In this document: piece by piece, positions 1 through 64,000 of the stretch
Numbering within the stretch: the stretch's first letter is position 1
Layout of the letters: each line of letters begins with the position of its first letter
Source of the DNA: Botryllus schlosseri
Lineage: Eukaryota
Assembly: GCA_051294905.1 (NCBI GenBank)
Contig: CM119371.1
Span: 1,924,001 to 1,988,000, forward strand
Length of the DNA stretch: 64,000 nt
Direction of reading: 5' to 3'
The notes under the pieces: generated by a model
The model's input: only the letters and a program-made list of their open reading frames with translations
Told to the model about the DNA's origin: nothing
The model's database searches: none
Translations under genes and position numbers: made by a program

Positions 1-1471
1 AGAGAATTGTATAGTGCGAAACGAGCCAAGCTTGTTGGAGAGACATTTGCTATGGTCATGCTCATGAGAATGATCCATGATTTGATAGTAACGGAACGGG
101 ATTCAATGACCTAGTTTTTTGCTGACTCAGTAATTCTAATCCCAATCTAATTTGTAAAAATGTATAGCTTTAATTGACTACAGTTTTAATCTATTTTGAA
201 AAAAGTAACGCGATAATTATAATTCTACCATAATTTGGAAATAACTGTGTAGCGTCAATTCTTATTCTACGGTATGTTGAAAGAAAATTTACCAGTAATT
301 ATGATACTAATCCATTTTGCAAAAGCAGGAAATCTTCTAGATGACCGAGTCTGACTGGAAATTAATCTGAAATCTTGTCGATTTGCAGCACAACTATTGA
401 GCACATTCAAGACGAGGTTTACGAAAAATTTGTAAGTTGTCACTTGCGATTACCTAAGAAAAGTATTCGATAGCCAGTCCCAGTAATAATATTTGAAATG
501 CACATGCACATACTCCAGTACTTTTCAAACTTTCATTCACACTATTGCTACATGTACCCGAGTAAAAAATGAACGGGATCACTCCAACTTTAGTTCGAGT
601 TTAATTAATGACTATTTCGATAGTTTCTTTAAAAATTATGCGACAACATATTACGACCAATAACTATATTTATTTCAGCCCTAGCAGCTAAACAATCCGG
701 ACGCATTAATTCTCGACCTACGCCGTATTGACATATAAATTCTTCGAGTAATTCATCAAATCTCAGTTTCATAATACAGCAAATATTTCTCCCAATAAAA
801 TGAAGTCTGTGTGGTCTGAATGCAGCAAACAATCATGAATTGAAGTGACGCATTACTGCCGAAGATCAACTTTAGTATATATTGACGGAGGTGGTCAGTA
901 ACCAACTAACTCTACTTTTTCAAAGTATAAAAGTACGTTTTGCCCACTTACACTACTTACTTAAGTAGTTATTAGTTCCGACTACTTCTACTTCTATTTG
1001 ACAACTTTCATTTTTTTCAGCAAAACTAGGAGTGATGTGAAAAGTATGTTGCAACTCGATCTGAAACGATGCCTGACAGCGCTATTATATTCTTGCAGAA
1101 TAAACAAAGTCTTTTTTCTGCAAAACTACGAGTGATGCACCGCGTGTCAACGTTATGATGTCACTATCCGACATCACATCAGTTAATATTTCTAATAATT
1201 TATATAATACACAGTTTGCGTCACAATATTTCTAAGCTGTTGTTTGAGACCGGATGTGCATGAGAATGGATCGACGATGTAATGGAAGGATAAATCTCAA
1301 CTCTCATTTTAGAACGGTCAGACTTCGCAACATCTACTCACTTCCCACGAAAATTCCAGTCGAGTCGATTCCAGGCATCCCTTTCTCCGAACACTGAAAT
1401 AAGAAATAAGTTATATAGCTTAAAATGCTTGTTAGCAAAAGATGTATGCATTCTATGAATTGTGCTCTGTG

Positions 1472-1474
<3 letters not shown>

Positions 1475-1508
<34 letters not shown>
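1475..1508. repeat. (GA)n microsatellite
   Basis: Directly visible. Imperfect (CT)n tracts also occur at ~19558-19600 and ~25808-25848. Confidence 0.95.
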
Positions 1509-1512
<4 letters not shown>

Positions 1513-1835
1513 AAACAGTCATCAGGCTCAAAGAGAGTTGAAGTTATCAATAATATAAATGAATTGTGTCCTACGATACACGGTGGTTTAGTTATGATAG
1601 GCGTACAGAACTTGCGCTTATCTACTATTTGAAATCCAAATCCTATTCCTGATGATACATTCAAATCCAAGTACAAATCCATATTTTATTTTGTCTCGCG
1701 TCCATATCCACGTCCAAACCGGTAATGGCGGAAACTTGATCAAAAAGTCGCATGGAAATGTAAGTTACGTGAAATTCTAAGTCAAAGTATGGATGAAAAT
1801 CCATCTTCGAATGAATCATAAACCATTATCTAAAG

Positions 1836-2207
1836 CAGTGGTTCCCAACGTGAGCGATATCGCCCCCCCCCCCCCTATAGGGATTTAGCGGTCTAGGGGG
1901 GCGTAAATGGACAGAGGGGGCGACAGGGGGAGAAAATAGCTTAGGGAACAATAGGGCAGCGATGACGCGTTAAAACAGCTATATTGGAGTCAAGTCGGAG
2001 AAATGCCCTATTTTTAGTCAACCCACGAAAATTTAGCTGCAAAAGCGTAAAACTTCGATATCAAGCTGAAAAGTTGCCCTTTTTGTGTGATACCCGCCGG
2101 TGATTACAGTTTGTATGCCCATTTTTCGGTTCACAAAATTTGGGAGGCAATGATCGGTGTGGTGCTTGAAAAGGGGGCGATGAGTCGAAAAAGGTTGAGA
2201 ACCACTG
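1836..2207. mobile_element. hAT-like MITE
   Basis: TIR CAGTGGTTC(C/T)CAAC; 8-bp TSD ATCTAAAG. Confidence 0.9.
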
Positions 2208-4161
2208 ATCTAAAGCCAGGCAAAAGAGATGACGCGTGACCTCAATACCATAGAGATGCATAGAGTGGATTCATAAAATGGTGAAATTATTTGTTATAGT
2301 TTCCATTCAAAAGTGGTGGCTTTCAAGGGGAACATTGCTGCGGCCAAAATCTTTTTCACACTCTCCACTTTCATTTCAGACAACATTATATTTAGAGCGC
2401 AGTGTCGTTTTAATGTGTTATAGTTATGTCAGTGGGCAGTGAAATGAGAAATTACACACAATATCATGCCCGGTAGTAGAATGCATACTACGTGTATCTA
2501 ATCCAATTAGATATGGGAATGACTGAAAGTAACTCTAATCCATTTGTAAAACATTCCCTGCAATATGCAGCTAATTATTTACGTATTGTCAATCGATTCA
2601 AATCACTAAATTTATATTCGATTTATATTCGCACCGGTTCCACGTTCTGTGAGATACTATCACTGAACGAATATGAACTCGCATATATTTGTTTTCGTAT
2701 CAGAGGTAAATCGAACAAAGTAATCCCGAATGCTATTTTAAGAATTATAGTACTTGATTAGGTTGGACGAAACGATTTCGGATTTAATGCAATGGTATTG
2801 ATTATAATTCAGTTCTACTTAAAAGAATGCACGAGGTACATCAACGTAAATTCCCGGTGATGAAATGATTTGTATCAACGCCAATATTAAAAGTGGGATG
2901 CTGCACAACATAAAACGACGAGTCCTCCGGAGAGGTGGTTAGTAATGGAGTAACTCTACTTTATCAGACTACTCAAGTAGTGCTGTCTACTTGCATCGCT
3001 TAATCAAGGGGTTGTCATTTTAGACTACTTCCTGTCACAGTTGTTAGTCAAAACTACTTACTTTATACAATATTGATTTTGAAAGCATCAAGTTGTTCCT
3101 AGCTGCGTATTCGTCGTCGTTTTCAGTGCAATTCCTATAGCAGCCGCCTTAAATAGCGCATGTATCACGGTGACTGCATGAACATATTTTCAGAGATTCC
3201 ACTCACTTGCAGTGTCATTTAGTCATTTTGCATTAGCCGCGAATACATATCTTGCAATTTCGAAAGTAGATTTCTCCTATAAACTGCTAAAGTATGAGGC
3301 CCTTCAACCAAATCTACCTTTTGAAACTACTTATTTCACTACATTTCAGACTAATGCATTTTCCTGCTTACACCTCAAGTCAATTTGTGATTTCTTGGAG
3401 ATTGCTACTTCTACTGGTATATCAGCAGCAGCTTACGATGCTACTTATAGTTCTCCATGAGTCTTAACTCTGACTACTTTGACTACCTCTAATCACTCAT
3501 GAACTCGTGCTAGCAATTCTCAGAACCGATCGGAGTCCGCTTGGTCACCAGACATCACAAATAACCTACATTATTAAATTTGTTCCATAGTTAATAAAGT
3601 ATATGAAAGTGGTTTACAAGTTTCTTTGACTCATTGTCCCCTTATCAAGCTCGATATATCTTTATCACGCCCCATAAATGTAGAGATACCATCAGCAGCG
3701 AAGTAAGCCTACTTGTGCTTTTCTGTAGTACTTATTATTATATACTTGTTTCGCTTCCCACGTAGTTTTGTTCGTATACTACTTCTACATTAACAGTTTT
3801 TATAGTCAATACTAATTTTTGCATTCTTGATATTGTCATGTGAATGTAGTTTTTGACGCACTTCAACGACGCCTTGCTTCGAAATTGATAAATTTGATAT
3901 GCAAGCTCACTATCAGCAACGTGTCAGAGATCATGCCTGAATTTCGTACAACAATTAATCGTATCAAGTATGGGATGTCGCATGAAGCTAAAATTCACGA
4001 ATACCGTGGATTATCACGTAACCCTGGTCATGACGCTACGTCATGCATGGAACGAAAGCCTTAAGATTTTAGCTGCATTAATAACGAATTAGACCTGTTA
4101 CGTGAATTGACCATTTCATTCAAAATGATCGCGCTCATGTAATATACCTAATACAACGTAT

Positions 4162-4383
4162 CTAAGACACGATGCAACCAAACAATGACTCACAGTATAA
4201 AAGTTGCAACTCAGTATCGAGATCATTTGCAATCTTCTTGACTTTCTGCAATTCGTCTCCTTTCAACTTATCTTCGTCATCCCAGTATATCAATGTTACT
4301 TCCTTCAAATTGGAGTTATTGATGAGAGACGAAATGTCAACGAGGGAAGCAGGATACCGTAATATGCATCGGATATATTCGAT
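4162..4383 (-). CDS. Putative terminal NLR exon (IEYIRCIL...NLKEVTLIYW...GCIVS*)
   Basis: Acceptor ttctcactgcag| in phase 0; LRR-like NLKEVTL; ends in TAG. Confidence 0.6.
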   Translation of the reverse strand: MEYIRCILRYPASLVDISSLINNSNLKEVTLIYWDDEDKLKGDELQKVKKIANDLDTELQLLYCESLFGCIVS

Positions 4384-7300
4384 CTGCAGTGAGAAATTAT
4401 GACTATTCATATTGTGTATTACAATGATGCTTACCACTATTGTTGAGCATTTCACGAGTGGCCATCATTAGTACAATATACCTTGGATCCCCAGCTTGGA
4501 CGGTAGGGTGGTTCAAAAATAACCCTTTTTCCTGAATCTTGCAGGTTACTTGATTAAATCGTTAGGTTGCCTTAAAAAACGACGCACACCAAATTTGAAT
4601 TCATTCCAACCAATATTCGCGGATTTCGTAGAGTTTGAAAATTTTGAATTTGCCTAAAAATGCAAAAAAAAATTTTTTTCAAATTTTTCTGCGAACCCCA
4701 TGAAATTGTTGCGCTGTCTTCGAAAACGATGCAAAACAAATTTGACTCAATTCGAAGCCGTAGAAGTGGAGTTATTTCAGTTTTTCTTTGATAATTCTGG
4801 GATTATCCTTGATTGGTGGATCATCTCAGAATTATCATCAAAAAACTTGAATAACTCCGCTTCTGCAGCTTGGAATTGAGTCAAATTTGTTTTCCATCGT
4901 TTTTGAAGACAGCGCAACAATTTCATAAGGTTGGAAGGGAAATTTGAAAAAAAAATTTTTTTGCATTTTTAGGCAAATTCAAAATTTTCAAACTCTACGA
5001 AATCCGCGAATATTGGTTGGAATGAATTCAAATTTGGTGTGCGTCGTTTTTTAAGGCAACCTAACGATTTAATCAAGTAACCTGCAAGATTCAGGAAAAA
5101 AGGTTATTTTTGAACCACCCTATTGGACGGTTTAGTCTGGCCCGCTAGGCGATTCTGAATAAATGGCCGTATTATCCTGCACATTTCTAATACATGTTGA
5201 GATTTCTAGTAGGAAACACTTCCATTCTCCCAAGACAGAAAATGTCGAGCGTGTTCATAGGCCAAATTATAACCATCCGACCGTGGTGTTGAGGTTACAC
5301 TGGAGTCACCGACAGCAACAAGTCACTGCCATTGACACTATATTACCATACGTCCTCTTTTCTGACTTTTTTGAAGGTGTTCTAGGAGCACTAGGGGTGC
5401 TCAAAAGAGACTTTTTTTCAATTTCATCGGCTTACTTCTCAAATCATCAGGTTACCTAAAAAACGCTGCACACCAAATTTGACTCAATTCCAACCAGTGG
5501 TAGCCAAGGTCAGTAAAATTGAAATTTCAGTCATTTTTGAAATAATAGTATTTACGGTGACCAATTTCGTCACACCGACATGACGAAAAATCGTGTACCA
5601 GGTATGCCCGAAGTGACAGGGATGTCTTTTTTACTTGTTTTGATCTTGATACGGCCTAGGGTAGGGTTTGTATGAAGACATCGCCAGTAAACGAAAAAAC
5701 TATATGACATGGACTACCTGGAAAGTGGTGCACTTTATTGAAATAGACATGTCAAAACGATGGTCAGATAATTTTCAAATAAATTACTTAACACACTAAA
5801 ATTAACGACCACGAAAAGAAAATGAACTGACAAGCAGGTAAAATCCACGTAAATATATTTCTCTAGTGATCTAACTTCTTGGTCGGTGCAATATAAATTT
5901 CTTCACATGATATTTTTTTATTTGCTCTGCACCACTCCTACAGTACTATCACAGGCGAATTAAAAGAGTTATGGGCATCGTGACAGATCTTCTTTCTATC
6001 AAAAGTTATTGTCCTCTATTCTTGTCATCCTCCTCCTCCATATTCGGTTACTATAATCAAATTGTATTCATATATCGCGGTAAAACTCCAATACCTTTTA
6101 TAACTCTATGACAACAGGTTCTGGTGATATTGAAAAAATGACTAATGTGCTTTATAAGCTCACTGGGTCACCATTTGGTTTCCCCGAATCTCGCATATGT
6201 GAAGTATCAGAAATGTTTCCCAACTCCTAAATACTATTCAGTGGCATAGCCCATTCTGAATTGCAAGCAGTACCAACTTCAACGCTCTGGATCAGTCAAT
6301 ATCAAACAGCAAAGAAATATTCGAAAACTGAGCTGCTGAGGAATGCAACTTATGTCTCTGTGAATGAGGTTGTGGGAATGGCGACTTTGCAATCATTAAT
6401 AACTTTGAATCAAGGCAGAGAGTATGCCCTGCATAACTGGGATAGATTTCGTCAAATCTAAATTTGTCCGACAAAAAATACTTCTAGATATGACTAGCAC
6501 TTGAGAAATATATTTACCGTAATTTTCCGAATATAGTGCGCCCCCATGTATAATACGCACCCTTAAAATGACGTGTATATTTGTGGGGAAAAGCCTGTAC
6601 CCATGTATAGTACGCACCCTGCATTCGCAGTACATGAGTACATGAATAATTGCAGTTTAGTCTTCGATGTTGTACTGTTTTGCGATGTCACTGTCGAACA
6701 GTCATGACATAATGATCGCTAATCATAATAGAATTATCGGCATTGTCTCTAAACGAGAGTAGATAGAAGCCAAAGCCTGTGAGGTCGGCGGCGCGATAAT
6801 TCAGGCTAGCGAAACACGACATCTTGCGCACGACGGCTATTACAATTACAGATGCGATTGCTCAGGCCAACGGTTATGTCGGGCGCACCAGTCCCGTTGG
6901 AGATGCGACTGATTACGCAAGCGATTATATCTTGCGCACATGGCCTCTTGTGTATGCGATTGTTAAGGCCTGTTGTTGACGCGATGAATCAACAAGGATT
7001 GCCGCGCACGCTTGTAGCAATCAGCGACCTAATTTCGCTCGCGTACAAACTGCAAACCAATTCAGCAAGAGATTGCGTGCTTTGCAGACGACTCACGTTA
7101 ATTTAGAAACACGCTTTTCGTTAATTGGCAACACGCTTCTCTATTTGACAGCGCGTTACACTCTATAATTCGAATTATGCGGCCCAATCAATGGCTAGAG
7201 GTGACGTGTGATTTAAACAAACATGAAGAAAGGTGTGATTTCAAGTTCTTGATCGAGGGATTTTTTTTCAAGGCTTGCTGTACCCATGTATAATACGCAC

Positions 7301-10300
7301 CTCCCTATTTTTGGGCAAAATTTTGCCCATTATACATGGAAAATTACGGTACCTGTATTTTACCTGCTTGTCAGTTCATTTTCTTTTCGTGGTCGTTAAT
7401 TTTAGTTTGTTAAGTAATTTATTTGAAAATTATCTCACCATCGTTTTGACATGTCTATTTCAATGAAGTGGCCCAATTTCCAGGTAATCCGCGTCATATA
7501 TTTTTTTCGTTCACTGGCGATCTCTTCATTCAAATCCCACCGTACGACCTTGTCAAGATCAAAACAAGTGGAAAGACATCCCTGCCACTTTGGGCATATC
7601 TGAAACACGATTTTTGGTCATCTCGGTGTGTTGAAATTGGTCACCGTAAATACTATTATTTCAAAAATGACCGAAATTTCAAGTTGAGTGACCAAGGCTT
7701 CCACTGGCTGGAATTGAGTCAAATTTGGTGTGCAACGTTTTTTTGGTAACCTGACGATTTGACAACTAAGCCGATAAAATTTGAAAAAAAAGAGTTTTTT
7801 TTAACACCCCTAGGGAGCACGCTCAAATGATCTCTTTTTGAGGATTTGTCCTCTTTTTAGAAAATTTTGGTAAAATGTATGTGAAAATTCAACTGAGAAA
7901 TTTGAAATACGTACTGAAGTAACGCGGTAGGTCTTTTGGGAGTTGAGCAAGAAAGGTGACTTTTTTTACTCAACCAACTACAAACTTGGAATAAATTCGA
8001 CAATTTTTTAAAATTTCTTTTTTTTTATTGCGAGTCTGAAATTTTTTGAAAGGTGTCCTCTTCTCAGATTCCCAAAATATGGTAACCCTAATCGACACTT
8101 AATTCTGACAAGGCGAAAAAGTGCTCAGTGAGTTCACAGTTTTATCGGAAAACGGACCACAAAGTAATTATGTGCAGAAGTGGATAATAAAATTATGACA
8201 CCAAACTATAATTTAAATATCTGTGGTCGCACTCTATTTGCGTTAATGACTCAACATCTCCTTGGCTTCCAGAGAAACCCGAATCAAGATGTAAAAATGA
8301 TGAAGCAACTTTCAACGTCTACGTTTACGGTTAAATCGCTTGTACTCTTCACAACGCTTACACAGGATTGTCAGATGCCGACTAAAACAAAGCAAGCATG
8401 GCAATGCGCCAACGTATATCGTCGGTCCCGCCATTCATCGTAATTTCGCCAATTCGTTTGTTTGCGAATAATAAAGGTATTGATGGAATAGAACCAGATG
8501 GCCGTGATATAACGTGATTACTATATAACGCATAAGCTTTTCAATCAAGTATTCAAGTGCAAAACAAGGGCGTGGATTTTAAGGAAATACTTTGGAATCA
8601 TTTGACTGGTCCGGCCCGCGAGTGCTCTGAAAGTTTGACTCTGACCCGCGACGCCAGTTGAGTTTGACACCCCCGCTTTAGATGAACAAATTACCAGGAA
8701 TTACGAACTCCGCAACTGCGATGGATATCTCGGGCATGGAATATAACTTAATTTATGTGGAGGGGACTCGAACTGTGCGGCAGAATTCAATGATAAACGT
8801 GTGATGGTGGGAGAAGAATGTCCAATATATCCAATGCAACTAATACTGGATGATAAGTACTACCTTCTTTCGCTGACAATCTTCTAACGTCTTCCTGAAT
8901 TCATCTGCTTTCTCAACGTAAAACATTGCATGGATATGAAGGGGAACGGAAATTGCTCTCCCGCGCTCCAAAATTAGTTTGTAATCGTCGACGGGTATCT
9001 GGCCATTCACGGCAATATCCAGGAGATCCAACTAAAATGCATGAATTTTTATTCAGACTTGAATATAGCCACGGAAGAGATCATTGGGTCCGAAGTCACA
9101 TACAATCATAGGTAAATTTAAATGCGTTTGGAAATACTTTATGAATCGAATCAGGAATCGTACTTGATACTTTTTCCAGCAAGTCTCAATCATCGACCAG
9201 TCCATCGACCAGATGTTTTCTTCTTCTTCTGTGCAATCGAGCACGATCTTGCTTATCTGAACACAATATTGGTTTCATTAGGTAGGATTACTTGATTGTT
9301 ATGATGTATTCCCATTTGAATAATTATCCATCCAGTTTCAGTACAATAGTACTTAGTATGAATTCTTCGATTCTCCATAATGCTTATACTACATCGGTTT
9401 TAGTCTCATCAAAGAACATGCTTTTTTTTAAATCTACTTATGAATATGATATGCATTGTACAGACGGATGATATAGAAGATGATGGTCAAAGTAGTCATC
9501 GTCGGTGGTCAAGCAGAAGTAATGCCTTCAATTTTTACTCAAGTAGAGGTATAAGAATCAATATGCAGGTAGTAAAAAAGTGAGTACTCAAGGCCTAGTT
9601 TTGACTGAAAAATGAAAACCACAAATAGAATTGAAAGTATTCTAAAATCATAACCACTTGAGTAAGTAGTTAAGTAGGAATAATCTACTTGAATTACTAC
9701 GACAAGTAGAAGTACTTTGTTACTGATCACATCTGGATATAGGTTGTAAGGAACTCTGGCTATGTAACGTGGTCATGGTCACTCATGTTTACCTGAACTT
9801 ACCTATATGCTTGGCACGGAGAAGCATACCTTATTTGAATTGTTAACTGCCAGCTTTCCAAAACTATTATTTGTAGCATGCATTGTTGATTTTCACCTCT
9901 GACAACGTCAATGCTTGAGCGTACAATTTCACTTATAAAATGGATGAAAACTTATCCGTGAAGTACTTTATATTTTCCAGAATCAAAATTTATGAAAACT
10001 TAACACGAACTACATTCTCCGTATCAGAATACAAAATACAACAAGCAATTAGTCTCGTAAAATAGGGTTAACCTATTCTGGAATCGGGTTAAAGTGGTAA
10101 ACTTTTTCCACTTCGTAGTTGGTTGACTATAAAAAAGGTCAACTTTCGCTCAGCTCACGAAATACCCGCCTGACAGTGAGTTCAGTGTTATTTTATGGTA
10201 TCTCGGTCGAATTTTGCCCTGTGTTTCAGCAAAATTCTGAAAAAAGAGGATAAAATCTCAAAAAGGAGGACATTTAGGCGTCCTCTGAGGACATTTCCAA

Positions 10301-13300
10301 TACCCCGAAAAAGGAGGAGAAGTCCTCATAAAAGAAGGCGTACGGTGACCCTATGTAAAAGATCTGCTCAAGTAGAATTTGAAGTAGTCAAAACATTGCC
10401 GCTTGAGTAAGTAGCGGAAGTAGGCAAAATTTATTTGAGTATTATGGAGAAGTAAAGTACTGGTTTGCTAACCACATCTATTAACGAGTCACTTACATAT
10501 TTCCAGAGTACATGGTTATTATGACAATTTCACTCATAATTTTAATGGAAAGTTACGAACTGCTTAATACTTTTCAGAATGCAAATTGTAACCAGTAAGT
10601 CGACTTGCCAAAAAATGCTCAAGTCGAAACGGAGAGACGACTACTTGCGTAAGTACTTGAACTATGTAAACTGTACTAACCCCATCCATGAAAAGACTAC
10701 TTTTCAGAGTACAAAACAGGTTATGGCAACTTACATTACTAGCCCAATTAGTTTCGATTTTAAGCTACTTCCATTTCTACTCGAACAGCTCCTTCACAAA
10801 TGCACATACTTTTCACGCATTAAATTTCTAAAAGCAGAAATTCAAAAGTAGCCACAACTGATAAACTGAAAAATATTTGCAAAACATCGACAAAAAATAC
10901 TTTTGAAAACTTTTTACTTGAGTACATTCCAGGCCTTACATTTTCAACTTTGAACAGGTGTTTTAAGAGCTAACTTTACTTGGAATTGTGTATAAATTCA
11001 AGCCATTACTTCTGCTTGGACTTGATTAGCGACGCTGACAACATTGACCACTTCTGCGTATACTCCAGACCGACTGGCAATATTATGAACGCAAGTTAAG
11101 TAGAAATTGACAGCACACGTTATAAATTGAAACTTGCATCTTACTGTACTGTGCATTCTCTTGTTACTAAAAATACCGAATTCGATATCATATGAGATTT
11201 TTGCATTATATGCCCTTATCAAAATAAGACCATATCCACTGTACTGAAATTGTAACATCGAGCCATGAAATTATGCCTTGAACCACAAAGCGAATTGACC
11301 ACCAGCAAACTACCCAACCATAATTATTATTAATTCAAGCGCGCTCAAGAAATCATTCGGTTACTTATTTTTGTTAGATATTCAGGTATTGATTACTGGA
11401 TTACCTACTGTAAGATGAAGTACATTTGAAAGTAGAAGCAAATAGAATGGTCGAATCGGTCAACCGTGATTCAAAGTTCAAATCTACAGCAAACACGAAA
11501 CTAAATAAATAGCATTTAAATAAAAATATATCTGTACCAGACCTTTTTTACTTTATACTCTGATAACTCCCGTACACCAGCCTGCTTGACATACAGTTCT
11601 TCAATCAATTTGACAAATTCTGCATTGAAGAGATTGATCAAAAATTCCACCGTCGCGAGGGAAACAACCATTTTGAATGATAGAGTGGATTCCTGCGAAA
11701 ATAAAGTGTTGCGAGTGAGGTCACAATCCACCAACAAGAAGCCCTAAGATATATGTGTGACTGAAGAATTTTATTTAAAAAATTCAAAAGAAATATCAGT
11801 GACTTGCAAACAGATAAAAAAAAGTCAACACGAGAAATTATTCCAACACCTCACACCGTGAGGGTTATAATACGATGTCTTCGAAAATTGTCAATTTGGC
11901 GCGCTGCCCGAAAAAATAACCGTCATACAGAGCACTCAAACACAAACTCATTGAGAAAGCGCAGCAGAATGTACAGCGTAGATAATACACATAGGAAATT
12001 AACACAATGAAAAAGCAATCAAGCAACCAAGCCAGTCAGATCGCTTTCGGCTTGCGTATCGTACGACCACTCGAGGTTAGCTTTACCATAGTGACTACTA
12101 CTGCATACTGCGGGCTAGGCGAAATAGTCGCGTTCTGAGAACATATCTTTGCAAACGAGTCACCTGAAATTGCGCACATGAACCACGTCACCGCTACAGG
12201 CATTATGTTGATCGAAACTTTTTAGAAAATATAGTCCGTCCACATCTATTTTGCGCCAAGCATGAAGAAATTTTGGACTCTGCACCTGAATATCTTTGTC
12301 TTGGTCTCTCTCTTCCCTTCTTCGTGAAAGTACATAATACTTCTACTTGATAATTTGTAAATAAGTAGGTAAATCTCAAAATATGACAGAGAACAAGTAC
12401 AAGTAGAGTGTCGGAAATAGGATTTACTTGTTTAAGTGCTACAAGTACGGGAGTACTTGAGTACTTCGGAAAAGTAGAAGTACTTGGTCATTGACAAATT
12501 CTTGGTTTGAATTAACAGAATATTTAAATTCGCTTCAACTCTTAATCACCGTGTCATTGTATTGGTTATTTCAATTGACCAAAGTTGAATAACGTTAGAT
12601 TCAAGGCTATTTGATTTGAGTAAACCAAGCAATTCGATTCCAAATCGCATCCCTTACAACGCTGTTTTATTATATCGAAGCAGAACTTTGCCCAGAATAT
12701 ACGTTGAATGCCCCCCCCCACTCCTACACACAATGATTCTGACAACAAAAATCTTCAAGTTCAGCAGGCCAAAAAATGACTTAGGAAATTATCACAAACT
12801 GTAAGCTTACTATTCCCTACAAAATTATCGCATCTTCAAAACGTTCATGATTACGTCATGAGCTACAGCTTGGCGATACTACACTGCGAGCTGATCGCTT
12901 CACGTGCCTAGCGTTGTCTACAGTTGCGCGCATAGTGAAGTCAGTGAAATGAGCGAACGTTCAATCCAATCAGAAGTATGGACTCGTTATCAAACTTGAT
13001 TCATCTTGATATCAAACCTTTATGTTGAAGTGCCCGTCAATAGTATCCTCAAAAAATATGTGACTTTCTCTTATCTTGATGACATCTTCTTCGTTCTTCA
13101 ATTCAACCCATTCTCCCCATTCTTCTCCTACAGTCATCTTGACAACCTGAATATTGTTCAGATGTGAAACTCGAGATCGTGCATTTTATCGATCATCCAC
13201 CGCCGTATCGCAGATACAGTGACGACCGAAGCATCACAGATCCTCATATGTTACACGTCATCGACACGGGTCACTGATTTTACCGGCGTTTTTGTCAGTG

Positions 13301-16300
13301 GCGCCATTTTGGTACATTTGCGACTCGATATCTCCGCAAACACTCGTTTATATGAGACATGAATTATATTGGCGACATCAGGAGAAAAAACTCTACGAAT
13401 CGAGACAAAGAAATTTTGGTCAATCTAGTCTAGTTGATCTTTAAAGCAAATCGTTAGCACCCGAAATCATATTCCTGTATTTACACGAATTCACGAGTGA
13501 ATTTCGTCTTTTGTTACGAGCGCGAAATTGGACAGTTTCCTGTTGTGAGCATGTAAATCTGAATTACATCATGGACATCATATTGACTCCTATATTACAA
13601 GGCAAACAAAACGCTGCATTCCAAAACGCTGTTATGTTCAGTAAAAACTTTTTGGATGCACACTTTGTTGATAAGGACTGGTACTTATCTGTTGCGCACC
13701 AACAATATCTACATGCACATTGCACACTCCAGAATTGTGACGATACTAGCAATGTTACTTGTTACTCACGCAGTGCATTTTTTAGCGGCACGCGGCGTTT
13801 GCTTGCGTAAATGGGACATAATTTGTCAAAATATTGATGCACAACTTGATCGCCGCCAGACTGACGGGTATCGATCACACCAATACCAAACTTCATTACA
13901 TTGCATTCATTACATTCATTCTCAATTCAGTAAAAAGCGGATTATTGTTCACGAGGTCAGCGCTCTTATTGTTGTCACTACCCTACATGATCCCCCATTT
14001 CACCAAATTCTATCACATAGCTCGATATCAATGACACAGTGCGGATAGTAAAACATCATATCAGTGGGTAAATACTGCACGGCTTAGGGATGAAAGCAGA
14101 GTGGAACTGTTAGAAAATATTCTTCAGAATTCACTGGCTATGTGACAAAATTGTTAGGTTGGTTGAAACACCGCTGTAAACCAAATTTGGCTTCAAGACA
14201 AACTAGTAGAAACAAGATTCTTGCTGTAAAAAGTTTTGAATTTATAATTAAAAAAAAATTCAAAGTTTTTCTTTCAACCCCATAAAATTGTTAGACAATC
14301 AGTAGTGATGATGCATACCAAATTTGGCTCGATTCCAACCGCTAGGAGCGAAGTCATTGCCGTAGTAAAATTTCCAATTCCATGATTTTATAGGAAATAA
14401 TTATAGCTTTCAATACAACATCCATTGTAGTACAATATTTAAACTCAAATACTTTCCGGCACTTTAAAGGGATTTAAATGGATTTAGAAGCAAAACCAAA
14501 TCTGTTTAACTCCCTTCAGTGTGCCGTTAACTCTTGAAAGAGGCAAGAAAAAAGTCTTCGAGGTTAATAAATATTCTACTACAATGGATTTTGTATTGAA
14601 AGCTATATTCAAGTTCTGTACCACGAATCAGCTATTTGAATAAATAATTAAAGAGCTAGCAATAACTTCGCTTCTAGTGGTTGGAGTTGAGCCACATTTG
14701 GTGTGTATCGTCTCTAGTGACAGCCCAACAATTTGACGTTGTTGACTGAAAAATTTTAAAATTTAATTTTTTGATGATCAATCCAAAATTTTTTACTACA
14801 AGAAAATCGCTTCTACTGATTGCAATTGACCCAAAGTTGGCGTGCAACGTTGTGGTTGGTTGCCAACCTAACAATTTTATAAGATAGCCGAAGAAATCTG
14901 AAGGTTTTTTGAACAGCCCTGATGCAGAAAATGAATGTATATTGCTTTCTATCACGACTATGGCGTCACAAATCACGTGCGATTGTCACGTCACAAGTAT
15001 CCGCATACCCACATAAAATCATAGTGACTTGTTAGTACAAAACTAAATCATAGAATCGATCTTACTTCCCAATCCAATTTTCCAGATAGTGATTCAATCC
15101 GACGATGCCCAAGAAGTGAACGTAGCGCTGTTGCTGGGACTTCGTTGTGCCGCAAATCCACTTCCTTCACCTGGAACGATTGAAATATTTTATGAAACGT
15201 TGAAGAGAACTAAGTGTGAAAATAAGTATGAAATAAAGTGACAAAAATTAAATCACTTGAGCCGTAATCTATTTAGGTTACTGTCGGTGGATCTTCGATA
15301 TAGCCTTAGATCATGCTATCGGTATTATCACATTCGCTGTCGGTTTGTACACCCGGAATATGAGTCATTTCCAAATATTCATAATTATAGAGCGCCCTAT
15401 AGTCGATATGTAGTCGATTATCGCAGATAGGCCTACTATAGTAGTCCTATTCGTGATTTAAATATGTGAAGCTCGTCACGAAACGTATCTTTTTGGGCAT
15501 GGCGACAAGTCACACTTCTCGAGGTGATTATCGCTTTCGCGCATTCGATATCGTTTCTGCATCCGATAAATTCATATAGATCAAAATCAATATCATTCCA
15601 TATTCCGACAGACGAACGATCAACTTATACACACGGCTCATCGTGTCGCTAGCGAGATTGCAATCAAATTGAACTAATTCCTTTCGGAATGGTATCGGAA
15701 TTGATGATGAATAGGGCGATTTTTTTAACTGAATAACGCGAGGATTTTGACCTGAAAAATCAAAATTTTGACATTTTTTTAACTTAAAAAACTTAATTTA
15801 GACAAAGTATTGCCCCTATGTATGTAAATTAGGTGTTTTCGCACATATTGTTATAATTGTACTACTTATCATCAATTTCGGTTGGAGCTGTCTTCCTTAC
15901 GAAGTAGTTTGAACTGAAAAAAATTTTGACTCAAAAACTGACAAATTTTTACAGGAAAAACTTCATTTTAACGAAATCCGGACCTATGAAGAATTCCTAG
16001 TTACATCACGCATTATGATAGAAATAATTGAAATGTGTTGTAGTACATCCAAAGATACTTTCCTACATTCCCGGGTATAAAGTGTCTGTCCATACCTAGT
16101 AGCTTGTCAAGAATGGAGAACGAACGTTCAACAGCAGGAGCTGGCAACACTGAAGTTGGGCGTACACTGCTGGTGAGAGAGCGTGTTGCTTCATTCTGAC
16201 AATGTTGTCTATATCGGCATTTTTATTTTGTGCGCTTCTTGATATAAGAACCAATGCCCACGCAGTCTTGCTTCCGTTAGGATATTGCGGTACGTTGAGC

Positions 16301-19300
16301 ATAACACCATGTCAACCTGTTTGTTTCATTTGACCGCTTATGATTCACAATGAGCAGACAATGGACCGTCGACAATGGTAGGTCTATAAAGTAAGCTACA
16401 AGATGTAAAATGATAAGTTCACCGATAGTGCAAACATCTACGATACAAACGAATCGCAAAAAAAATTGAATTTGTAAACAACTTTGACAATTTTTATACC
16501 TGACGCTACAATTTTAACAAAATATTATCCTGTCGCCCTAATAGTCATAAAATATGTTGACTAGTCAGTTGGTACAGTACTTCGTTACTGTCCATGTCAA
16601 CCTCTGATGTAGATACCGAATACCAGTACCAGCACCACAAGAGAAAACGAATTAGCACAGTCCATAATTACACAACCGAGAACTCACATCTGATACATCA
16701 GACACCATTGTCTTACAAAACTGATCGCTTGGATGAAATTTGATCGCGCGAGAAAACATAATCAGCATGGATCAACTGAAACCCTGACGTTCGACGAAGC
16801 CGTATATTGTTACTTTTAATGTTATCGCTGTCAATATTACTGAATTTGGCTGGGCAGAAGTGACGAATAACACTGGTCAATATAATGAAAAAAAAATTTT
16901 GCAGGACATCTTCGAGGTTACTGATTACGAATATCAAATTCGTTTTTTCCAGATTGACCTCAGTTTGGAAAATACTTATACCCCTGAAAAAGGCCCAAAT
17001 TACTGTATTTACCCTCTAAATATTTCACTTGGTAATAAGTAAATCACAGCGTTTTTACTTTTATACTGCCCTTAAATAGAGAATAGACAATGAAGAACGC
17101 TCATGTCGTCCTCAGTTATTCATTCAATATGAGCATGACCTGCTGTGAGATCTTTGTTTGTTAAACAAGCAGTTTGTCAAGCCTAAGAATTGTACTTTTG
17201 CACAACAGAACCTCTTGAGTAAGTAGTGCAAATAAGCAGAATTTGTTTCAGTACTTCGGAAAAGTAGGTGGTCAATATGACAATTCCACTTATAAAATGA
17301 TGAAGACTTATCCAAACATAAGGTTACCATACGTTCTTATTTTTGAGGTTTTTGAAAATGTCCTCCGAGGACGCTCTATTTTGGCTGATAAATGGACTGA
17401 GGCTATACAGTTTTTTATAGGTAGTTTAGCAGTTCTACGCATGCGTGTGCGGTCTGACGTCTTTTTGCATGTTTATTCAACTATAGAGCTCATTCGTCCC
17501 TCCATTCAAAATATATGACAACTTTCAAACAGCTATCAGAACGCAATACATGCCTCGTACTGCAAAAAATCAACTTGACTTGGATTGTGACTTGAATCGT
17601 GGCTTGACTTGACTTGACTCGAGTCATCTCAAAAAATCGAGTGACTTGACTTGAGTCTAGTCAAAATATGCAATGACTCGACATGACTAGTGACTCGAAG
17701 GTAGTGACTTGATCCCAACACTGATATGATTTGAAAAGGTAAAAGTAGTTTCATGATAGGCTTGTATAACTTTGATGGAATCTTCATGAGAAATCGCCAT
17801 CAACGTAACTGTTGAATCCATTTTTCACGATTGTTCCTACTTGCGACGCTACTAATCATTATGCGTTAGACGCCTCTTGCAATTTAAGAAGTAGCCACAG
17901 CCGATACTCCGCCGAATATTTGCGGTCCCTCCACCGAAACTATGTTCAGAATTACTTACTTGAGTACTTTTCCGACCTTTAGTTAGCTACTTCAACTTGA
18001 AGTAGTTTTACAACACTTGTAAGCAGTTGATTTTACTTGTGATTGCACATTAGGAGCGTTTAATCTTACAGGTTACCTGATAAAATTGTTACGTCACCTA
18101 ATTAAAGGCTGCACACCAAATTTGGGCCAATTTTAACCAGTAGCCGCATTGCTACAAGAGAAGAAAGTTTTATATTTATTTTGTAAAAACATATAAAACA
18201 ACGAAAATTTTCTGTTCACCCCATCATATTGCTAGATTTTGTACAGAAACGTTGGTCAGGAAATTTGGCTCATTTACAACCAGTGGAAGCGGAGTTATTG
18301 CAGTTGAAATATTTGGATTTGAATAAAATAGTATTTGCGGTGCCTAGGTTATCATTTTATTCATATGCAGCCATCCATCATGGGATTTTGAAAAGTAGAA
18401 AGTAGTTTTATGACACGTTTGTATCACTTTGATGTGTGAAATTGTCATAGGAAATCGAAATCGCCATGAACGTAGCTGTTGAATCTTCTTTTCAAGATTG
18501 TTGCTACTAATGACGCTACTAATAATTTCGCGTTAGTCGCAGACACTCTTCTTGCAATTTCGAAAAGTGGCCACATCCGATGAACTGCCAAATATTCGCT
18601 AATTCTACCTGTAATAGGGTACAAATTTACACCAACCCTTCAACTTTGACTCGATTAGCCTAGGCTGACTACTTGGACCACTTGTGCGTGCATTCGAGTC
18701 TCGGCTAAAAATATTGGAGACGCAAATTCAGTAGACATTGGGAATAAAAGTTTTAAGTTGAAACATGCGTCTTACTGCACTGCGCATTCTCTCGTCACTA
18801 AAATATCAAATTCAATATCTTATCCGCCTTTCGTATTAATTGGTCCTATTAACACGAAGGAATTAGTAAAACACCATATTCCGCACTACTTGCATTGCAA
18901 CAGATGAATTATTATAAATTCAAGCGCGCACAAAAATGCGTTCCGTTACTTATTTTTGTTGGATATTCAGATATTGATTGCTTGATTACCAACTGGCAGG
19001 TAGGGTACAGATGAAAGTAGAAGATAATCAAACAGTGGAATCGGTCAAGAATGAATCAACATTGACCTTTACAGCAAACTTAAAACTATGTAAATTGTAT
19101 AGAAAAAATAACTGTAACCAACCTTTTCTATTCTATACTCTGATATCTTCCGCAAACCAACCTCTTGGGCGACCAGTTCTTCAATCAATTTGACAAATGT
19201 TGCATCGAAAAGGTCGCCGACATATTTCAATGCTACCGCGGAAACCGTTTTGAAAGATAGACTGGAATCCTGTGAAAATAAAGTGTTGTCAACTACGTCA

Positions 19301-22300
19301 CAATCATCCAACAACAACCCTGAGATATACGTCCAAGCATGAGACATGAATCATGACTACTGCGGACAAGGCGATGGGATCGCGTTATCAAAACATATCT
19401 TGCGAAAAGAGCAGACTGAATTTGCCTGCATGAACCACGAATCCGTTACATGAATTATATTGACCTAGACATTCGTGGAAATATATTACTCCCTTCACAT
19501 CTATTTTGCTCGAAGCATAACAAGGACCCTCCCAAAAACAGCTCTTCATCTTGGTCCCTCTCTCTCTCTCTCTCTCTCTCCCTCGCTCGCTCGCTCTCTC
19601 TGTCTCTTATTGGAAGTACGTGATACTTTTCCATTGTATTGCAATCGTGTAGTTATATGAATTAAATAAATTTTAAGATAATTTATTTTGATATATTTGA
19701 ATTGAGAAAAATTAACTATTCGATTCCAACTCGCACTGGTAGGCACGATAATGATGGTGTCAAGTATAAATATTGCTTGTCTGTTGAAAATTGCGATAAA
19801 ATAACCGCAATCCATCGATTTTTAATGGATGTAATCGAAAATCCTGAATGTACTTGAAAATCGACGTACAGTGTCGACAATTTTTTTTTGAATAAATTTC
19901 AGTAGGCAAAAAACTCATTACTTATAATAATAATAATAATAATAAGTTGTTATCTTACTATTCTCAACAATAGCATCTCGTCTTCATGACGCTCATGCTT
20001 ACGCCATAAGCTACAGACTGGCTATACTAGACCGAAAAGCCATCGCTTCACGTGTCTAGTGTTGTTTATAGCTTGATGCATAGTAAAGTCAGTAAAATGA
20101 TCATAATTTTAGTACAATCATTAGTATGAACTCGTTATTGAAGTTAAATTATCTTGATATCCAACCTTGATGTCGAAATGCCCTTCCATCCCGCCACTTA
20201 TCTTGATGACATCTTCTTCATTCTTCAGTTCAACATTTCGTCCATCTACACTCAGCTTGACAACCTGAATATTGTTCACATGTGAAACTTGATATCGTGC
20301 ATTGTATCGCTATTCCAACAAATATCTTGACGTCATATCACACATATAGTGACGACCGCAGCATCACAGATCATCATCCGCTATACGTCATCGACACGAG
20401 CTACTGATTTTACTGGCGTGTATGCTGGTCGTAGCATTTTGCGACATTTGCGATCCGGAATCCCCAAAAACACTCGTCTATATGACGTAAGAAGTATATT
20501 GGCAGAATCAGGAGAAATATTATACCGATTTATACACCCGAAAGCGCCCGAAACCGTATTCCTGCATTTAAACGAATTCACGAGCGATTTTAGTATTTTC
20601 AATCGGAACGCGAAATTGGACAGTTTGCCATTGTGAGCATGTATTTCAAAATAATATGGAAACCATGGTGACTCCTATAATACAGAGCAAATAAAGAAAT
20701 GAAGCCCAGAACGTTGTTATAATCAGCAAACAATTTTGCGATGCGATGTCAGACCTCATTGTGGTGGCCTATTACTAATCAGATGTGCGTTTTCGTGATC
20801 AAGAGATCGTCAGTTGCGTACTACTTGATGTCGACATGCGCACTTCGGCATTGCCGCGATGCTAGCAATGCTACTTGCTACTTACGCACAGCGTTTTGCA
20901 GTGGCACGTGGCGTTTGCTTACCTAAAAGGGCCTTGGTTATTCAAAATATCGATGCAAGTATTCTGAATCAATTCTGTTTCTTGACCGGAGACGTGATGC
21001 GCTCCAATAAACTTGATTGCCAGAAAACTGTGTGGTATCGAACACATCAGTATCGAATTTCAAATAATTGGATAAATGAGGTCGTGACATGCGCTCAGGT
21101 GTCGTTTCGCTGCCTTTACGCTACGTAATCCACTATTTCACTAAAGTCGATTGCATGCATTGGTACTAATTAGACAGAGCGGATATTAAAATGTCGAATA
21201 AGCGGTTAAATACTGTACGACTTGTGAATGGGATGTATACAAATGTGTTCTCGCTCGACTATGACGTAAGCGATCATGAGCGATTGTAACGTCACAAGTC
21301 TCCGCAACCCACATAAAATTATAGCTGCAGTTAGTACACAACTAAATCCTAGAATCGATCTCACTTCCCAATCCAATTTTCCAGATAGCGATCCAATCCG
21401 ACGATGCCCGAGAAGTGAACGTAGCGCTGTTGCTGAGACGTTGCCACGCAAATCCACTTCCTTCAGCTGGAACGATTGAAATATTTTATGAAACGTTGAA
21501 GAGAACTTAGTTTGAAAATAAGTATGAAATAAAGTGACAAAAATAAAATCACCAAGCCGTAATCTATTTAGGTTACTGTCGGTGGATCTTCGATATAGCC
21601 TACATTACAAAGCGATATTCGTAGATCATGATATCGGTAATATCACATTCACTATGGGCTTGTACTCAGGGAATATGAGTGATTTTGAGATTTACATAAT
21701 TGTAGCGCGTCCAATAGTCGATAGGTAGGCCATTATCGCAGATACAATCGTAGACCTATCCGTGATTCAAATATGTATTCAAAAACGTATCTTTTTCGTG
21801 CTCGGCGACAAGTCACACTTCTCGGGGTGATTATCGTTTTCGCGCATTAGATATCGCTTCTGCATTCGATAAATTCACACCGATAAAAATCAAAATCATT
21901 CCATATTCCGACAGACGAACGATCAACTTTTATACAAACGGCTCATCGTGGCACTAGCGAGATTGCTGTCCGATTGAACTAATTGCTTTCGGAGTGGTCT
22001 CGAAATTAATGATGACTAGGGAGATTTTTTTACCTTATTAGCGCGAGATTTTGACCTGAAATTTCAAAATTTCGACGTTTTTTTAACTTAAAAAACTTGC
22101 GTACACTGCTGGTGACACAGCGTGTTGTTTCATTCTGACAATGTTGTCTACATCGCAATTTTATTCATGCGCTTCTTGATATAAGAACCAATACCCACGC
22201 AGTCTTGCTTCAGTTAGGATATTGCGGTACGTTGAGCATAACACCATTTCAATCTATTTGTTTCATTTGACCGCTTATGATTCACAATGAACAGTCAATG

Positions 22301-25300
22301 AGACGTCTACAATGTCAGGCCTAAAAAATGGGCTACAAGATGTAAAATGATAAGCTCACCGACAGCGCAAACATCTACGATACAAACGAAATGCAAAAAC
22401 TTTTTGACATTGCAAACAATTTTGACAATTTTTATACCTAACGCTACAATTTTAACAAAATATTGACCTTTTTTGCAATATCAAAAAATCGCCCTAGTCA
22501 TAAAATATGTTGAATGGTCTTGAATAGTTGGTACCACCTCTGATGTAGATACCGAATACCAGTACCAGCACGACAAGAGAAAACGAATTAGCACAGTCCG
22601 TTATTGCACACCCGAGAACTCACATCTGATACATCCGACACCATTGTCTTACAAAACTGATTGCTTGGATGAAATTTGATCGCGCGAGAAAACATAAGCA
22701 GCATGGATCAACTGAAACCCCGACGTTCGACGAAGCCGTGTATTGTTACTTTTAATGTTATCGCTGTCGATATTACTGCATTTGACTGGGCAGAAGTGAC
22801 GAATAACACTGGTCAATAAAATGAAAAAAAAATTTTTGCAGGACATCTAAGAGTCATTTCTGGGGTTTTCAAGGTTACTGATTACGAATATCAAATTCGT
22901 TTTTTCAGATTGACTTTAGTTTAGAAAATACTTATACCCCTGAAAAAAAAGCCCAAATTACTGTATTTACCCCCTAAATATTTCACTTGGTAATAAGTAA
23001 ATCGCAGCGTTTTTACTTTTGTACTGCCCATAAATAGAGAAAAGACTATGAAGAACGCTCATGTCGTCCTCAGTTATTCATTCAATATGAGCATGACCTG
23101 CTGTGAGATCTTTGTTTGTCAAAAAAAAACAGTTTGTCAAGCCTAAAAATTGTACTTTTGCACAACAGAACCACTTGAGTAAGTAGTGCAAGTAAGCAGA
23201 ATATGTTTGAGTACTTCGGAAAAGTAGGTGGTTAATATGACAATTCCACTTATAAAATGATGAAAACTTATCCTAACATAGGGTTGCCATACGTCTTCCT
23301 TTTCGAGGTTTTTGAAAATATCCTCCGAGGACGCCAAAATGTCCTCTTTTATTGGCAAATCGTCCTCCTTTATAACTTTTACAGCTAAGATAATGTATAG
23401 ATTTGAGTGAAAATGGGCATAAATGACGCTAAATAGGAAATTCGTGATTCGATCGAAAGTAACGATATTTTTTTTTAGTCAACCCACCAAATTAATTTTT
23501 AAATAGGCTGGTGCATTGCATCATACCGATTCGTTTCAATGTTTTTAGGTTTCGTATTCTATCCTCTCATTTGGCTGATAAATAGACTGAGGCTATACAG
23601 TTACTTATAGGTAGTTTAGCAGTTCTAAGCATGCGTGTGCACTGTGCAGTATGACGCCTTTTTGCATGTGTATTTAACTGTATAGCTTATTCGTCCCTGC
23701 AATCAAAATAAATGGCAACTTTCAAGCAGCTATCAGAACGCAATGACATAATATATGCCTCGTACTGCGTAAAATCAACTTGACTTGGATTATGACTTGA
23801 CTCGTGACTTGACTTGACTTGACTCGAGTCACCTCCAACGATCGAGTGACTTGACTTGACTCGAGTCACCTTCAAAAATCGATTCACTTGACTTGAGTCG
23901 AGTCAAAATATGCAATGACTCGAGATGACTCGTGACTCGAAGGTAGTGACTTGATCCCAACACTGATATGATTTTGAAAAGGTAAAATTAGTTTTATGAT
24001 ACGCTTGTATGACTTTGATGCGTGGAATTTTCATAGGAAATCGCCATCAACGTAACTGTTGAATCCATTTTTCACGATTGTTCCTACTTGCGACGCTACT
24101 AATCATTATGCGTTAGACGCCTCTTGCAATTTAAAACGTAGCCACAACCGATAATCCGCCGAATATTTGCGGTCCCTCCACCGAAACTATTTTCAGAATT
24201 ACTTACTTGAGTACTTTTCCGATCTTTGGTTTGCTACTTCCACTTGAAGTAGTTATACAAGACTTGTAAGCAGTTGATTGTACTTGTGATTGCACATTAG
24301 GGGCGTTCAATCTTACAGGTTACTTGATAAAATTGTTACGTTACCTAATTAAAGGCTGAACACCAAATGTGGTTCAATTTTAACCAGTAGCCGCATTGCT
24401 ACAAGAGAAGAAAGTTTTGTATTTATTATGTAAAAATATATAAAACAACGAAAATTTTCTGTTCACCCCATCATATTGCTAGGTTTTGTGCAAAAACGTT
24501 GGTCAGCAAATTTGGCTCATTTCCAACCAGTGGAAACGGAGTTATTGCAGTTGAAATATTTGGATTTGAATAAAATAGTATTTACGGTGGCTAGGTTATC
24601 ATTTAATTCATATGCAGCCATCCTTCATGGGATTTTGAAAAGTAGAAAGTAGTTTTATGACACGTTTGAATCACTTTGATTTATGAAATCGTCATAGGAA
24701 ATCGAAATCGCCATCAACGTAACTGTTGAATCTACTTTTCAAGATTGTTGCAACTAATGACGCTACTAATAATTTCGCGTTAGTCGCAGAGACTCTTCTT
24801 GCAATTTCGAAAAGTGACCACATCCGATGGACTGCCAAATATTCGCTAATTCTACCTGTAATAGGGTACAAATTTACACCAACCCTTCGACTTTGACTCG
24901 ATTAGCCTAGGCTGACTACTTGGACCACTTGTGCGTGCATTCGAGTCTCGGCTAAAAATATTTGAGACGCAAATTCAGTAGACATTGGGAATAAAAGTTT
25001 TAAGTTGAAACATGCGTCTTACTGCACTGCGCATTCTCTCTCGTCACTAAAATATCAAATTCAATATCTTATCCGCCTTTCGTATTAATTGGTCCTATTA
25101 ACTCGAAGGAATTAGTAAAACACCATATTCCGCACTACTTGCATTGCAACAGATGAATTATGATAAATTCAAGCGCGCACAAAAATGCGTTCCGTTACTT
25201 ATTTTTGTTGGATATTCAGATATTGATTGCTTGATTACCAACTGGCAGGTAGGGTACAGATGAAAGTAGAAGAAAATCAAACAGTGGAATCGGTCAAGAA

Positions 25301-28300
25301 TGAATCAACATTGACCTTTACAGCAAACTTAAAACTATATAAATTGTATAAGAAAAATAACTGTAACCAACCTTTTCTATTCTATACTCTGATATCTTCC
25401 GCAAACCAACCTCTTGGGCGACCAGTTTTTCAATCAATTTGACAAATGTTGCATCGAAAAGGTCGCCGACATATTTCAATGCTACCGCGGAAACCGTTTT
25501 GAAAGATAGACTGGAATCCTGTGAAAATAAAGTGTTGTCAACTACGTCACAATCATCCAACAACAACCCTAAGATATACGTCCAAGCATGAGACATGAAT
25601 CATGACTACTGCGGACAAGGCGATGGGATCACGTTATCAAAACATATCTTGCGAAAAGAGCAGACTGAATTTGCCTGCATGAACCACGAATCCGCTACAT
25701 GAATTATATTGACCTAGACATTCGTGGAAATATATTACTCCCTTCACATCTATTTTGCTCGAAGCATAACAAGGACCCTCCTCAAAAACAGCTCTTCATC
25801 TTGGTCCCTCTCTCTCTCTCTCCCTCGCTCGCTCGCTCTCTCTCTCTCTTATTGGAAGCACGTAATACTTTGTTTCATTGTATTGCAATCGTGTAGTTAT
25901 ATGAATTAAATAAATTTGAATATAATATAATTTTATATATTTGAATTGAGAAAAATTAATTATTTAATTCCAACCCGCACTCATCTCACTGGTAGGCACG
26001 ATAATGATGGTGCCAAGTACCGCTTACTGCCACAATAGCGTTTTACATAAATCAAAGCAAAAATGCTTCCAGAATATACCTTGAACGCCCCCGCCACCAC
26101 CACATAATATTTCGGTGAACAGTTCAGAATATTTAAAAAATATTGCTTGTCTGTTGAAAATTGTGATAAAATAACCGTAATCCTTCGATTTTTAATGGAT
26201 GTAATCGAAAATCCTGAATGTACTTGAAAATCAAAGTACAGTGCCGAATTTGTTTTCTAAATTCAGTGGGCAAAAATCTCGTTACTTAGAAAATCATCAC
26301 AAGCTGTAAGCTTACCATTCTTAACAAAAGCATATCGTCCTCATGACGCTCATAATGACGTCATAAGCTACAGACTGGCTATACTAGACCTCAAAGTCAT
26401 CGCTTCGTGTGCCAAGTGTTGTTTACAGCTTGATGCATAGTAAAGTCGCTAAAATGACTGCAATTTCAGTCCAATCATTAGTATGGACTCGTTATCGAAG
26501 GTGAATCAACTTGATATCCAACCTTGAAGTCAAGGTGACCTTCAATCCCGTCACCACTTATCTTGATGACATCTTTTTCGTTCTTCAATTCAACATCCCC
26601 TCCATCTACAGTCAGATTGACCACCTGAATATTGTTTACATATGAAACTTGAGATCGTGCATTGTATCGCTATTCCACCAAATATCTTGACGTCATATCA
26701 CACATATAGTGACGACCGCAGCATCATCGATCATCATCTGCTATACGTTATCGACACGGGTCACTGATTTTACTGTCGTTTATGCTGGTGGTGGCCTTTT
26801 GCGACAATTGCGACCCGATATCCCCGAAAACACTCATTTATATGAGATAAGAAGTATATTGGCGGAATCAGTTATTTTGGTCAATATAGTTGATCGTAAG
26901 CACCCGGAACCGTTTTCCTGCATTGACACGAATTCACGAACGATTTTTATCTTTTTAATCGGAGCGCAAAATTGGACAGTTTGCTATTGTGAGCATGTAC
27001 TTCAAAATACCATGAACATCACAGTGACTGCCATAATACAAGGGAAACAAAACATTGCAGTCCAAAACGCTGTTATAATTAGGGCTGGGCACAATGATTC
27101 GAGTGTTCGAATCTGAATCGAGTATTAATTTTAATGATTCAAGTCGAGAAGTAAAAGATGATTTTTTGGAGTACCGAAATCATGCGTTCGTCGACACTGA
27201 AAGTTACTTATTCATCAGAATTGTAGTTTTGACAGCATTTTCCACTTTGTAAGCCCTGAGACCATGATTGGTCGCATAACAGCATATGAAACATATTGGA
27301 CAAAGCTATGAACGTATAACATATTTCCAAAGTCAGGATCATCCCACAACAATACCACAAACGGAACCGCAATGAAATCGGTATGTTCGAAATATACCGA
27401 AGTATCTTTAACGTGATTCATAACAACAGTCATTATATTATTTGTGGTGGCAAAAAAGGTACATATTTGAACTTTGACATATTACATTCTGTTATGACGT
27501 CATAAGAAGTGATACTCGAATATTGGACTCGACTCAAAGCTTAGTACGTGATTCAGAATCGAATCACTCAAATACTCGATTCTGCCTAGCCCTATAGTTA
27601 TGATCCGGGAGTATTTTCGCTATGCGATGTCAAACTCATTGTGTTGGCCTGAAAATCAGATACGCACTTTGTTGATTAGGAGTAATATTCTGTTGCGCAT
27701 TAATTCATGTCGACATGCACACTCCTGAATTTTGACGATGCTAGCAATTTTACTTGTTACTCATGCAGGGCATTCTGCAGCGGAACACAGAGTTTGATTA
27801 CGTAAATGTAGCTAATTTGTCAAAATATCGATGGACAATTTGATCACCGCCAGACTGATTGATCACACCAATATCGAATTTTACTGCATTGCATTCATTT
27901 GATTCATTGCCAATTTACTAGAGAGCGGATTTTTGTTGACGCTACATAGTTAACTATTTCACTAAATTCGATTACATAGCTCGATATTAATGACACAGTG
28001 TGGATATTAAAACATCATATCAGTGGGTAAATACTGTACATCTTTGGGATGAATGCAGAGTAGGGTCGTTCAAAAATTTTTTTCTTCAGATTCCACTGGC
28101 TATGTGATAAAATTGTCGGGTTGGTTAAAACAACGCTATAAACCAAATTTGGCTCAAGTCCAACCAGTAGAAGCGAGATACTTGCTATAGAAAGTTTTGA
28201 CATTATCATTAAAAAACACACAAAAAAAGCCAAAATTTTTTTGTCAACCCCAAAAAATTGTTAGGCTATCAGTAGAGATGATGCATACCAAATTTGGCTC

Positions 28301-31300
28301 AATTCCAACCACTAGAAAGGAAGTTATTGCAGTAGAAAAATTTCCAATTCCATGATTTTATAAGAAATAATTATTGCTTTCAATTCAACATCCATTGTAG
28401 TGCAATATTTAAACTCAAATACTTCCCGGCACTCTAAAGGGATTTAAATGGATTTAGAAGCAACACCAAATCTATTTAACTCCCTTCAGTGTGCCGTTAA
28501 CTCTTGAAAGAGGCAAAAAAAAGTCTTCGAGTTTAATAAATATTCTACTACGATGGATTTTGTATTGAAAGCTATATTCAAGTTCTGTTTGAATAAATAA
28601 GTAAAGAGTTAGCTACCTTAAAACTGTTTTATTCGAATCCAAATTTTTCTACCACAATAACTTCGCTTCTAGTGGTTGTAATCGAGCCACATTTGGTGTG
28701 CATCGTCTCTACTGACAGCCCAACAATTTTATGTTGTTGACCGAAAAATTTTAAAATTTAATTTTTTTAATGATAAATCCAAAATTTTCTACTGCAAGAA
28801 AATCGCTTCTAGTGGGTGCAATTGACCCAAATATGGTGTGCAGCGTTGTTTTCGCCAACCTAACAATTTTACAACATATCCGAAGAAATCTGAAGGTTTT
28901 TTGAACAGCCCTAATGCAAAGAATGTATGTATAATGCTTCCTATCGCGACTATGGCGTCTCCAATCACGTGTGATTGTCACGTCACAAGTCTACGCATAC
29001 CCACAGTGGCTTGTTAGTACACAACGAAATCATATAATCGATCTCACTTCCCAATCCAATTTTCCAGATAGCGATTCAATCCGACGATGTCCGAGAAGTG
29101 AGCGTAGTGCTGTTGCTGAGAAATTATTGAGACGTAAATTCACTTTCTTCACCTGTAATGATGAATGAAATATGAATACAATGTCTTCCAATATCATGTC
29201 AAACCAACACAACTTTGCACAGACTTATTCAGGGCATATTATGGAAGCTGAGTATGTTCAACATCATTGCGATCCCCATAATAAAAGCAAACGACCCTAG
29301 GTTTAGAGCCACGGTCTTTTACTAATCCATTCAAACGGCTTCAATCAATTCTAGGAATACACCGTACTCTATAATTAAGATTATGATTTGATTTCAGTGA
29401 ATCATGGCTAATTTTAGTAACTATAGATTTCATTTTTGCGAGCGAGGCGGCAGCAGTAGGATTAACTGTAATTTGTAATTGAGCTGCATGTACTTACTTA
29501 ATTTTTTCATGTTATTTTAATTGTCATTGAAGCATTTCTATTCCGTGCATTGTAATTGTAATTTGATAAAAATTATACTAATTACAATTTCAATAGCATT
29601 GTTATTGAAACCTGACAATCACAACATGAAATAATTAGCCCATTAACATGGGTGTTCTATGCGTACCTTGTTAACTAATTCAGCCATACTAAACTGTTTC
29701 CCATAGGCCAACTTCAGCCCGAACAGAAAACTTGGTGAATTACAATATAGACTATTGAACAAAATGTTACTATTTCATAAATGGACGAAAAGAAAAGAAA
29801 CTCTTCTGTAACCTGTGCTGAACCATTTCCTACACCACGGTCAGTGTTTTTTTTTTTAAATCTCCTTCCAGTACTGAGTCTTGCTGCAGCAATTGCAAAA
29901 AGAAATTCAAGTTTTCAACCAAGACTTCATCACGCTTGATCACACATTTGTAGAGATGTTATCCCAGTCTTACCTCCTATCTTAGCTTAATTTACTGGGG
30001 CCAGAAACTTTCCGCATCCTAATGTTCATCAAATGCAGTCGAACAGTTTGGAGCAAGTGAAAATGTAACTGCGAACCAAAATTTTGTAATTGGTACTTAT
30101 GAGAAGCTTCTTTACTTTTGCATTTATTTTAATCTCACACACATTATCGGTATCATCCTTATTGCCTTACCAATTACATTTCATTCACCTTACTCAGCTC
30201 TGAGTATTAGTTCGAGTACATTTCATTGACTGTCTTGTATCCTATTCGCTATTAGTCGTTGCCAGTCGCTCGAACTGTTGATTGTTAGTAGTAGCTCATA
30301 AAAATTTTATTTTTTCATATTTTTCAGAGCTCATGATTAGGAATACTTTGAATAAGTTCAAGTTTGTTTTTTTTTCTAATTAAAGGGTATTCTACGTAAT
30401 ATGAATCATGAATGAAACATGAATAGCTTGAGATTGTTGCTAAATACGCTGCTACAGTTGTTAAAGAGCACCTCTCTACCGAATCAGTCAGACTTTTACA
30501 AGTAATTGTAATTATAATTGTACTGACTTACATGTTTAACAGTAATTGTTATTGTAGTCGGTGTTCTAAAGACTCGAGTTACGGTTTCCTGATGACTCGA
30601 CTTGACTCGAGTCATTTTTGCAAAATTCCGAAATCCCTCGACTCAACTCTAGTCAATCTGTGTATTGACTCGACTTGGACTCGATTTATTACCCATGACT
30701 CGAACCACGTCATATGACTCGAGACTCAGACGGCCAAGATCGTCATTTTATTGTAATTTCAAAGAATAGTTAAGTGACCACACAATTGTGATTTCGTCTA
30801 TGGGTACTGGTACTTGAAGATGCGACCAGAAACTGCTTCAAGTGAGGAAAATTAATATATTATGAATGCGAACCATTCGATATCAACAAACTGGGTTATA
30901 ATAAGTGGGTTACCAAGACGTTAACCGGAATTTGAGCCGTCAACATGATGACTTGGACTCGAGTCATAATGCCATGACTCGGACTCTGATCGCTGACTGG
31001 GACTCGGTGATGAATACAAAATGACTGGACTTGACTCAAGTCAAAACTATGAAAATGAGATTAACTCGTTACTCGGAGCCTCGGTGACTAGGTTAAAACC
31101 CTGATGGTGGTTGGAATTTGATATTTTTAGCATAGACTAATTGTAATCATATGTAATTAAAACATGCAATAAATTAATTGTAATTGAAATTGAATTGAAT
31201 TACTGCGGAGGTGGCCCTATATTTAATTTATTACAAAGTGCCAAGAAGAAATTTCAGTAGCATAAATCTGCTATTATTGTTTATGTTTATATGGAAAAGA

Positions 31301-34300
31301 TATTGAGGGTACTTCAAGCCTTTAAGATAATTGACTTTATATTTAAAAATTATCTTCCAGACACAACGTGAGCAGTGAGATTCCGAACATGTCCAGGAAA
31401 ATCCAGACGTATACTAATCAGTGTTGGGATCAAGTCACAACCTTCGAGTCACGAGTCATCTCGAGTCTTTGCCCATATTGACTCGAGTCAAGTCAAGTCA
31501 ATCGATTTTCAAAGGTGACTCGAGTCAAGTCAAGTCACTCGTTTTTTGGAGGTGACTCGAGTCAAGTCAAGTCACGAGTCAAGTCAAAATTCAAGCCAAA
31601 TTGAATTTTCGAAATATGAGTCATGATGAAAAATCATTACATTTCGCTAACTGGATTAAGGACAGATGAATTGGCCATTTATCTTGGATCAAATAACGAC
31701 TATAAAGTTAAATATACATGCAAAACGATGTTGGAGCACTCACGCAAACGCAGAACTGCTAATAAAATACGCGAGTAATTGTATCGTTAAATGCAATGCT
31801 CCCTCTAAGCTGCGCACGTGCGCAAATGCGCAGTACTTTCACGGTCTCTGCGAACAGAAAATCTAAGTTGCGCACAAAAGTGATGACCTTTTCTTTAGTC
31901 GTTACGCACTTTTTTTAAAAAGTCTGCGCAGTGAGTTGGCGAGTGTGCGCAGACTCGTCAAAAATTAGAGGGGACATTGGTTACATGCTACAGTATGATT
32001 TTATCGGCTAATATAGAGGAATGAATACGAATCCTCGAGAAGTTGAAGGAATGGATTTGGTACAATACTCTGCCAAACTACACAACCGTGAGAATATAAA
32101 CGCGTAAACTATTTTCGTTCGATTTATATCAAACAAGATGGCTGGTAAGGTGAGCACATCCGCAATGTAGGCACAAAGCCGTCTAAGAAACAAGATACAC
32201 GTTGCGATTAGATTAATCTATTTCTACTACGATAACGTAAGCTGTGATTGTTTCGTTAGCGGTCAAAATATTTGCGATGTGACAATGGAGGATAAGTGAA
32301 ACGTACAATCAGCGAATGACTGGTTGCTTTTAGAAGTGCATGACACGGGCGTATCGCGAACAACCCGGACATACATAAGATATGGTTATTTAATCGACAC
32401 AGTTTACTTGATGACTTGAAATTGACTCGTGAATTTTGCTCCGAGTCACGAGTCAATCCTCATTTCTGAAGCGCCGAGTCAAGTCAAGTCAAGTCATTTT
32501 TGCAAAGTGACTCGAGTCAAGTAAAGTCACACGAAAAAGGTGACTCGAGTCTGACTCGAGTCAAGTCATGACTCGAGTCATCCCAACACTGATACTAATA
32601 TACTAATAACTTGAGAATTTCTGACATTCATTCGTGCGCTCATTTTTCAACAAGAGCAATGTCAATATAATGCATCAATGCGTTAGGATAATACCCACAC
32701 CGCACTGCAATGATCTAAATAAGTGGTGTCAAAGAAAACGAATGTTTAGTAATATTCGTAGGTCAAATTATACCCACTCTAGTGGCGAAATGTGCGCACT
32801 GAGTTCACAGGTTTGTGTAAAAATGTATCGCAAAGTTGCTCTTCATAGAAGCGAGAACACAATGCAAAATCGTTATATGCAGGTCACACAGACATTAAAA
32901 AAGTGACAAAATATGGTGTTAATATCTGTTTTCGCAGCGCTATATCAGTTTTTTGTCAAACGGTCCCTGGCCCCCACAGAAACCCGTAACGGGATTGAAT
33001 ATTGATGAATCAAATTCCAACGTCACTGTTTATAGTTAAATCTATCTTATTCCTCACAACGTATAGTCAGGGCGAACGTCAGACAAGAATTGAAACAATA
33101 AGAGAGCGTAGAAGCATACCAACTTATACCGTCGTTGGGGCCACTGCTTCAGTGGTTCATATATCTATTCAAATCGCAAATTGTACTTTTGCCAAATTCA
33201 TTGTTTGCGAATAAAATTGTTACTAGATTAGAACTTATATGATCCGTCAAATAATGTAACATCTTATTATGTACACCAGCTATGATTAAGTAGTACAGTG
33301 ACCAAAAACGGCATTGGAATTCGAATTAACATTTTGGAATAGTTTGACTGGTCCGGTCCACGAGCGACTATAATGTTTGAATCCGGCCAGCTACCCAAGA
33401 TGAGTTTGACACCCCTGATCTAAATCCTATCCTCATATCGAGATGATTCTATTCAGACGCCAGCATTAAATAGGAATTATGTCTGAAGATGGAAAAACTG
33501 AAGTTCGATGCACGATGCGATTTTAGTTGCTTTTTTTCAAGTCACTATTAGTATACTGCTGGAAGTCACGCTAGTTATAATGGATAACCTTGAGCTCGCA
33601 TGTTGATTATACGGTCCGTGGACATGGCACTCACTTGGACCAGACATGGGACTTACAATATACCAATATACCGAGTCAATTATAAATTTAGTGGTGTTTT
33701 GTGCCTAAACTCACAAGTAGCCTTTTTTCCAGACACCCCGTAATGATCGACAAAAGCTCATCATTGATCTTGCAGTCGTACAAATCCAAGCTCTTCAGAC
33801 TTTCACCCCTTGCTACAAGCGATCCGACGATATGAGCCTCATCACGACTCAATAAGATGAAAGATGCATCGACATCGGAAATTTGTCTGATAAGATCGCT
33901 GTCTCCTGATTCATAGATTGCTGTATAGAGTTCCATGTGAACGTGACCGTTGTTGTCATTCTCCTTGAGATGCGAGCGCATCGATCCAGCGAGAAAACGT
34001 TTTTTAAGCGACCGAGTCGAGACTGTTGAGCAAATAATGCACCTCACTATACACGATATTACAATCGAGTAAAGGGAAACCACAGTTCTCACAGAAGAAG
34101 AGCAAAGTGGACGGATTGAATGCATCTTTGCCAAGAAATTGTAGACTCGGACACCTGTTTTCACAACGACACAATGAATCTAAGACGTTATGTCATTGTA
34201 GTGAAATATAGAACCTAAAGTCGCATCGTTAAAATTTCCAATTATCTGTCGCAGATTTTTCGGCTACTTGCGTGACTTAATGTACACAGACCGACAGAAT

Positions 34301-37300
34301 ATGAAGCAGTTCTGACTGGATTGATCTTTTACTGCATTGTCTTGGGACCATATTGCGACAAAGCATGGATTCAATAAGCTCATTGGATCCGTGCCCACCA
34401 TACGGTCATGCGTTTAAGATTGATTTTTCTCCCAAGATTCAAAACAGTGGTACGAAGTAGTACGAAGGTGCGCACGCTATCAGAAATGACATTTTTGTGA
34501 GGTCTTGAAAAAACTACAGCATCGTCACTAAATCCAATATGGTTGGTATGACCAAAAATATTAAATAATGGTCATATTATGGACGCAGTACTATTTTTGT
34601 GGCTTTGCGTATCATACAGCCAGTGGTGGTGTCAGCGTGCTCAACTGGTCTTATAACAAATCTAATGACAGTAGCGGTCGGCCGATATTGATTTTTGCCG
34701 GCCGATACCGATGATCGACACACTCACAAAGCCGATAACCGATATCATTGGCGGATATTAATTTGACAGGAGCAGAGAACCATTTTGATAAAAATAATAT
34801 ATATCAAGCATGATTGCACTTGTACATGCCACAGAAAGCTGAACAACAAACGAGAAAAATGAAATTAGAATGAAATATTGGTCGATTGTGTCCATTTATT
34901 GAAATTTGGGGTAACCCGATAAGCAAAACATGATACAGAACTGCTGATCAGTCAAGTAGAGGTAGCTTGTAATGTAGGGAGGCATACCTTTTCCTGCATG
35001 CTCACCCAGTTAAACTCGTCCTGCGAGGCTAAATCTGTCATGTATCGCCTTTTGCGTTGCCGATTTCTTGAGATTGAAAACACGGAGCATTGAATTTACA
35101 ATATTTTTTAATTTGTTTTATAAATAAATATCAGCCGTGATGCCAGCATTTCATGGGCTGATATCGATAATCAGGAAGGCTCCAAATATCGGCCTCGATA
35201 ATCGGAAGGATTATAATCGGTCGACCTCTAACTAATAGATTCGAAACTCCAGTCGTTACGCTGGAATCCACAATGCTGAGCATGTCGATAAAATCATAAT
35301 TAATACTACTATAGTGGCGACTAGGGTCTTTATTTTAACTGATGTCAATCGAAAACAGATTTTGAAAATATAAATCAGAGCAATAGCACTGAAAGTCATG
35401 AAATCGGTATTACTTAAAAACAAGCGATCGAACGGCCACAACACACTCACAATACCAATAGGCTGGCCAATTGTGAGGAATCACGGTTAGTAATCAAAAA
35501 CTGGACGCAAAGCCTAACACTCAGTTCAGAATTGAATCACTCCAATACTGGATACATGACCAAACCACACTCGATCATAGGGACGGATAGTTTCCAGCCT
35601 TGTGTTAAATGGGTATTTTCTTACGGATTCATACTCTGCAACACAATTTTTCAAGTAACTCGCCAGCACGCTTTGTCTCTATGCCCCTGGCAAATGAATG
35701 TCGGCAATCGAAGATGAGATCTAACCGTTAAGCTTACAATTGTTATCTCGCGGAAATGTCAGACAGATACACCAGTTTGTTGAATGATTTATATAGTAGA
35801 CTTCCAAAAAATAGGAAAATATGACATAGTCATGAAAGTGTCATTAAAAATATCACTGTAATATAATTATGTTATACGGTTTTGCAATTTACGTATGACG
35901 CTTACGGTTTACCGCATTCAATCCGCCTTAAAATCGAATCGATGTTGTTCTCGGCAAACGTATTCAGGAGATAAATATGATCCTTCTACAGTGAATCATG
36001 CGAATGTATCGGGGTTATTAAACCAAGGTAAAGCTACTTGTTCCATAACTGTCCGTTTTACGACTTCCAAATTATTGAGTGTAGCAGGAACACAATACCT
36101 TCTCGAGAAAAGTTACCTGCATCACGACAAACTATACTGGCCGATAGACTCACCTTCATGAAGGTTATCCGATGTTTCGTCGTAAATGATGCCGCACACG
36201 AATCTGCGGACGACCGACCATCGCTCTTTGTGCATGTGTTTAGAGTTGAAGCTCATGAACTTAGGAAGCGTCATTTCGACTACAAAGCACGCAGCGAGGA
36301 ATTCTTGCAGACTTTGATGACAGAAGAAGAAAATGAAATCACCTTCCAATAGATTGCAACTGATGAGTTTGTTTCCTGGAACCTTCATCATGAGATCTTG
36401 AACTTCGTCTGTTGAAATTCCAAACATTCCCAAATCAATAATAGAGAATGTCACTCTCCCTTCTTTCATGCCACGATATGCCATGGCTTTCAATTTATTG
36501 ATAACTTCTGCGATAGCATCAGCCGTTCTAATGTTTTCTATGCTGCTTAAAGTGGATATAATTTTTTTGTAGAGTCCTGTGACAGTCTTAGGAGGAGGTT
36601 CGTTCGGATTCTTGGCCATGATCATTGCGGTTAAGACCAGAAAAACGGGAATGGAAACTAAATTGATCAGCCTTGGTGACATGGTTTCTATCTTCTGCCA
36701 TGCTTCATCCCCATGCTGACGTATCAGAAACACAAAAAGTTTCTTTGCGTCATCTAGGGTCAGACCAGAGAGTGTGACGATGTCGGCAGGCCGAGCTTTC
36801 GCGGGCAAATCCGAGACTTGGAATTCCCGGGAAGAGAAGACAATCTTTGTATCAGCGAGTAGATTACGTGAGAGGATATTGTACATGATCGTTGCTGCTT
36901 CGGCTGGAGTATAGGGATTTATGTTCTTGTCACCATCTCTGTTAATTTTCCAAGTAGCCTGATCCAAGCCGTCGAAAAATAATACTGCCTCTGATTGATT
37001 TTTGAGCAACCACTGGAATGCATGTTCCTCGTCGATCTCATCCTGGAAGAGGCCACCGAAGAGAAATTTAGATGGCTTCATGGATCCTTCCTCTCGCATT
37101 CCTTTTATTTCTATATAAGATATTAATTTGTACTTGAGCTTGGGGGGGCTAATTGCATCCGTATTTGTTAGTGAATGGCCCAAAGTTCTTCTAGCGATTC
37201 TGCGCATGAGAGTGGTTTTCCCAGATCCTGCAGACGCAACTATAGCGGTGATAGAACTTTCCCCGATGATAACTTGTTGCAAAACTTCATCTAGCTTGAT

Positions 37301-37593
37301 GAATTTGTTGTCGTCAACGTTTTGTCGAAGGAATCCGAACTCCTTTCTGAATTGATTTTTCACCACCTCTTTCTTTTGCCAGAAGAATAATTTTCTTTTT
37401 ACTGCTACTTCCATTTCGTGCACCTCTTCATAATTGCCTTTGAAATATTCCGACTTTGTGACTCTTCTCATCTGGGGATGTACTTGGAAATCAGGTTTGC
37501 TGAGGTCGTCGGCGCCGATGTCCTCGAGGATTCTGTCCGCCGTCTTTTGAAACGCATTATCGTTTATGCATTTTATCAGGGCTGAAGCTTTTT
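4162..37593 (-). CDS. Multi-exon NLR-like gene (NACHT + divergent LRR); 5' end not identified
   Basis: Exons 37593-36154, 34022-33715, 29152-29048, 26624-26523, 25518-25372, 21466-21365, 20264-20166, 19269-19123, 15170-15066, 13146-13018, 11692-11543, 9256-9164, 9031-8864 and 4383-4162 all have AG acceptors and (except the last) GT donors. They join in one frame (3317 nt, ~1100 aa) ending at TAG 4162-4164. Confidence 0.75.
4504..5122. mobile_element. Near-perfect fold-back hAT-like MITE
   Basis: TAGGGTGGTTCAAAAATAACC termini; perfect 8-bp TSD TTGGACGG. Confidence 0.93.
5392..7812. mobile_element. Fold-back hAT-like element (TAGGGGTG ends, ~450-bp arms)
   Basis: TSD AGGAGCAC / GGGAGCAC; arms ~5392-5850 and ~7355-7812. 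Confidence 0.8.
6517..7349. mobile_element. Tc1/mariner-like non-autonomous element (TA TSD)
   Basis: TA|CCGTAATTTTCC...GGAAAATTACGG|TA; related copy at 38280-39076. Confidence 0.8.
8864..9031 (-). CDS. NLR 3' exon (LDLLDIAVNG...EDCQRKK)
   Basis: cattttag| ... AAG|gtagta; 168 nt, phase 0/0. Confidence 0.62.
9164..9256 (-). CDS. NLR 3' exon (ISKIVLDCTEEEENIWSMDWSMIETCWKKYQ)
   Basis: gtgttcag| ... CAA|gtacga; 93 nt, phase 0/0. Confidence 0.6.
10063..10353. mobile_element. Short TAGGGT-ended MITE (degenerate)
   Basis: TAGGGTTAACC / GGTGACCCTA ends; related fragments at ~5340-8090 and ~23280. Confidence 0.55.
11543..11692 (-). CDS. Exon Y, copy A (ESTLSFK...FVKLIEEL...EYKVKK)
   Basis: ctttattttcgcag| ... 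AAG|gtctgg; 150 nt; many conservative amino-acid changes relative to copies B and C. Confidence 0.62.
13018..13146 (-). CDS. Exon X, copy A (VVKMTVGEEWGEWVELKNEEDVIKIRESHIFFEDTIDGHFNIK)
   Basis: attcag| ... AAG|gtttga; 129 nt; indels relative to the other copies preserve the frame. Confidence 0.6.
14102..14921. mobile_element. Degenerate TAGGG-type fold-back MITE (same site as 28061-28913)
   Basis: Homologous sequence and flanks; right end TTTGAACAGCCCTG. Confidence 0.7.
15066..15170 (-). CDS. LRR exon W, copy A (VKEVDLRHNEVPATALRSLLGHRRIESLSGKLDWE)
   Basis: ttccag| ... GAA|gtaaga; 105 nt, phase 0/0. Confidence 0.75.
19123..19269 (-). CDS. Exon Y, copy B
   Basis: ctttattttcacag| ... AAG|gttggt; 147 nt, phase 0/0; one amino-acid difference from copy C. 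Confidence 0.65.
20166..20264 (-). CDS. Exon X, copy B (VVKLSVDGRNVELKNEEDVIKISGGMEGHFDIK)
   Basis: attcag| ... AAG|gttgga; 99 nt, phase 0/0. Confidence 0.6.
21365..21466 (-). CDS. LRR exon W, copy B (LKEVDLRGNVSATALRSLLGHRRIGSLSGKLDWE)
   Basis: ttccag| ... GAA|gtgaga; 102 nt, phase 0/0. Confidence 0.75.
25372..25518 (-). CDS. Exon Y, copy C (DSSLSFK...FVKLIEKL...EYRIEK)
   Basis: Strong acceptor ctttattttcacag|; donor AAG|gttggt; 147 nt, phase 0/0. Confidence 0.65.
26523..26624 (-). CDS. Exon X, copy C (VVNLTVDGGDVELKNEKDVIKISGDGIEGHLDFK)
   Basis: attcag| ... AAG|gttgga; 102 nt, phase 0/0; frame preserved in all three copies. Confidence 0.6.
27080..27594. mobile_element. MITE with TAGGGCT(G/A)GGCA ends, specific to repeat copy C
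   Basis: Inverted ends; interrupts sequence that is contiguous in copies A and B; TSD imperfect. Confidence 0.65.
28061..28913. mobile_element. TAGGG-type fold-back MITE
   Basis: TAGGGTCGTTCAAAAA / TTTTTGAACAGCCCTA; TSD ATGCAGAG / ATGCAAAG. Confidence 0.78.
29048..29152 (-). CDS. LRR exon W, copy C (VKKVNLRLNNFSATALRSLLGHRRIESLSGKLDWE)
   Basis: ttacag| ... GAA|gtgaga; 105 nt, phase 0/0; LxxLxLxxNxL-like motif. Confidence 0.75.
31419..32591. mobile_element. hAT-like element with GACTCGAGTC / CAAGT subterminal repeats
   Basis: TIR CAGTGTTGGGAT; 8-bp TSD ATACTAAT; related ends at ~17570-17723, ~23780-23965 and ~30555-31100. Confidence 0.9.
31794..31979. mobile_element. Small hAT-like MITE nested in 31419-32591
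   Basis: CAATGCTCCCTCTAA / TTAGAGGGGACATTG; TSD GTTAAATG / GTTACATG. Confidence 0.7.
33715..34022 (-). CDS. NLR exon: post-NACHT helical region and first LRR
   Basis: Acceptor ctcaacag|TC matches the phase-1 donor of the NACHT exon. Encodes ...ELYTAIYESGD...LKSLDLYDCKINDELL (LxxLxLxxCxL). Donor CTT|gtgagt. Confidence 0.85.
34672..35230. mobile_element. Degenerate MITE with TAG(A/C)GGTCG(A/G)CCGAT ends
   Basis: Inverted ends plus CCGATA subterminal repeats; TSD not intact. Confidence 0.6.
36154..37593 (-). CDS. NACHT NTPase exon of NLR-like gene
   Basis: Within the 499-aa ORF: Walker A (ASAGSGKTTL), Walker B (VLFFDGLDQ), sensor-1-like FSSR, IPVFL, winged-helix FCHQSLQEFLAA, and WSVVRRFVCG. 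Acceptor ttccag|AA at 37593; donor GAAG|gtgagt at 36154; phase 1/1. Confidence 0.93.
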
Positions 37594-38279
37594 CTGGAAG
37601 ATAACAATATTTTTTGTTCAATATATTTTATGTATAGAAATGATCGGGCAAAAGCTATTACCTCTGTTTGGTAATATTTTATATAACCTAGAACCCAGGT
37701 ATTCAAGGAAGATATAGAGATTTATATTGTGAATATCGCAGAATCCAGTTCGGTAAGCCCGGTACCCCAAATTACCAAGATATCAATTCATTATGGTGGA
37801 GCACAGCATCGTAAATGCCGATAATGCAAGTCTATTCGTTTGCACGAACTTAACGCGAAAGCTCCACTCTCGCACCCACTCTCGGTAATGTCCATTCTCG
37901 GTAATGGTTTTCTCGGTATTGGTATAGAACCCCGTGCCCCCCCCCCCCCCCCATGCCCTGGTCTGCCGAGATTCCCCACTACTTGTTTACGACGTCAAAT
38001 TTTAGTGACTGTTTGTTATTATCTGCGTGTGCGCAGCGAGCTTGCGCGTAAGTAGAAGCGAGAAGACATGCATTATCGGCATTTACGGTTCTATACTATT
38101 ACCGGGAACGGCCAATGCCAGGAATCTAACTTACTGAGAGGACGTTGTCGAGAAATTTATTTCTCAGAATCGATACCAAATGCGGCAAAGCCGTCATGCA
38201 CATGTACATTCACACGACCTGTATATTAGGATCTTCAAAGATGACTTATTTTTCTTAAATCGCACTGTTAGGTTACCTC

Positions 38280-39076
38280 CCGTAATTTTCCATGTATAAT
38301 GCGCAAAGTTTTACCGATTTTCTGCCCTAAAATAGGGGGGTGCGTATTATACATGGGTACAACAAGCCTTGAAAAAAGTCTCCCTCAATCAAAAACTTGA
38401 AATCACACCTTTCGTCATGTCTGTTTCCGATCGCGCATTACCTCTAGCCATCGTGTCCCGTAATTCGTATTATTGAGTGTAACGCACTGCCAAATAGAGA
38501 AGCGTGTTGCCGATTGACGGAAAGCGTGTTGCCAAATAACGAGAATCGTCTGCACAGCGCCTCCTGAGTTAGTTAGCCGTTTGTACGCGAGCAAAATTAG
38601 GTTGCTGATTGCTACAAGCGTCCGCGGCAATCTTTGCAGTTTCATCGCGTCAACAACAGGCCTTAACAATCGCATACACAAGAGGCCATGTGCGCCAGAA
38701 ATAATCGCTGGCGTAATGAGTCGCATCTCCAACAGGACTGGTGCGCCCGACAAAACCGTTGGCCTGAGCAATCACATATGTAATTGTCGTGTGTCGCTAG
38801 CCTGAACTATCGCGTCGCCGGCTTTGGCTACAATCTACTCTCATTTAGAGACAATGCCGGTAATTGTATTATCATTCGCAATGGCTATGTCATGAATTTT
38901 GGACAGTGACATCGCAAAACAAAACACCATCGTGTACTGAATCACAACTTATCATGCACTGTGAATGCAGCGTGCGTACTATACATGGGTAGCCTACAGG
39001 CTTTTTCCAAGAATTTACATGCCATTTTAAGGGTGCGTATTATACATCGGGGCCCAACATATTCGGAAAATTACGG
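38280..39076. mobile_element. Second, inverted copy of the 6517-7349 element
   Basis: Same CCGTAATTTTCC termini; ORF-track peptides 6852 and 38415 are homologous. Confidence 0.8.
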
Positions 39077-39379
39077 TAATTTAAACCTACACACAAGATT
39101 CGGTTCAATTCCAGCCAATACCCGATTTGCTACTGGAGAAGAAAGTTTTTATTTATTATAATAAAATAGATATTTAGGAAATTGGAAATTTCTGTTCACC
39201 CCATGATTCAATTTCAACCGGTGGCAGCGAAGTAATTGCCGACGAAAAATTTGGATTTGAATAAAATAGTATTTACGACTATAATAAATAATTGAATTGG
39301 GTAACCTAACAATTTTATCAAGTAGCCAGTATAACGATTTGAGAAAAAAGGTCATTTGCAAGACTCCTACTCTTTATAT

Positions 39380-39400
39380 CAGGGGTCACCAACACGCGGC
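39380..39400 (+). mobile_element. End of a hAT-like MITE split by the Polinton-type insertion (continues at 60235)
   Basis: Rejoined sequence CAGGGGTCACCAACACGCGGC|CCGTCTGCGGCCTGCGA resembles the CAGGGG..CGGCCCG..TGCGGCC ends elsewhere in the window; the other end was not found. Confidence 0.55.
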
Positions 39401-39449
39401 AGTAGTATAGTAGATCGCACAGCCGGTGGCAGGGGCTCTTATGGGCGGG

Positions 39450-39735
39450 GTGGCGATTCGCCTGGAAACCCGGGGTGGCGATTCGCCTTTTTATACCCCC
39501 CCACTCTGGGCCGCGATTCGCCATGTGTTCTTATGGGTGCGGTCGTGATTCGCCTTTTCGGGTATAGGCTGCGGCGGTGAGGTGCCTGAAAACCCGGGGT
39601 GGTGACTCGCCTTTTTTGCTATAGGCCGCGGTCGTGATTCGCCGTGAAAACTCGTGGTCGTGACTCGTCTTTTTTGCTATAGGTGGTGGCGGTGATTCGC
39701 CATGTGTTCTTATGGGTGCGGTCGTGATTCGCACT
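39450..39735. repeat. GC-rich subterminal array of the (G)TGA(T/C)TCGCC / GCGATTCGCC motif (mirror at ~59895-60180)
   Basis: Motif recurs about every 25-30 bp (one longer gap); ~39-bp direct repeat at ~39515 and ~39694. Confidence 0.85.
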
Positions 39736-39829
39736 TTCTGCCATCTCTCGCGTGGTGTTGAATAGTCACCAACAATAACCGCACAAACGGAAACGTGGCT
39801 TGTAAGAGGATTTACGCAGTGCGTGCGAC

Positions 39830-42262
39830 CAGTGGCGGCACGTCATATAGGGCAACTGGGGCATTGCCCCACATAAAATTATGTTCAATAACAATTTAAC
39901 CATTTATAGACGCACAGCAATCAGTATATACCGAGATCACGGCGAAACCCGCATTATTCTTGTGCTTTCGCTAACAAATGCCCATACATAGCGAAGTCTC
40001 TGCGAAAATCGAATTCTCTTCTGTGTTTTCGCTTTGTGAATGCCTAGCCGGGGCTTGCCCCGGTAGCGCTCATAACAAGCTTTCACTATCTATTCTCTCA
40101 AAGCCGCGCACAATAAAGAAACGGTGATTTACTCTCTCCTATTCGTAAAATGGCCGAGCAAGTGGGGCAACTATGCCTGTCGCCCTTAAGGTGTGATGTA
40201 ACAATCGTATATCTATATCTGAACTCGGTTACCGTGATATGCGTTGACTCGACCTTTGCTGGTATATGTCGATTTTGACGGTGTTTCGCAGCATGATAAT
40301 TCTTGAAACTTGGTACGATATGTCGTGAAGGTAGTATTTAGCACTGCTCCAAGTTTCAGGCTTGCTACTCAAAGATAAGGGTGGTAATTTCGTTTCCGAA
40401 GTTCAGTGTGTGCTGATCTATCATGTACATTGTACAGCAAACAGATTTTACTCAAAAGCCGGTATTGGTCTCCATTGATTTTGACGATGTTCCATACCGA
40501 GATCGGTCATGATATTTGGCACAGTAAGTCTTAATGTTAGTATCGACCGCTGTAATAAGTTTTAAGTTTGTCACTGAACTATGTGGGTGGTAATTTCGTT
40601 TCCAAAGTCGAGTGAGAGCTGACTCTTCATTTATCGCTAACAGATTTACGCAAAAGCCGTTATTGGTCTCTATTGATTTTAACGATGTTCCATACCTAGA
40701 TCTGTCATGAGCTTTTGCACGGTATGTCTTGATTTTAGTATCGAACGCGGTGCCAAGTCTTAAAGTTGACGCTCAATGATTGAGGCAGTTATTTCGTTTT
40801 CGAGGTCGAGTATGGTAGAGATGCGCGCTGATCTGATACTTAGCCTACCTACATCATTGCGGATCTCACGGAAAAGCCGGTGTCTGTCTGTGCTAATCTA
40901 GTCTGCGTTCCATAACGAGATCGGTGATGATATTTCCAATGGTATATCTCGATGTTCGCATGAAACAGCTAACTAAGATTCTCGGTTTGCATTCAAATAT
41001 TCACATAATTTTATGTTCGCCAATGTGCATTTCACTGTGAAATTGTGTCCTTCAAACCATTTGCTTACAATCCCCTGTCAAATGCGATAGCTATTTCATT
41101 TTCGATGTCGGCTAACAGCTGATCATTCGATCAGCCTATTCCTCGATCTATTTTACTCAAAGTTCGGTGTTCGTCTGTTTGTATTGATTTTGACAGTGTA
41201 CCATGCCGGAATGGGTTATGAGATTGCGAATGCTACTTCTCGATGATTTCATGTAACAGTATGCTAAGTTTACGGCTTTCATTCATGTATTTATTGATTA
41301 ATATATTTTCCAACGGCGATTTGGCAGCAGACAGTAAGCCGTATGTGTTGCGTCACAATCTCCAGTTTCAAGGCCAAAATGTACTATGTTGTTCCGAGAC
41401 CGAAGTTCCGAGGCTGCTGTCCTTAGTTCTTCAAAGACCATTCAAATTGATGTTCTGGATTCAATATGACAGGCCCAATCTATGAGATAACAATTGCGTA
41501 TGTGTCCGAAGTCGTTGACCTTTGCAGTTAGGCTTACGCAATCTCTCGAGTTCTAGTCATTGGAATTAGTCTGGTCAAGTCAAGTGCGAACATGAATCGT
41601 ATTGAATCTTTGCTCCGTACGTAGGCTAGTTTACGCAGTTGCCTTTAGAGCGAAAATTAAAGGTCTAGAAGACTACTCCTTGTCGCTTCGACATATTCCT
41701 GTCTTTTCATTGTATCGCATTTTTGTGGTGTATTGAACTGATAAAATTGCTAATAAACCAATGATGATGATGATAGAAATTGTCCAGTCCATTGATCCAA
41801 TCGTACGCCGGGTACCTCCGCTTTGGTTGCCTATCACCTGGTCGTAACTCGTAACCACCAGCTCAGTGGTCGTAACACACCAGGATCGTGTACGAAACAC
41901 TTTCGGACGGCATATCGATTTGCGTAATCTCTAACTCTACCATGAAATCATAACGCATGCTACTAAGGATGACCTGATAATTGATTCGTGGCATAGGGAC
42001 GATTCTTAGTTCACGTACATTATGTAAAATAATCCTTTGATTAAAAAAAAATGAATAAAACATTTGTTACCACAGTTCCAGTCACGGCTCACCGGCAAAC
42101 CTCTCGCGGCACCTACGTTAAAATCACTGTTGTCGGGAAATTCATGTGACCATCATATTAAAGTTACTTTTTTACGTTGGAAAATTCCATTGTGACGTCA
42201 TGTTGATAAAAGTCGCTCGCAGCCCTTGCCCCACCACCCGATATTGTCACGAGCCGCCACTG
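39830..42262. mobile_element. Non-autonomous hAT-like element in left arm
   Basis: TIR CAGTGGCGGC..GCCGCCACTG; 8-bp TSD CGTGCGAC (39822-39829, 42263-42270); empty site present in the right arm. Confidence 0.9.
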
Positions 42263-42556
42263 CGTGCGACCTATATTCCGAATGACCTGCGCGCTGAATT
42301 GTTTCCGTGCAGCCGTGTGCTACTATCGATTATTACACTATTCCATTCAGTGCGAAATAGTTTGATCGTAAATTATTATATATGATATCGTAGTTTAGTC
42401 GTGTCAAATGTCCGATCGTGTTCTCTTTCCTCGCTATTGATTGCTAGCTGAATAATACTTTCGGCTTATTCACACCGCTGTTTCGCGCGTACAAAATAGT
42501 CTGCTGTTCACAACCACAACAAGAATCACAATTATACACATTTATACATTCATTTA

Positions 42557-42796
42557 TTACTCTGAAATCAAACTCTTCACAAAAGCACGCACAATCGTAT
42601 CATTCACTTTTTTATCATCACCAAAATTATTCAAGTATTCCTTGGCTGAAAATCCTTGAGCTCTTTTTATCAAGAATGCAATAGCATGATCTCCACACAC
42701 ATCCGAAGTTTTACTCTGTAACTGTTTCCCAGTCACAGAAAATTCATCCGGCTCCAGGAATTCGATTATCTGAGGTTTTAGTGGTCCGTGTGTCAA
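42557..42796 (-). pseudogene. Mirror copy of the adenain-like protease fragment
   Basis: Peptide identical to 59276-59515. Confidence 0.7.
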
Positions 42797-45700
42797 TTTG
42801 TCAACTTGAAATGAAACTTACTACACAAACCAAGTTGATTCGTATCTGAATGTGTTAATTCGGTACAACTCTAATCCTTTGAGAAATCTTTTCGTGATCT
42901 TTTGAATCGTACGTAACCTGAATATTACCGACACCGACTTTCAACCCCATCGAATTATTCACACATTCCACGCCGCTGTTTCTCGCCTATAGAATCAATA
43001 CCAACTAGTTGTATGAAAATCAAGAATCACAAGTATGTGCATTATACAGTTATTGTCTTTATCAACATGAAATCAAACTCTTAACAAAAACACGCAACTA
43101 ATCATTTGCCAGCTTTAAGATTATCAAAAAAATTCCAGTATTGTTGATTGAAAATCCTCGAGTCTTTATTTTTAAGAATGTTATAGTACGGTGTCGGAAT
43201 CCATTCGCGAGATGTTCTATAGGTAAATTGAGATAATCCGAAACCGAATATTTTTACTTTGGCGTAGTGTGAATTGAAATAGGATTGACAAACATGACTA
43301 CCATCTTTCCAAGTACCATTTCGATATTATACGCACATTGATTTGAAACAAGTAATGAAACATTGCAACTCTATTCGCGATCCCGCTTTCCGTTTGTCAA
43401 AGAGATATTTTAACATCTTACCATACTCAAAAGAATTATTCACAACATTAACAATTGTTAAAAATCTAGTTTTCACTTACTTGATTATATCACTGCAACT
43501 CATAAATTTGAATTAATTCATCCTGGCTGTATTCGTATGATCGGTCTTTTTTATTCAATTGTAAAAGTCGTTACTATTCTGAGGACAAAGTATTTACTAA
43601 TCGGTGCATATACGATTTGACTTGAACATATTATATTTTGAGTATACGAGATTTGAATGTCTGAACAATAACTGAGAAATAATTTATCACAATTAAATCC
43701 ATATATTACAGCGTAAAAGATATTGGAATGTCAGCAACTCGGTAAGGTCATAGTTACTACCACATTACCTAATTTACCCGACCAACTCGTCATGATCATT
43801 CCTGAAATCAACACAAACATGACCACTGACTTGAGTTAACCACAAAACAGCATCAAGTTTTAAATCCACTTGTAGCTTACGACTTATTTGAATGCGGGTT
43901 ATGTTTCGTTGTAATTGAGTGTACGGAAATAGTATTACGTCTCGACATCTCACCATCTTACCATATTCAAAGAGTCAACCACGAAAACATTGTCAAGGAA
44001 ATCCGTTTGTAACTTACCCAACCAACTCAAGCAGTCAGCCAAGCATACACGAATCCATACAATCACTAAAACCTAAAATCCATAACAAGTTCGGTTGTAC
44101 TCATATCCCTACGATGTATCATTTTTTATTCAACTTTAAAAGTCGTTACTATTCTGTAAGATAGAGGAATTACTACGCGGTATATTCTGCAAGACAAAGT
44201 AATTATTACTCGATATATTTTGTAAGACAAAAGTAATTACTACCCGGTGCAGGTGACTTGAGATTAACATAATTGTTTGAGTATACGAGATTTGAAAGTC
44301 TGATCAACGTATAGTTGCGACTTCATTTCTTACAATCGAACGCTGGTGTTATATCGAAAGTTACCATCCTGTAATCATAAGGATTGATACATAGATGTGT
44401 CATATGTAATAGTTGATCATGACTTGATTATTAAATTATTCGTGTTAATTAGACCCGGTGTTGTGGTAAAGGTTATGACAGCAACAAACTTTTCAGTACC
44501 GTTGTTATTAACATATCGAGTTGTAAAACTATGCATGTCCGAAATGTTCATGATTGGAAAATTATTCTACCTTGATACATATCACTCTGCGTATCGCGGA
44601 TATCAGAAAATATTTTACAAATGTAATTGTTTCCAGTAACCAAGACTAAAGATGAAACAACAATTTCGTTTGCTGATTAACAACCGGTGCAATACTTTAT
44701 TGTCGGAATCTGCGACATCGAATTGAAAAATACCCACATTACGCAGCACGAAAATATCACTTTGGGCTCCGGGGCGGTGTCATTTAATCTGTGTTAAACT
44801 CTGTTCACACTCTCTGTCGAAAATGCGTGAAATGCAAAAACATTACGAGGTCACACTCTAAGACTTTGATCATCAAAAAAGTAAATAGAGGTATCTTTAC
44901 TGGATGGATTCTGTTCAACTGGTCTTGGTTAATACAAAACCCATAACTGCAATATCGAAGTATGTGCTACACTGAAATCTACAAAATTGTGTTTGTATTG
45001 CTGTTCATTGTAGCGATATCGATTTGAACCTCCAGAATAATTGTCATCATGTAAGGGCAGTTGTTGTCAATTTGTACGATGTTCACTGAATGCGTACTAG
45101 AACTAATTGTGTAACACACACGATCAGAGAAATTGGAAATTTCCCCATTGTCATTCGTCACAATACTCGGCCACTAAAATACGTTACTTGGATGTGATTG
45201 AATCGCTGGCAGTTAACTCGATAAATCAAACCCCTAAGAAATTTCACTCACTCGTTGGATATTAAACAGAGTCACCTAATCGGTGTAGATCGTTTTTCTA
45301 AATGTAAATCATATAGGTCCAGCAGAAAACAATTTTCACTCACTCGGAAATGAAACCAATGTATTGGTCTCCATTCGATATTTTGTTTGTGTCAAATACT
45401 TTGCAATGAACACATTTGAGTGGTTGAGCTTTACATCATCAAGCTGTCATTTGTAAATCAAGATTTCGGTAAACTTGTAAATGTATCGTTTAACTAACCG
45501 AAATTTAGTGATTGGTGAACATACCAAACGATACACATCCACCTCCGAAATACTGCGTTGATCTTAATTTCCATCATCGTGATAATCGAAGTACATTTCT
45601 TTCGAATTCGTAACAACCGGCGTTTCTATGACATGATAAATTTTTGACAAGTTATGCTTAGAAGATTGGTTGCATATCGCGAAAAATAATATACCAATCA

Positions 45701-47027
45701 TATTAATACTCATATTACTTGAGTTTCTCCGCTTAATGTAAATGTAAACTTAGCCGTCTTTTAACATCACAAAGACATTGATAAAAAGTAGGCAATCAAA
45801 CGCTACAAGTTTAACTTTTGTAGGTTGTGTATGATTACCCCACGCAACTCATTTCTTACCAAAGGTATATGAAATATATTCATGGCACACAGAAATACTC
45901 GATATTCCCATGCTACGAATCTGTACAATGATTGGTGACGCTTTCAAACTGTTTCGATACCTCAAGACCTTTATTGTCGGAATGGATGTTCATGTATCTT
46001 AATAATCAAATAGTTCAACACAGAACTAGTATTAATAGAAACATCAGAGTTGTTTACACAAAAGTTTGTAAGTGTACAGTATGTGAATACCATGTGTAAG
46101 TTCAGCACAATTATGGTATCAATCCGAGTTTAGTTAACACAATTTACGACACCGAGGTCGCCTCATCTTTCGTAAGACAACAAACCAACCAAGGCTTCAG
46201 GATATGTCCATGTCATAGCAATAAATCAGCTACTCCAACAACAGAGTACATATGTTTTCTAGTTACGGTACTTACATCTTACACACAAGTCAATCTACTT
46301 TGCTAACGAAAAGTGCTGGGTCATCACATGGTTGTCCTCACAACAATACAACTAAAACATACTAGCAAAAAATGGTCGTTATAGTTTGCACACTAGGGTT
46401 GTCCAAAATTTGGAAAATGTTACAAATCCGTCGTTGTAATGTCTTATTCGATAGATTATTGATAAAAATCGACACTGGGCCTAAAAGAAACTCACAGGAA
46501 AGCCGTTAAGATTTCGTGCAAAGCGTTTGAAAGTAGCTGCCGAAGAATGGGCGTGTCACGGACCATAGAACGGCGAGAAGACTAGTAATCACGAAACCAC
46601 GGCTCTGGATTGGCTAATTGGCTATGCTTCAATGACCACGACAGCAGCAGCTTGATGATGAGGTGATCATGGAGTCTGCTACCGGCGGCGATTCTGACAG
46701 CACATTGTATGTAGGTTGACAGATAATGATTTAGGATTTATTCAGGGTATGTTGAGGTACGCAATACGTGATGTACGGCAACAGCTGCTTCACAAAAACG
46801 TCCAGAGCATGACTGCTTTATTGTGAAGGAAACCGCCGAAGCCTGTATGCCTTGTTTTCAACGAGGGAGAGCATAGGCGCTTATGCAAGTGGCGACGGAT
46901 TCCTAGTTTCAGAAAGGATCTATCATTATTGAATACAAATAAAAAGCTTGATAATGACACTACTTTGTCTGTGTGAGCTTATTGGGCTCAGGTTGTAGTA
47001 CATAGTTGAAGTTTTCATAGCTCTAAG

Positions 47028-48274
47028 CAGGGCTTTGGAGCCGGAGCCGGAGCCCCGGAGCCAGGCATTTTCACCGGAGCCGGAGCCGGAGCTCTACATA
47101 AAATTCTGCCGGAGCCGGAGCTGGAGCCCGTTATTTGAGGAGTAGCTCCGGCTCCGACGTATTTCATTAGATGCTATTATATATTGAACAACCACATCTG
47201 CTGATTTATCATAATTGAACAGCAGGCCTTAATATTAATGCTGTGCGCAGCAATGGCATAGAGTTAGGTGCGTTCTAGTGCAACTATGATGTTATCGACA
47301 AGTGAGAAGTATTCATTATGACGTCACAAGCCGGCAAGGCGGCACCTATGTCTTCGTTGCTACATCGGATGTTATTGACGGCTGACAGACTCTTAGATTA
47401 CTATGGATAACTAACCTACGGGTAGATTGGTAATCTGTATACACCAGGAAGGGGCAACCTTCTGGTTTATAAGGGACACATGAAATTGACGATCGAGCGC
47501 GCGGTCCACTAGCCGCGCCATGCGGGTAAAATTTACAAAGTTTATAAATAAACCAGGTCAATAATATTATCATTTGAGTATATTGCGGGTCTACTGTATA
47601 GTATACCGCCTGCTAGTCTCAGTTTGCAAGGACACGACTATTCGGCGTCTGGCCACATCTATATCGAAGGTCTCCGATAATATCCGATAATCATTTTTTG
47701 CCTACATTTCAACGTCGACGATCTTTATGCGAGCGCAAACGCGAAAAGACTTTCTCCCGTAATTGCGAATACAGTTAGACTCAATCGGGTAAATTAGGGG
47801 GTAGGCAGCAAGAAATCGTGTGAAAATTAAACACGCGAAGCGCGAAGAAAAATTTCACTACTATTTTAGTTTATTGTAATGTATGACGATTTACTGAAAA
47901 TTTGACTGGACCCTGGACCTGCCAATGCGTCGGAACTGATATTTTAGTCATCAACATCCCAAATGTCGCAGCCAGAGTTGTAAGTTATGGTTGGCATTGC
48001 AATTTTTGCTTGGCATTGCAATTTCAAAATCGGAGTAATTCGTTTTCGATCATAATAGGAAGGAAATTACATTGCGGGCCACGCAAAACCCTCTCGGGCG
48101 GGCCACATTTTCACCGCTGGTTGGCCACCCCTGATATAGACAGGCCCATTCGATAATTTCATAGCCGGAGCTGGAGCCGGAGCAGTGGTAATAATGCCGC
48201 TCCGGAGCTAATGTATGATAGAAGAAAGCGCCGGAGCCGGAGCAGTTTAAATTTCCGGCTGCTCCAAAGCCCTG
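47028..48274. mobile_element. hAT-like MITE with GGAGCC subterminal repeats (nested)
   Basis: TIR CAGGGCTTTGGAGC; 8-bp TSD GCTCTAAG. Confidence 0.9.
47445..48133. mobile_element. Older hAT-like MITE nested in 47028-48274
   Basis: Degenerate ends CAGGAAGGGGCAACC / GGTTGGCCACCCCTG; flanks GTATACAC / ATATAGAC (6 of 8 match). Confidence 0.55.
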
Positions 48275-50184
48275 GCTCTAAGGATCGGCTGAATTAGCGG
48301 GTTAGCTTGGCACTTATCAGATGCTTTTACATCAAATTGTATTCACTGGCAAGTGTTGTCAAATTCCTTAATGATGGCGCAGAAAAGAGGTGTAAAAGTA
48401 AGCACATAATATGTCACATATGATATGCTGAAGACCTTGATTATCGTGCAGAAAAGGGGTGTAAGGGAAAGCACAGACAATGTTGCATAGTGCATAGTAT
48501 CCAGCATAGTGTTTATATAATATCAAGCATAGTCCGTGCTTACATTTATACCTCGTATCTGCGGCATCATTAGGGACTTTTTAAAATACTTACAAGTGAA
48601 TTCAATTTTCTGTAAACATCTGATAAGTGCCAAGCCTAACCGTCTGATTCAACAGGTCCCTAGATCATTCAAAACTTCAACTATGTACTACAACCTGAGC
48701 CCAATAAGATCACCCAAATTGAAGTGTCATTGTTAGGCTTTATATTTGTATTCAATAATGATACAGCCTTTCTGAAACTAGGAATCCGTCGCCACTTGCA
48801 TAAGCGCCTGTGCTTTCCCTCGTTGAAAACAAGGCATATAGACTACGGCGGTTTCATACACAATAAAGCAGTCATGCGTTAGACGTTTTTGTATAGCAGC
48901 TGCTGTTTGCACATCATGTATTTCGTACCTCAACTTACCCTGAATCAATCCTAAACCATTATCTGTCAACCTACATACAATGCGCTTTCAAAAACGCCAC
49001 CGGTAGCAGACTCCTTGATCACCTCATCATCAAGCCGCTGCTGTCGTGGTCATTGAAGGATAGCCGATTAGCCAATCAAGAGCCGTGGTTTCGTGATTAC
49101 TAGTCTTCTCGCCGTTCTATGGTCGGTGGAACGCCCATTCATGGGCAGCTACTTTCAAACGCTTTGCACGAAATCTTAACGGCCTTCCTGTGAGCTTCTT
49201 TTAGACCCAGTGTCGTTTTTTATTATTAATCCATAGAATAAGATATTACAACGGAGGATTTGTAAAATTTTCCAAATTTTGGACAACCCTGTTGCACACC
49301 AACGATACATCGTACAAGTACCAAGTCTCGAGAATCCAGTTATTCAAAAAAAGTGAAAGTGTTTCTACGCCAAGTTGTTATGTTGACGAGAGCGTATATT
49401 GTAATATCATGATCGATTTGTATTCGTTGGTCACAAAATGTCACTACTCTAAATAATTATTTTTCCCTTAATCACGGTACATCGTACAAGTAAAAAGTCT
49501 TGAGGATCGAGTTATTGAAAAAAACTTTAAAGTGTGTCTCCTGCATCAAGTCGTTATGTTGACGAAAGCGTATATTGTAATATCATGGTCGATTTGCATT
49601 CGCTGGTCAGTGGTCACAAACTGTCACTACTCTAAATAATTATTTTTCACTCAAACACAAAAGCATACTTGTGGACATTCGTTTTCATCAAGCACGAGTT
49701 CAAGAAACTTACTGCGACATGAATTGTTATTTTTATGTAGTGTAAATACATAATAATTAATTTTAGTAACACTATATCAACATCATCGACTTGTGCGAAT
49801 ATATTTACATGTAGTCTTGTGGTTTTAATCGAAGCACACAGCGTGTTCTAATGTAGAGTCATCTCTATTGTACAACAACTCGGTAATCGAAATGTATGCA
49901 TTAACATTTAAACAGCGATCTTGTTACGTCACGCGAAAAATATGTTCACTATCGCGATACTCTGCACAGGGAGTGCAAATCCTTTTCACACTCGTAATAG
50001 TATATCAACGGCTACTGGCGACAACGTTTAACAATACCAACGACACTAAACATACGATACCTACCCAAGTAAAATTACCATTTTCACCTGGAGGTCAGGC
50101 GATACCAGAGTAAAAATATCATTGTCCTTTGGGGATTTATCGTTTACTCAGAGTAGCAATACATTTTCACTTGAGGGTCTATCG

Positions 50185-51690
50185 CAGGCGTGGGCAAACT
50201 TTTGAGCTCGCGGGCCGCATTCAACATCTGAATCCATTCGCGGGCCGCACTATATAAAATTGGGACTTAAACCAAAACGCAATATTGGTATTTGATTATA
50301 TAGTGAGGACATGGAGATAATAGATATGCTTATTTACAACAATCCACACATTGCTTTAAGGATATCGTACAAGCGTCAGAAACAGTGGCGAGATTTCATA
50401 GGCTGGTCGGCCTCAATAACCAATTTGTCAAAATTATAGCGATGAAAGTCGGTTGTCCCGATTCTTAGAACGGGATTGAAATTTAAATCTCAGAGCAGCG
50501 ATCCGTTCAAAGATTGACTAATTCAACTTTTGGTTCAGTTCCGGGACACACAATGCTGACAGCATCATAACCATGTTAGCTTCAAACATGCTTCTACTAT
50601 GTGTAGATAAAATATAAATACCCTAATTCTACGCATACATAGAACGAATCTACCTAAGACACGCGCGAATCGTTTGTTTAAAGGGGCACTGCGCTCTAAA
50701 AATGATGTGGTCTCAAAATGAAGGTAAAAACGAACAAAATTTTTTGGCCGCAGCCATTTCCTCCAGAACGCCACCGTAATGGAGCTGCAATTTATTGAAA
50801 TTTCTACAAGACTAGCTGCCGCGGCTGCTTAACCCGTTACATGGCACGATGTCTTCATCGTCGCACTTGCTCGACGCGATAAGGCAGTCACGCAGAGAAC
50901 GAAACTTAGACACATTTCCTTCATAACATCGGCTGACAACTATCTAAAATTCGTTCTCTGCGTGACTGCCTAATCGCGTCGAGCAAGTGCGACGGTGAAG
51001 ATATCGTGCCATGTAACGGGTTAAGCAGCCGCGGCAGCTGGTCTTGTAGAAATTTTATTAAATTGCAGCTCCATTACGGTGGCGTTCTGAAGGAAATGGC
51101 CGCGGCCAAAAATTTTTGTTCGTTTTTACCTTCAATTTGAGACCACATCATTTTTAGAGCGCAGTGCCCCTTTAAGCACATCACTGAAATGATTAAAACT
51201 GAAGTGGCCAATCTGAAATCACACTCGTGATCCGAATTATGTCAATCTCGTTTAGGATTTCTGTCATGTTTAGCAGATAAAACCTTTCAAAGTGCGTGGG
51301 CTGATGGTTTGATGGCATGGAAGGTTACGACTGTGGATGAGAGATTTTCAAATATGAAATTCAGACTAAGTACTAAGAAATATTTATGAATAAGGCGAAA
51401 ATCGCGCGAAGCGCGAAAAAAATATCCAGTTGGGCTCAGCTTCGGGCCCGTGCCTTAGAATTATCATGGTGCAATAGGTAAAGAAATAGTTTAGTCAAGT
51501 GTCCGCATTAATTCGATATTTAGTACGCATTTTATCAATATTTTAAATAAGTTTCTTTATACTCTCGCGGGCCGCACAGAAAAGTGTGGCGGGCCGTAGT
51601 TTGCCCACCCCTGCTTTAGACTCTCGCGGGCCGCACAGAACAGTGTTGCGGGCCGCATGCGGCCCGCGGGCCGTAGTTTGCCCACCCCTG
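50185..51690. mobile_element. hAT-like element with GCGGGCCGC subterminal motifs
   Basis: TIR CAGG(C/G)GTGGGCAAACT; 8-bp TSD GTCTATCG; empty site in the right arm (~54795). Confidence 0.9.
50682..51171. mobile_element. Fold-back MITE with TTAA TSD (Kolobok-like termini)
   Basis: TTAA|AGGGGCACTGCGC...GCGCAGTGCCCCT|TTAA; ~225-bp near-perfect arms. Confidence 0.75.
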
Positions 51691-51709
51691 GTCTATCGTT
51701 TCCTAGAGT

Positions 51710-51935
51710 AACAAACCCCTTTTCCTTTGGAAATATATTTTTTCCCTGGGTTACAAACCTTTTTCACTTGGAAATATATTTTTTCACCGGGTAACAAACC
51801 TTTTTCACTTGGAAATATATTTTTTCCCTGAACAACAAACCTTTTTCACTTGGAAATATATTTTTTCTCTGGGTAACAAACCTTTTTAACTTGGAAATAT
51901 ATTTTTTCCCTGAGCAACAAACCATTTTCACTTGG
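51710..51935. repeat. 41-bp minisatellite (GGAAATATATTTTTTC core); mirror at ~54600-54785
   Basis: Five core copies in the left arm and four in the right; degenerate copies flank both. Confidence 0.9.
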
Positions 51936-53726
51936 CGATCCACCGTTTACCTGAGTAAAAATATCATTTTCCTTTGGAGATCTGGCGTTTACCCAGTGTA
52001 ACAATACATTTTCTCTTGGCCATCTAGCTTTTCCTAGAGTAACAAAACCATTTTCATTTTGAAATCTGACAAACACACCTGACAATTTGGTATTTGTTGT
52101 ATTGACGATAGTTTGAAATAGATTACAACGAACAGTGACGGAAATATACACGGACCACCGGTTTCAGAGTATACCCCCATCAGTCGTATCACATCAATAT
52201 CATCGTTTAACTACATACAATATGCTCTTGTACACCGAAATGCATGTTTTGGAAAATTGGACAATAGGCTTCGATAGTTCTGTGATGTCCGGGTTCGTGC
52301 TTTGGATTTTCCAGAGTCAAAATGTCTGAATAAAACACCTCCTTGACGATGGTTGGTATGTGGATAACGGTGTTCGGAAAACGGTTGGATTTATGTCACC
52401 CATCGCGATAACAATTCCAGGTCGAGTTTTCCCTCGCGTGTTTACTAAATTGTGTCTTTATGGGTCATGTATGTCTCGACATTCAGTTTGAAATCGGAAA
52501 CCCTGATAAAGTATGTAACCGGATCCGGATATCAACTCTGAATCGATAAACCAATGAACAATATTCAAAGTAAACATGTTACACCCTGTGTTTCCACGAA
52601 AAAATACCATCCAGACACACGTCGCGCTTGTTTGCCCACATCAGTATACGCGTAAATGGAGGTGTGTGACATTGCATGCAATGTGTTGGTATACAAACAT
52701 CGATCCACAGACATTATCATAGCCGGTAGTTTTGATGTAGATCGAATGCCATCACACCCGATAACAATGTCATACCAATAAGCCACATTGGAATGACTCT
52801 GAGTCAATCTGAAGCGTGACATACAGACACACAAACATCGAACCGTAACATGGGTTATTCGCACGATGGTGAAAGTGAACTATACAGCATATACCAATAG
52901 AGCGTTCACAGTCGAATATGCGAACCACGCACAATCACATACCCTGGTTTTTGTTGGATATGTACGAAACCAATAAATCGATACATTTCTGTTCCTTGTA
53001 CGTCAATAATACAAGCGTCATTCCAATGCATCGCTCGAATGTAAGGTTCGTCGGGTGTAAAATCCATGTCAAATAACACCAAAGTGTGCTTTCCGGGTTT
53101 TATTATTTCCACCGACGCTTCTTGTCTGTGTCGTAACACTATGGTGCGGGGAGTTGAAAAACGGTGGATTGTGAAACGGATTGACATGACCAACAGAATC
53201 GACGTCAATAGACTTGTGACGATGTCGTTTCAAAATGATACCGATCTCTTGTGGTGACGACCGTTTCGAAATGTCACCGGACGAACTGGACCCTTACGAT
53301 GATGTGTTTTATGATTGCGTGTGAAATCGCGAGGTAGTGTTCTATTGTGGTGTACGATTGCAGTCTTCATTCCACAGAAATACACCTTATTGGATCACAG
53401 TATCAGTCCGAGATTTGCAGAATCACTGTTCACGATATTTATCTGGAGTCGTTATGTGGGAGTAGTGACATCCATGCATCGTGATTTAGTGAAAGACTGA
53501 TCGCAATCATTTCGAGCACCCGTGATTCGATAGTTCACCTTGGTCAAACGCTGCAGTCTCAGCAGAAAACTTCGGTGTCGACAACACGATGGATATTGAC
53601 CGATGTATCCAATTGGTCTGGGTGGTCTGTCCGGAGATAGGGCCATGACTATCTTGTAATGTTACAACACGATAACACAATCGAGTAAATCAGTGAACGG
53701 TGCCGAAATATCGATGTAATAGCGCG

Positions 53727-56700
53727 GACTCAGAGTCATTGCAATGTGGCCTATTGGTATGACATTGTTATCGGGTGTGATGACATTCGATCTACATCAA
53801 AACTACCGGCTATGATAATGTCTGTGGATCGATGTTTGTATACCAACACATTGCATGCAATGTCACACACCTCCATTTACGCGTATACTGATGTGGGCAA
53901 ACAAGCGCGACGTGTGTCTGGATGGTATTTTTTTCGTGGAAACACAGGGTGTAACATGTTTACTTTGAATATTGTTCATTGGTTTATCGATTCAGAGTTG
54001 ATATCCGGATCCGGTTACATACTTTATCAGGGTTTCCGATTTCAAACTGAATGTCGAGACATACATGACCAATAAAGACACAATATAGTAAACACGCGAG
54101 GGAAATCTCGACCTGGAATTGTTATCGCGATGGGTGACATAAATCCAACCGTTTTCCGAACACCGTTATCCACATACCAACCATCGTCAAGGAGGTGTTT
54201 TATTCAGACATTTTGACTCTGGAAAATCCAAAGCACGAACCCGGACATCACAGAACTATCGAAGCCTATTGTCCAATTTTCCAAAACATGCATTTCGGTG
54301 TACAAGAGCATATTGTATGTAGTTAAACGATGATATTGATGTGATACGACTGATGGGGGTATACTCTGAAACCGGTGGTCCGTGTATATTTCCGTCACTG
54401 TTCGTTGTAATCTATTTCAAACTATCGTCAATACAACAAATACCAAATTGTCAGGTGTGTTTGTCAGATTTCAAAATGAAAATGGTTTTGTTACTCTAGG
54501 AAAAGCTAGATGGCCAAGAGAAAATGTATTGTTACACTGGGTAAACGCCAGATCTCCAAAGGAAAATGATATTTTTACTCAGGTAAACGGTGGATCGCCA
54601 AGTGAAAATGGTTTGTTACCCAGAGAAAAAATATATTTCCAAGTGAAAAAGGTTTGTTGTTCAGGGAAAAAATATATTTCCAAGTGAAAAAGGTTTGTTA
54701 CCCGGTGAAAAAATATATTTCCAAGTGAAAAAGGTTTGTAACCCAATGAAAAAATATATTTCCAAAGGAAAAGGGGTTTGTTACTCTAGGAAACGATAGA
54801 CCCTCAAGTGAAAATGTATTGCTACTCTGAGTAAACGATAAATTCCCAAAGGACAATGATATTTTTACTCTGGTATCGCCTGACCTCCAGGTGAAAATGG
54901 TAATTTTACTTGGGTAGGTATCGTATGTTTAGTGTCGTTGGTATTGTTAAACGTTGTCGCCAGTAGCCGTTGATATACTATTACGAGTGTGAAAAGGATT
55001 TGCACTCCCTGTGCAGAGTATCGCGATAGTGAACATATTTTTCGCGTGACGTAACAAGATCGCTGTTTAAATGTTAATGCATACATTTCGATTACCGAGT
55101 TGTTGTACAATAGAGATGACTCTACATTAGAACACGCTGTGTGCTTCGATTAAAACCACAAGACTACATGTAAATATATTCGCACAACTCGATGATGTTG
55201 ATATAGTGTTACTAAAATTAATTATTATGTATTTACACTACATAAAAATAACAATTCTTGTCGCAGTAAGTTTCTTGAACTCGTGCTTGATGAAAACGAA
55301 TGTCCACAAGTATGCTTTTGTGTTTGAGTGAAAAATAATTATTTAGAGTAGTGACAGTTTGTGACCACTGACCAGCGAATGCAAATCGACCATGATATTA
55401 CAATATACGCTTTCGTCAACATAACGACTTGATGCAGGAGACACACTTTAAAGTTTTTTTCAATAACTCGATCCTCAAGACTTTTTACTTGTACGATGTA
55501 CCGTGATTAAGGGAAAAATAATTATTTAGAGTAGTGACATTTTGTGACCAACGAATACAAATCGATCATGATATTACAATATACGCTCTCGTCAACATAA
55601 CAACTTGGCGTAGAAACACTTTCACTTTTTTTGAATAACTGGATTCTCGAGACTTGGTACTTGTACGATGTATCGTTGGTGTGCAAACTATAACGACCAT
55701 TTTCTGCTAGTATGTTTTAGTTGTATTGTTGTGAGGACAACCATGTGATGACCCAGCACTTTTCGTTAGCAAAGTAGATTGACTTGTGTGTAAGATGTAA
55801 GTACCGTAACTAGAAAACATATGTACTCTGTTGTTGGAGTAGCTGATTCATTGCTATGACATGGACATATCCTGAAGCCTTGGTTGGTTTGTTGTCTTAC
55901 GAAAGATGAGGCGACCTCGGTGTCGTAAATTGTGTTAACTAAACTCGGATTGATACCATAATTGTGCTGAACTTACACATGGTATTCACATACTGTACAC
56001 TTACAAACTTTTGTGTAAACAACTCTGATGTTTCTGTTAATACTAGTTCTGTGTTGAACTATTTGATTATTAAGATACATGAACATCCATTCCGACAATA
56101 AAGGTCTTGAGGTATCGAAACAGTTTGAAAGCGTCACCAATCATTGTACAGATTCGTAGCATGGGAATATCGAGTATTTCTGTGTGCCATGAATATATTT
56201 CATATACCTTTGGTAAGAAATGAGTTGCGTGGGGTAATCATACACAACCTACAAAAGTTAAACTTGTAGCGTTTGATTGCCTACTTTTTATCAATGTCTT
56301 TGTGATGTTAAAAGACGGCAGAGTTTACATTTACATTAAGCGGAGAAACTCAAGTAATATGAGTATCAATATGATTGGTATATTATTTTTCGCGATATGC
56401 AACCAATCTTCTAAGCATAACTTGTCAAAAATTTATCATGTCATAGAAACGCCGGTTGTTACGAATTCGAAAGAAATGTACTTCGATTATCACGATGATG
56501 GAAATTAAGATCAACGCAGTATTTCGGAGGTGGATGTGTATCGTTTGGTATGTTCACCAATCACTAAATTTCGGTTAGTTAAACGATACATTTACAAGTT
56601 TACCGAAATCTTGATTTACATATGACAGCTTGATGATGTAAAGCTCAACCACTCAAATGTGTTCATTGCAAAGTATTTGACACAAACAAAATATCGAATG

Positions 56701-59700
56701 GAGACCAACACATTGGTTTCATTTCCGAGTGAGTGAAAATTGTTTTCTGCTGGACCTATATGATTTACATTTAGAAAAACGATCTACACCGATTAGGTGA
56801 CTCTGTTTAATATCCAACGAGTGAGTGAAATTTCTTAGGGGTTTGATTTATCGAGTTAACTGCCAGCGATTCAATCACATCCAAGTAACGTATTTTAGTG
56901 GCCGAGTATTGTGACGAATGACAATGGGGAAATTTCCAATTTCTCTGATCGTGTGTGTTACACAATTAGTTCTAGTACGCATTCAGTGAACATCGTACAA
57001 ATTGACAACAACTGCCCTTACATGATGACAATTATTCTGGAGGTTCAAATCGATATCGCTACAATGAACAGCAATACAAACACAATTTTGTAGATTTCAG
57101 TGTAGCACATACTTCGATATTGCAGTTATGGGTTTTGTATTAACCAAGACCAGTTGAACAGAATCCATCCAGTAAAGATACCTCTATTTACTTTTTTGAT
57201 GATCAAAGTCTTAGAGTGTGACCTCGTAATGTTTTTGCATTTCACGCATTTTCGACAGAGAGTGTGAAAAGAGTTTAACACAGATTAAATGACACCGCCC
57301 CGGAGCCCAAAGTGATATTTTCGTACTGCGTAATGTGGGTATTTTTCAATTCGATGTCGCAGATTCCGACAATAAAGTATTGCACCGGTTGTTAATCAGC
57401 AAACGAAATTGTTGTTTCATCTTTAGTCTTGGTTACTGGAAACAATTACATTTGTAAAATATTTTCTGATATCCGCGATACGCAGAGTGATATGTATCAA
57501 GGTAGAATAATTTTCCAATCATGAACATTTCGGACATGCATAGTTTTACAACTCGATATGTTAATAACAACGGTACTGAAAAGTTTGTTGCTGTCATAAC
57601 CTTTACCACAACACCGGGTCTAATTAACACGAATAATTTAATAATCAAGTCATGATCAACTATTACATATGACACATCTATGTATCAATCCTTATGATTA
57701 CAGGATGGTAACTTTCGATATAACACCAGCGTTCGATTGTAAGAAATGAAGTCGCAACTATACGTTGATCAGACTTTCAAATCTCGTATACTCAAACAAT
57801 TATGTTAATCTCAAGTCACCTGCACCGGGTAGTAATTACTTTTGTCTTACAAAATATATCGAGTAATAATTACTTTGTCTTGCAGAATATACCGCGTAGT
57901 AATTCCTCTATCTTACAGAATAGTAACGACTTTTAAAGTTGAATAAAAAATGATACATCGTAGGGATATGAGTACAACCGAACTTGTTATGGATTTTAGG
58001 TTTTAGTGATTGTATGGATTCGTGTATGCTTGGCTGACTGCTTGAGTTGGTTGGGTAAGTTACAAACGGATTTCCTTGACAATGTTTTCGTGGTTGACTC
58101 TTTGAATATGGTAAGATGGTGAGATGTCGAGACGTAATACTATTTCCGTACACTCAATTACAACGAAACATAACCCGCATTCAAATAAGTCGTAAGCTAC
58201 AAGTGGATTTAAAACTTGATGCTGTTTTGTGGTTAACTCAAGTCAGTGGTCATGTTTGTGTTGATTTCAGGAATGATCATGACGAGTTGGTCGGGTAAAT
58301 TAGGTAATGTGGTAGTAACTATGACCTTACCGAGTTGCTGACATTCCAATATCTTTTACGCTGTAATATATGGATTTAATTGTGATAAATTATTTCTCAG
58401 TTATTGTTCAGACATTCAAATCTCGTATACTCAAAATATAATATGTTCAAGTCAAATCGTATATGCACCGATTAGTAAATACTTTGTCCTCAGAATAGTA
58501 ACGACTTTTACAATTGAATAAAAAAGACCGATCATACGAATACAGCCAGGATGAATTAATTCAAATTTATGAGTTGCAGTGATATAATCAAGTAAGTGAA
58601 AACTAGATTTTTAACAATTGTTAATGTTGTGAATAATTCTTTTGAGTATGGTAAGATGTTAAAATATCTCTTTGACAAACGGAAAGCGGGATCGCGAATA
58701 GAGTTGCAATGTTTCATTACTTGTTTCAAATCAATGTGCGTATAATATCGAAATGGTACTTGGAAAGATGGTAGTCATGTTTGTCAATCCTATTTCAATT
58801 CACACTACGCCAAAGTAAAAATATTCGGTTTCGGATTATCTCAATTTACCTATAGAACATCTCGCGAATGGATTCCGACACCGTACTATAACATTCTTAA
58901 AAATAAAGACTCGAGGATTTTCAATCAACAATACTGGAATTTTTTTGATAATCTTAAAGCTGGCAAATGATTAGTTGCGTGTTTTTGTTAAGAGTTTGAT
59001 TTCATGTTGATAAAGACAATAACTGTATAATGCACATACTTGTGATTCTTGATTTTCATACAACTAGTTGGTATTGATTCTATAGGCGAGAAACAGCGGC
59101 GTGGAATGTGTGAATAATTCGATGGGGTTGAAAGTCGGTGTCGGTAATATTCAGGTTACGTACGATTCAAAAGATCACAAAAAGATTTCTCAAAGGATTA
59201 GAGTTGTACCGAATTAACACATTCAGATACGAATCAACTTGGTTTGTGTAGTAAGTTTCATTTCAAGTTGACAAATTGACACACGGACCACTAAAACCTC
59301 AGATAATCGAATTCCTGGAGCCGGATGAATTTTCTGTGACTGGGAAACAGTTACAGAGTAAAACTTCGGATGTGTGTGGAGATCATGCTATTGCATTCTT
59401 GATAAAAAGAGCTCAAGGATTTTCAGCCAAGGAATACTTGAATAATTTTGGTGATGATAAAAAAGTGAATGATACGATTGTGCGTGCTTTTGTGAAGAGT
59501 TTGATTTCAGAGTAACAAATGAATGTATAAATGTGTATACTTGTGATTCTTGTTGTGGTTGTGAACAGCAGAGTATTTTGTAGGCGCGAAACAGCGGTGT
59601 GAATAAGCCGAAAGTATTATTCAGCTAGCAATCAATAGCGAGGAAAGAGAACACGATCGGACATTTGACACGACTAAACTGCGATATCATATATAATAAT

Positions 59701-60228
59701 TTACGATCAAACTATTTCGCACTGAATGGAATAGTGTAATAATCGATAGTAGCACACGGCTGCACGGAAACAATTCAGCGCGCAGGTCATTCGGAATATA
59801 GGTCGCACGCACTGCGAAAATCCTCTTACAAGCCACGTTTCCGTTTGTGCGGTTATTGTTGGTGACTATTCAACACCACGCGAGAGATTGCTGAAAGTGC
59901 GAATCACGACTGCACCCATAAGAACACATGGCGAATCACCGCCTCCACCTATAGCAAAAAAGACGAGTCACGACCACGAGTTTTCACGGCGAATCACGAC
60001 CGCGGCCTATAGCAAAAAAGGCGAGTCACCACCCCGGGTTTTCAGGCACCTCACCGCCGCAGCCTATACCCGAAAAGGCGAATCACGACCGCACCCATAA
60101 GAACACATGGCGAATCGCGGCCCAGAGGGGGGGTCTAAAATGGCGAATCGCCACCCCGGGTTTCCAGGCGAATCGCCACCCCGCCCATAAGAGCCCCTGC
60201 CACCGGTTGTGCGATCTACTATACTACT
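53727..60228. repeat. Right arm of giant inverted repeat (6502 bp, uninterrupted)
   Basis: Reverse complement of the left arm, with scattered substitutions only. Confidence 0.95.
59276..59515 (+). pseudogene. C-terminal fragment of adenain-like (Polinton/adenovirus-type) cysteine protease
   Basis: QLQSKTSDVCGDHAIAFL..RAQG.S..EYLNNF.DDKKVNDTIV..FV resembles the Q-x4/5-S-x-x-C-G...ND pattern of these proteases; the N-terminal catalytic-His region is absent. Confidence 0.7.
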
Positions 60229-61523
60229 CGCGGCCCGTCTGCGGCCTGCGACGTGATTTGAGATTTCGGAAGAAAGCTAAGAAAACCAATTTGAAATGCT
60301 GAAATTGACTACAGTTTAAAAATGTTGCTGTTTTTTTTTCAAAATAAGCTATTTCCTTGTGCCTAATATCACTATTCGTCACTAGCAAAAACGGCTGTGT
60401 TGATGGCAACAACACTCCATCGAGGGAGAATCAGCTGATATGAATGGGCAGTCTTGACTTGCAATGGCGCAAACACTGACAAGACCGAGACGCTTCGAAA
60501 ACGGCTTGGGGCAGTGGTTCCTGAAACTGGGGAGCGCGAAAGCATCAGAAGGGGAGGCGGCGGTGCGCTCAACTGAGGGGCGCGAGGGATACTCCCGTGA
60601 TTTCAACGAGCAATGACCTCAAACTTGAGTTACATGCTGGTTCCGTACACAAGTAACACAAATAACTTGAAAGGTATGGCTATGATATTATTTTTCATCC
60701 ACGGGCCTCAATTGAGTTCCGCCCCTCAATTGGGCAATTGTGGGATTTGGGATGTGGCAGTTACGTCTTGTGTTCCACTACTCGAAGTGCTATATGGTGA
60801 GACGAGCTATTTTCTCCTTAGACAGAGTGTCACAAGGTCTAAAAGATTGAGAAGTACTGATATAAAAGTCCGGTGTCGAAAATATTCGAACCAGTCATGG
60901 TCTTAAATTGGGATAATCGTCAGTGAATTCTTAGAAATTCCAGCTGGTATATTCTCGATTTAGGGCAGGGGCGCCACACTCAAATTCGGCCACATCGGTA
61001 TATGACGAGCCAGATATCGGCATCACTCCATGTTACCTAAAAACCTGCGAAATTCATTTCCAATCTAATCCAGGCTCGCGTTTGAAGCTGAACTTTGTGA
61101 GGCATATTTCTCTATCACCCTCTCCTGACCCATATCACTATTCCGCCAACATTTTGTTATATCCTGGCTGTTATTGAAAAGCTTCTGACCCCGGCGGCAG
61201 ATCAATCTCCTTCACTGGAAAACCATTACTGCTGTATATTTTTCTAAGGAAACTGCTGCACGCAACTTGTTGCTGTTGTTGTTGCAGGTACGGTACTCTC
61301 GTGTTATTGCATTATGACGTAACCCACCTCACAGACGGTTAACCATAGGTGACGAAAAGTGATGCGGCAGCAATAATTGCGTATAAATCACAAAGCTGTA
61401 TTAGCCAGAGGTGTTACGGTATCTCGGCGTCTTATAACGTAATAATGTAAGCTGCGTCGGGTGCTGCTATAATGTTAGGAGCGAATATATTCGAATGTCC
61501 ACGATACTGACCAGTCATCAACT

Positions 61524-63794
61524 TTGCTAGTCCATATCTATAAAAATGTGTCTTCCTGCCCTATACACCCTTTTGTTATCGAATATCCTCTTACAGACGA
61601 TTTTCCAGTTTTGATCAAATGTCTCACAAGAGCTCCTTTATCCAATAAGAAACCTATCTATAAGCGCCTTCCTACCACCGACTCTCTTGAGAGTCTTCAA
61701 GATGCTGCATTCAATCAGTTTGGCAGCTTTGAGATGACAGCATTAACATATGACACACTTGATACGGCTTTCAATAATTTTATGACCGAACTTATGAATT
61801 TGGTAGATCATCATATACCGTTATCATGTCTGTCTCGTAAGCAGTGTAAGCTTTACTGCAAACCATGGATCACTCCTGGTATCTTGAAGTCTATCAAAAC
61901 TAGAAATAAGCTTCATCGTGTATGGTATTTAAATGGTACTGAACCGCAACGTCGACAGTACAAGGCATATGCTAATAAGCCAAGCCACAATAAAACGAAG
62001 GCAAAAAATCATACTTCGCTCGTCACTTTCATAACTGCAGAAACAATAAAGCCCAAACTTTGAAAACTATTAGAAACCTAATCAACCCTTCCAGCTCCCA
62101 TGCCACCATCCCGCCTATTATAATTGATGACATCGGCAATTCTGTTAGCAATCCAAATAACGTAGGTAATGCATCAAATAAATACTTCACCTCTATTGGG
62201 CCAAAACTTGCATCTGATTGCCCTAATCTCCCCCCAAAGTACTACCAAAGTACACCACGTAGTAGTACTAACAGTATATTCTTGAGTCCCACCAACATCG
62301 GAGAGATTAGCATAATAGTCGCCAACATGAGAAATAATAAAGCAGAGGGTCATGGTAGGCTATCTGTGCAAATATTAAAGGCAGTTTTCCCTGCAATTTC
62401 TTCAATCTTGGCTCATCTCTACAATCAATCCATGGCTTTAGGAATCTTTCCCGAATTCTTAAAGTAGCCTGAGTAGTTCCTGTACACGAAAAAGGAAACA
62501 GAATGTCAATGAATAATTATCGACCAATATCAGTCTTATCTTGCCTAGCAATACTATTTGAAAAGCTTCTACACTCAAGGCTCTCCGAATTTCTTGAAAC
62601 CAGATTATGGCCCAATCAATTTGGCTTTCGAACTCATCACAATACTCAACATGCCATTTTAGATTTACTGCTCAAGTACCAATCAACAATTATATCTAAG
62701 GAGGTCGGTTGCTCCATATTTCTTGACTTGAAAAAAGCATTTGATACGGTAGATCATTCAATACTTCTGAATAAACTATGGTATAATGGGGTTAGAGGGA
62801 CACCGCTAGCCTTGTTCAAGTCATATCTAAATTGCCGCAAACAATTTGTTGGTGACCAATGTACGAAATCTGAGCTAAGCGAAATTACTTGCGGTGTTCC
62901 TCAAGGTTCAGCTCTTGGCCCCCTTTTCTTTATCATTTACATAAACGACTTACCAGGTGCATCTAAATTCTCGACTACCTTATTTGCTGATGACACTTGC
63001 CTGTATAAATCCGATAACAATTTGAGTATTCTACAAGACTCAGTCAATATTGAGATGAAAAAAATCTGTCATTGGATGAGCCTCAGCAAATTGAATATCA
63101 ATGCAACAAAAACTCAAGTCCTTCTTATCAATATCAGACCTAAGATCTTGATACCTTCTCCAGTTTTGACCATCGACAAAGATAAACTATCTGCAGTCCC
63201 TAATGTCAAATATTTGGGATTGTGTATTGATAAAGATTTGAGTTGGAAGCCACAACTAGCAGCTCTTGCCAGCAAATTAGCGCAGGCAGTAGGTATTATA
63301 GCTCGCTTGCGACATATTCTCCCTAGATCTGTACCATATATTTTTCACTCTTCCACTCTCAATTCGACTATGGAATCATCTTTTGAGGGTTAGCTTACGA
63401 TACCTACTTGAATCACATCGCAGTTCTCCGAAATAGGGCAATCCGTTTGATAAGTGGCATGGGACGATACGATCGTCTTTCTCCAAGATATAAATCTCTG
63501 GGGATATTGAACTGCACTTATGAAATTGCCAAGACCATGTACCGATATCACCATGGTGAATTCCCTTCTGCTCTTAGCCGCATCTTTACGCCATCTGCTG
63601 GTGTCCACTCTCACGGAACCAGATCCGACACTGCTGGAAATATCTTTATACAGAATTTAGCCGCTAGTGTGTGCCAGAGATCCTTAACTTTTGTTGGTCC
63701 AAGGATTTGGAACTCTTTATCAATAGAGCACAGAGGTTTGTCATTTGCATCATTCTGTCGGAATTTTAAGTCTCAGCTCATTTCCACATATTGA
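61524..63794 (+). mobile_element. 5'-truncated, disrupted LINE ORF2 (CR1/L2-like endonuclease-RT)
   Basis: KPWIT, NYRPISVL, QFGFR, FLDLKKAFDTVDH, GVPQGSALGP, FADDT and KYLG motifs; frameshift near 62060, in-frame TAG at 62465, frameshift near 63330-63400. Confidence 0.93.
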
Positions 63795-64000
63795 CACCTG
63801 AGAGTATAATCTGATATTTATTTTGAACTAGTGTTATAGTTTTTTTTTTTTCTACTACCACTGTTTGCGTTTGCGTTTTGTTGTTTAATCTTTTGTTGAA
63901 GTGTTACTGACCGACAGTTGCATGATATAAATGTTCTAACGTTACGCCTTGACTACAGCTGACTTGAAGATTACACATCTTGATGTGGTCATATCGCTGT

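What the first reader, a model, noticed from the sequence alone, without database searches (positions are those of the whole stretch)
11543..29152. NLR with a tandemly triplicated, phase-0 three-exon LRR cassette
Seen: exons W, X and Y each occur three times in the order (W-X-Y)x3 between the post-NACHT exon and the terminal exons. All nine have AG/GT boundaries, lengths divisible by three (105/102/147, 102/99/147, 105/129/150) and no stops, while the flanking introns accumulate indels and MITEs. Inference: a modular ligand-sensing region that can grow or shrink by unequal crossing-over, and whose exons can be skipped without frameshift. This could be a receptor-diversification system in an invertebrate NLR. 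The ORF track shows only fragments of it.
Basis: partly seen in the sequence, partly recalled or inferred. Interest (0 to 1): 0.8.

Follow-up and report, generated by a model that had tools for sequence, protein, structure and literature searches.

The report
Tunicate NLR gene with triplicated exon cassette
An innate-immune NLR-type gene, probably from a sea squirt, has had a block of three small in-frame exons copied three times in a row, which is a real but fairly ordinary way for such receptor genes to lengthen their repeat region.

Summary
On the minus strand, nine exons sit at exactly the stated coordinates. All have AG/GT boundaries, are phase 0 and open, and have the stated lengths. They lie in a 6.3-7.7 kb genomic segment copied three times in tandem, introns included.

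Coding constraint is real:
- All exon indels are multiples of three, against 18 of 72 intron indels.
- A neutral 20-23% divergence keeps the frame open in only 1-3% of simulations.
- Nine RNA reads join a W donor to an X acceptor at the predicted sites, though from variant copies.

The gene is an NLR: NACHT scores 9.5e-15, and all named relatives are Styela clava NLR-like proteins at 34-37% identity.

Three things are not shown. First, that X and Y are leucine-rich repeats: no Pfam, relative or PDB match is significant, and only W shows weak LRR signals. Second, that this locus is transcribed. Third, that any exon is skipped.

Frame-preserving modular repeat exons in NLRs are already described. 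This is a new member of a known kind. The hypervariable, always in-frame start of exon X is the one feature worth following.

The parts
36154..37593 (-). NACHT exon (1440 nt). Candidate acceptor ccag|AA at 37593 (phase 1); donor GAAG|gtgagt after 36154 (phase 1). Walker A GSGKTT and Walker B LFFDGLDQ are present. At least one upstream exon carrying the start codon was not found.
   Evidence: ORF 37627-36125 of 501 aa. Pfam NACHT 9.5e-15. 36% identity over 437 aa to a Styela clava NLRC5-like protein. Boundaries read from sequence.
33715..34022 (-). Post-NACHT exon (308 nt). It starts in phase 1, so the junction codon G|TC matches the NACHT exon donor, and ends in phase 0 at CTT|gtgagt. It encodes the end of the helical domain and a first LRR-like turn (LKSLDLYDCKI).
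   Evidence: Sequence read. tblastn hits from 8 relatives at E 1.4e-7 to 6e-3. Pfam LRR_1 E 0.066, below the cut-off.
29048..29152 (-). Exon W, copy a (105 nt, 35 aa, phase 0).
   Evidence: This donor is used in 9 junction reads.
26523..26624 (-). Exon X, copy a (102 nt, 34 aa, phase 0).
   Evidence: The 3' part is matched by 3 junction reads whose 5' part is a shorter in-frame variant.
25372..25518 (-). Exon Y, copy a (147 nt, 49 aa, phase 0).
   Evidence: One amino-acid difference from copy b.
21365..21466 (-). Exon W, copy b (102 nt, 34 aa, phase 0).
   Evidence: Carries a 3-nt in-frame deletion relative to copies a and c.
20166..20264 (-). Exon X, copy b (99 nt, 33 aa, phase 0).
19123..19269 (-). 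Exon Y, copy b (147 nt, 49 aa, phase 0).
15066..15170 (-). Exon W, copy c (105 nt, 35 aa, phase 0).
13018..13146 (-). Exon X, copy c (129 nt, 43 aa, phase 0). It has 9-nt and 18/21-nt in-frame insertions relative to copies a and b.
   Evidence: The 3' part is matched by 6 junction reads.
11543..11692 (-). Exon Y, copy c (150 nt, 50 aa, phase 0). It is 46-48% identical in protein to copies a and b.
9164..9256 (-). Predicted penultimate exon (93 nt, 31 aa, phase 0; acceptor tcag|ATA, donor CAA|gtacga).
   Evidence: Sequence read. Supported only by the ORF and splice sites, with no homology or RNA support.
8840..9031 (-). Predicted terminal exon (63 codons plus a TAG stop at 8842-8840).
   Evidence: Sequence read. 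The C-terminal cap HMM built from 11 Styela relatives does not detect it.
21467..29152 (-). Genomic repeat unit a: W_a, X_a, Y_a, their introns, and the intron leading to W_b.
15171..21466 (-). Genomic repeat unit b.
   Evidence: Identity to unit a is 68-92% by block.
10839..15170 (-). Genomic repeat unit c. It is partial: homology to units a and b runs about 600-700 nt past Y_c and then stops.
   Evidence: Identity to units a and b is 67-86% by block.
24735..25927 (-). Tract of 96-99% identity between unit a and unit b (the partner is 18488-19683). It covers exon Y and its flanks and is embedded in sequence of 76-95% identity. It is a likely recent gene-conversion tract or a younger duplication layer.
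   Evidence: Sliding 200-column identity. Repeat family D5 at 99% over 300 nt.

Best explanation
This is a germline NLR (NACHT-repeat) gene on the minus strand, probably of an ascidian. It runs from about 37.6 kb to 8.8 kb of the window. Its C-terminal repeat region was lengthened by tandem duplication of a genomic block that carries three phase-0 exons, W, X and Y, which together encode 116-128 aa.

There were at least two duplication layers. Copy c split from the a/b lineage long ago (about 20-23% exon divergence). Copies a and b are younger (about 8%). A roughly 1.2 kb tract around exon Y was homogenised or duplicated most recently.

The copies have stayed protein-coding: splice sites are kept, no stops have arisen, and only in-frame indels occur. 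Purifying selection is weak (dN/dS 0.36-0.76).

I infer that the encoded region is an irregular leucine-rich-repeat-like solenoid. One canonical turn starts each W, and a second likely turn straddles the X/Y junction. As in other NLRs, the region would serve as the sensing or autoinhibitory arm. The first 10 or so residues of exon X are a hot spot of in-frame length and sequence variation.

Shown: the anatomy, the duplication, the coding constraint, the NLR identity, and use of the W donor and X acceptor in transcripts of close relatives. Inferred: the link from the NLR exons to the cassette, the LRR fold, and the function.
For: - Anatomy and duplication: the nine exons have conserved AG/GT sites and phase 0. 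Whole-unit tandem homology includes the introns. There are exactly three copies of each exon in the window.
- Coding constraint: exon indels are all multiples of 3, in 9 of 9 pairwise gaps representing about 5 events, against 18 of 72 intron gaps. The frame stays open in only 0.9-3.4% of 5000 neutral simulations per setting, and the 12 splice-site bases would survive with p about 0.05. dN/dS is 0.36 (a-b), 0.56 (a-c) and 0.76 (b-c).
- RNA: 9 reads from 2 of 4 runs join position 29048 to an X exon exactly at the predicted donor and acceptor (6 reads 13106->29046, 3 reads 26596->29046). The letters in between translate in frame as two further X variants (frames worked out by hand).
- NLR identity and exon linkage: NACHT scores 9.5e-15. 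The NACHT-to-post-NACHT junction is consistent in phase 1, and the post-NACHT exon ends in phase 0 inside the repeat region, where relatives continue with LRRs.
- Weak LRR signals for W: the local alignment to Styela relatives extends about 20 aa across the 33715|29152 junction into W_a (gain +12 to +14; 3 to 8 of 200 shuffles, p 0.015-0.04, for 5 of 15 relatives). The three best PDB hits of the W profile are the NLRP1 LRR domain, though E is 0.7. hhalign places W residues 1-21 on the LRR strand of relatives' units (E 0.02-0.05).
- Family context: Styela relatives carry runs of near-identical 55-58 aa LRR units. Proteins 91% identical to each other differ by 165 aa, which equals three units. 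Tandem unit expansion is therefore a family habit.
Against: - No read joint links 33715 to 29152 (33715 lay outside the laid stretch). No joint was listed for X->Y, Y->W or Y_c->9256.
- In all four RNA runs, of which only 6-13 in 100 reads were sampled, the bins holding the unit-b exons have depth 0 to 0.17. About 98-100% of laid reads fit only partly, on intronic repeats. Transcription of this locus is therefore not shown.
- The 9 junction reads differ from the reference in the first 28-40 nt of X, so they come from another allele or a paralog.
- The W-X-Y module has no significant match to 216 relatives and NLRC5 proteins (blastp, hmmsearch). It has no match to Pfam exon by exon, nor to any 232-2000 aa protein in the 5.8-billion collection (W region).
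- The family's C-terminal cap and its 55-aa LRR unit are not found anywhere in the window.
- Exons are no better conserved than alignable intron at the nucleotide level (a-c: 0.777 against 0.817).
- Only one clear LxxLxLxxN motif occurs per 116-128 aa module.
Confidence: 0.65

Rival explanations
1. The cassette is an active diversification device. Cassette number varies between haplotypes by unequal crossing-over. Individual phase-0 exons or whole modules are skipped in splicing. Together with the hypervariable start of exon X, this yields a repertoire of receptor isoforms.
For: All twelve exons downstream of the NACHT exon end in phase 0, so any combination stays in frame. Mosaic identity between units suggests continuing exchange. 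There are five different in-frame versions of the first part of X: three genomic and two in transcripts. Styela relatives that are 91% identical to each other differ by three 55-aa units. Skipping of LRR exons is documented for human NLRP3 (PMC6642158).
Against: No skipping joint was seen, and no population or haplotype data were available. The two variant X forms may simply belong to fixed paralogs. Overall dN/dS is below 1.
Confidence: 0.15
2. The W-X-Y array and the two terminal exons belong to a separate, unannotated minus-strand gene downstream of the NLR. The NLR transcript would then end soon after the post-NACHT exon.
For: W, X, Y and the terminal exons show no significant similarity to the C-termini of any NLR relative. 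No junction read ties 33715 to 29152.
Against: The post-NACHT exon ends with a strong GTGAGT donor in phase 0, in the middle of the repeat region where relatives continue. No start exon or other domain was found between 33.7 and 29.2 kb. W begins with an LRR-type strand that extends the alignment to relatives across the junction.
Confidence: 0.1
3. The locus is a silent or decaying gene copy. The cassette copies were once coding, but the constraint seen is historical, and the expressed W-X-bearing transcripts come only from paralogs elsewhere.
For: Depth on the unit-b exons is zero or near zero in all four RNA runs sampled, and the junction reads do not match the reference X sequence. dN/dS reaches 0.76 for b-c. 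Exons are not better conserved than alignable introns.
Against: All 13 predicted exons are open with intact splice sites. The 501-aa NACHT ORF has intact Walker motifs. Only a small sample of each run was read, and the tissues are unknown.
Confidence: 0.1

Closest known systems
Styela clava NLR-like family, e.g. XP_039254800.1 (P0153), XP_039262562.1 (P0104), XP_039255371.1 (P0142) and the NLRC5-like protein P0001
   Same: The NACHT exon is homologous at 34-37% identity over about 430-470 aa, and the post-NACHT helical/first-LRR exon also matches. Their C-terminal regions are likewise built from tandem, nearly identical repeat units, and unit number differs between close relatives.
   Different: Their units are 55-58 aa double LRRs with clear LRR_6/LRR_1 signals and a conserved C-terminal cap. 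Here the unit is a 116-128 aa block encoded by three different exons. It has no detectable similarity to those units or to the cap.
Modular, frame-preserving LRR exons of vertebrate NLRs (human NLRP3 and others; Hoss et al. 2019, PMC6642158; abstract and passages read)
   Same: The repeat region is split into short exons that all preserve the frame, so that loss or gain of exons keeps the protein in frame.
   Different: In that case each exon is a repeat of one kind and of LRR-multiple length, and skipping (NLRP3 exon 5) was shown experimentally. Here three unlike exons form the repeating unit, the LRR nature of X and Y is unproven, and no skipping was observed.
Zebrafish NLR-B30.2 family (Howe et al. 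2016, PMC4852459; abstract and passages read)
   Same: It is a lineage-specific NLR expansion in which the number of LRRs varies between genes (0-6, with 'extensively duplicated' C-terminal LRRs in one group). Gene conversion shapes parts of the genes.
   Different: It is a fish family with a Fisna domain and a B30.2 domain as the likely recognition module. The paper reports its LRRs as not particularly variable.
Exon shuffling of LRR/TPR exons in brown-algal candidate receptors (PMC3341825 and PMC11378527; search listing and start of abstracts only)
   Same: Repeat-encoding exons behave as duplicable, shuffleable modules in candidate immune receptors.
   Different: These are unrelated organisms and unrelated NTPase families (NB-ARC, ROCO). 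I did not read these papers beyond the listing.

Membership tests
NLR (NACHT-domain STAND NTPase with C-terminal repeats) | NACHT NTPase domain with Walker A and Walker B motifs | tested here: met
   Pfam PF05729 at E 9.5e-15 and 55.3 bits against a cut-off of 26.7. GSGKTT and LFFDGLDQ are visible in the ORF.
NLR (NACHT-domain STAND NTPase with C-terminal repeats) | Winged-helix and helical domains following the NACHT domain (NOD2_WH, NLRC4_HD2) | tested here: inconclusive
   NLRC4_HD2 scores 20.1 bits against a cut-off of 33.1, and NOD2_WH scores 15.3 against 23.1. The region aligns along its full length with Styela relatives, which carry the same sub-threshold or just-passing signals.
NLR (NACHT-domain STAND NTPase with C-terminal repeats) | C-terminal leucine-rich-repeat domain | tested here: inconclusive
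   The post-NACHT exon scores LRR_1 at E 0.066, 13.8 bits against a cut-off of 20.6. None of the W, X, Y or terminal exons hits an LRR model. Weak signals exist for W only. The strict LRR motif count is 4 against a shuffle mean of 1.18, p 0.029.
NLR (NACHT-domain STAND NTPase with C-terminal repeats) | N-terminal effector domain (Death, CARD, PYD and the like) | tested here: inconclusive
   tblastn of 800+ aa relatives, one of which has a Death domain (P0062), finds nothing upstream of the NACHT exon. The first exon was not located.
Modular frame-preserving LRR exon arrays (as in human NLRP genes) | Every repeat exon preserves the reading frame | tested here: met
   All nine cassette exons and the next exon are phase 0 to phase 0, with lengths divisible by 3.
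Modular frame-preserving LRR exon arrays (as in human NLRP genes) | Each exon encodes a whole number of LRRs of one repeating type | tested here: not met
   Three dissimilar exons of 33-35, 33-43 and 49-50 aa make up one unit. Only one clear LxxLxLxxN motif occurs per unit.
Modular frame-preserving LRR exon arrays (as in human NLRP genes) | Alternative inclusion of repeat exons in transcripts | tested here: inconclusive
LRR solenoid fold | Predicted or solved structure is a curved solenoid of beta-strand/helix turns | not testable with these tools
No database protein carries the module, so no fold was run.

The most novel reading that the evidence does not exclude
W-X-Y cassettes define an unannotated, expressed subfamily of tunicate NLRs. 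In this subfamily the start of exon X is a germline hypervariable loop. It changes by in-frame indels and substitutions, with five versions already seen among three genomic copies and nine reads. Cassette number and composition differ between haplotypes or paralogs through unequal crossing-over and gene conversion. The result would be a combinatorial repertoire of sensing surfaces on a non-canonical repeat fold.
Probability: 0.2. Interest if true: 0.6.

Novelty: new member of a known kind. Interest (0 to 1): 0.3.

Why it matters
The finding documents, at the level of introns and exons, how an invertebrate-chordate NLR lengthens its repeat arm. A whole genomic block was duplicated in tandem, part of it was later homogenised, and the reading frame was strictly kept throughout. 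That fits the general picture of NLR evolution and does not change it.

Two points have some further value. First, the repeating unit is a three-exon block with almost no detectable LRR signature, and automatic annotation would miss it. No protein in the collections searched carries it. Second, the first part of exon X is a hot spot of in-frame variation, which is a candidate ligand-contact site that can be tested.

Tried and rejected
- The window's own genome is not held, so paralogs could not be located.
- The look-up of sequencing runs: no RNA holder listed.
- Read laying was allowed once and for 20 kb only.
- Searches that found nothing:
  - BLAST and HMM searches of the spliced module, made inside scripts, against 204-216 session proteins.
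  - Pfam on each exon.
  - The ESM Atlas with exon Y: no usable hit.
  - The W region against 232-2000 aa proteins.
  - Profiles of X and Y against PDB sequences: only chance-level hits such as ribosomal protein S5 at E 0.029.
- HMMs of the Styela C-terminal cap and of the 55-aa LRR unit found no exon in the six-frame ORFs of the window. My by-eye resemblance of the terminal exon to that cap was therefore dropped.
- hhalign of the X-end/Y part to the 58-aa unit of Styela relatives gave E 0.35. This is a lead only.
- Earlier-findings look-ups were empty.
- A megablast of an intronic repeat against phage records was uninformative and ill-chosen.
- Rejected readings:
  - An assembly artefact: the units differ by 8-25%.
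  - A transposon-borne exon set: the copies are confined to the tandem array.
  - A longer Y exon using the upstream 'ttag' acceptor: it is in frame only in copy c.
- I did not fold the spliced product, and I did not send the exons as separate chains to the complex predictor.


Full report
**What is there.** The finding lies on the minus strand. A 501-aa open frame at 37627-36125 carries a NACHT domain (Pfam PF05729, E 9.5e-15, 55.3 bits against a cut-off of 26.7). Walker A (GSGKTT) and Walker B (LFFDGLDQ) motifs are visible in the translation. Reading the sequence gives a candidate acceptor at 37593 and a GTGAGT donor after 36154, both in phase 1. The next exon, 34022-33715, begins in phase 1, so the junction codon is completed correctly. 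It ends in phase 0 at CTT|gtgagt.

Both exons are homologous to a large set of ascidian proteins. The best named hit is a Styela clava 'NLRC5-like' protein, at 36% identity over 437 aa of the NACHT exon and E 3e-8 for the next exon. The exhaustive representative search gave 506 proteins at E<=1e-3 and 81 at E<=1e-30. All eight full-length representatives I looked up, and their five other listed cluster members, are Styela clava proteins. The nearest relatives, at 40-52% identity, are unnamed single-exon ORFs from public assemblies. The organism is therefore probably a tunicate. This is an inference, and no genome is held for the window.

**Check of the observation.** I scanned every AG...GT/GC interval with a length divisible by three and no stop around each candidate.
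- W: 29152-29048, 21466-21365, 15170-15066 (105/102/105 nt).
- X: 26624-26523, 20264-20166, 13146-13018 (102/99/129 nt).
- Y: 25518-25372, 19269-19123, 11692-11543 (147/147/150 nt).

tblastn finds three copies of each exon in the 64 kb window and no fourth. Downstream lie a 93-nt phase-0 exon (9256-9164) and a terminal exon (9031-8843, with a TAG stop). The exons were not duplicated alone. Repeat finding and pairwise blastn show that whole introns are copied with them, giving units of 7.7, 6.3 and about 4.3 kb (the last is partial). Block identities are 68-92% for a-b and 67-86% for a/b-c.

**Is it more than chance?** Copies a and b are young (exon identity 0.919), so their open frames prove little. 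Copy c differs from a and b by 20-23% in the exons, and three tests apply to it.
- Indels. In MAFFT alignments of the homologous blocks, 18 of 72 intron gaps are multiples of three. All 9 pairwise exon gaps are (3, 3; 9, 18, 3; 3, 9, 21, 3), and these represent about five events.
- Open frame. Random substitution at 20-23% leaves the 118-128-codon frame open in only 0.9-3.4% of 5000 trials per setting.
- Splice sites. The twelve splice-site bases of a unit would all survive with p about 0.05.

Nei-Gojobori dN/dS is 0.36 (a-b), 0.56 (a-c) and 0.76 (b-c). At the nucleotide level the exons are no better conserved than alignable intron: 0.777 against 0.817 for a-c, and 0.807 against 0.737 for b-c. 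The picture is of sequence that must stay translatable and spliceable but is otherwise free to change.

**History of the array.** Identity between units a and b is mosaic. It is 76-90% around exon X, 96-99% over about 1.2 kb that includes exon Y (25927-24735 against 19683-18488), and 87-96% in the following intron. Units a and c share a W-to-X intron segment that unit b lacks. This fits repeated unequal crossing-over or gene conversion better than a single event.

The introns also hold interspersed repeats present at two different positions per unit (families D3, D11 and D19). One MITE-like element has 40-nt inverted ends at 28372-28411 / 28537-28576.

**RNA evidence.** No indexed run on record as RNA holds the gene (this has no evidential weight). 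I laid four raw bulk RNA-seq runs of the same species label (X9, X11, X13, X14; two studies) on 9160-29159 at 92% likeness, reading only 6-13 in 100 of each run. Of the 950, 194, 799 and 1114 reads laid, 942, 194, 793 and 1104 fit only in part. They pile up on intronic repeats.

The results against expression of this locus are as follows.
- The bins holding the unit-b exons have depth 0 to 0.17 in all four runs.
- No joint was listed for X-to-Y, Y-to-W or Y_c-to-9256.

Two joints are informative. One is 13106->29046 (2 reads in X13 and 4 in X14, with 29 letters between). The other is 26596->29046 (3 reads in X14, with 11 letters between). Read on the minus strand, both are a W exon ending exactly at 29048, followed by an X exon that begins with the conserved GTTGTCAAG. 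After 31 or 13 nt this X exon rejoins the reference X_c or X_a sequence in the same codon phase. It is 9 nt shorter than X_c in the first case and 15 nt shorter than X_a in the second (worked out by hand).

These nine reads show that the predicted W donor and X acceptor are used in vivo. They come from another allele or from paralogs, not demonstrably from this locus. They also add two more in-frame versions of the first part of exon X to the three genomic ones.

The following searches found nothing significant.
- None of the nine exons, nor the two terminal exons, hits any Pfam family at E<=0.1. The post-NACHT exon gives LRR_1 at E 0.066, below the cut-off.
- The spliced module, joined only inside scripts, has no BLAST hit below E 0.1 and no meaningful HMM hit among 204-216 relatives and NLRC5 proteins.
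- HMMs of the Styela C-terminal cap and of the 55-aa LRR unit find no exon in the window.
- The W region finds no 232-2000 aa protein in the 5.8-billion collection.
- The ESM Atlas gave no usable hit for Y.

Weak positive signals concern W.
- The alignment of the post-NACHT exon to Styela relatives extends about 20 residues across the junction into W_a. The gain is +12 to +14, reached by 3 to 8 of 200 shuffles (p 0.015-0.04), for 5 of 15 relatives. For W_b and W_c the results are mostly non-significant.
- The three best PDB hits of the W profile are the NLRP1 LRR domain, at E 0.7.
- hhalign places W residues 1-21 on an LRR strand of the relatives' units (E 0.02-0.05, probability 1-2%).

A strict LxxLxLxxN-type motif occurs 4 times in the predicted 499-aa C-terminal region, against a shuffle mean of 1.18 (p 0.029). 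It occurs at the start of W_a and W_c; W_b matches only the loose pattern, which is not enriched (8 matches against a shuffle mean of 5.68, p 0.19). hhalign also hints at a second LRR straddling the X/Y junction (E 0.35).

My reading is that each module is an irregular block of about four turns with one or two canonical strands. I hold this at roughly even odds. The fold could not be predicted, because the structure tools take only contiguous translations or database proteins, and no database protein carries the module.

**Comparison with what is known.** Frame-preserving, modular LRR exons are described as a general property of human NLR genes and as the precondition for alternative splicing such as NLRP3 exon-5 skipping (PMC6642158; abstract and passages read). 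Zebrafish NLR-B30.2 genes vary in LRR number (0-6), have groups with extensively duplicated LRRs, and are shaped by gene conversion (PMC4852459; passages read). Brown-algal receptor candidates shuffle LRR exons (PMC3341825 and PMC11378527; listing only).

Within the same protein family, Styela clava relatives show runs of near-identical 55-58 aa units. Two proteins that are 91% identical differ by 165 aa, which is three units.

The present locus differs in three respects. Its repeating unit is three unlike exons. That unit lacks a recognisable LRR signature and is absent from every protein collection searched. The first part of exon X is a hot spot of in-frame change. None of these takes it outside the known kind.

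**Verdict.** The LRR identity of X and Y, expression of this locus, and exon skipping remain open. It is a new member of a known kind, and interest is modest.

Noticed in passing
window 39491-60140: A very large inverted-repeat complex lies just upstream of the NLR gene. Its arms are 42258-46393 / 55679-59814 (4136 nt, 100% complementary), 49292-50184 / 54794-55686 (893 nt, 100%), 51755-52604 / 53929-54778 (850 nt, 97%) and 39491-39830 / 59801-60140 (340 nt, 97%). It is either a true ~20 kb palindrome or a fold-back assembly artefact.
   Followed up: partly
window 61479-63794 (+): A non-LTR retrotransposon remnant. The ORF at 62473-63393 hits Pfam RVT_1 at 6.2e-32. Adjacent ORFs in other frames suggest frameshifts.
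   Followed up: partly
window 38415-38771 (-) and 6810-7106 (+); 39531-39842 (-) and 59753-60100 (+): ORF-bearing repeats with near-identical translations occur on opposite strands on both sides of the gene. They have no Pfam hit. They are probably dispersed repeats or part of the palindrome.
   Followed up: partly
window 14120-14373, 18055-18314, 24302-24561, 28082-28343: An interspersed repeat of about 250 nt is present in two different intron positions of the cassette (families D3 and D19). RNA reads from elsewhere in the genome pile up on such intronic repeats, for example 23834-24500, 27080-27131 and 16403-16450.
   Followed up: partly
Styela clava proteins P0079 / P0221 and the cluster of P0062 (P0217-P0219): Proteins at least 90% identical to each other differ in length by whole repeat units (1104 against 939 aa; 1400, 1184, 967 and 963 aa). 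This suggests copy-number variation of LRR units across this ascidian NLR family.
   Followed up: partly

Follow-up and report, generated by a model that had tools for sequence, protein, structure and literature searches.

Results

The window, a 64,000-nucleotide stretch of Botryllus schlosseri DNA (assembly GCA_051294905.1, contig CM119371.1, positions 1,924,001 to 1,988,000), carries on its minus strand a predicted gene in which a NACHT exon is followed by a post-NACHT exon, three copies of a three-exon cassette (W-X-Y; cassettes A, B and C), a penultimate exon T1 and a last coding exon T2. The model is in-frame throughout. The NACHT exon (36154..37593, minus strand, approximately 480 codons) was placed by its match to Pfam NACHT and by tblastn with the Styela clava protein P0001. 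It ends in a phase-1 donor after 36154 (GAAG/gtgagt, the slash marking the exon border), and its 5' border at 37593 is a candidate acceptor only (ttccag/AA). The Pfam NACHT profile (PF05729) matches residues 130-298 of the 501-residue exon ORF with an E-value of 9.5e-15 and 55.3 bits (cut-off 26.7). No stop interrupts the 501 codons, and the translation contains the motifs FFDGLD and GSGKT, the latter of which we take to be the P-loop. Matches to NLRC4_HD2 and NOD2_WH in the ORFs of the gene were weak and fell under their Pfam cut-offs.

The post-NACHT exon (33715..34022, minus strand, 308 nt) has a phase-1 acceptor (caacag/TC) and a phase-0 donor (CTT/gtgagt). Its 3' part is an LRR-like stretch that reads LKSLDLYDCKIND..., and the ORF matches Pfam LRR_1 at an E-value of 0.12, under the cut-off. 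T1 (9164..9256, minus strand, 93 nt, phase 0, bordered by ttcag/ATA and CAA/gtacga) and T2 (8840..9031, minus strand, 63 codons and a TAG stop) likewise begin in an LRR-like manner, with ISKIVLDC and LDLLDIAVNGQI, respectively. Among paralogues T1 is 68-77% identical in amino acid sequence and T2 is 72-93% identical. The donor after 33715 and the acceptor before 9256 are the ones named in the original prediction.

The best named relative of the gene is the Styela clava 'NLRC5-like' protein P0001 (919 aa), with 36% identity over the NACHT exon. The tblastn alignments of P0001 to the window cover 37573-36179 in the NACHT exon (E 3.9e-82) and 34014-33727 in the post-NACHT exon (E 3.4e-7, 30% identity). 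This relative and the Pfam NACHT match support the earlier assignment of the gene to the NLR type. No 5' end, 5' exon or start codon was identified for the window gene. A scan of 47 of the 52 window ORFs of at least 90 aa returned no N-terminal effector domain (CARD, PYD, death domain or similar); the other five are the NACHT, post-NACHT, W(B), Y(B) and Y(A) ORFs. NACHT, post-NACHT and two cassette ORFs were scanned against Pfam separately as stop-to-stop ORFs, while Y(A) was left out of both scans. Neither the window gene nor P0001 has a detected death-fold or CARD domain. Ascidian NLRs are reported as NACHT-LRR or NACHT-only proteins without an N-terminal effector domain (PMC11508797).

All nine cassette exons lie on the minus strand in phase 0. 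In cassette A, W, X and Y occupy 29048..29152 (105 nt), 26523..26624 (102 nt) and 25372..25518 (147 nt). In cassette B they occupy 21365..21466 (102 nt), 20166..20264 (99 nt) and 19123..19269 (147 nt), and in cassette C 15066..15170 (105 nt), 13018..13146 (129 nt, carrying in-frame insertions that A and B lack) and 11543..11692 (150 nt). These lengths, together with the outer ends 11543 and 29152, reproduce exactly the triplicated W-X-Y array that had been proposed. Each exon has ag/exon/gt borders, a length divisible by 3 and a stop-free phase-0 frame. In residues, W measures 35, X 33-43 and Y 49-50, for a cassette of approximately 118 codons. Cassette C is approximately 70% identical to A and B, while A and B are 80-96% identical by segment and their Y exons differ at 1 of 147 bases. 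The nine exons and T1, which make up the ten internal exons after the post-NACHT exon, are all phase 0-0. Because every cassette exon is phase 0-0, dropping any one of them preserves the frame, and the suggestion that exons could be skipped without a frameshift follows arithmetically.

With their introns included, the cassette units recur at periods of approximately 6.2-7.6 kb. The W-X intron of cassette A holds a foldback, MITE-like inverted-repeat element (28084..28895) with arms of 133 and 112 nt that are 78-86% complementary. A related foldback element lies in the W-X intron of cassette C (14115..14910) and is connected with 28082-28521 by the direct-repeat families D3, D8 and D19. Other intron portions consist of high-copy dispersed repeats. 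Alignments of 300-nt exon flanks contain 13-70 gap positions per pair, with the exception of the near-identical A/B Y flanks (0-1 gaps) and one short W alignment (4). Long intron stretches of neighbouring cassettes are 84-96% identical, and cassettes B and A share a 1.6-kb intragenic stretch at 95.6% identity.

The exons carry signs of constraint. In 14 cassettes from 5 genes, 42 of 42 exons are open with ag/gt borders (one exon boundary in this set was shifted by 3 nt), and internal stops are absent from all 31 Y-type matches genome-wide. As 4.84% of random substitutions in cassette codons create a stop, the approximately 354 substitutions on the cassette tree would be expected to yield approximately 17 stops; none was observed (P ~4e-8). 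All seven distinct gap runs in the exon alignments are multiples of 3. Stops arise soon in the in-frame flanks: in 2 of 14 copies, for example, one lies no more than 4 codons upstream of the Y acceptor. Cassette dN/dS is 0.32 for A-B, 0.54 for A-C and 0.78 for B-C, and Y alone gives approximately 0.9. Nucleotide identity of exon and flank is often alike, as for X of B versus A (82% in the exon, 81-84% in the flanks). Constraint on the cassette is thus locally weak. The comparisons indicate that W, X and Y are real coding exons, kept by selection, in a single minus-strand NACHT gene of NLR type; we put at roughly 70% the probability of this reading taken together with the cassette turnover, exchange and composite fold described below.

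The genome contains at least 86 NACHT copies of this family, which are clustered; 26 of the 86 scored copies have one or two internal stops. Some family members are decaying, because the NACHT exon of one three-cassette paralogue contains a TAA. The same one-strand order of NACHT, post-NACHT, (WXY)n, T1 and T2 is found in two paralogues with n = 3 and in one with n = 2, and a further locus, L034, has n = 1. The NACHT survey places the NACHT exon of L034 just beyond the retrieved stretch, within which T1 and T2 were not detected. All 16 cassettes observed in the family are complete and W-X-Y-ordered. In the cassette tree, the first-position cassettes of four genes group together (98/98) with window cassette B among them, and another group (100/99) unites the cassettes that come last in the window gene and in one paralogue. 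By its placement, the middle cassette, B, is a duplicate of the first-position type that arose later.

A 9.2-kb tract (18225..27458), running from just downstream of Y(B) through X(A) with introns included, matches a paralogue approximately 330 kb away at 99.08% identity over 9249 aligned bases. The collinear flanks of the same paralogue are 82-89% identical to the window gene, and its NACHT exon is 82% identical in amino acids. The tract is a block recently exchanged between the two genes. The gain and loss of whole cassettes, as originally envisaged, is supported by the paralogues with 1, 2 and 3 ordered cassettes, by the younger duplicate B and by the intron identities given above. It is the cassette that serves as the evolutionary unit of change in this large, clustered family, whose genes have 1, 2 or 3 complete copies. 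Neighbouring introns that are 84-96% identical could pair out of register, and recombination between them may be what changes cassette number, while gene conversion would shuffle sequence between paralogues.

The cassette had been described as an LRR cassette, and the most regular form of that description is a divergent LRR solenoid of approximately four rungs per 118 residues, in which a classical NACHT-LRR arc is lengthened by cassette duplication. Several features suit it. An NLR-type LRR motif opens W: residues 1-19 of the W profile match an NLRP1 LRR in the PDB (E 0.011), and LRR proteins account for 8 of the 10 PDB matches listed for W. The cassettes are flanked by the LRR-like stretches of the post-NACHT exon (LKSLDLYDCKIND), T1 (ISKIVLDC) and T2 (LDLLDIAVNGQI). 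On visual reading, W, X, T1 and T2 all start with a strand-like pattern (hydrophobic x-x-hydrophobic-x-hydrophobic) at the exon border, which parallels the fixed β-strand exon border of vertebrate NLRs, and 118 residues is near 2 x 57, the length of a paired LRR unit, both as given in PMC6642158.

The remaining comparisons argue against a solenoid. Neither X nor Y has an LRR match among PDB profiles, and Pfam LRR_6 matches 1 of 14 W exons (E 0.24). W, X and Y are unrelated to one another (hhalign probability <1% for each pairing). The cassette HMM scores negative versus 52 NLRC5/NLRP3-like proteins and Styela P0001, and the cassette is unrecognised by Pfam, PDB sequence profiles and a 1.8-billion-protein library. 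P0001 lacks an X- or Y-like segment, and one of its LRR rungs weakly matches W (E 0.017, probability 2.7%). AF2 folds X(A) alone, with 13 paralogous X exons, into a four-strand antiparallel β-meander whose hairpins are confidently predicted (pLDDT 90.3), and Y(B) alone, with 12 Y exons, into one 43-residue helix spanning residues 6-48 (pLDDT 77.8); both models may mislead, since each started from a lone fragment and a shallow alignment made up of close paralogues. No LRR protein is among the Foldseek matches listed for the X model. We consider a regular solenoid unlikely. The LRR description finds support in the first ~20 residues of W and none in X, which is modelled as antiparallel β-structure, or in Y, which is modelled as a helix. 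On the fold models, each cassette is probably composite rather than a run of plain LRRs, and would join an LRR-type rung at the start of W to a small β-meander (X) and a long helical segment (Y).

RNA evidence was drawn from two raw runs, of which about 6% and 13% were sampled. Depth among the sampled reads is concentrated in intronic dispersed repeats and is 0-0.2 in exon-bearing bins; exon Y of cassette C has 2 reads. None of the 15 RNA joints listed (of 96) has minus-strand intron ends. In a hand-read contig of run X3, which favours the gene model, a W exon is followed at its 3' edge immediately by the first bases of an X-type exon, the intron being absent. Neither of two protein collections contains a spliced-cassette protein, whether annotated or derived from transcripts: one gave 0 cassette matches, and the other gave 2, both unspliced read-through ORFs.

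The uniform exon phase raises the alternative that RNA splicing omits or selects whole cassettes or individual phase-0 exons, to give several isoforms per gene and a somatic, splicing-based diversification. All skip products of the ten internal exons after the post-NACHT exon would be in frame, and published precedents are the skipping of human NLRP3 exon 5 (PMC6642158) and the alternative splicing of LRR exons in brown-algal ROCO genes (PMC11378527). However, the sampled RNA reads contain no isoform evidence, and an origin by cassette duplication accounts equally for in-phase exons. We regard combinatorial RNA use as quite unlikely.

The near absence of sampled RNA reads from the exons would also be expected if this copy, in a family that has over-expanded, were silent or decaying and its exons intact only through recent duplication and conversion from active paralogues. 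The 9.2-kb tract, whose copying between this gene and a paralogue (in either direction) is very recent, the internal stops in 26 of 86 scored NACHT copies and the B-C dN/dS of 0.78 point the same way. Cassette C, however, lies outside the converted tract, is only approximately 70% identical to A and B, and has nevertheless stayed intact, its indels all preserving the frame. The NACHT exon runs for 501 codons uninterrupted by a stop, all cassette splice sites are canonical, and recency alone cannot account for 0 stops in 42 exons family-wide. We consider a silent locus very unlikely. That the triplication is an assembly artefact of mis-joined haplotypes or paralogues, as a repetitive family and a tract 99% identical to another locus might suggest, is extremely unlikely given the divergence of the cassettes (C approximately 70% to the others, A-B 80-96%), the independent occurrence of three cassettes in two other paralogues and the contigs from other individuals' runs that cover the region piecewise.

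Discussion

Among invertebrates, tunicates are the closest relatives of vertebrates, and to our knowledge their NLR repertoires are poorly described. We suggest that the W-X-Y cassettes may be the part of the receptor that varies at its C terminus and serves in sensing or autoinhibition, and that the array may act as the 'receptor-diversification system' that had been envisaged for it. If expressed, the cassette would offer a testable case of an innate receptor family that varies its sensor region through cassette number, conversion between paralogues and possibly in-frame skipping. A far-reaching form of this idea is that W-X-Y is an undescribed composite sensor repeat, made up of an LRR rung, a β-meander 'island' and a long helix, which is confined to the NLR expansion of one tunicate lineage, multiplied 1-3x, swapped by conversion and also skipped in frame in RNA. 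Taken with all of its parts we find this decidedly unlikely; if true, an invertebrate chordate would possess a system that diversifies cytosolic receptors by means of exon cassettes. Should the cassette prove to be ordinary divergent LRR, the finding would shrink to a further example of vertebrate-type NLR exon modularity.

Vertebrates are already known to have NLRs with in-phase modular repeat exons: according to Hoss et al. (2019, PMC6642158), NLRP3 and other NLRs build their C-terminal repeats from tandem in-phase exons. NLRP3 LRR exons have a uniform length of 171 bp, each specifying two canonical RI-type LRRs (28 + 29 aa). The window gene resembles vertebrate NLRs in being a NACHT receptor with tandem in-phase C-terminal exons whose borders are fixed within the repeat, such that exons could be gained, lost or skipped without a frameshift. 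The common phase that allows in-frame exon removal is present in 9 of 9 cassette exons and in T1, while W, X and Y do not encode whole, mutually similar 28-29-residue LRRs. Unlike that of NLRP3, the unit here consists of three unlike exons (35 + 34 + 49 aa) with an LRR recognisable in the first ~20 residues only. Skipping has been demonstrated for NLRP3, including human exon 5, whereas for the window gene it is a possibility that follows from exon phase.

Fungal NACHT-WD/HNWD genes are reported to have repeats that recombine within and between paralogues (PMC1805685, PMC13449251). They share with the window gene a clustered arrangement of NACHT genes and a variable number of C-terminal repeats. 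Unequal crossing-over and gene conversion among paralogues even out or reshuffle these repeats in fungi and probably do so in the window family. The fungal repeats are of WD40, ANK or TPR type and lie inside single exons, whereas those of the window gene are of another sequence type and are separated by kb-long introns. The likeness concerns the mode of repeat change, and allorecognition is not part of it.

In brown algae, PMC11378527 describes ROCO (and NB-ARC-TPR) candidate immune receptors whose LRR exons are shuffled between genes, with some alternatively spliced, and proposes this shuffling as a source of binding diversity. The brown-algal ROCO genes and the window gene have in common a large STAND/ROCO-type candidate receptor family, tandem same-phase repeat exons and shuffling between genes. 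The two differ in organism, nucleotide-binding domain and type of repeat: one 72-bp phase-2 exon corresponds to one LRR in the algal genes, whereas the repeated unit of the window gene is a three-exon, 354-nt, phase-0 cassette.

An NLR-type gene with a repeated three-exon cassette

The minus strand carries a NACHT open reading frame of 501 codons (36122-37627) that matches Pfam PF05729 with an E-value of 9.5e-15 and 55.3 bits (cut-off 26.7). Its best named relative is P0001, a Styela clava protein called 'NLRC5-like' by its source, with 36% identity over 93% of the NACHT exon, and this one match would make a tunicate the probable source; the remaining 53 matches have identities of 20-23% and are to vertebrate NLRC5 or NLRP3-like proteins, a few of them without a name. 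The domain match and the closest named protein bear out the original prediction of an NLR-type gene. The NACHT exon ends at a phase 1 donor (GAAG/gtgagt, after 36154), matching the phase 1 acceptor at 34022 of the post-NACHT exon on the same strand, whose own donor (CTT/gtgagt) is at 33715. Two terminal exons close the minus-strand model: T1, which starts at 9256 (ttcag/ATA, 93 nt, phase 0) and is the next exon after the cassettes, and T2 (9031-8840), the last exon, which terminates in TAG. The model comprises ~1,039 codons between the beginning of the NACHT exon and the stop, all in frame; no start codon and no exon 5' to the NACHT exon was found. In GC-richer DNA (0.42-0.45) upstream of the NACHT exon lie two tandem arrays, at 39541-39701 and 40379-40811, whose periods are 58 and 198 nt.

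Three tandem cassettes (A, B and C), each consisting of three unlike exons (W, X and Y), occupy the interval between the post-NACHT exon and T1. With conserved edge motifs as the guide to where each of the nine candidate exons starts and ends on the minus strand, we located cassette A at 29048-29152 (W, 105 nt), 26523-26624 (X, 102 nt) and 25372-25518 (Y, 147 nt), cassette B at 21365-21466 (W, 102 nt), 20166-20264 (X, 99 nt) and 19123-19269 (Y, 147 nt), and cassette C at 15066-15170 (W, 105 nt), 13018-13146 (X, 129 nt) and 11543-11692 (Y, 150 nt). Each of the nine is open, is bordered by ag and gt, and both begins and ends in phase 0. The predicted (W-X-Y)x3 order of open, phase 0 exons with lengths of 105/102/147, 102/99/147 and 105/129/150 was thus reproduced to the base, and with the triplicated cassette between the NACHT/post-NACHT exons and T1/T2 the whole model of predicted exons closes in frame to TAG. 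Introns included, the genomic units recur at periods of 6.2-7.6 kb. Microsatellites of the (TC/GA)n type occupy equivalent places in the X-Y introns of B (19548-19611) and A (25798-25855), and were passed over as repeats in read mapping.

A longer Y exon, beginning at an upstream TTAG/TCAG and taking in a conserved 'CDV..LFSQ', was rejected: it needs a phase 1 donor, which none of the upstream exons offers, and the added stretch contains a stop in two of 14 copies. The conserved element before Y would fit a branch point followed by a polypyrimidine tract.

Constraint on the cassette exons

Nucleotide identity does not set the exons apart from the adjoining 300 nt: exon X of B and A is 82% identical, with 81-84% in the flanks, and the W exons reach 86-90%, with 54-84% in the flanks. 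Gaps, open frames and the number of stops to be expected give three clear signals. Exonic indels are always in frame: when the 14 cassettes are aligned, each of the seven distinct gap runs has a length divisible by 3. The flanks hold 13-70 gap positions per 300-nt pair, except that the Y flanks of A and B, which are nearly identical, have 0-1 and a short W alignment has 4. The 42 exons of these 14 cassettes, from five paralogous genes, are all open with ag/gt borders, one boundary derived from tblastn having been shifted by 3 nt. When the flanks are translated in frame they meet stops soon; upstream of the Y acceptor, for instance, two of the 14 copies have one within four codons.

Among random substitutions in cassette codons, 4.84% create a stop, and the ~354 substitutions on the cassette tree should have produced ~17 stops; none was observed (P ~4e-8). 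Genome-wide, the Y-type protein matches at E <= 1e-3 are free of internal stops (31 of 31), such matches being biased to intact copies. Pairwise dN/dS between cassettes is 0.32 (A-B), 0.54 (A-C) and 0.78 (B-C), with exon Y near neutral between C and A or B. Constraint on the cassette exons is therefore real but uneven.

A large family in which the cassette varies in number

A search of the 495.5-Mb assembly (219 contigs) returned at least 86 scored copies of the NACHT exon among 214 candidates, many of them on C1, the contig (CM119371.1) that contains the window at C1:1924001-1988000. One or two internal stops interrupt 26 of the 86. The NLR-type expansion is very large and includes decaying members; on its predicted exons, the window gene is an NLR-type member of this large clustered family, with a phase 0 three-exon cassette in three copies.

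Six paralogous loci were examined for layout. In four of them the arrangement of the window gene (NACHT, post-NACHT, (W-X-Y)n, T1, T2) recurs collinearly on one strand. The number of cassettes, n, is three at C1:0.50 Mb and C1:2.80 Mb, two at C1:2.25 Mb and one at C1:3.61 Mb, where one W, one X and one Y come after the post-NACHT exon. At this last locus the NACHT exon lies just outside the examined stretch and was placed by the genome-wide NACHT scan, and T1/T2 were not detected within the stretch. A paralogue on contig C4 has three cassettes and T1/T2, with no NACHT exon in the ~20-22 kb upstream, and a lone cassette at C1:1.536 Mb has no NACHT, T1 or T2 within the 30 kb examined. All 16 cassettes observed are complete and in W-X-Y order. 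One n = 3 paralogue carries a TAA inside its NACHT exon (C1:540758-542236); its cassettes are intact.

In a maximum-likelihood tree of 14 cassettes, the first-position cassettes of four genes group together (support 98/98). Nested among them is cassette B, paired (100/99) with the second of the two cassettes of the n = 2 paralogue, to which it is identical over 348 columns. A further group (100/99) joins the last-position cassette of the window gene to that of one paralogue, and the other cassettes form an unresolved comb. These groupings indicate that a multi-cassette state predates the paralogues, and that cassette B arose more recently, as a duplicate of the first-position type.

The stretch 18225-27458, from just downstream of Y in cassette B through X in cassette A, matches the n = 2 paralogue ~330 kb away (C1:2271246-2280485) at 99.08% identity over 9,249 nt, introns included. 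Identity falls to 82-89% in the collinear flanks of this 9.2-kb tract, and is 82% at the amino-acid level between the NACHT exons of the two genes. The tract looks like the product of a recent conversion or ectopic exchange between paralogues; mis-assembly as the source of the near-identity is less likely. Neighbouring cassettes of the window gene also share intronic sequence, 1.6 kb at 95.6% (B/A) and 1.2 kb at 87% (C/B). These stretches are plausible substrates for out-of-register recombination between the introns of neighbouring cassettes, by which cassette number would change. The occurrence of one, two or three cassettes among paralogues supports the earlier proposal that the region can grow or shrink; in the family, the cassette is the unit of gain, loss and exchange.

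The cassette is best read as a composite

The original prediction described the cassette as LRR. A profile of 14 W exons matches the LRR domain of NLRP1 with a best E-value of 0.011 over residues 1-19 (mkeVDLRgNnisAtaLRSL aligned with LKELDLSGNSLSHSAVKSL), and LRR proteins make up eight of the 10 PDB matches listed for this profile. Pfam LRR_6 is reached by only one of the 14 W exons (E 0.24), and W has a weak counterpart in one LRR rung of the Styela protein P0001 (E 0.017, probability 2.7%), in which X and Y have none. By eye, T1, T2 and the last part of the post-NACHT exon look LRR-like. The X profile came closest to ribosomal protein S5 (E 0.03), DARPins and a pectate lyase, and the Y profile found nothing better than E 4.4 among PDB profiles. 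The three exons are mutually unrelated, with hhalign probabilities below 1% in all three pairs. The LRR description is supported for the start of W only; X and Y gave no LRR match among PDB profiles.

Folded singly with the paralogue alignment, X forms four antiparallel strands (residues 3-7, 10-14, 19-23 and 26-30; mean pLDDT 90.3) and Y one helix (residues 6-48; pLDDT 77.8); both models are of isolated fragments with shallow alignments and may mislead. A Foldseek search of the X model against the PDB gave nothing specific: the best E-value was 1.2, and the matches listed include no LRR protein. A protein-atlas search with X and Y gave nothing usable (best 0.76, a bacterial DUF4097 cluster). 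Prediction of W, X and Y together as three chains scored 0.02, the alignments not entering the prediction, and bears on neither reading. The best reading is a composite cassette, in which an LRR-type rung at the start of W would be followed by a predicted β-meander (X) and a long, putatively helical segment (Y). A regular LRR solenoid, to which the W match lends itself and the X and Y results do not, is unlikely.

A profile of 12 Y exons searched against 1.84 billion representatives retrieved only two short ORFs, P0055 and P0056, both reading through exon borders, and no spliced cassette was present in the protein collections searched. In a cassette HMM run against 56 proteins, these two ORFs were the only ones to score, with NLRC5, NLRP3-like and Styela proteins all negative. 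P0055 and P0056, on ~1-kb contigs of other assemblies, carry a Y-type exon at ~50% identity and read through the same conserved intron end ('CDV..FSQ'); the cassette is therefore not confined to the loci examined and occurs in divergent paralogues or a related organism.

Comparison with known modular receptors

In-phase modular repeat exons are established in vertebrate NLRs. The LRR exons of NLRP3 are all 171 bp long and encode two LRRs each; their borders always fall at one position of the β-strand, which allows skipping of exon 5 (PMC6642158). Brown-algal ROCO genes have one 72-bp phase 2 exon per LRR, shuffled and alternatively spliced (PMC11378527), repeats of fungal NACHT genes are reported to be reshuffled among paralogues (PMC1805685, PMC13449251), and the NLRs of ascidians have been described as either NACHT-LRR or NACHT-only proteins that lack an N-terminal effector (PMC11508797). 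In-phase modular exons are thus common to vertebrate NLRs and the gene studied here, whereas the unit here comprises three unlike exons of mostly unrecognised sequence. Among the papers listed by full-text literature searches, none reports a multi-exon composite cassette in tunicate NLRs. The principle is known; the unit and the lineage are new.

Sequencing reads and dispersed repeats

Reads of four runs (X1 and X3, contig-type; X17 and X19, raw RNA) were mapped at >= 90% likeness; run records name no RNA run as containing the sequence. X1 and X3 resemble genomic DNA: unique introns and exons are covered to a similarly low depth and repeats to hundreds or thousands. They are therefore uninformative on splicing, save for one contig. 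This X3 contig (depth 18.6) leaves a W exon at its 3' edge (21363) and enters an X exon (13106) after 29 additional letters. On inspection by hand, these letters and two shared bases are the start of an X-type exon, ~21 of 31 bases being identical to X of cassette B. The contig is a W/X join without the intron, its borders being the predicted ones, from some relative or allele; its source could be a processed (intron-less) copy of a family member in this individual, or library cDNA.

Sampling of ~6% of X17 and ~13% of X19 gave 325 and 1,362 mapped reads, nearly all of which lie only partly on the stretch (325/325 and 1,354/1,362). They concentrate in intronic dispersed repeats, the exon-bearing bins having a depth of 0-0.2; exon Y of cassette C is covered at 11575 by two X17 reads with one base difference. 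None of the 15 joints listed, of 96 in all, has the ends of a minus-strand intron, and the mapping of the four runs yielded no usable junction for the gene. Joints skipping ~5.9 kb (16137->22103 and 16434->22373) were considered as traces of a haplotype without cassette B and rejected, as they involve high-copy repeats and extra letters. Four intron segments (15830-16496, 21833-22499, 23167-24500 and 26502-27835) reach depths of hundreds to thousands in the DNA-like runs and take nearly all mapped RNA reads; they are high-copy, transcribed dispersed repeats. At the end of the window, a 306-codon ORF on the plus strand (62473-63390) encodes an RVT_1 reverse-transcriptase domain (Pfam E 6.2e-32), which together with adjacent ORFs at 61479-63791 suggests a retrotransposon.

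Follow-up and report, generated by a model that had tools for sequence, protein, structure and literature searches.

Mavericks, or Polintons, are believed to copy their DNA in linear form by protein-primed replication, which to our knowledge has never been directly observed. Among adenoviruses, defective genomes with long inverted repeats exist. In the accessible part of a report on vertebrate Mavericks, 5'-(AGT)2//(ACT)2-3' ends accompanied by a perfect 6-bp target-site duplication (TSD) are the commonest end type, (AG)3//(CT)3 is an alternative conserved end motif, and intact elements carry terminal inverted repeats (TIRs) of 46-1,447 bp, with a mean of 402 (PMC8097293). Butterfly polintons, as described in the available portion of their report, possess gene-holding TIRs of about 2 kb that have grown inward over the adenain gene, resulting in two copies of it per insertion (bioRxiv 10.1101/2025.02.07.637071).

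Three other systems present duplicated or extended ends. Snap-back and copy-back defective viral genomes, in the accessible part of a recent review (PMC13506859), contain one end twice, in inverted orientation and around a short loop, have lost coding sequence and display two identical replication ends. In terminal-protein-capped Streptomyces chromosomes, which are protein-primed and TIR-bearing, breaks led to replacement of an arm in 15 of the 18 genomes according to the available part of the study (PMC5869714), with the lost arm copied from the other and the TIRs greatly lengthened. Foldback and Galileo transposons, as far as the accessible text describes them, combine very long, internally repetitive inverted repeats with little or no coding sequence (PMC3573991).

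The element described here resembles each of these systems in part. Butterfly polintons are, in the portion of the report available, complete coding elements whose TIRs enclose the remainder of their genome, whereas here the repeat is nearly the whole element and nothing is coding. Snap-back and copy-back genomes are reviewed as extrachromosomal products of infection, mostly of RNA viruses; the element analyzed here is chromosomal, old enough to have received three insertions and part of an abundant repeat family. In the accessible Streptomyces account, a bacterial chromosome recombines at long homologous repeats, whereas only an 11-nt near-palindrome is found at the junction here, and Foldback and Galileo elements lack the AGTAGT ends. 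No Maverick with such arms emerged when the literature, with subscription journals and Repbase reports thinly covered, was searched for Polintons described as non-autonomous, palindromic or fold-back.

A 20.8-kb insertion composed mainly of two inverted arms

Within a 64,000-nt stretch of Botryllus schlosseri DNA (hereafter, the window, to which all coordinates refer), a mobile-element insertion spans 20.8 kb, from 39401 to 60228. The AGTAGT ends and perfect 6-bp TSD (CGCGGC) reported in the original prediction are both present as exact repeats. The 5' end at 39401, opening with AGTAGT, reads AGTAGTATAGTAGATCGCAC, and its exact reverse complement closes the element at 60228 with ACTACT, while the flanks outside CGCGGC are not inverted copies of one another. 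With up to three mismatches allowed, the terminal 20-mer matched only these two sites in the window, and none of 100 shuffles yielded any match. The termini also concentrate a 10-bp motif, GYGAYTCGCC: 22 of its 25 window matches fall within one or other terminal region (chance expectation 5.5), and nine subterminal instances are present at each element end. No Rfam family was detected in 39000-60600.

Subtracting three later insertions leaves, by coordinate arithmetic, an element of 13,967 bp, in agreement with the predicted size of about 14 kb, and 93% of this length is inverted repeat. The anticipated architecture of two near-identical inverted arms of about 6.5 kb around a 921-bp spacer was likewise recovered, with a left arm of 6,544 bp and a right arm of 6,502 bp (Table 1). 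Inverted alignment of the arms yielded identities of 97.7% over 430 bp (39401-39830 vs 60228-59801), 99.6% over 4,133 bp (42261-46393 vs 59811-55679), 99.7% over 893 bp (49292-50184 vs 55686-54794) and 97.4% over 1,055 bp (51753-52805 vs 54781-53727). Both arms stop inward at exactly the same base, and the inner end of each is an 11-nt near-palindrome (GACTC-T-GAGTC), with no longer homology at the inner junction. No nested repeats were found inside the arms, and no copies of spacer or arm were present in the other 43 kb of the window.

Table 1. Positions of the element's features in the window
Feature	Position	Strand	Details
Left TSD copy, CGCGGC	39395..39400	.	direct repeat of 60229-60234
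Left arm segment 1 (terminus)	39401..39829	+	starts AGTAGT; G+C-rich; 9 GYGAYTCGCC sites, 39453-39733
Insertion A, hAT-like, non-coding	39830..42262	.	ends CAGTGGCGGC..GCCGCCACTG; no Pfam domain
Left arm segment 2	42263..46393	+	99.6% identity to 59811-55679
Adenain-like protease C-terminal half, left-arm copy	42560..42817	-	toward left terminus; profile i-Evalue 4.7e-29
Insertion B, hAT-like	46394..49291	.	ends TAGGGTTGTCC..GGACAACCCTG; own inverted repeats about 630 bp; 8-bp duplication TTGCACAC
Left arm segment 3	49292..50184	+	99.7% identity to 55686-54794
Insertion C, hAT-like	50185..51690	.	ends CAGGCGTGGGCAAAC..GTTTGCCCACCCCTG; 8-bp duplication GTCTATCG
Left arm segment 4	51691..52805	+	41-bp minisatellite at 51694-52065; terminates in GACTCTGAGTC
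Decayed N-terminal remnant, putative second protease gene	52680..52805	+	aligns with P0068 residues about 7-49; 3 stops; toward spacer
Spacer, 921 bp	52806..53726	.	no Pfam domain; high-copy in sequencing runs
Right arm, 6,502 bp, unbroken	53727..60228	-	closes with ACTACT
Mirror N-terminal remnant, right arm	53727..53852	-	score 56; alignment ends at arm/spacer junction
Older direct copy of protease tail 59388-59552	58886..59051	+	74% identity; degenerate tandem duplications, period 500-640 bp
Adenain-like protease C-terminal half, right-arm copy	59255..59512	+	open 86-codon frame, toward right terminus
Right TSD copy, CGCGGC	60229..60234	.	direct repeat of 39395-39400

The left arm is interrupted by insertions A, B and C, all of them true later insertions: each is bounded by terminal inverted repeats of its own and by an 8-bp duplication of arm sequence present only once in the right arm. 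For insertion A, the duplication (CGTGCGAC) lies at 39822-39829 and 42263-42270. Elements of the hAT superfamily carry short TIRs that start with CAG or TAG, and A, B and C all present such termini together with the 8-bp duplication. Pfam searches on the insertion ORFs detected no transposase in any of them, and they are therefore non-autonomous.

These differences between the arms bear directly on whether the palindrome could be an assembly artefact, arising from a palindromic mis-join or from two haplotypes folded together. Assembling long inverted repeats is difficult and the sequencing runs yielded only short contigs of this high-copy family, but the flanks differ and yet share a direct 6-bp duplication, and a unique 921-bp spacer separates the arms, whereas palindromes generated by chimeric reads are spacer-less and near-perfect. 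The arms differ, moreover, by the three TSD-bearing insertions, 35 substitutions and three indels (2, 41 and 1 bp, including one 41-bp minisatellite unit). The arms are separate, real DNA, and we consider an artefact highly improbable.

Protease remnants and Maverick ancestry

The ORF at 59255-59512 retains the active-site Gln and Cys of an adenain-like protease and lacks the His/Asp half. A protein search with this ORF returned 66 proteins at E<=1e-3, most of them 120-190 aa long and matched in their C-terminal half; when 21 of these matches were scanned with Pfam, 10 touched Peptidase_C5 and one touched C48 only. The two top-scoring long protein matches (P0001 and P0003) were rejected as low-complexity repeat proteins, and P0044 was discarded as a PKD-domain protein. 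A 38-sequence profile matched adenain (1avp) at 5.5e-9 and ASFV S273R at 5.6e-12, and the alignment columns for Gln and Cys show no variation among the proteases. P0068, an intact 147-aa protease encoded on a public 7,972-bp contig, shares 93% identity with the ORF, and a coding relative of this lineage therefore exists.

A second, decayed piece was identified at the inner end of each arm. The left-arm remnant aligns to P0068 with a Smith-Waterman score of 64 (shuffle maximum 39, n=1000), and its score was reached by 0 of 1000 shuffles with either P0068 or P0004; the family profile did not detect it, and ten other family members produced no clear score. Extending the left-arm remnant into the spacer raised the score from 56 to 80; in the shuffle test of this extension, 105 of 1000 shuffles did as well, and a remnant running across the left arm/spacer junction was rejected as not significant. 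Decay differs sharply between the outer piece, with 93% identity and an open frame, and the inner piece, with 30% identity and three stops in 43 codons. This decay is too unequal for the outer C-terminal and inner N-terminal pieces to be one gene split by inversion, which we rejected. The arms carry protease remnants of two ages.

No other coding signal emerged from Pfam scans of all stop-to-stop ORFs of at least 45 aa. Only chance matches below threshold were obtained for 78 ORFs of the right arm and spacer and, inside the element, for 70 ORFs in or beside the three insertions, in a scan that also took in three flanking ORFs; six whole-frame read-throughs (X at stops) matched no family. Polymerase, integrase (rve), ATPase and capsid thus gave no Pfam signal in element ORFs or read-through frames, with the capsid search made by Pfam profiles, which decayed remnants could escape. 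The earlier statement that the element contains only protease remnants holds as regards other coding sequence, and had overlooked the inner N-terminal piece of each arm.

Maverick/Polinton ancestry, as originally proposed, is well supported by the ends, the 6-bp duplication and the protease pieces. The (AGT)2//(ACT)2 ends and perfect 6-bp TSD match the type in the accessible part of the vertebrate report, and the element also shares TIRs and adenain-like protease sequence with vertebrate Mavericks, the latter with clear homology in truncated pieces only. It can be filed only as a non-autonomous derivative because no rve match was found. It differs from vertebrate Mavericks in lacking pPolB, integrase, ATPase and capsid genes, in the predominance of inverted repeats (93% of the element) and in a family copy number far above the usual; the protease of vertebrate elements, in the same part of the report, is central and points inward, whereas the young piece here sits 0.7 kb from the element end and points outward. 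The arms do far exceed known Polinton TIRs, as had been claimed, being 4.5 times the longest TIR of the intact vertebrate elements reported there and longer than the approximately 2 kb given for butterflies. The terminal 20-mer had no matches in JGI metagenome contigs or in IMG/VR, and neither yielded an autonomous partner sharing these termini; queries with P0068 and P0013 against both returned one weak match (28%, on a 50-kb viral contig) and otherwise nothing.

Several features would also suit a cut-and-paste transposon of the Foldback/Galileo kind that acquired protease fragments: the length of the inverted repeats, the tandem repeats within them, the arrays of subterminal motifs, the absence of any Maverick replication or integration gene and a copy number very high for a Maverick. 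Foldback and P-like Galileo elements, however, belong to other superfamilies and generate duplications of other lengths (9 bp and 7 bp, respectively). The 6-bp TSD with (AGT)2//(ACT)2 ends constitutes the specific Maverick signature, and the arms hold protease-derived pieces of two ages, making a non-Maverick origin very unlikely.

Family abundance and divergence between the arms

Contigs placed on 52700-60500 numbered 156,537 in sequencing run X1, 8,551 in X16 and 2,215 in X5, with identities of 90-100% and coverage of 30 of 30 bins, spacer included. Both the arm and the spacer are members of a repeat family of very high copy number, which is present also under another organism label (X5). 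The assembly was probably made from the sample of run X1, which therefore provides no independent support. The mean arm/spacer depth was 1.7 in X1 and 2.7 in X5 (2.1 without the minisatellite bin), where two arms per spacer would predict about 2 and arm bins vary 20-fold. No contig spanning 53726/53727 appeared among the 18 of 2,575 loose ends listed, a sample uninformative on junction recurrence. Run X21 (raw Hi-C reads, organism E) contributed no placed reads and so has no weight as a test. Seawater, marine and urban metagenome runs shared 0.22-0.28 of the words, a share from which nothing is concluded.

Some of the differences between the arms fall at sites that are polymorphic in the family, such as 55849, where the right arm's base accounts for about 14% of depth. 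Together with the abundance of the family, this might suggest that two family copies inserted nearby in opposite orientation and that the DNA between them, inner ends included, was later deleted. The outer flanks would then lack a shared TSD, with a chance 6-bp match expected once in 4,096, and both arms end inward at the identical base; the arms also have in common many rare variants that run against the family majority. We regard this as the least credible of the explanations considered.

Substitutions are unevenly distributed along the arms. The outer 1,063 bp contain 14 of the 35 (1.3%; p=0.0005), compared with 21 in the approximately 5,500 bp further inward (0.38%), and a 1,854-bp stretch shows zero differences (p=0.0003); once this tract is discounted, only a modest excess remains in the outer part. 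CpG transitions account for just two of the 14 changes there, and CpG decay is therefore not the cause of the outer excess. The patchy divergence suggests gene conversion between the arms.

The same gradient is central to an explanation in which the element never moved in its folded form. The parent, with TIRs of ordinary size (at most about 1 kb), would have integrated, making the CGCGGC duplication, and a later internal break would have been repaired in place by break-induced copying. In this repair the right TIR would have served as primer on the inverted left TIR, and the left side would have been copied inward until the new strand met the other broken end at 53726/53727. The outer and inner divergence values would then reflect an older short TIR and a younger inner duplication, and the outer 1 kb lies within the TIR range in the accessible vertebrate data, although gene conversion could also produce such a gradient, as the zero-difference tract illustrates. 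The possible continuation of the N-terminal remnant from left arm to spacer would denote old continuous sequence, but is not significant alone. Break-triggered arm replacement is documented in linear replicons, in the available part of the Streptomyces study (PMC5869714), whereas recombination between inverted repeats usually yields inversion, and the arm/spacer depth, close to 2 in each of two runs, is a hint that the family commonly has two arms to one spacer. In-place folding is a serious possibility, if on balance not a probable one.

Origin and significance of the fold-back form

The explanation that we favor, tentatively and with slightly less than even confidence, is that of a Maverick-derived element inserted in trans, in which arm replacement, perhaps extrachromosomal, was followed by gene conversion and hAT insertions. 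The element would keep its requirements in cis, namely the (AGT)2 termini and the nine-motif subterminal array at each end, and a Maverick integrase would have inserted it in trans, resulting in the 6-bp duplication; an integrase in trans would be needed because the element encodes none of the proteins. The parent may have lost one side, which was then restored by inverted copying of the opposite side, leaving an element that is 93% inverted repeat with a 921-bp loop, through template switching or fold-back priming, as in snap-back and copy-back genomes and in arm replacement on protein-capped replicons. We slightly favor the view that this took place while the element was replicating outside the chromosome as linear DNA, and that the folded product would then have integrated and been amplified as a parasite of autonomous Mavericks. 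After integration, the arms would have exchanged sequence by gene conversion, and the three hAT-like elements would have landed in the left arm. A copy-back origin is plausible, since an inverted duplicate of one end stands where the other should be and coding capacity is lost, and the structure fits in-place arm replacement after integration equally well.

The folded form might, in addition, be a transmissible snap-back defective Maverick genome, replicated and inserted by a helper, present in thousands of copies under at least two organism labels and with ends renewed by recombination with the helper. Repeated renewal of this kind would explain why the younger protease pieces lie toward the ends. 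We deem this extension less likely than not; if true, it would be the first time that defective-interfering-like genomes, and hence linear protein-primed replication, had been recorded genomically in this group of viruses.

A mirror-copy element is the kind of product expected from linear protein-primed replication or from repair of a linear form. If the fold-back junction recurs at many sites, gene-less Maverick derivatives would be mobilized in trans on a large scale, by an integration machinery that tolerates 6.5-kb inverted repeats; should it occur nowhere else, it would reflect local rearrangement of an ordinary decayed element. Mobile elements can seed long palindromes in animal genomes, with gene conversion then keeping the arms alike. 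An element without working genes, consisting almost entirely of mirror arms, would indicate the extent of reshaping that Maverick-like elements may survive while spreading.

Inverted arms, boundaries and later insertions

The element begins at 39401 with AGTAGTATAGTAGATCGCAC and ends at 60228 with the exact reverse complement of this sequence, and within the window the terminal 20-mer is confined to these two ends when up to three mismatches are allowed. CGCGGC directly flanks the element on both sides and, because the outer flanks bear no inverted-copy relation to each other, constitutes a direct target-site duplication lying outside the palindrome. A repeat search coupled with self-BLAST resolved the arms into four collinear inverted blocks around a spacer of 921 unique bases. 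By our own arithmetic, subtracting three insertions leaves an element of 13,967 bp whose arms measure 6,544 and 6,502 bp. These results bear out the original prediction of AGTAGT ends with a perfect 6-bp duplication, and of an element of some 14 kb, excluding three later insertions, with ~6.5-kb inverted arms. Aligned to each other, the arms differ by 35 substitutions and three true indels (2, 41 and 1 bp), the longest of which is a single minisatellite unit.

Later insertions account for the three gaps in the left arm. Each is bounded by short terminal inverted repeats of its own and by an 8-bp stretch of arm sequence that is duplicated here but occurs only once in the right arm. From their duplication length and CAG/TAG...CTG termini, in line with the hAT end rule, these insertions look like non-coding hAT elements, and a Pfam scan of their ORFs detected no transposase. 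The element itself appears to have landed at the beginning of a further hAT-like miniature element (CAGGGGTCACCAAC...GCGGCC); the right flanking sequence is repetitive too (summed depth 17,305 in the public sequencing run X1). Farther out, a 501-codon open frame 1.8 kb to the left contains a NACHT domain (Pfam E 9.5e-15) and is an exon of an NLR-type immune receptor, as is typical in animals whose NLR families have expanded. An apparent non-LTR retrotransposon lies 1.2 kb to the right: several consecutive open frames, one of which has a domain of reverse transcriptase (RVT_1, E 6.2e-32).

Features of the element and its surroundings (window coordinates)
Feature	Left side	Right side	Remarks
Target-site duplication	39395-39400	60229-60234	CGCGGC
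Inverted block 1	39401-39830	60228-59801	430 bp, 97.7% identity
Inverted block 2	42261-46393	59811-55679	4,133 bp, 99.6% identity
Inverted block 3	49292-50184	55686-54794	893 bp, 99.7% identity
Inverted block 4	51753-52805	54781-53727	1,055 bp, 97.4% identity
Spacer	52806-53726
Insertion A	39830-42262		8-bp duplication CGTGCGAC
Insertion B	46394-49291		8-bp duplication TTGCACAC; own inverted repeats ~630 bp, 90% identity
Insertion C	50185-51690		8-bp duplication GTCTATCG
Inverted repeat inside C	50675-50910 / 50943-51178		236 bp
Minisatellite	51694-52065	54465-54901	41-42-bp unit
Protease ORF	42560-42817 (mirror)	59255-59512	86 codons
Older protease-tail copy		58886-59051	74% identical to 59388-59552
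Inner protease remnant	52680-52805 (+)	mirrored
GACTC-T-GAGTC	52795-52805	53727-53737
Low-depth segment	mirrored	56876-57397
Apparent hAT-like target	39380-39400	60229-60500
NACHT frame	36125-37627 (-)
Consecutive open frames		61479-63791 (+)	RVT_1 in 62473-63390

Maverick/Polinton ancestry and protease remnants

Three lines of sequence evidence support derivation from a Maverick/Polinton: the ends, a protease ORF and an intact relative of this protease. According to Barreat and Katzourakis (PMC8097293), the commonest ends of vertebrate Mavericks are 5'-(AGT)2//(ACT)2-3' with perfect 6-bp duplications, which is exactly the type found here, and the TIRs of intact vertebrate Mavericks span 46-1,447 bp, with a mean of 402. 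The 86-codon ORF corresponds to the C-terminal half of an adenain-like protease. When 1.84 billion representatives were searched in full with HMMER, 66 proteins matched at E<=1e-3, of which two long, low-complexity proteins were discarded as false; most of the remainder are 120-190 aa long, with the similarity located in their C-terminal half. Among 21 matches scanned with Pfam, 10 touched Peptidase_C5 (three above the curated cut-off) and one touched Peptidase_C48 alone. The Gln and Cys columns are invariant in a 38-sequence alignment, and the ORF retains both; the profile derived from this alignment matched the solved structures of adenain (1avp, 5.5e-9) and the ASFV protease S273R (5.6e-12), and a language-model atlas pointed to the same protease clan. 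The N-terminal His/Asp half is missing, so that no active enzyme is possible. A word-index search located an intact protease, P0068 (147 aa), which shares 93% identity with the ORF and is found on a single public contig of 7,972 bp; a coding relative of the element's lineage therefore exists. We consider it quite improbable that the element is instead an unrelated transposon with long TIRs. P0002, which is 81 aa long and shares 68% identity with the ORF, comprises only the C-terminal half; annotated as a gene in a public assembly, this fragment hints at related truncated elements elsewhere. Another protein, P0069 (144 aa, Peptidase_C5), is 36% identical to P0068 and lies on a 14.9-kb contig.

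No signal of polymerase, integrase, ATPase or capsid was detected in 78 ORFs of the right arm and spacer, in 70 ORFs of the insertions and neighboring left arm, or in six translations that read through whole frames with stops written as X. The element must therefore be a non-autonomous derivative. The expectation that it carries only protease remnants holds, with the addition of a second remnant per arm. At its inner end, each arm matches the N-terminal half of P0068, with 30% identity and three stops. The Smith-Waterman score of this inner remnant is 64 against P0068 and 47 against the database protein P0004, with a shuffle maximum of 39 in both cases (n=1000); in a window-wide tblastn control, one of 200 shuffles scored as high, and the protease family profile does not detect the remnant. 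The left-side alignment appears to run into the spacer, raising its score from 56 to 80, which is not significant alone (105/1000 shuffles). Degenerate direct duplications, repeating every 500-640 bp, occur in the outermost 2.5 kb of both arms, and one of them is the older copy of the protease tail. With young outer and decayed inner pieces, protease-derived sequence is therefore youngest outside and oldest inside; a single gene split by inversion was ruled out, the decay being too unequal. Each terminal 330 bp also contains nine sites of the 10-bp motif GYGAYTCGCC, uniformly oriented relative to the end. The two terminal regions hold 22 of its 25 matches in the window, against 5.5 by chance, and these sites are candidate binding sites for replication or integration proteins.

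Family abundance and relationship between the arms

Parts of 52700-60500 are present in 20 of the 24 listed public runs (12 studies), under five organism labels and seawater, marine and other metagenome labels. Contigs on this segment numbered 156,537 in X1 (organism A), with 48,333 at 99%+ identity, 59,373 at 95-99% and 48,831 at 90-95%, 8,551 in X16 (organism A, another study) and 2,215 in X5 (organism B). Raw Hi-C reads in X21 (organism E) gave 0, though X19, contigs under the same label, has 0.38 of the stretch's words. X1 is probably the source sample of the assembly. All 30 bins, including those of the spacer, are covered in X1, X16 and X5. Summed depth in X1 is flat across the spacer (131-136 thousand) and ranges from 27 to 522 thousand in arm bins; by our own arithmetic, mean arm/spacer depth is 1.7x in X1 and 2.7x in X5 (2.1x without the minisatellite bin). 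The low-depth segment lies 5-10x below its neighbors in X1 and X5, and lower still in X16; with well-supported loose ends at 57018, 57402 and 57667, it seems to be missing or replaced in most family copies.

At many positions the base of the window copy is missing from nearly all other copies, leaving a depth of 18-77 for that base; if this approximates single-copy depth, the spacer would have, roughly, 10^3-10^4 copies. Most of these rare bases are common to both arms, which are therefore each other's closest relatives, and two copies joined by deletion would be a barely credible source for them. Among the 18 of 2,575 loose ends listed, none falls at the arm/spacer junctions, that at 53726/53727 included. 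We regard an assembly artefact as highly improbable.

Substitutions between the arms are unevenly spread: the outermost 1,063 bp hold 14 (p=0.0005) and the innermost 3.65 kb hold 21, with none in the 1,854 bp between them (a gap of such length has p=0.0003). We read the empty tract as a sign of gene conversion from arm to arm, a process that also occurs in other long genomic palindromes. Two readings fit the outer excess: conversion may weaken toward the ends, or a short TIR of greater age was later extended by a younger inner duplication.

Origin of the folded structure

Such a structure results from arm replacement, in which a linear element loses one side and rebuilds it by copying the opposite side in inverted orientation. 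Arm replacement after breaks has been reported for terminal-protein-capped linear Streptomyces chromosomes, in 15 of 18 genomes (PMC5869714), and butterfly polintons are described in a preprint (bioRxiv 10.1101/2025.02.07.637071) as having TIRs of ~2 kb containing hexon and adenain, which resemble the first steps of TIR growth by this route. The near-palindrome GACTC-T-GAGTC closes both arms at their inner ends, so that a direct repeat matching at 10 of 11 positions stands on either side of the spacer; it could be the microhomology that primed fold-back, or the trace of a spacer insertion into a once spacer-less palindrome. We tentatively favor folding on a free replicating form followed by insertion in trans, at somewhat less than even chances, while folding in place after insertion is a possibility to which we give about one chance in three.

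In the open literature, as distinct from Repbase and subscription journals, our searches turned up no Maverick whose arms resemble these. The element is a solid, unusual structure, and its most interesting reading depends on the genome-wide count of the fold-back junction.

Follow-up and report, generated by a model that had tools for sequence, protein, structure and literature searches.

Positions 39401-60228 of Botryllus schlosseri contig CM119371.1, numbered within a stretch of 64 kb (the window, by which we mean the whole of the DNA analysed), hold an element of ~21 kb that reads almost the same from both of its ends. The question raised by this locus is whether such a palindrome is the product of a single event, namely a defective copy-back genome that was integrated once, or a member of a mobile lineage.

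Structure and coding content of the window element

The element begins with AGTAGTATAGTAGATCGCAC at 39401 (plus strand) and again at 60228 (minus strand), its AGTAGT… ends being identical, and no third match to this sequence was found in the 64-kb window with 5 mismatches permitted. A perfect 6-bp TSD, CGCGGC, occupies 39395-39400 and 60229-60234. By self-BLAST, two inverted arms of ~6.5 kb flank a 921-bp spacer, the inverted repeat accounts for 93% of the element, and ~13.9 kb is left after subtraction of three nested transposons. The exact inverted ends, the perfect TSD, the length of ~14 kb without the three insertions and the sizes of arms and spacer had been described in the first-pass annotation, and all of them were confirmed. 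The features of the element are listed below.

39395..39400: left TSD CGCGGC, same hexamer as at 60229-60234
39401..39830, plus strand: outer part of the left arm, counterpart of the autonomous TIRs and 75-87% identical to them, starts with AGTAGTATAGTAGATCGCAC
39831..42260: later insertion 1, transposon bounded by GTGGCGGC ends and a TSD of 10-11 bp, without a counterpart in the right arm
42261..46393, plus strand: main block of the left arm, non-coding apart from the protease fragment, 99.6% identical to 59811-55679
42560..42802, minus strand: adenain-like protease 3' fragment of the left arm, residues 108-188 of a 188-aa frame (tblastn)
46394..49291: later insertion 2, hAT-like non-autonomous transposon with TAGGGTTG…CAACCCTG ends, ~630-bp TIRs and the 8-bp TSD TTGCACAC
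49292..50184, plus strand: part of the left arm, holding a 176-bp tandem duplication whose mirror image is found in the right arm (self-BLAST)
50185..51690: later insertion 3, hAT-like transposon with CAGGCGTGGGCAAAC / CAGGGGTGGGCAAAC ends and the 8-bp TSD GTCTATCG
51691..52805, plus strand: inner left arm, comprising the conserved centre module and, at 51694-52065, a 41-bp tandem array
52806..53726: unique spacer of 921 bp, the loop of the palindrome (self-BLAST)
53727..60228, minus strand: right arm, uninterrupted, 6,502 bp, mirror of the left arm (self-BLAST)
59270..59512, plus strand: adenain-like protease 3' fragment of the right arm, residues 108-188 (tblastn)
60229..60234: right TSD CGCGGC, same hexamer as the left TSD

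The three nested transposons are unrelated, are found in the left arm only and have each their own TSD; the first of them (39831-42260) is presumably Mutator-like, judged from the length of its TSD. In the self-BLAST alignments the arms differ by 8 substitutions per 428 positions in the outermost pair of blocks (39401-39830 / 60228-59801), by 16 per 4133 in the main pair (42261-46393 / 59811-55679, 99.6% identity), by 3 per 893 in the third pair (49292-50184 / 55686-54794) and by 26 per 1053 in the innermost one (51753-52805 / 54781-53727), where most of them lie within the 41-bp tandem array. Altogether 53 substitutions and three insertions separate the two arms, and divergence is uneven, with 0.34-0.39% in the middle versus 1.9% in the TIR. 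In the outer left arm (39401-39830), 6 strict motifs of the GGTGAYTCGCC type lie within a 58-bp tandem array. The centre module has a 75-nt stretch (52654-52728) that is invariant among 6 copies and includes a 16-bp perfect palindrome. The element gave 0 matches to Rfam at the gathering score, and the spacer folded as single-stranded DNA had no special structure (z = +1.39).

None of the 24 open frames of at least 60 aa in the element matched Pfam. When the 15 ORFs of an autonomous relative were compared with the element by tblastn, only protease residues 108-188 were found, once per arm (the last 81 codons, 95% identity, E 1.7e-48), so the earlier description of the coding content as protease remnants only is correct. 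The fragment retains the region of the catalytic Cys and lacks that of the His; PDB sequence searches with the fragment and with the full protease frame gave chance-level matches only. Polymerase and integrase ORFs of the partner had no tblastn match in the element at E up to 1. Capsid and packaging ATPase are absent as well, and the virion module is reduced to one protease fragment per arm. Since neither a Pfam match nor a polymerase or integrase match was obtained, the element is a derivative and not a Polinton in the strict sense of the definition given in PMC5499653.

On the minus strand of the spacer, a 107-aa frame (52906-53229) that is open in 6 copies was considered as a candidate and is probably no gene: a start codon is missing from its head, Pfam gave no match, pN/pS equals 0.5-0.8 in distant pairs of copies, and close pairs have 0 synonymous versus 3-6 non-synonymous changes. 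No RNA dataset was listed as containing the spacer. In ~3% of one single-cell RNA run, 30 reads were found at 90-99% likeness and none at ≥99%.

Palindromes and their co-resident autonomous Polintons

With the TIR as query, paired inverted matches were obtained across many contigs. All seven relatives examined are palindromic, with two inverted arms each. Perfect and mutually different 6-bp TSDs flank six of the seven fold-back pairs, including that of the window, while five of six bases agree in the seventh; for fold-back and autonomous elements together, perfect TSDs were found in 9 of 10 related pairs. Genome-wide, the terminal pattern had 1177 + 1166 = 2,343 matches versus 4 + 3 = 7 for the control, a 30-mer of the spacer with up to 2 mismatches had 208 + 250 = 458 versus 0, and a 30-mer of the integrase gene had 38 + 54 = 92 versus 0. 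From coordinates and motif counts, which are the basis of this census, the palindromes of the family are estimated at several hundred or more, and the gene-carrying Polintons of the same genome at about ninety; the ratio of 458:92 between palindromes and partner is one of single 30-mers, and the matches listed are the first 100 of each list. At ~14 kb per copy, 458 palindromes would correspond to at least ~1.3% of the 495.5-Mb genome.

Members of the family are about 13-15 kb long, with arms of 6.1-6.9 kb, a unique centre of ~0.9 kb, AGTAGT… ends and a 6-bp TSD. They contain no genes or a small protease gene only, and some of them retain the whole protease frame of 191-194 aa on both arms. Palindromes without nested insertions measure 13.2-15.5 kb, compared to 14.3-15.1 kb for the autonomous elements. 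Identity between copies is 72-100% where these can be aligned; for many 250-bp tiles, no match was obtained. The 40 scored genomic matches to the spacer were all full length, at 92-100% identity.

In all 5 copies with the spacer of the window element, the arm matches end at 52805 and restart at 53727, and identical arm/spacer junctions are present in copies diverged by up to ~25%. Because junctions are common to copies so diverged, the palindrome is old, came into being only once and has been evolving as a lineage from then on; a single origin is indicated by the one junction that all members with this spacer have in common. At other loci, palindromes are flanked by 6-bp TSDs of their own, hence the element was inserted already folded, and it is as a palindrome that the family integrates at new sites. 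The first-pass annotation had left a choice between insertion of the folded element and rearrangement in place, and it is the former that stands. It had also suggested using the ends to look for other fold-back copies with different 6-bp TSDs, which were found, and for an autonomous partner with the same TIR, which was not: in none of the 4 autonomous elements examined is the TIR near-identical, the window TIR being 75-88% identical to theirs (88% over 194-258 bp at best).

The co-resident autonomous elements, with related ends, have 549-bp TIRs, and perfect 6-bp TSDs flank three out of three. The partner (e.g. C15:3416563-3431379) encodes rve (PF00665, E 1.7e-16) and chromo (PF00385, E 2.3e-9) domains. 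Its ORF of ~1,130 aa has no direct match to PF03175 and is taken as a pPolB homologue because it aligns (E 6e-71 and 1e-29) with a protein of 1,130 aa matching PF03175 at 27.0 bits (cut-off 25.8); a D..SLY-type motif is included in the alignment. Searches of the polymerase halves against PDB sequences gave chance-level matches only. The putative ATPase matched RNA_helicase at 22.3 bits, barely over the cut-off, and Pox_A32 at 17 bits, below the cut-off. No Pfam match was found for the protease and capsid ORFs, whose atlas look-alikes carry PF00770 and PF21738 (double jelly-roll), respectively, both with a score of 0.98; these are leads and not alignments. A whole-genome search with the PF03175 and PF00770 profiles gave 0 matches, as did the control profiles. 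With rve, a probable pPolB homologue, a putative ATPase, genes resembling those for capsid and protease, and 6-bp TSDs in elements with related ends, the earlier assignment of the palindrome to Polinton/Maverick derivatives is upheld.

The sequence common to the window arms and the partner comprises the TIR and the last 81 protease codons only. A stretch of 424 bp including the protease 3' end is 89-93% identical to autonomous elements, and the terminal core AGTAGT-N6-GATCG is common to the fold-backs and to the elements bearing integrase and the putative polymerase. The reiterated TIR motif also occurs in both fold-backs and autonomous elements, with 0 matches on both strands of the 39.4-kb flank. 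In total, ~0.8 kb of each 6.5-kb window arm is traceable to the autonomous element (~1.0 kb in another copy, C8), and no relation to it could be detected for the spacer or for the other ~5.7 kb per arm. Both window arms terminate in the protease-side end of the autonomous element, from which both ends of the palindromes derive. The proposal that one end of a parent element was copied back is therefore borne out for these ~0.8 kb; the rest of the arms and the spacer are not traceable, and template switching may have been the route.

Concerted evolution of the two arms

The two arms of each copy evolve in concert. Arm-to-arm identity is 99.59-99.94% in six of the seven relatives, and in 5 segment trees the left and right arms of one copy group together as sisters, with a single copy (C12) as the sole exception. 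Over 9 four-way blocks, 602 substitutions between copies are mirrored in both arms versus 27 in one arm (96% mirrored); one of these blocks reached into the spacer, and its 486 asymmetric gap columns are an artefact of extraction. One closely related pair of copies has 278 mirrored versus 14 one-arm substitutions and 676 mirrored versus 8 one-arm gap columns. Among 26 inverted protease pairs, 18 have an open frame of equal, pair-specific length on both arms.

The window copy, with its three nested transposons, has the most arm-to-arm differences, and 12 of the 14 checked are private to one arm, in keeping with decay after insertion. In C12, the arms come from two subfamilies and are 77-96% identical, yet the TSD is perfect, which indicates that identical arms are not enforced at every integration.

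Origin, mobilisation and significance of the fold-back family

We consider it likely that the window element is a copy, old and by now decayed, from a large non-autonomous family of palindromic fold-back elements derived from a co-resident Polinton/Maverick, that is, a long-lived satellite mobilised in trans. One copy-back defective genome that integrated once, or a rearrangement in place at the window locus, is very improbable. Arms that both terminate in the same element end around a unique loop do have the architecture of such a genome; however, this architecture recurs with identical junctions at many loci with different TSDs, the spacer 30-mer is present 458 times and the copies have diverged by up to about 25%, so the single copy-back event of the first-pass annotation has to be abandoned. 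Segmental duplication of the window locus as the source of the other loci is excluded, since these differ from it in flanks and TSDs. Among assembly artefacts, long palindromes that are nearly perfect form a known class, and the longest contig pieces of three other runs are short and fragmented, none of them spanning the spacer. A repeat mirrored or collapsed by the assembler or by chimeric long reads is nevertheless very improbable. The substitutions between the arms, together with three insertions having their own TSDs, mean that the window element is not a mirrored artefact; moreover, unique flanks and the TSD are present on both sides, the same layout occurs at dozens of loci on many contigs, the spacer is present in 20 runs from 12 studies, and a contig of an independent run bridges the junction of left arm and spacer (31 + 52 nt). 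A fold-back element of another DNA-transposon superfamily with 6-bp TSDs, resembling Polintons by chance, would fit the lack of an encoded transposase and TIRs only 75-88% identical to the autonomous ones examined, but is highly unlikely in view of the common terminal core, the 424 bp with the protease 3' end and the same reiterated TIR motif in both kinds of elements.

It is unlikely, although far from absurd, that the arms of a mobile family were kept alike by ordinary gene conversion within the chromosome, without a hairpin or strand-switch step of replication. Gene conversion between inverted repeats yields mirrored substitutions and indels, as observed, and the uneven divergence of the window copy is in line with it. 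Three observations speak against it, none of them decisive: the window copy has three arm-specific insertions and mostly one-arm differences, arm divergence is highest in the copy with nested transposons, which is what simple decay would produce, and the C12 arms remain 10-16% apart.

For a trans-mobilised satellite family, which we prefer, the founder would have arisen when a protein-primed polymerase or panhandle repair copied the protease-side end back on itself. Integration, and probably replication, would take place in trans by the autonomous integrase and pPolB recognising the common ends, the autonomous partner thereby supplying the enzymes. The displaced single strand would fold on itself as a hairpin of full length, which would be the 'racket' intermediate proposed for Polintons taken to its extreme, and in this hairpin mismatches would be repaired or one arm re-copied from the other, keeping the arms identical; after integration the arms would simply decay. 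Homogenisation of the arms probably proceeds via such a snapped-back strand, and the closeness of un-nested palindromes to the autonomous length suggests packaging. We infer trans-mobilisation and replication, packaging, helper dependence and a hairpin intermediate for the palindromes as a whole.

Polintons are described as elements of 13-25 kb with TIRs of 100-1500 bp and TSDs of 5-8 bp (10.1101/2023.08.22.554363), and a model with a single-stranded racket intermediate, a 6-bp TSD and a 1-3-bp terminal repeat is given in PMC4196379. Similarly to autonomous Polintons, the element has 5'-AG…CT-3' ends, an (AGT)2-3 terminal tandem repeat, TIRs and a 6-bp TSD, and its TIR and protease 3' end are homologous to theirs. 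In contrast to them, it lacks polymerase, integrase, ATPase and capsid, its interior is unrelated non-coding DNA, and the inverted repeat makes up 93% of its length instead of a few per cent. Butterfly Polintons are described in which the hexon and adenain genes lie within TIRs of ~2 kb (10.1101/2025.02.07.637071). As in the fold-backs, the inverted repeat has grown inward from the protease/capsid end, with doubled genes; however, they are autonomous and have a large unique core, whereas the fold-backs leave 0.9 kb unique and have lost their genes.

Subgenomic molecules of phage phi29 are palindromic, and the genomes of incomplete adenovirus particles are similar. In the phage, 1-8-kb molecules from one genome end are ascribed to template switching by the polymerase (PMC4974454). 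Like copy-back defective genomes, the fold-backs have one genome end twice, inverted, around a unique loop, have lost genes, possess two identical origins and presumably depend on a helper. Copy-back genomes arise recurrently and are short-lived, whereas the palindromes form a single old lineage with subfamilies and hundreds of germline integrations; one junction in 5 diverged copies and deep subfamilies speak against recurrent de novo origin. In its behaviour, the family may be likened to a polintovirus satellite or defective-interfering genome that has been endogenised and become heritable.

Foldback (FB) transposons, as well as long-TIR non-autonomous DNA transposons and MITEs, are non-coding, consist mostly of inverted arms and are moved in trans. 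The palindromes share with them non-coding inverted arms and multiple copies with TSDs, and outnumber their partner 458 to 92 by motif counts. Compared to FB transposons (mentioned in PMC6431247), they belong to a different superfamily with a different integration chemistry, and their arms are complex sequence and not mainly tandem repeats. Unlike FB and MITE elements, they have not shrunk, and their length remains near that of the 14-15-kb helper. Palindromes of sex chromosomes are large, homogenised by arm-to-arm gene conversion and fixed at a single locus. The fold-backs are similar in that the arms are 99.6-99.9% identical with mirrored changes, but they are mobile, with TSDs and hundreds of copies. 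A search of the literature, outside whose scope subscription journals and Repbase fall, yielded no account of Polinton derivatives that are palindromic, of fold-back type or defective-interfering.

To our knowledge, neither the replication mode of Polintons nor particle formation by animal Polintons has ever been shown directly; protein-primed racket replication is a proposal (PMC4196379). A more far-reaching reading, which we hold only tentatively and regard as rather doubtful, is that an active animal polintovirus encapsidates the palindromes as its satellite or defective-interfering genomes, which by now form a heritable lineage. They would be replicated by the protein-primed polymerase of the helper, the displaced strand would zip into a 6.5-kb hairpin, re-creating the duplex origin and mirroring every mutation, and the helper capsid would package them. 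Gene-less elements with mosaic arms would then stay at 13-15.5 kb, without MITE-like shrinkage, because they are packaged by this capsid. If so, mirrored mutations and lengths would be the first genomic read-out of Polinton replication and of animal Polinton virions.

As a trans-mobilised satellite family, the preferred reading, the palindromes make this genome a natural experiment on Polinton replication, in which gene-less palindromes and gene-carrying Polintons have common ends. The shared ends, the TSD, the 96% mirrored substitutions and the helper's length predict hairpin intermediates, replication in trans and size-limited packaging. Within the mobile DNA of eukaryotes, the palindromes would represent a parasite of a parasite of a new kind.

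Architecture of the palindromic element

Both termini of the window's element start with AGTAGTATAGTAGATCGCAC, at 39401 (+) and 60228 (-), and are flanked by the target-site duplication (TSD) CGCGGC. The terminal 20-mer has no further match within the window, even with up to five mismatches; this excludes both hidden internal termini and a head-to-head pair of elements. Self-comparison resolved four collinear inverted blocks of 430, 4,133, 893 and 1,053 bp, separated by 8, 16, 3 and 26 substitutions, respectively. The left arm is interrupted by three independent transposons, each with its own TSD, without which the element measures ~13.9 kb.

39831-42260, left-arm transposon 1, TSD of 10-11 bp
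46394-49291, left-arm transposon 2, TSD of 8 bp (TTGCACAC), ends TAGGG…CCCTG
50185-51690, left-arm transposon 3, TSD of 8 bp (GTCTATCG)
52806-53726, unique centre (spacer), 921 bp

The ends, 6-bp TSD, inverted arms, 921-bp spacer and three insertions described in the first-pass annotation were thus confirmed by terminus search and self-comparison. Because the arms are 53 substitutions and three insertions apart, a mirrored-assembly artefact is excluded at this locus. The spacer is present in 20 sequencing runs from 12 studies, labelled as three organisms and one metagenome. Contigs of three runs, all short, cover 29-30 of 30 bins, and one contig bridges the left arm/spacer junction by 31+52 nt. 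RNA evidence for the element is negligible. Among the 20 runs with the spacer are some assigned to two other organisms and to the metagenome (X6, X14, X17); 19 of 39 contig pieces from X6, and 42 of 135 from X14, are at least 99% alike.

A 75-nt stretch at 52654-52728, mirrored at 53804-53878 and ~80-150 bp from the spacer, is invariant in six copies and contains a 16-bp perfect palindrome (ACATTGCATGCAATGT); this stretch of the conserved centre module is a candidate site for protein binding. On the left, 1.8 kb from the element, a 501-aa NACHT-domain frame (36122-37627 (-), PF05729, E 9.5e-15) is likely to be an exon belonging to an NLR-like host gene. The open-frame run just right of the palindrome (61479-63794 (+), RVT_1 with E 6.2e-32 at 62473-63393) is a retroelement.

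A fold-back family and its autonomous partner

A search of the 495.5-Mb genome with the 430-bp end scored 40 of 2,240 candidates and listed 82 matches, among which inverted pairs spaced by 11-30 kb recur on many contigs. All seven relatives fetched whole have two inverted arms, and in five of them arms of 6.1-6.9 kb flank a 0.9-kb centre.

Fold-back copies fetched from other loci, named by contig (arm length; arm-to-arm identity; centre)
C1:1583252: 6,686 bp; 99.64%; spacer 921 bp
C1:144232: 6,897 bp; 99.74%; spacer 955 bp
C14: 6,703 bp; 99.94%; spacer 909 bp
C11: 6,278 bp; 99.94%; spacer 880 bp
C8: 6,138 bp; 99.90%; spacer 937 bp
C5: 3,150 bp; 99.59%; asymmetric centre of 4.9 kb
C12: arms of two subfamilies; 77-96%; spacer 921 bp

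Perfect 6-bp TSDs flank six of the seven fold-back pairs checked, the window's included, and no two are alike (CGCGGC in the window, CATGTA, CGTGTG, CTTGTT, ATCGTT and AACGTG); in the C25 pair the TSD agrees at five of six bases, and C5, with a single terminus found, lies outside this count. The folded form is therefore the form that integrates. The earlier reading, a possible integrated copy-back defective viral genome, is thereby partly supported: the BLASTN check that it proposed with the element ends recovered other fold-back copies with different 6-bp TSDs, which bears out insertion in the already folded state, while a single copy-back accident gives way to a multi-copy family with the same inverted layout at many loci. 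The copies are best classed as a fold-back, non-autonomous satellite family of Polintons. Full-text searches, in a library that extends to neither Repbase nor subscription journals, recovered no Polinton derivative described as palindromic, fold-back or defective-interfering.

The terminal pattern AGTAGT-N6-GATCGSNC has 1,177 forward and 1,166 reverse genome matches (control, 4 and 3). With up to two mismatches, a spacer 30-mer occurs 208 times forward and 250 times reverse, and an integrase-gene 30-mer 38 and 54 times (control, 0 for each); palindromes with the window's spacer therefore outnumber integrase-bearing elements by ~5:1, a rough ratio because each class is represented by one motif. 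All 40 scored whole-spacer matches (of 1,040 first-look candidates) are full length, at 92-100% identity. For the first 100 termini listed, which all lie on contig C1, a bracket-matching script yielded 40 pairs, 19 of 13.0-15.5 kb, six shorter and 15 longer, with nesting up to three deep. Twelve of these pairs enclose the spacer motif but no further pair: seven at 13.3-15.5 kb and five, among them the window's copy, at 20.8-33.8 kb. The three-deep termini lie at G000:C1:16768420-16810257. Family members insert into each other, as seen for an autonomous copy within a fold-back arm (G000:C11:4984301-5004300, fetched as L045/L046).

The 86-aa frame at 42557-42817 (-) has no match in Pfam or PDB. 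Its genome search gave 150 scored places (of 467 candidates), which a script sorted into 98 singletons, 76 of them within a 188-aa open frame, and 26 inverted pairs, 20 of them spaced by 11.4-14.2 kb; two of the 26 enclose the integrase motif. Singletons are surrounded by elements of 14.3-15.1 kb with ends AGTAGTAGTATAGATCG…, 549-bp terminal inverted repeats (TIRs) and, in all three examined, perfect 6-bp TSDs (TCCGTA, GGCCCA and GTAGAA). Their coding content includes an rve integrase with chromodomain, an A32/helicase-like ATPase and a ~1,130-aa frame that aligns to a PF03175-bearing protein (E 6e-71 and 1e-29). They also encode a 432-aa protein and the 188-aa frame, whose atlas look-alikes have a double-jelly-roll domain and Peptidase_C5, respectively. 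This gene content identifies the partner as a Polinton/Maverick, with indirect assignments for the polymerase, the capsid and the protease.

The window's arms share only two parts with the partner, the TIR (75-87% identical) and a 424-bp stretch at 42365-42788 (89-93%) that includes protease codons 108-188. Neither the other ~5.7 kb per arm nor the spacer matches the partner at nucleotide level or in translation. The C8 copy has a longer part in common with it, including the whole protease frame. At 43068-43190 and 58882-59004, ~300 bp further in than the first, is another, weak copy of the protease C-terminus (40% identity over 45 aa, E 0.17), which may mean that older, repeated parts of the subterminal region lie within the arms. 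The motif GGTGAYTCGCC occurs six times in the window's TIR (39401-39830) and seven times in an autonomous TIR (L051:963-1511, a fetched genomic stretch), with no match on either strand in 39.4 kb of flank. Because it is absent from the ends of the C8 fold-back and a C11 autonomous element, there are at least two TIR classes.

Mirrored arm evolution

In all five copies with the window's spacer, arm homology ends at 52805 and restarts at 53727. Elsewhere, same-spacer copies show up to ~25% divergence and many indels. This pattern fits a single founding event for the spacer-bearing palindromes. Over five segments, the two arms of one copy group as sister branches, C12 being the only exception. 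Across nine four-way alignments, substitutions between two copies fall on both arms in 602 cases and on one arm in 27, and 314 gap columns are mirrored versus 487 unmirrored, 486 of the latter coming from one block whose cut ran into the spacer. A copy pair that is only ~1% apart along most of the arm has 278 mirrored versus 14 one-arm substitutions and 676 versus 8 gap columns. Mirroring extends to structural changes, such as a tandem duplication of 176 bp and a rearranged segment, and in 18 of 26 pairs the two arms agree in the open-frame length of the protease remnant, which ranges from 80 to 194 aa across pairs. Arm homogenisation is thus fast relative to lineage divergence.

Homogenisation could take place before or during transposition, or continuing gene conversion between arms in the chromosome could keep them alike. 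In the window's copy, 12 of 14 arm-to-arm differences checked are private to one arm (one of the others has both states in other copies and one matches neither), the three transposons are confined to one arm, and the arms are the most divergent among the copies measured. Such a pattern is as predicted by simple decay after integration, and homogenisation before or during transposition is mildly, not decisively, favoured. The C12 palindrome (G000:C12:23553222-23568425, fetched as L025/L026) is a recombinant between two fold-back lineages: its left arm is a 97-99% match to the arms in the window and its right arm is of another subfamily, the two being 84-90% alike, and 96% over the inner 1.15 kb. 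Because these unlike arms are flanked by a perfect TSD, recombinant palindromes can integrate, and arm identity is not enforced every cycle.

Proposed mechanism and helper-like length

In the published Polinton model (PMC4196379), TIRs of a single-stranded intermediate pair into a racket, and protein-primed synthesis is aided by a 1-3-bp terminal repeat; fold-back ends begin with (AGT)2-3. According to a review (PMC4974454), protein-primed replicons slide or jump back on terminal repeats, and phi29 subgenomic molecules from one genome end are ascribed to template switching by the polymerase. The founder might just as well stem from panhandle repair following loss of the other end. Snap-back of a palindromic derivative would extend over its full length, immediately restoring a duplex origin and opening mismatches to repair, and the derivative's two identical ends would be recognised by the helper. 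Butterfly Polintons, for which a preprint (10.1101/2025.02.07.637071) describes ~2-kb TIRs holding hexon and adenain, look like intermediate stages.

Un-nested fold-backs measure 13.2-15.5 kb and the three autonomous elements 14.3, 14.8 and 15.1 kb. Arm content is mosaic between subfamilies, and transposon derivatives without coding content tend to become shorter; the retention of this length therefore suggests, by inference from few elements, a constraint on size, for example packaging. Common descent is the more mundane explanation for the helper-like length. Mirrored arm evolution and helper-like length are two unusual properties of the fold-back family.
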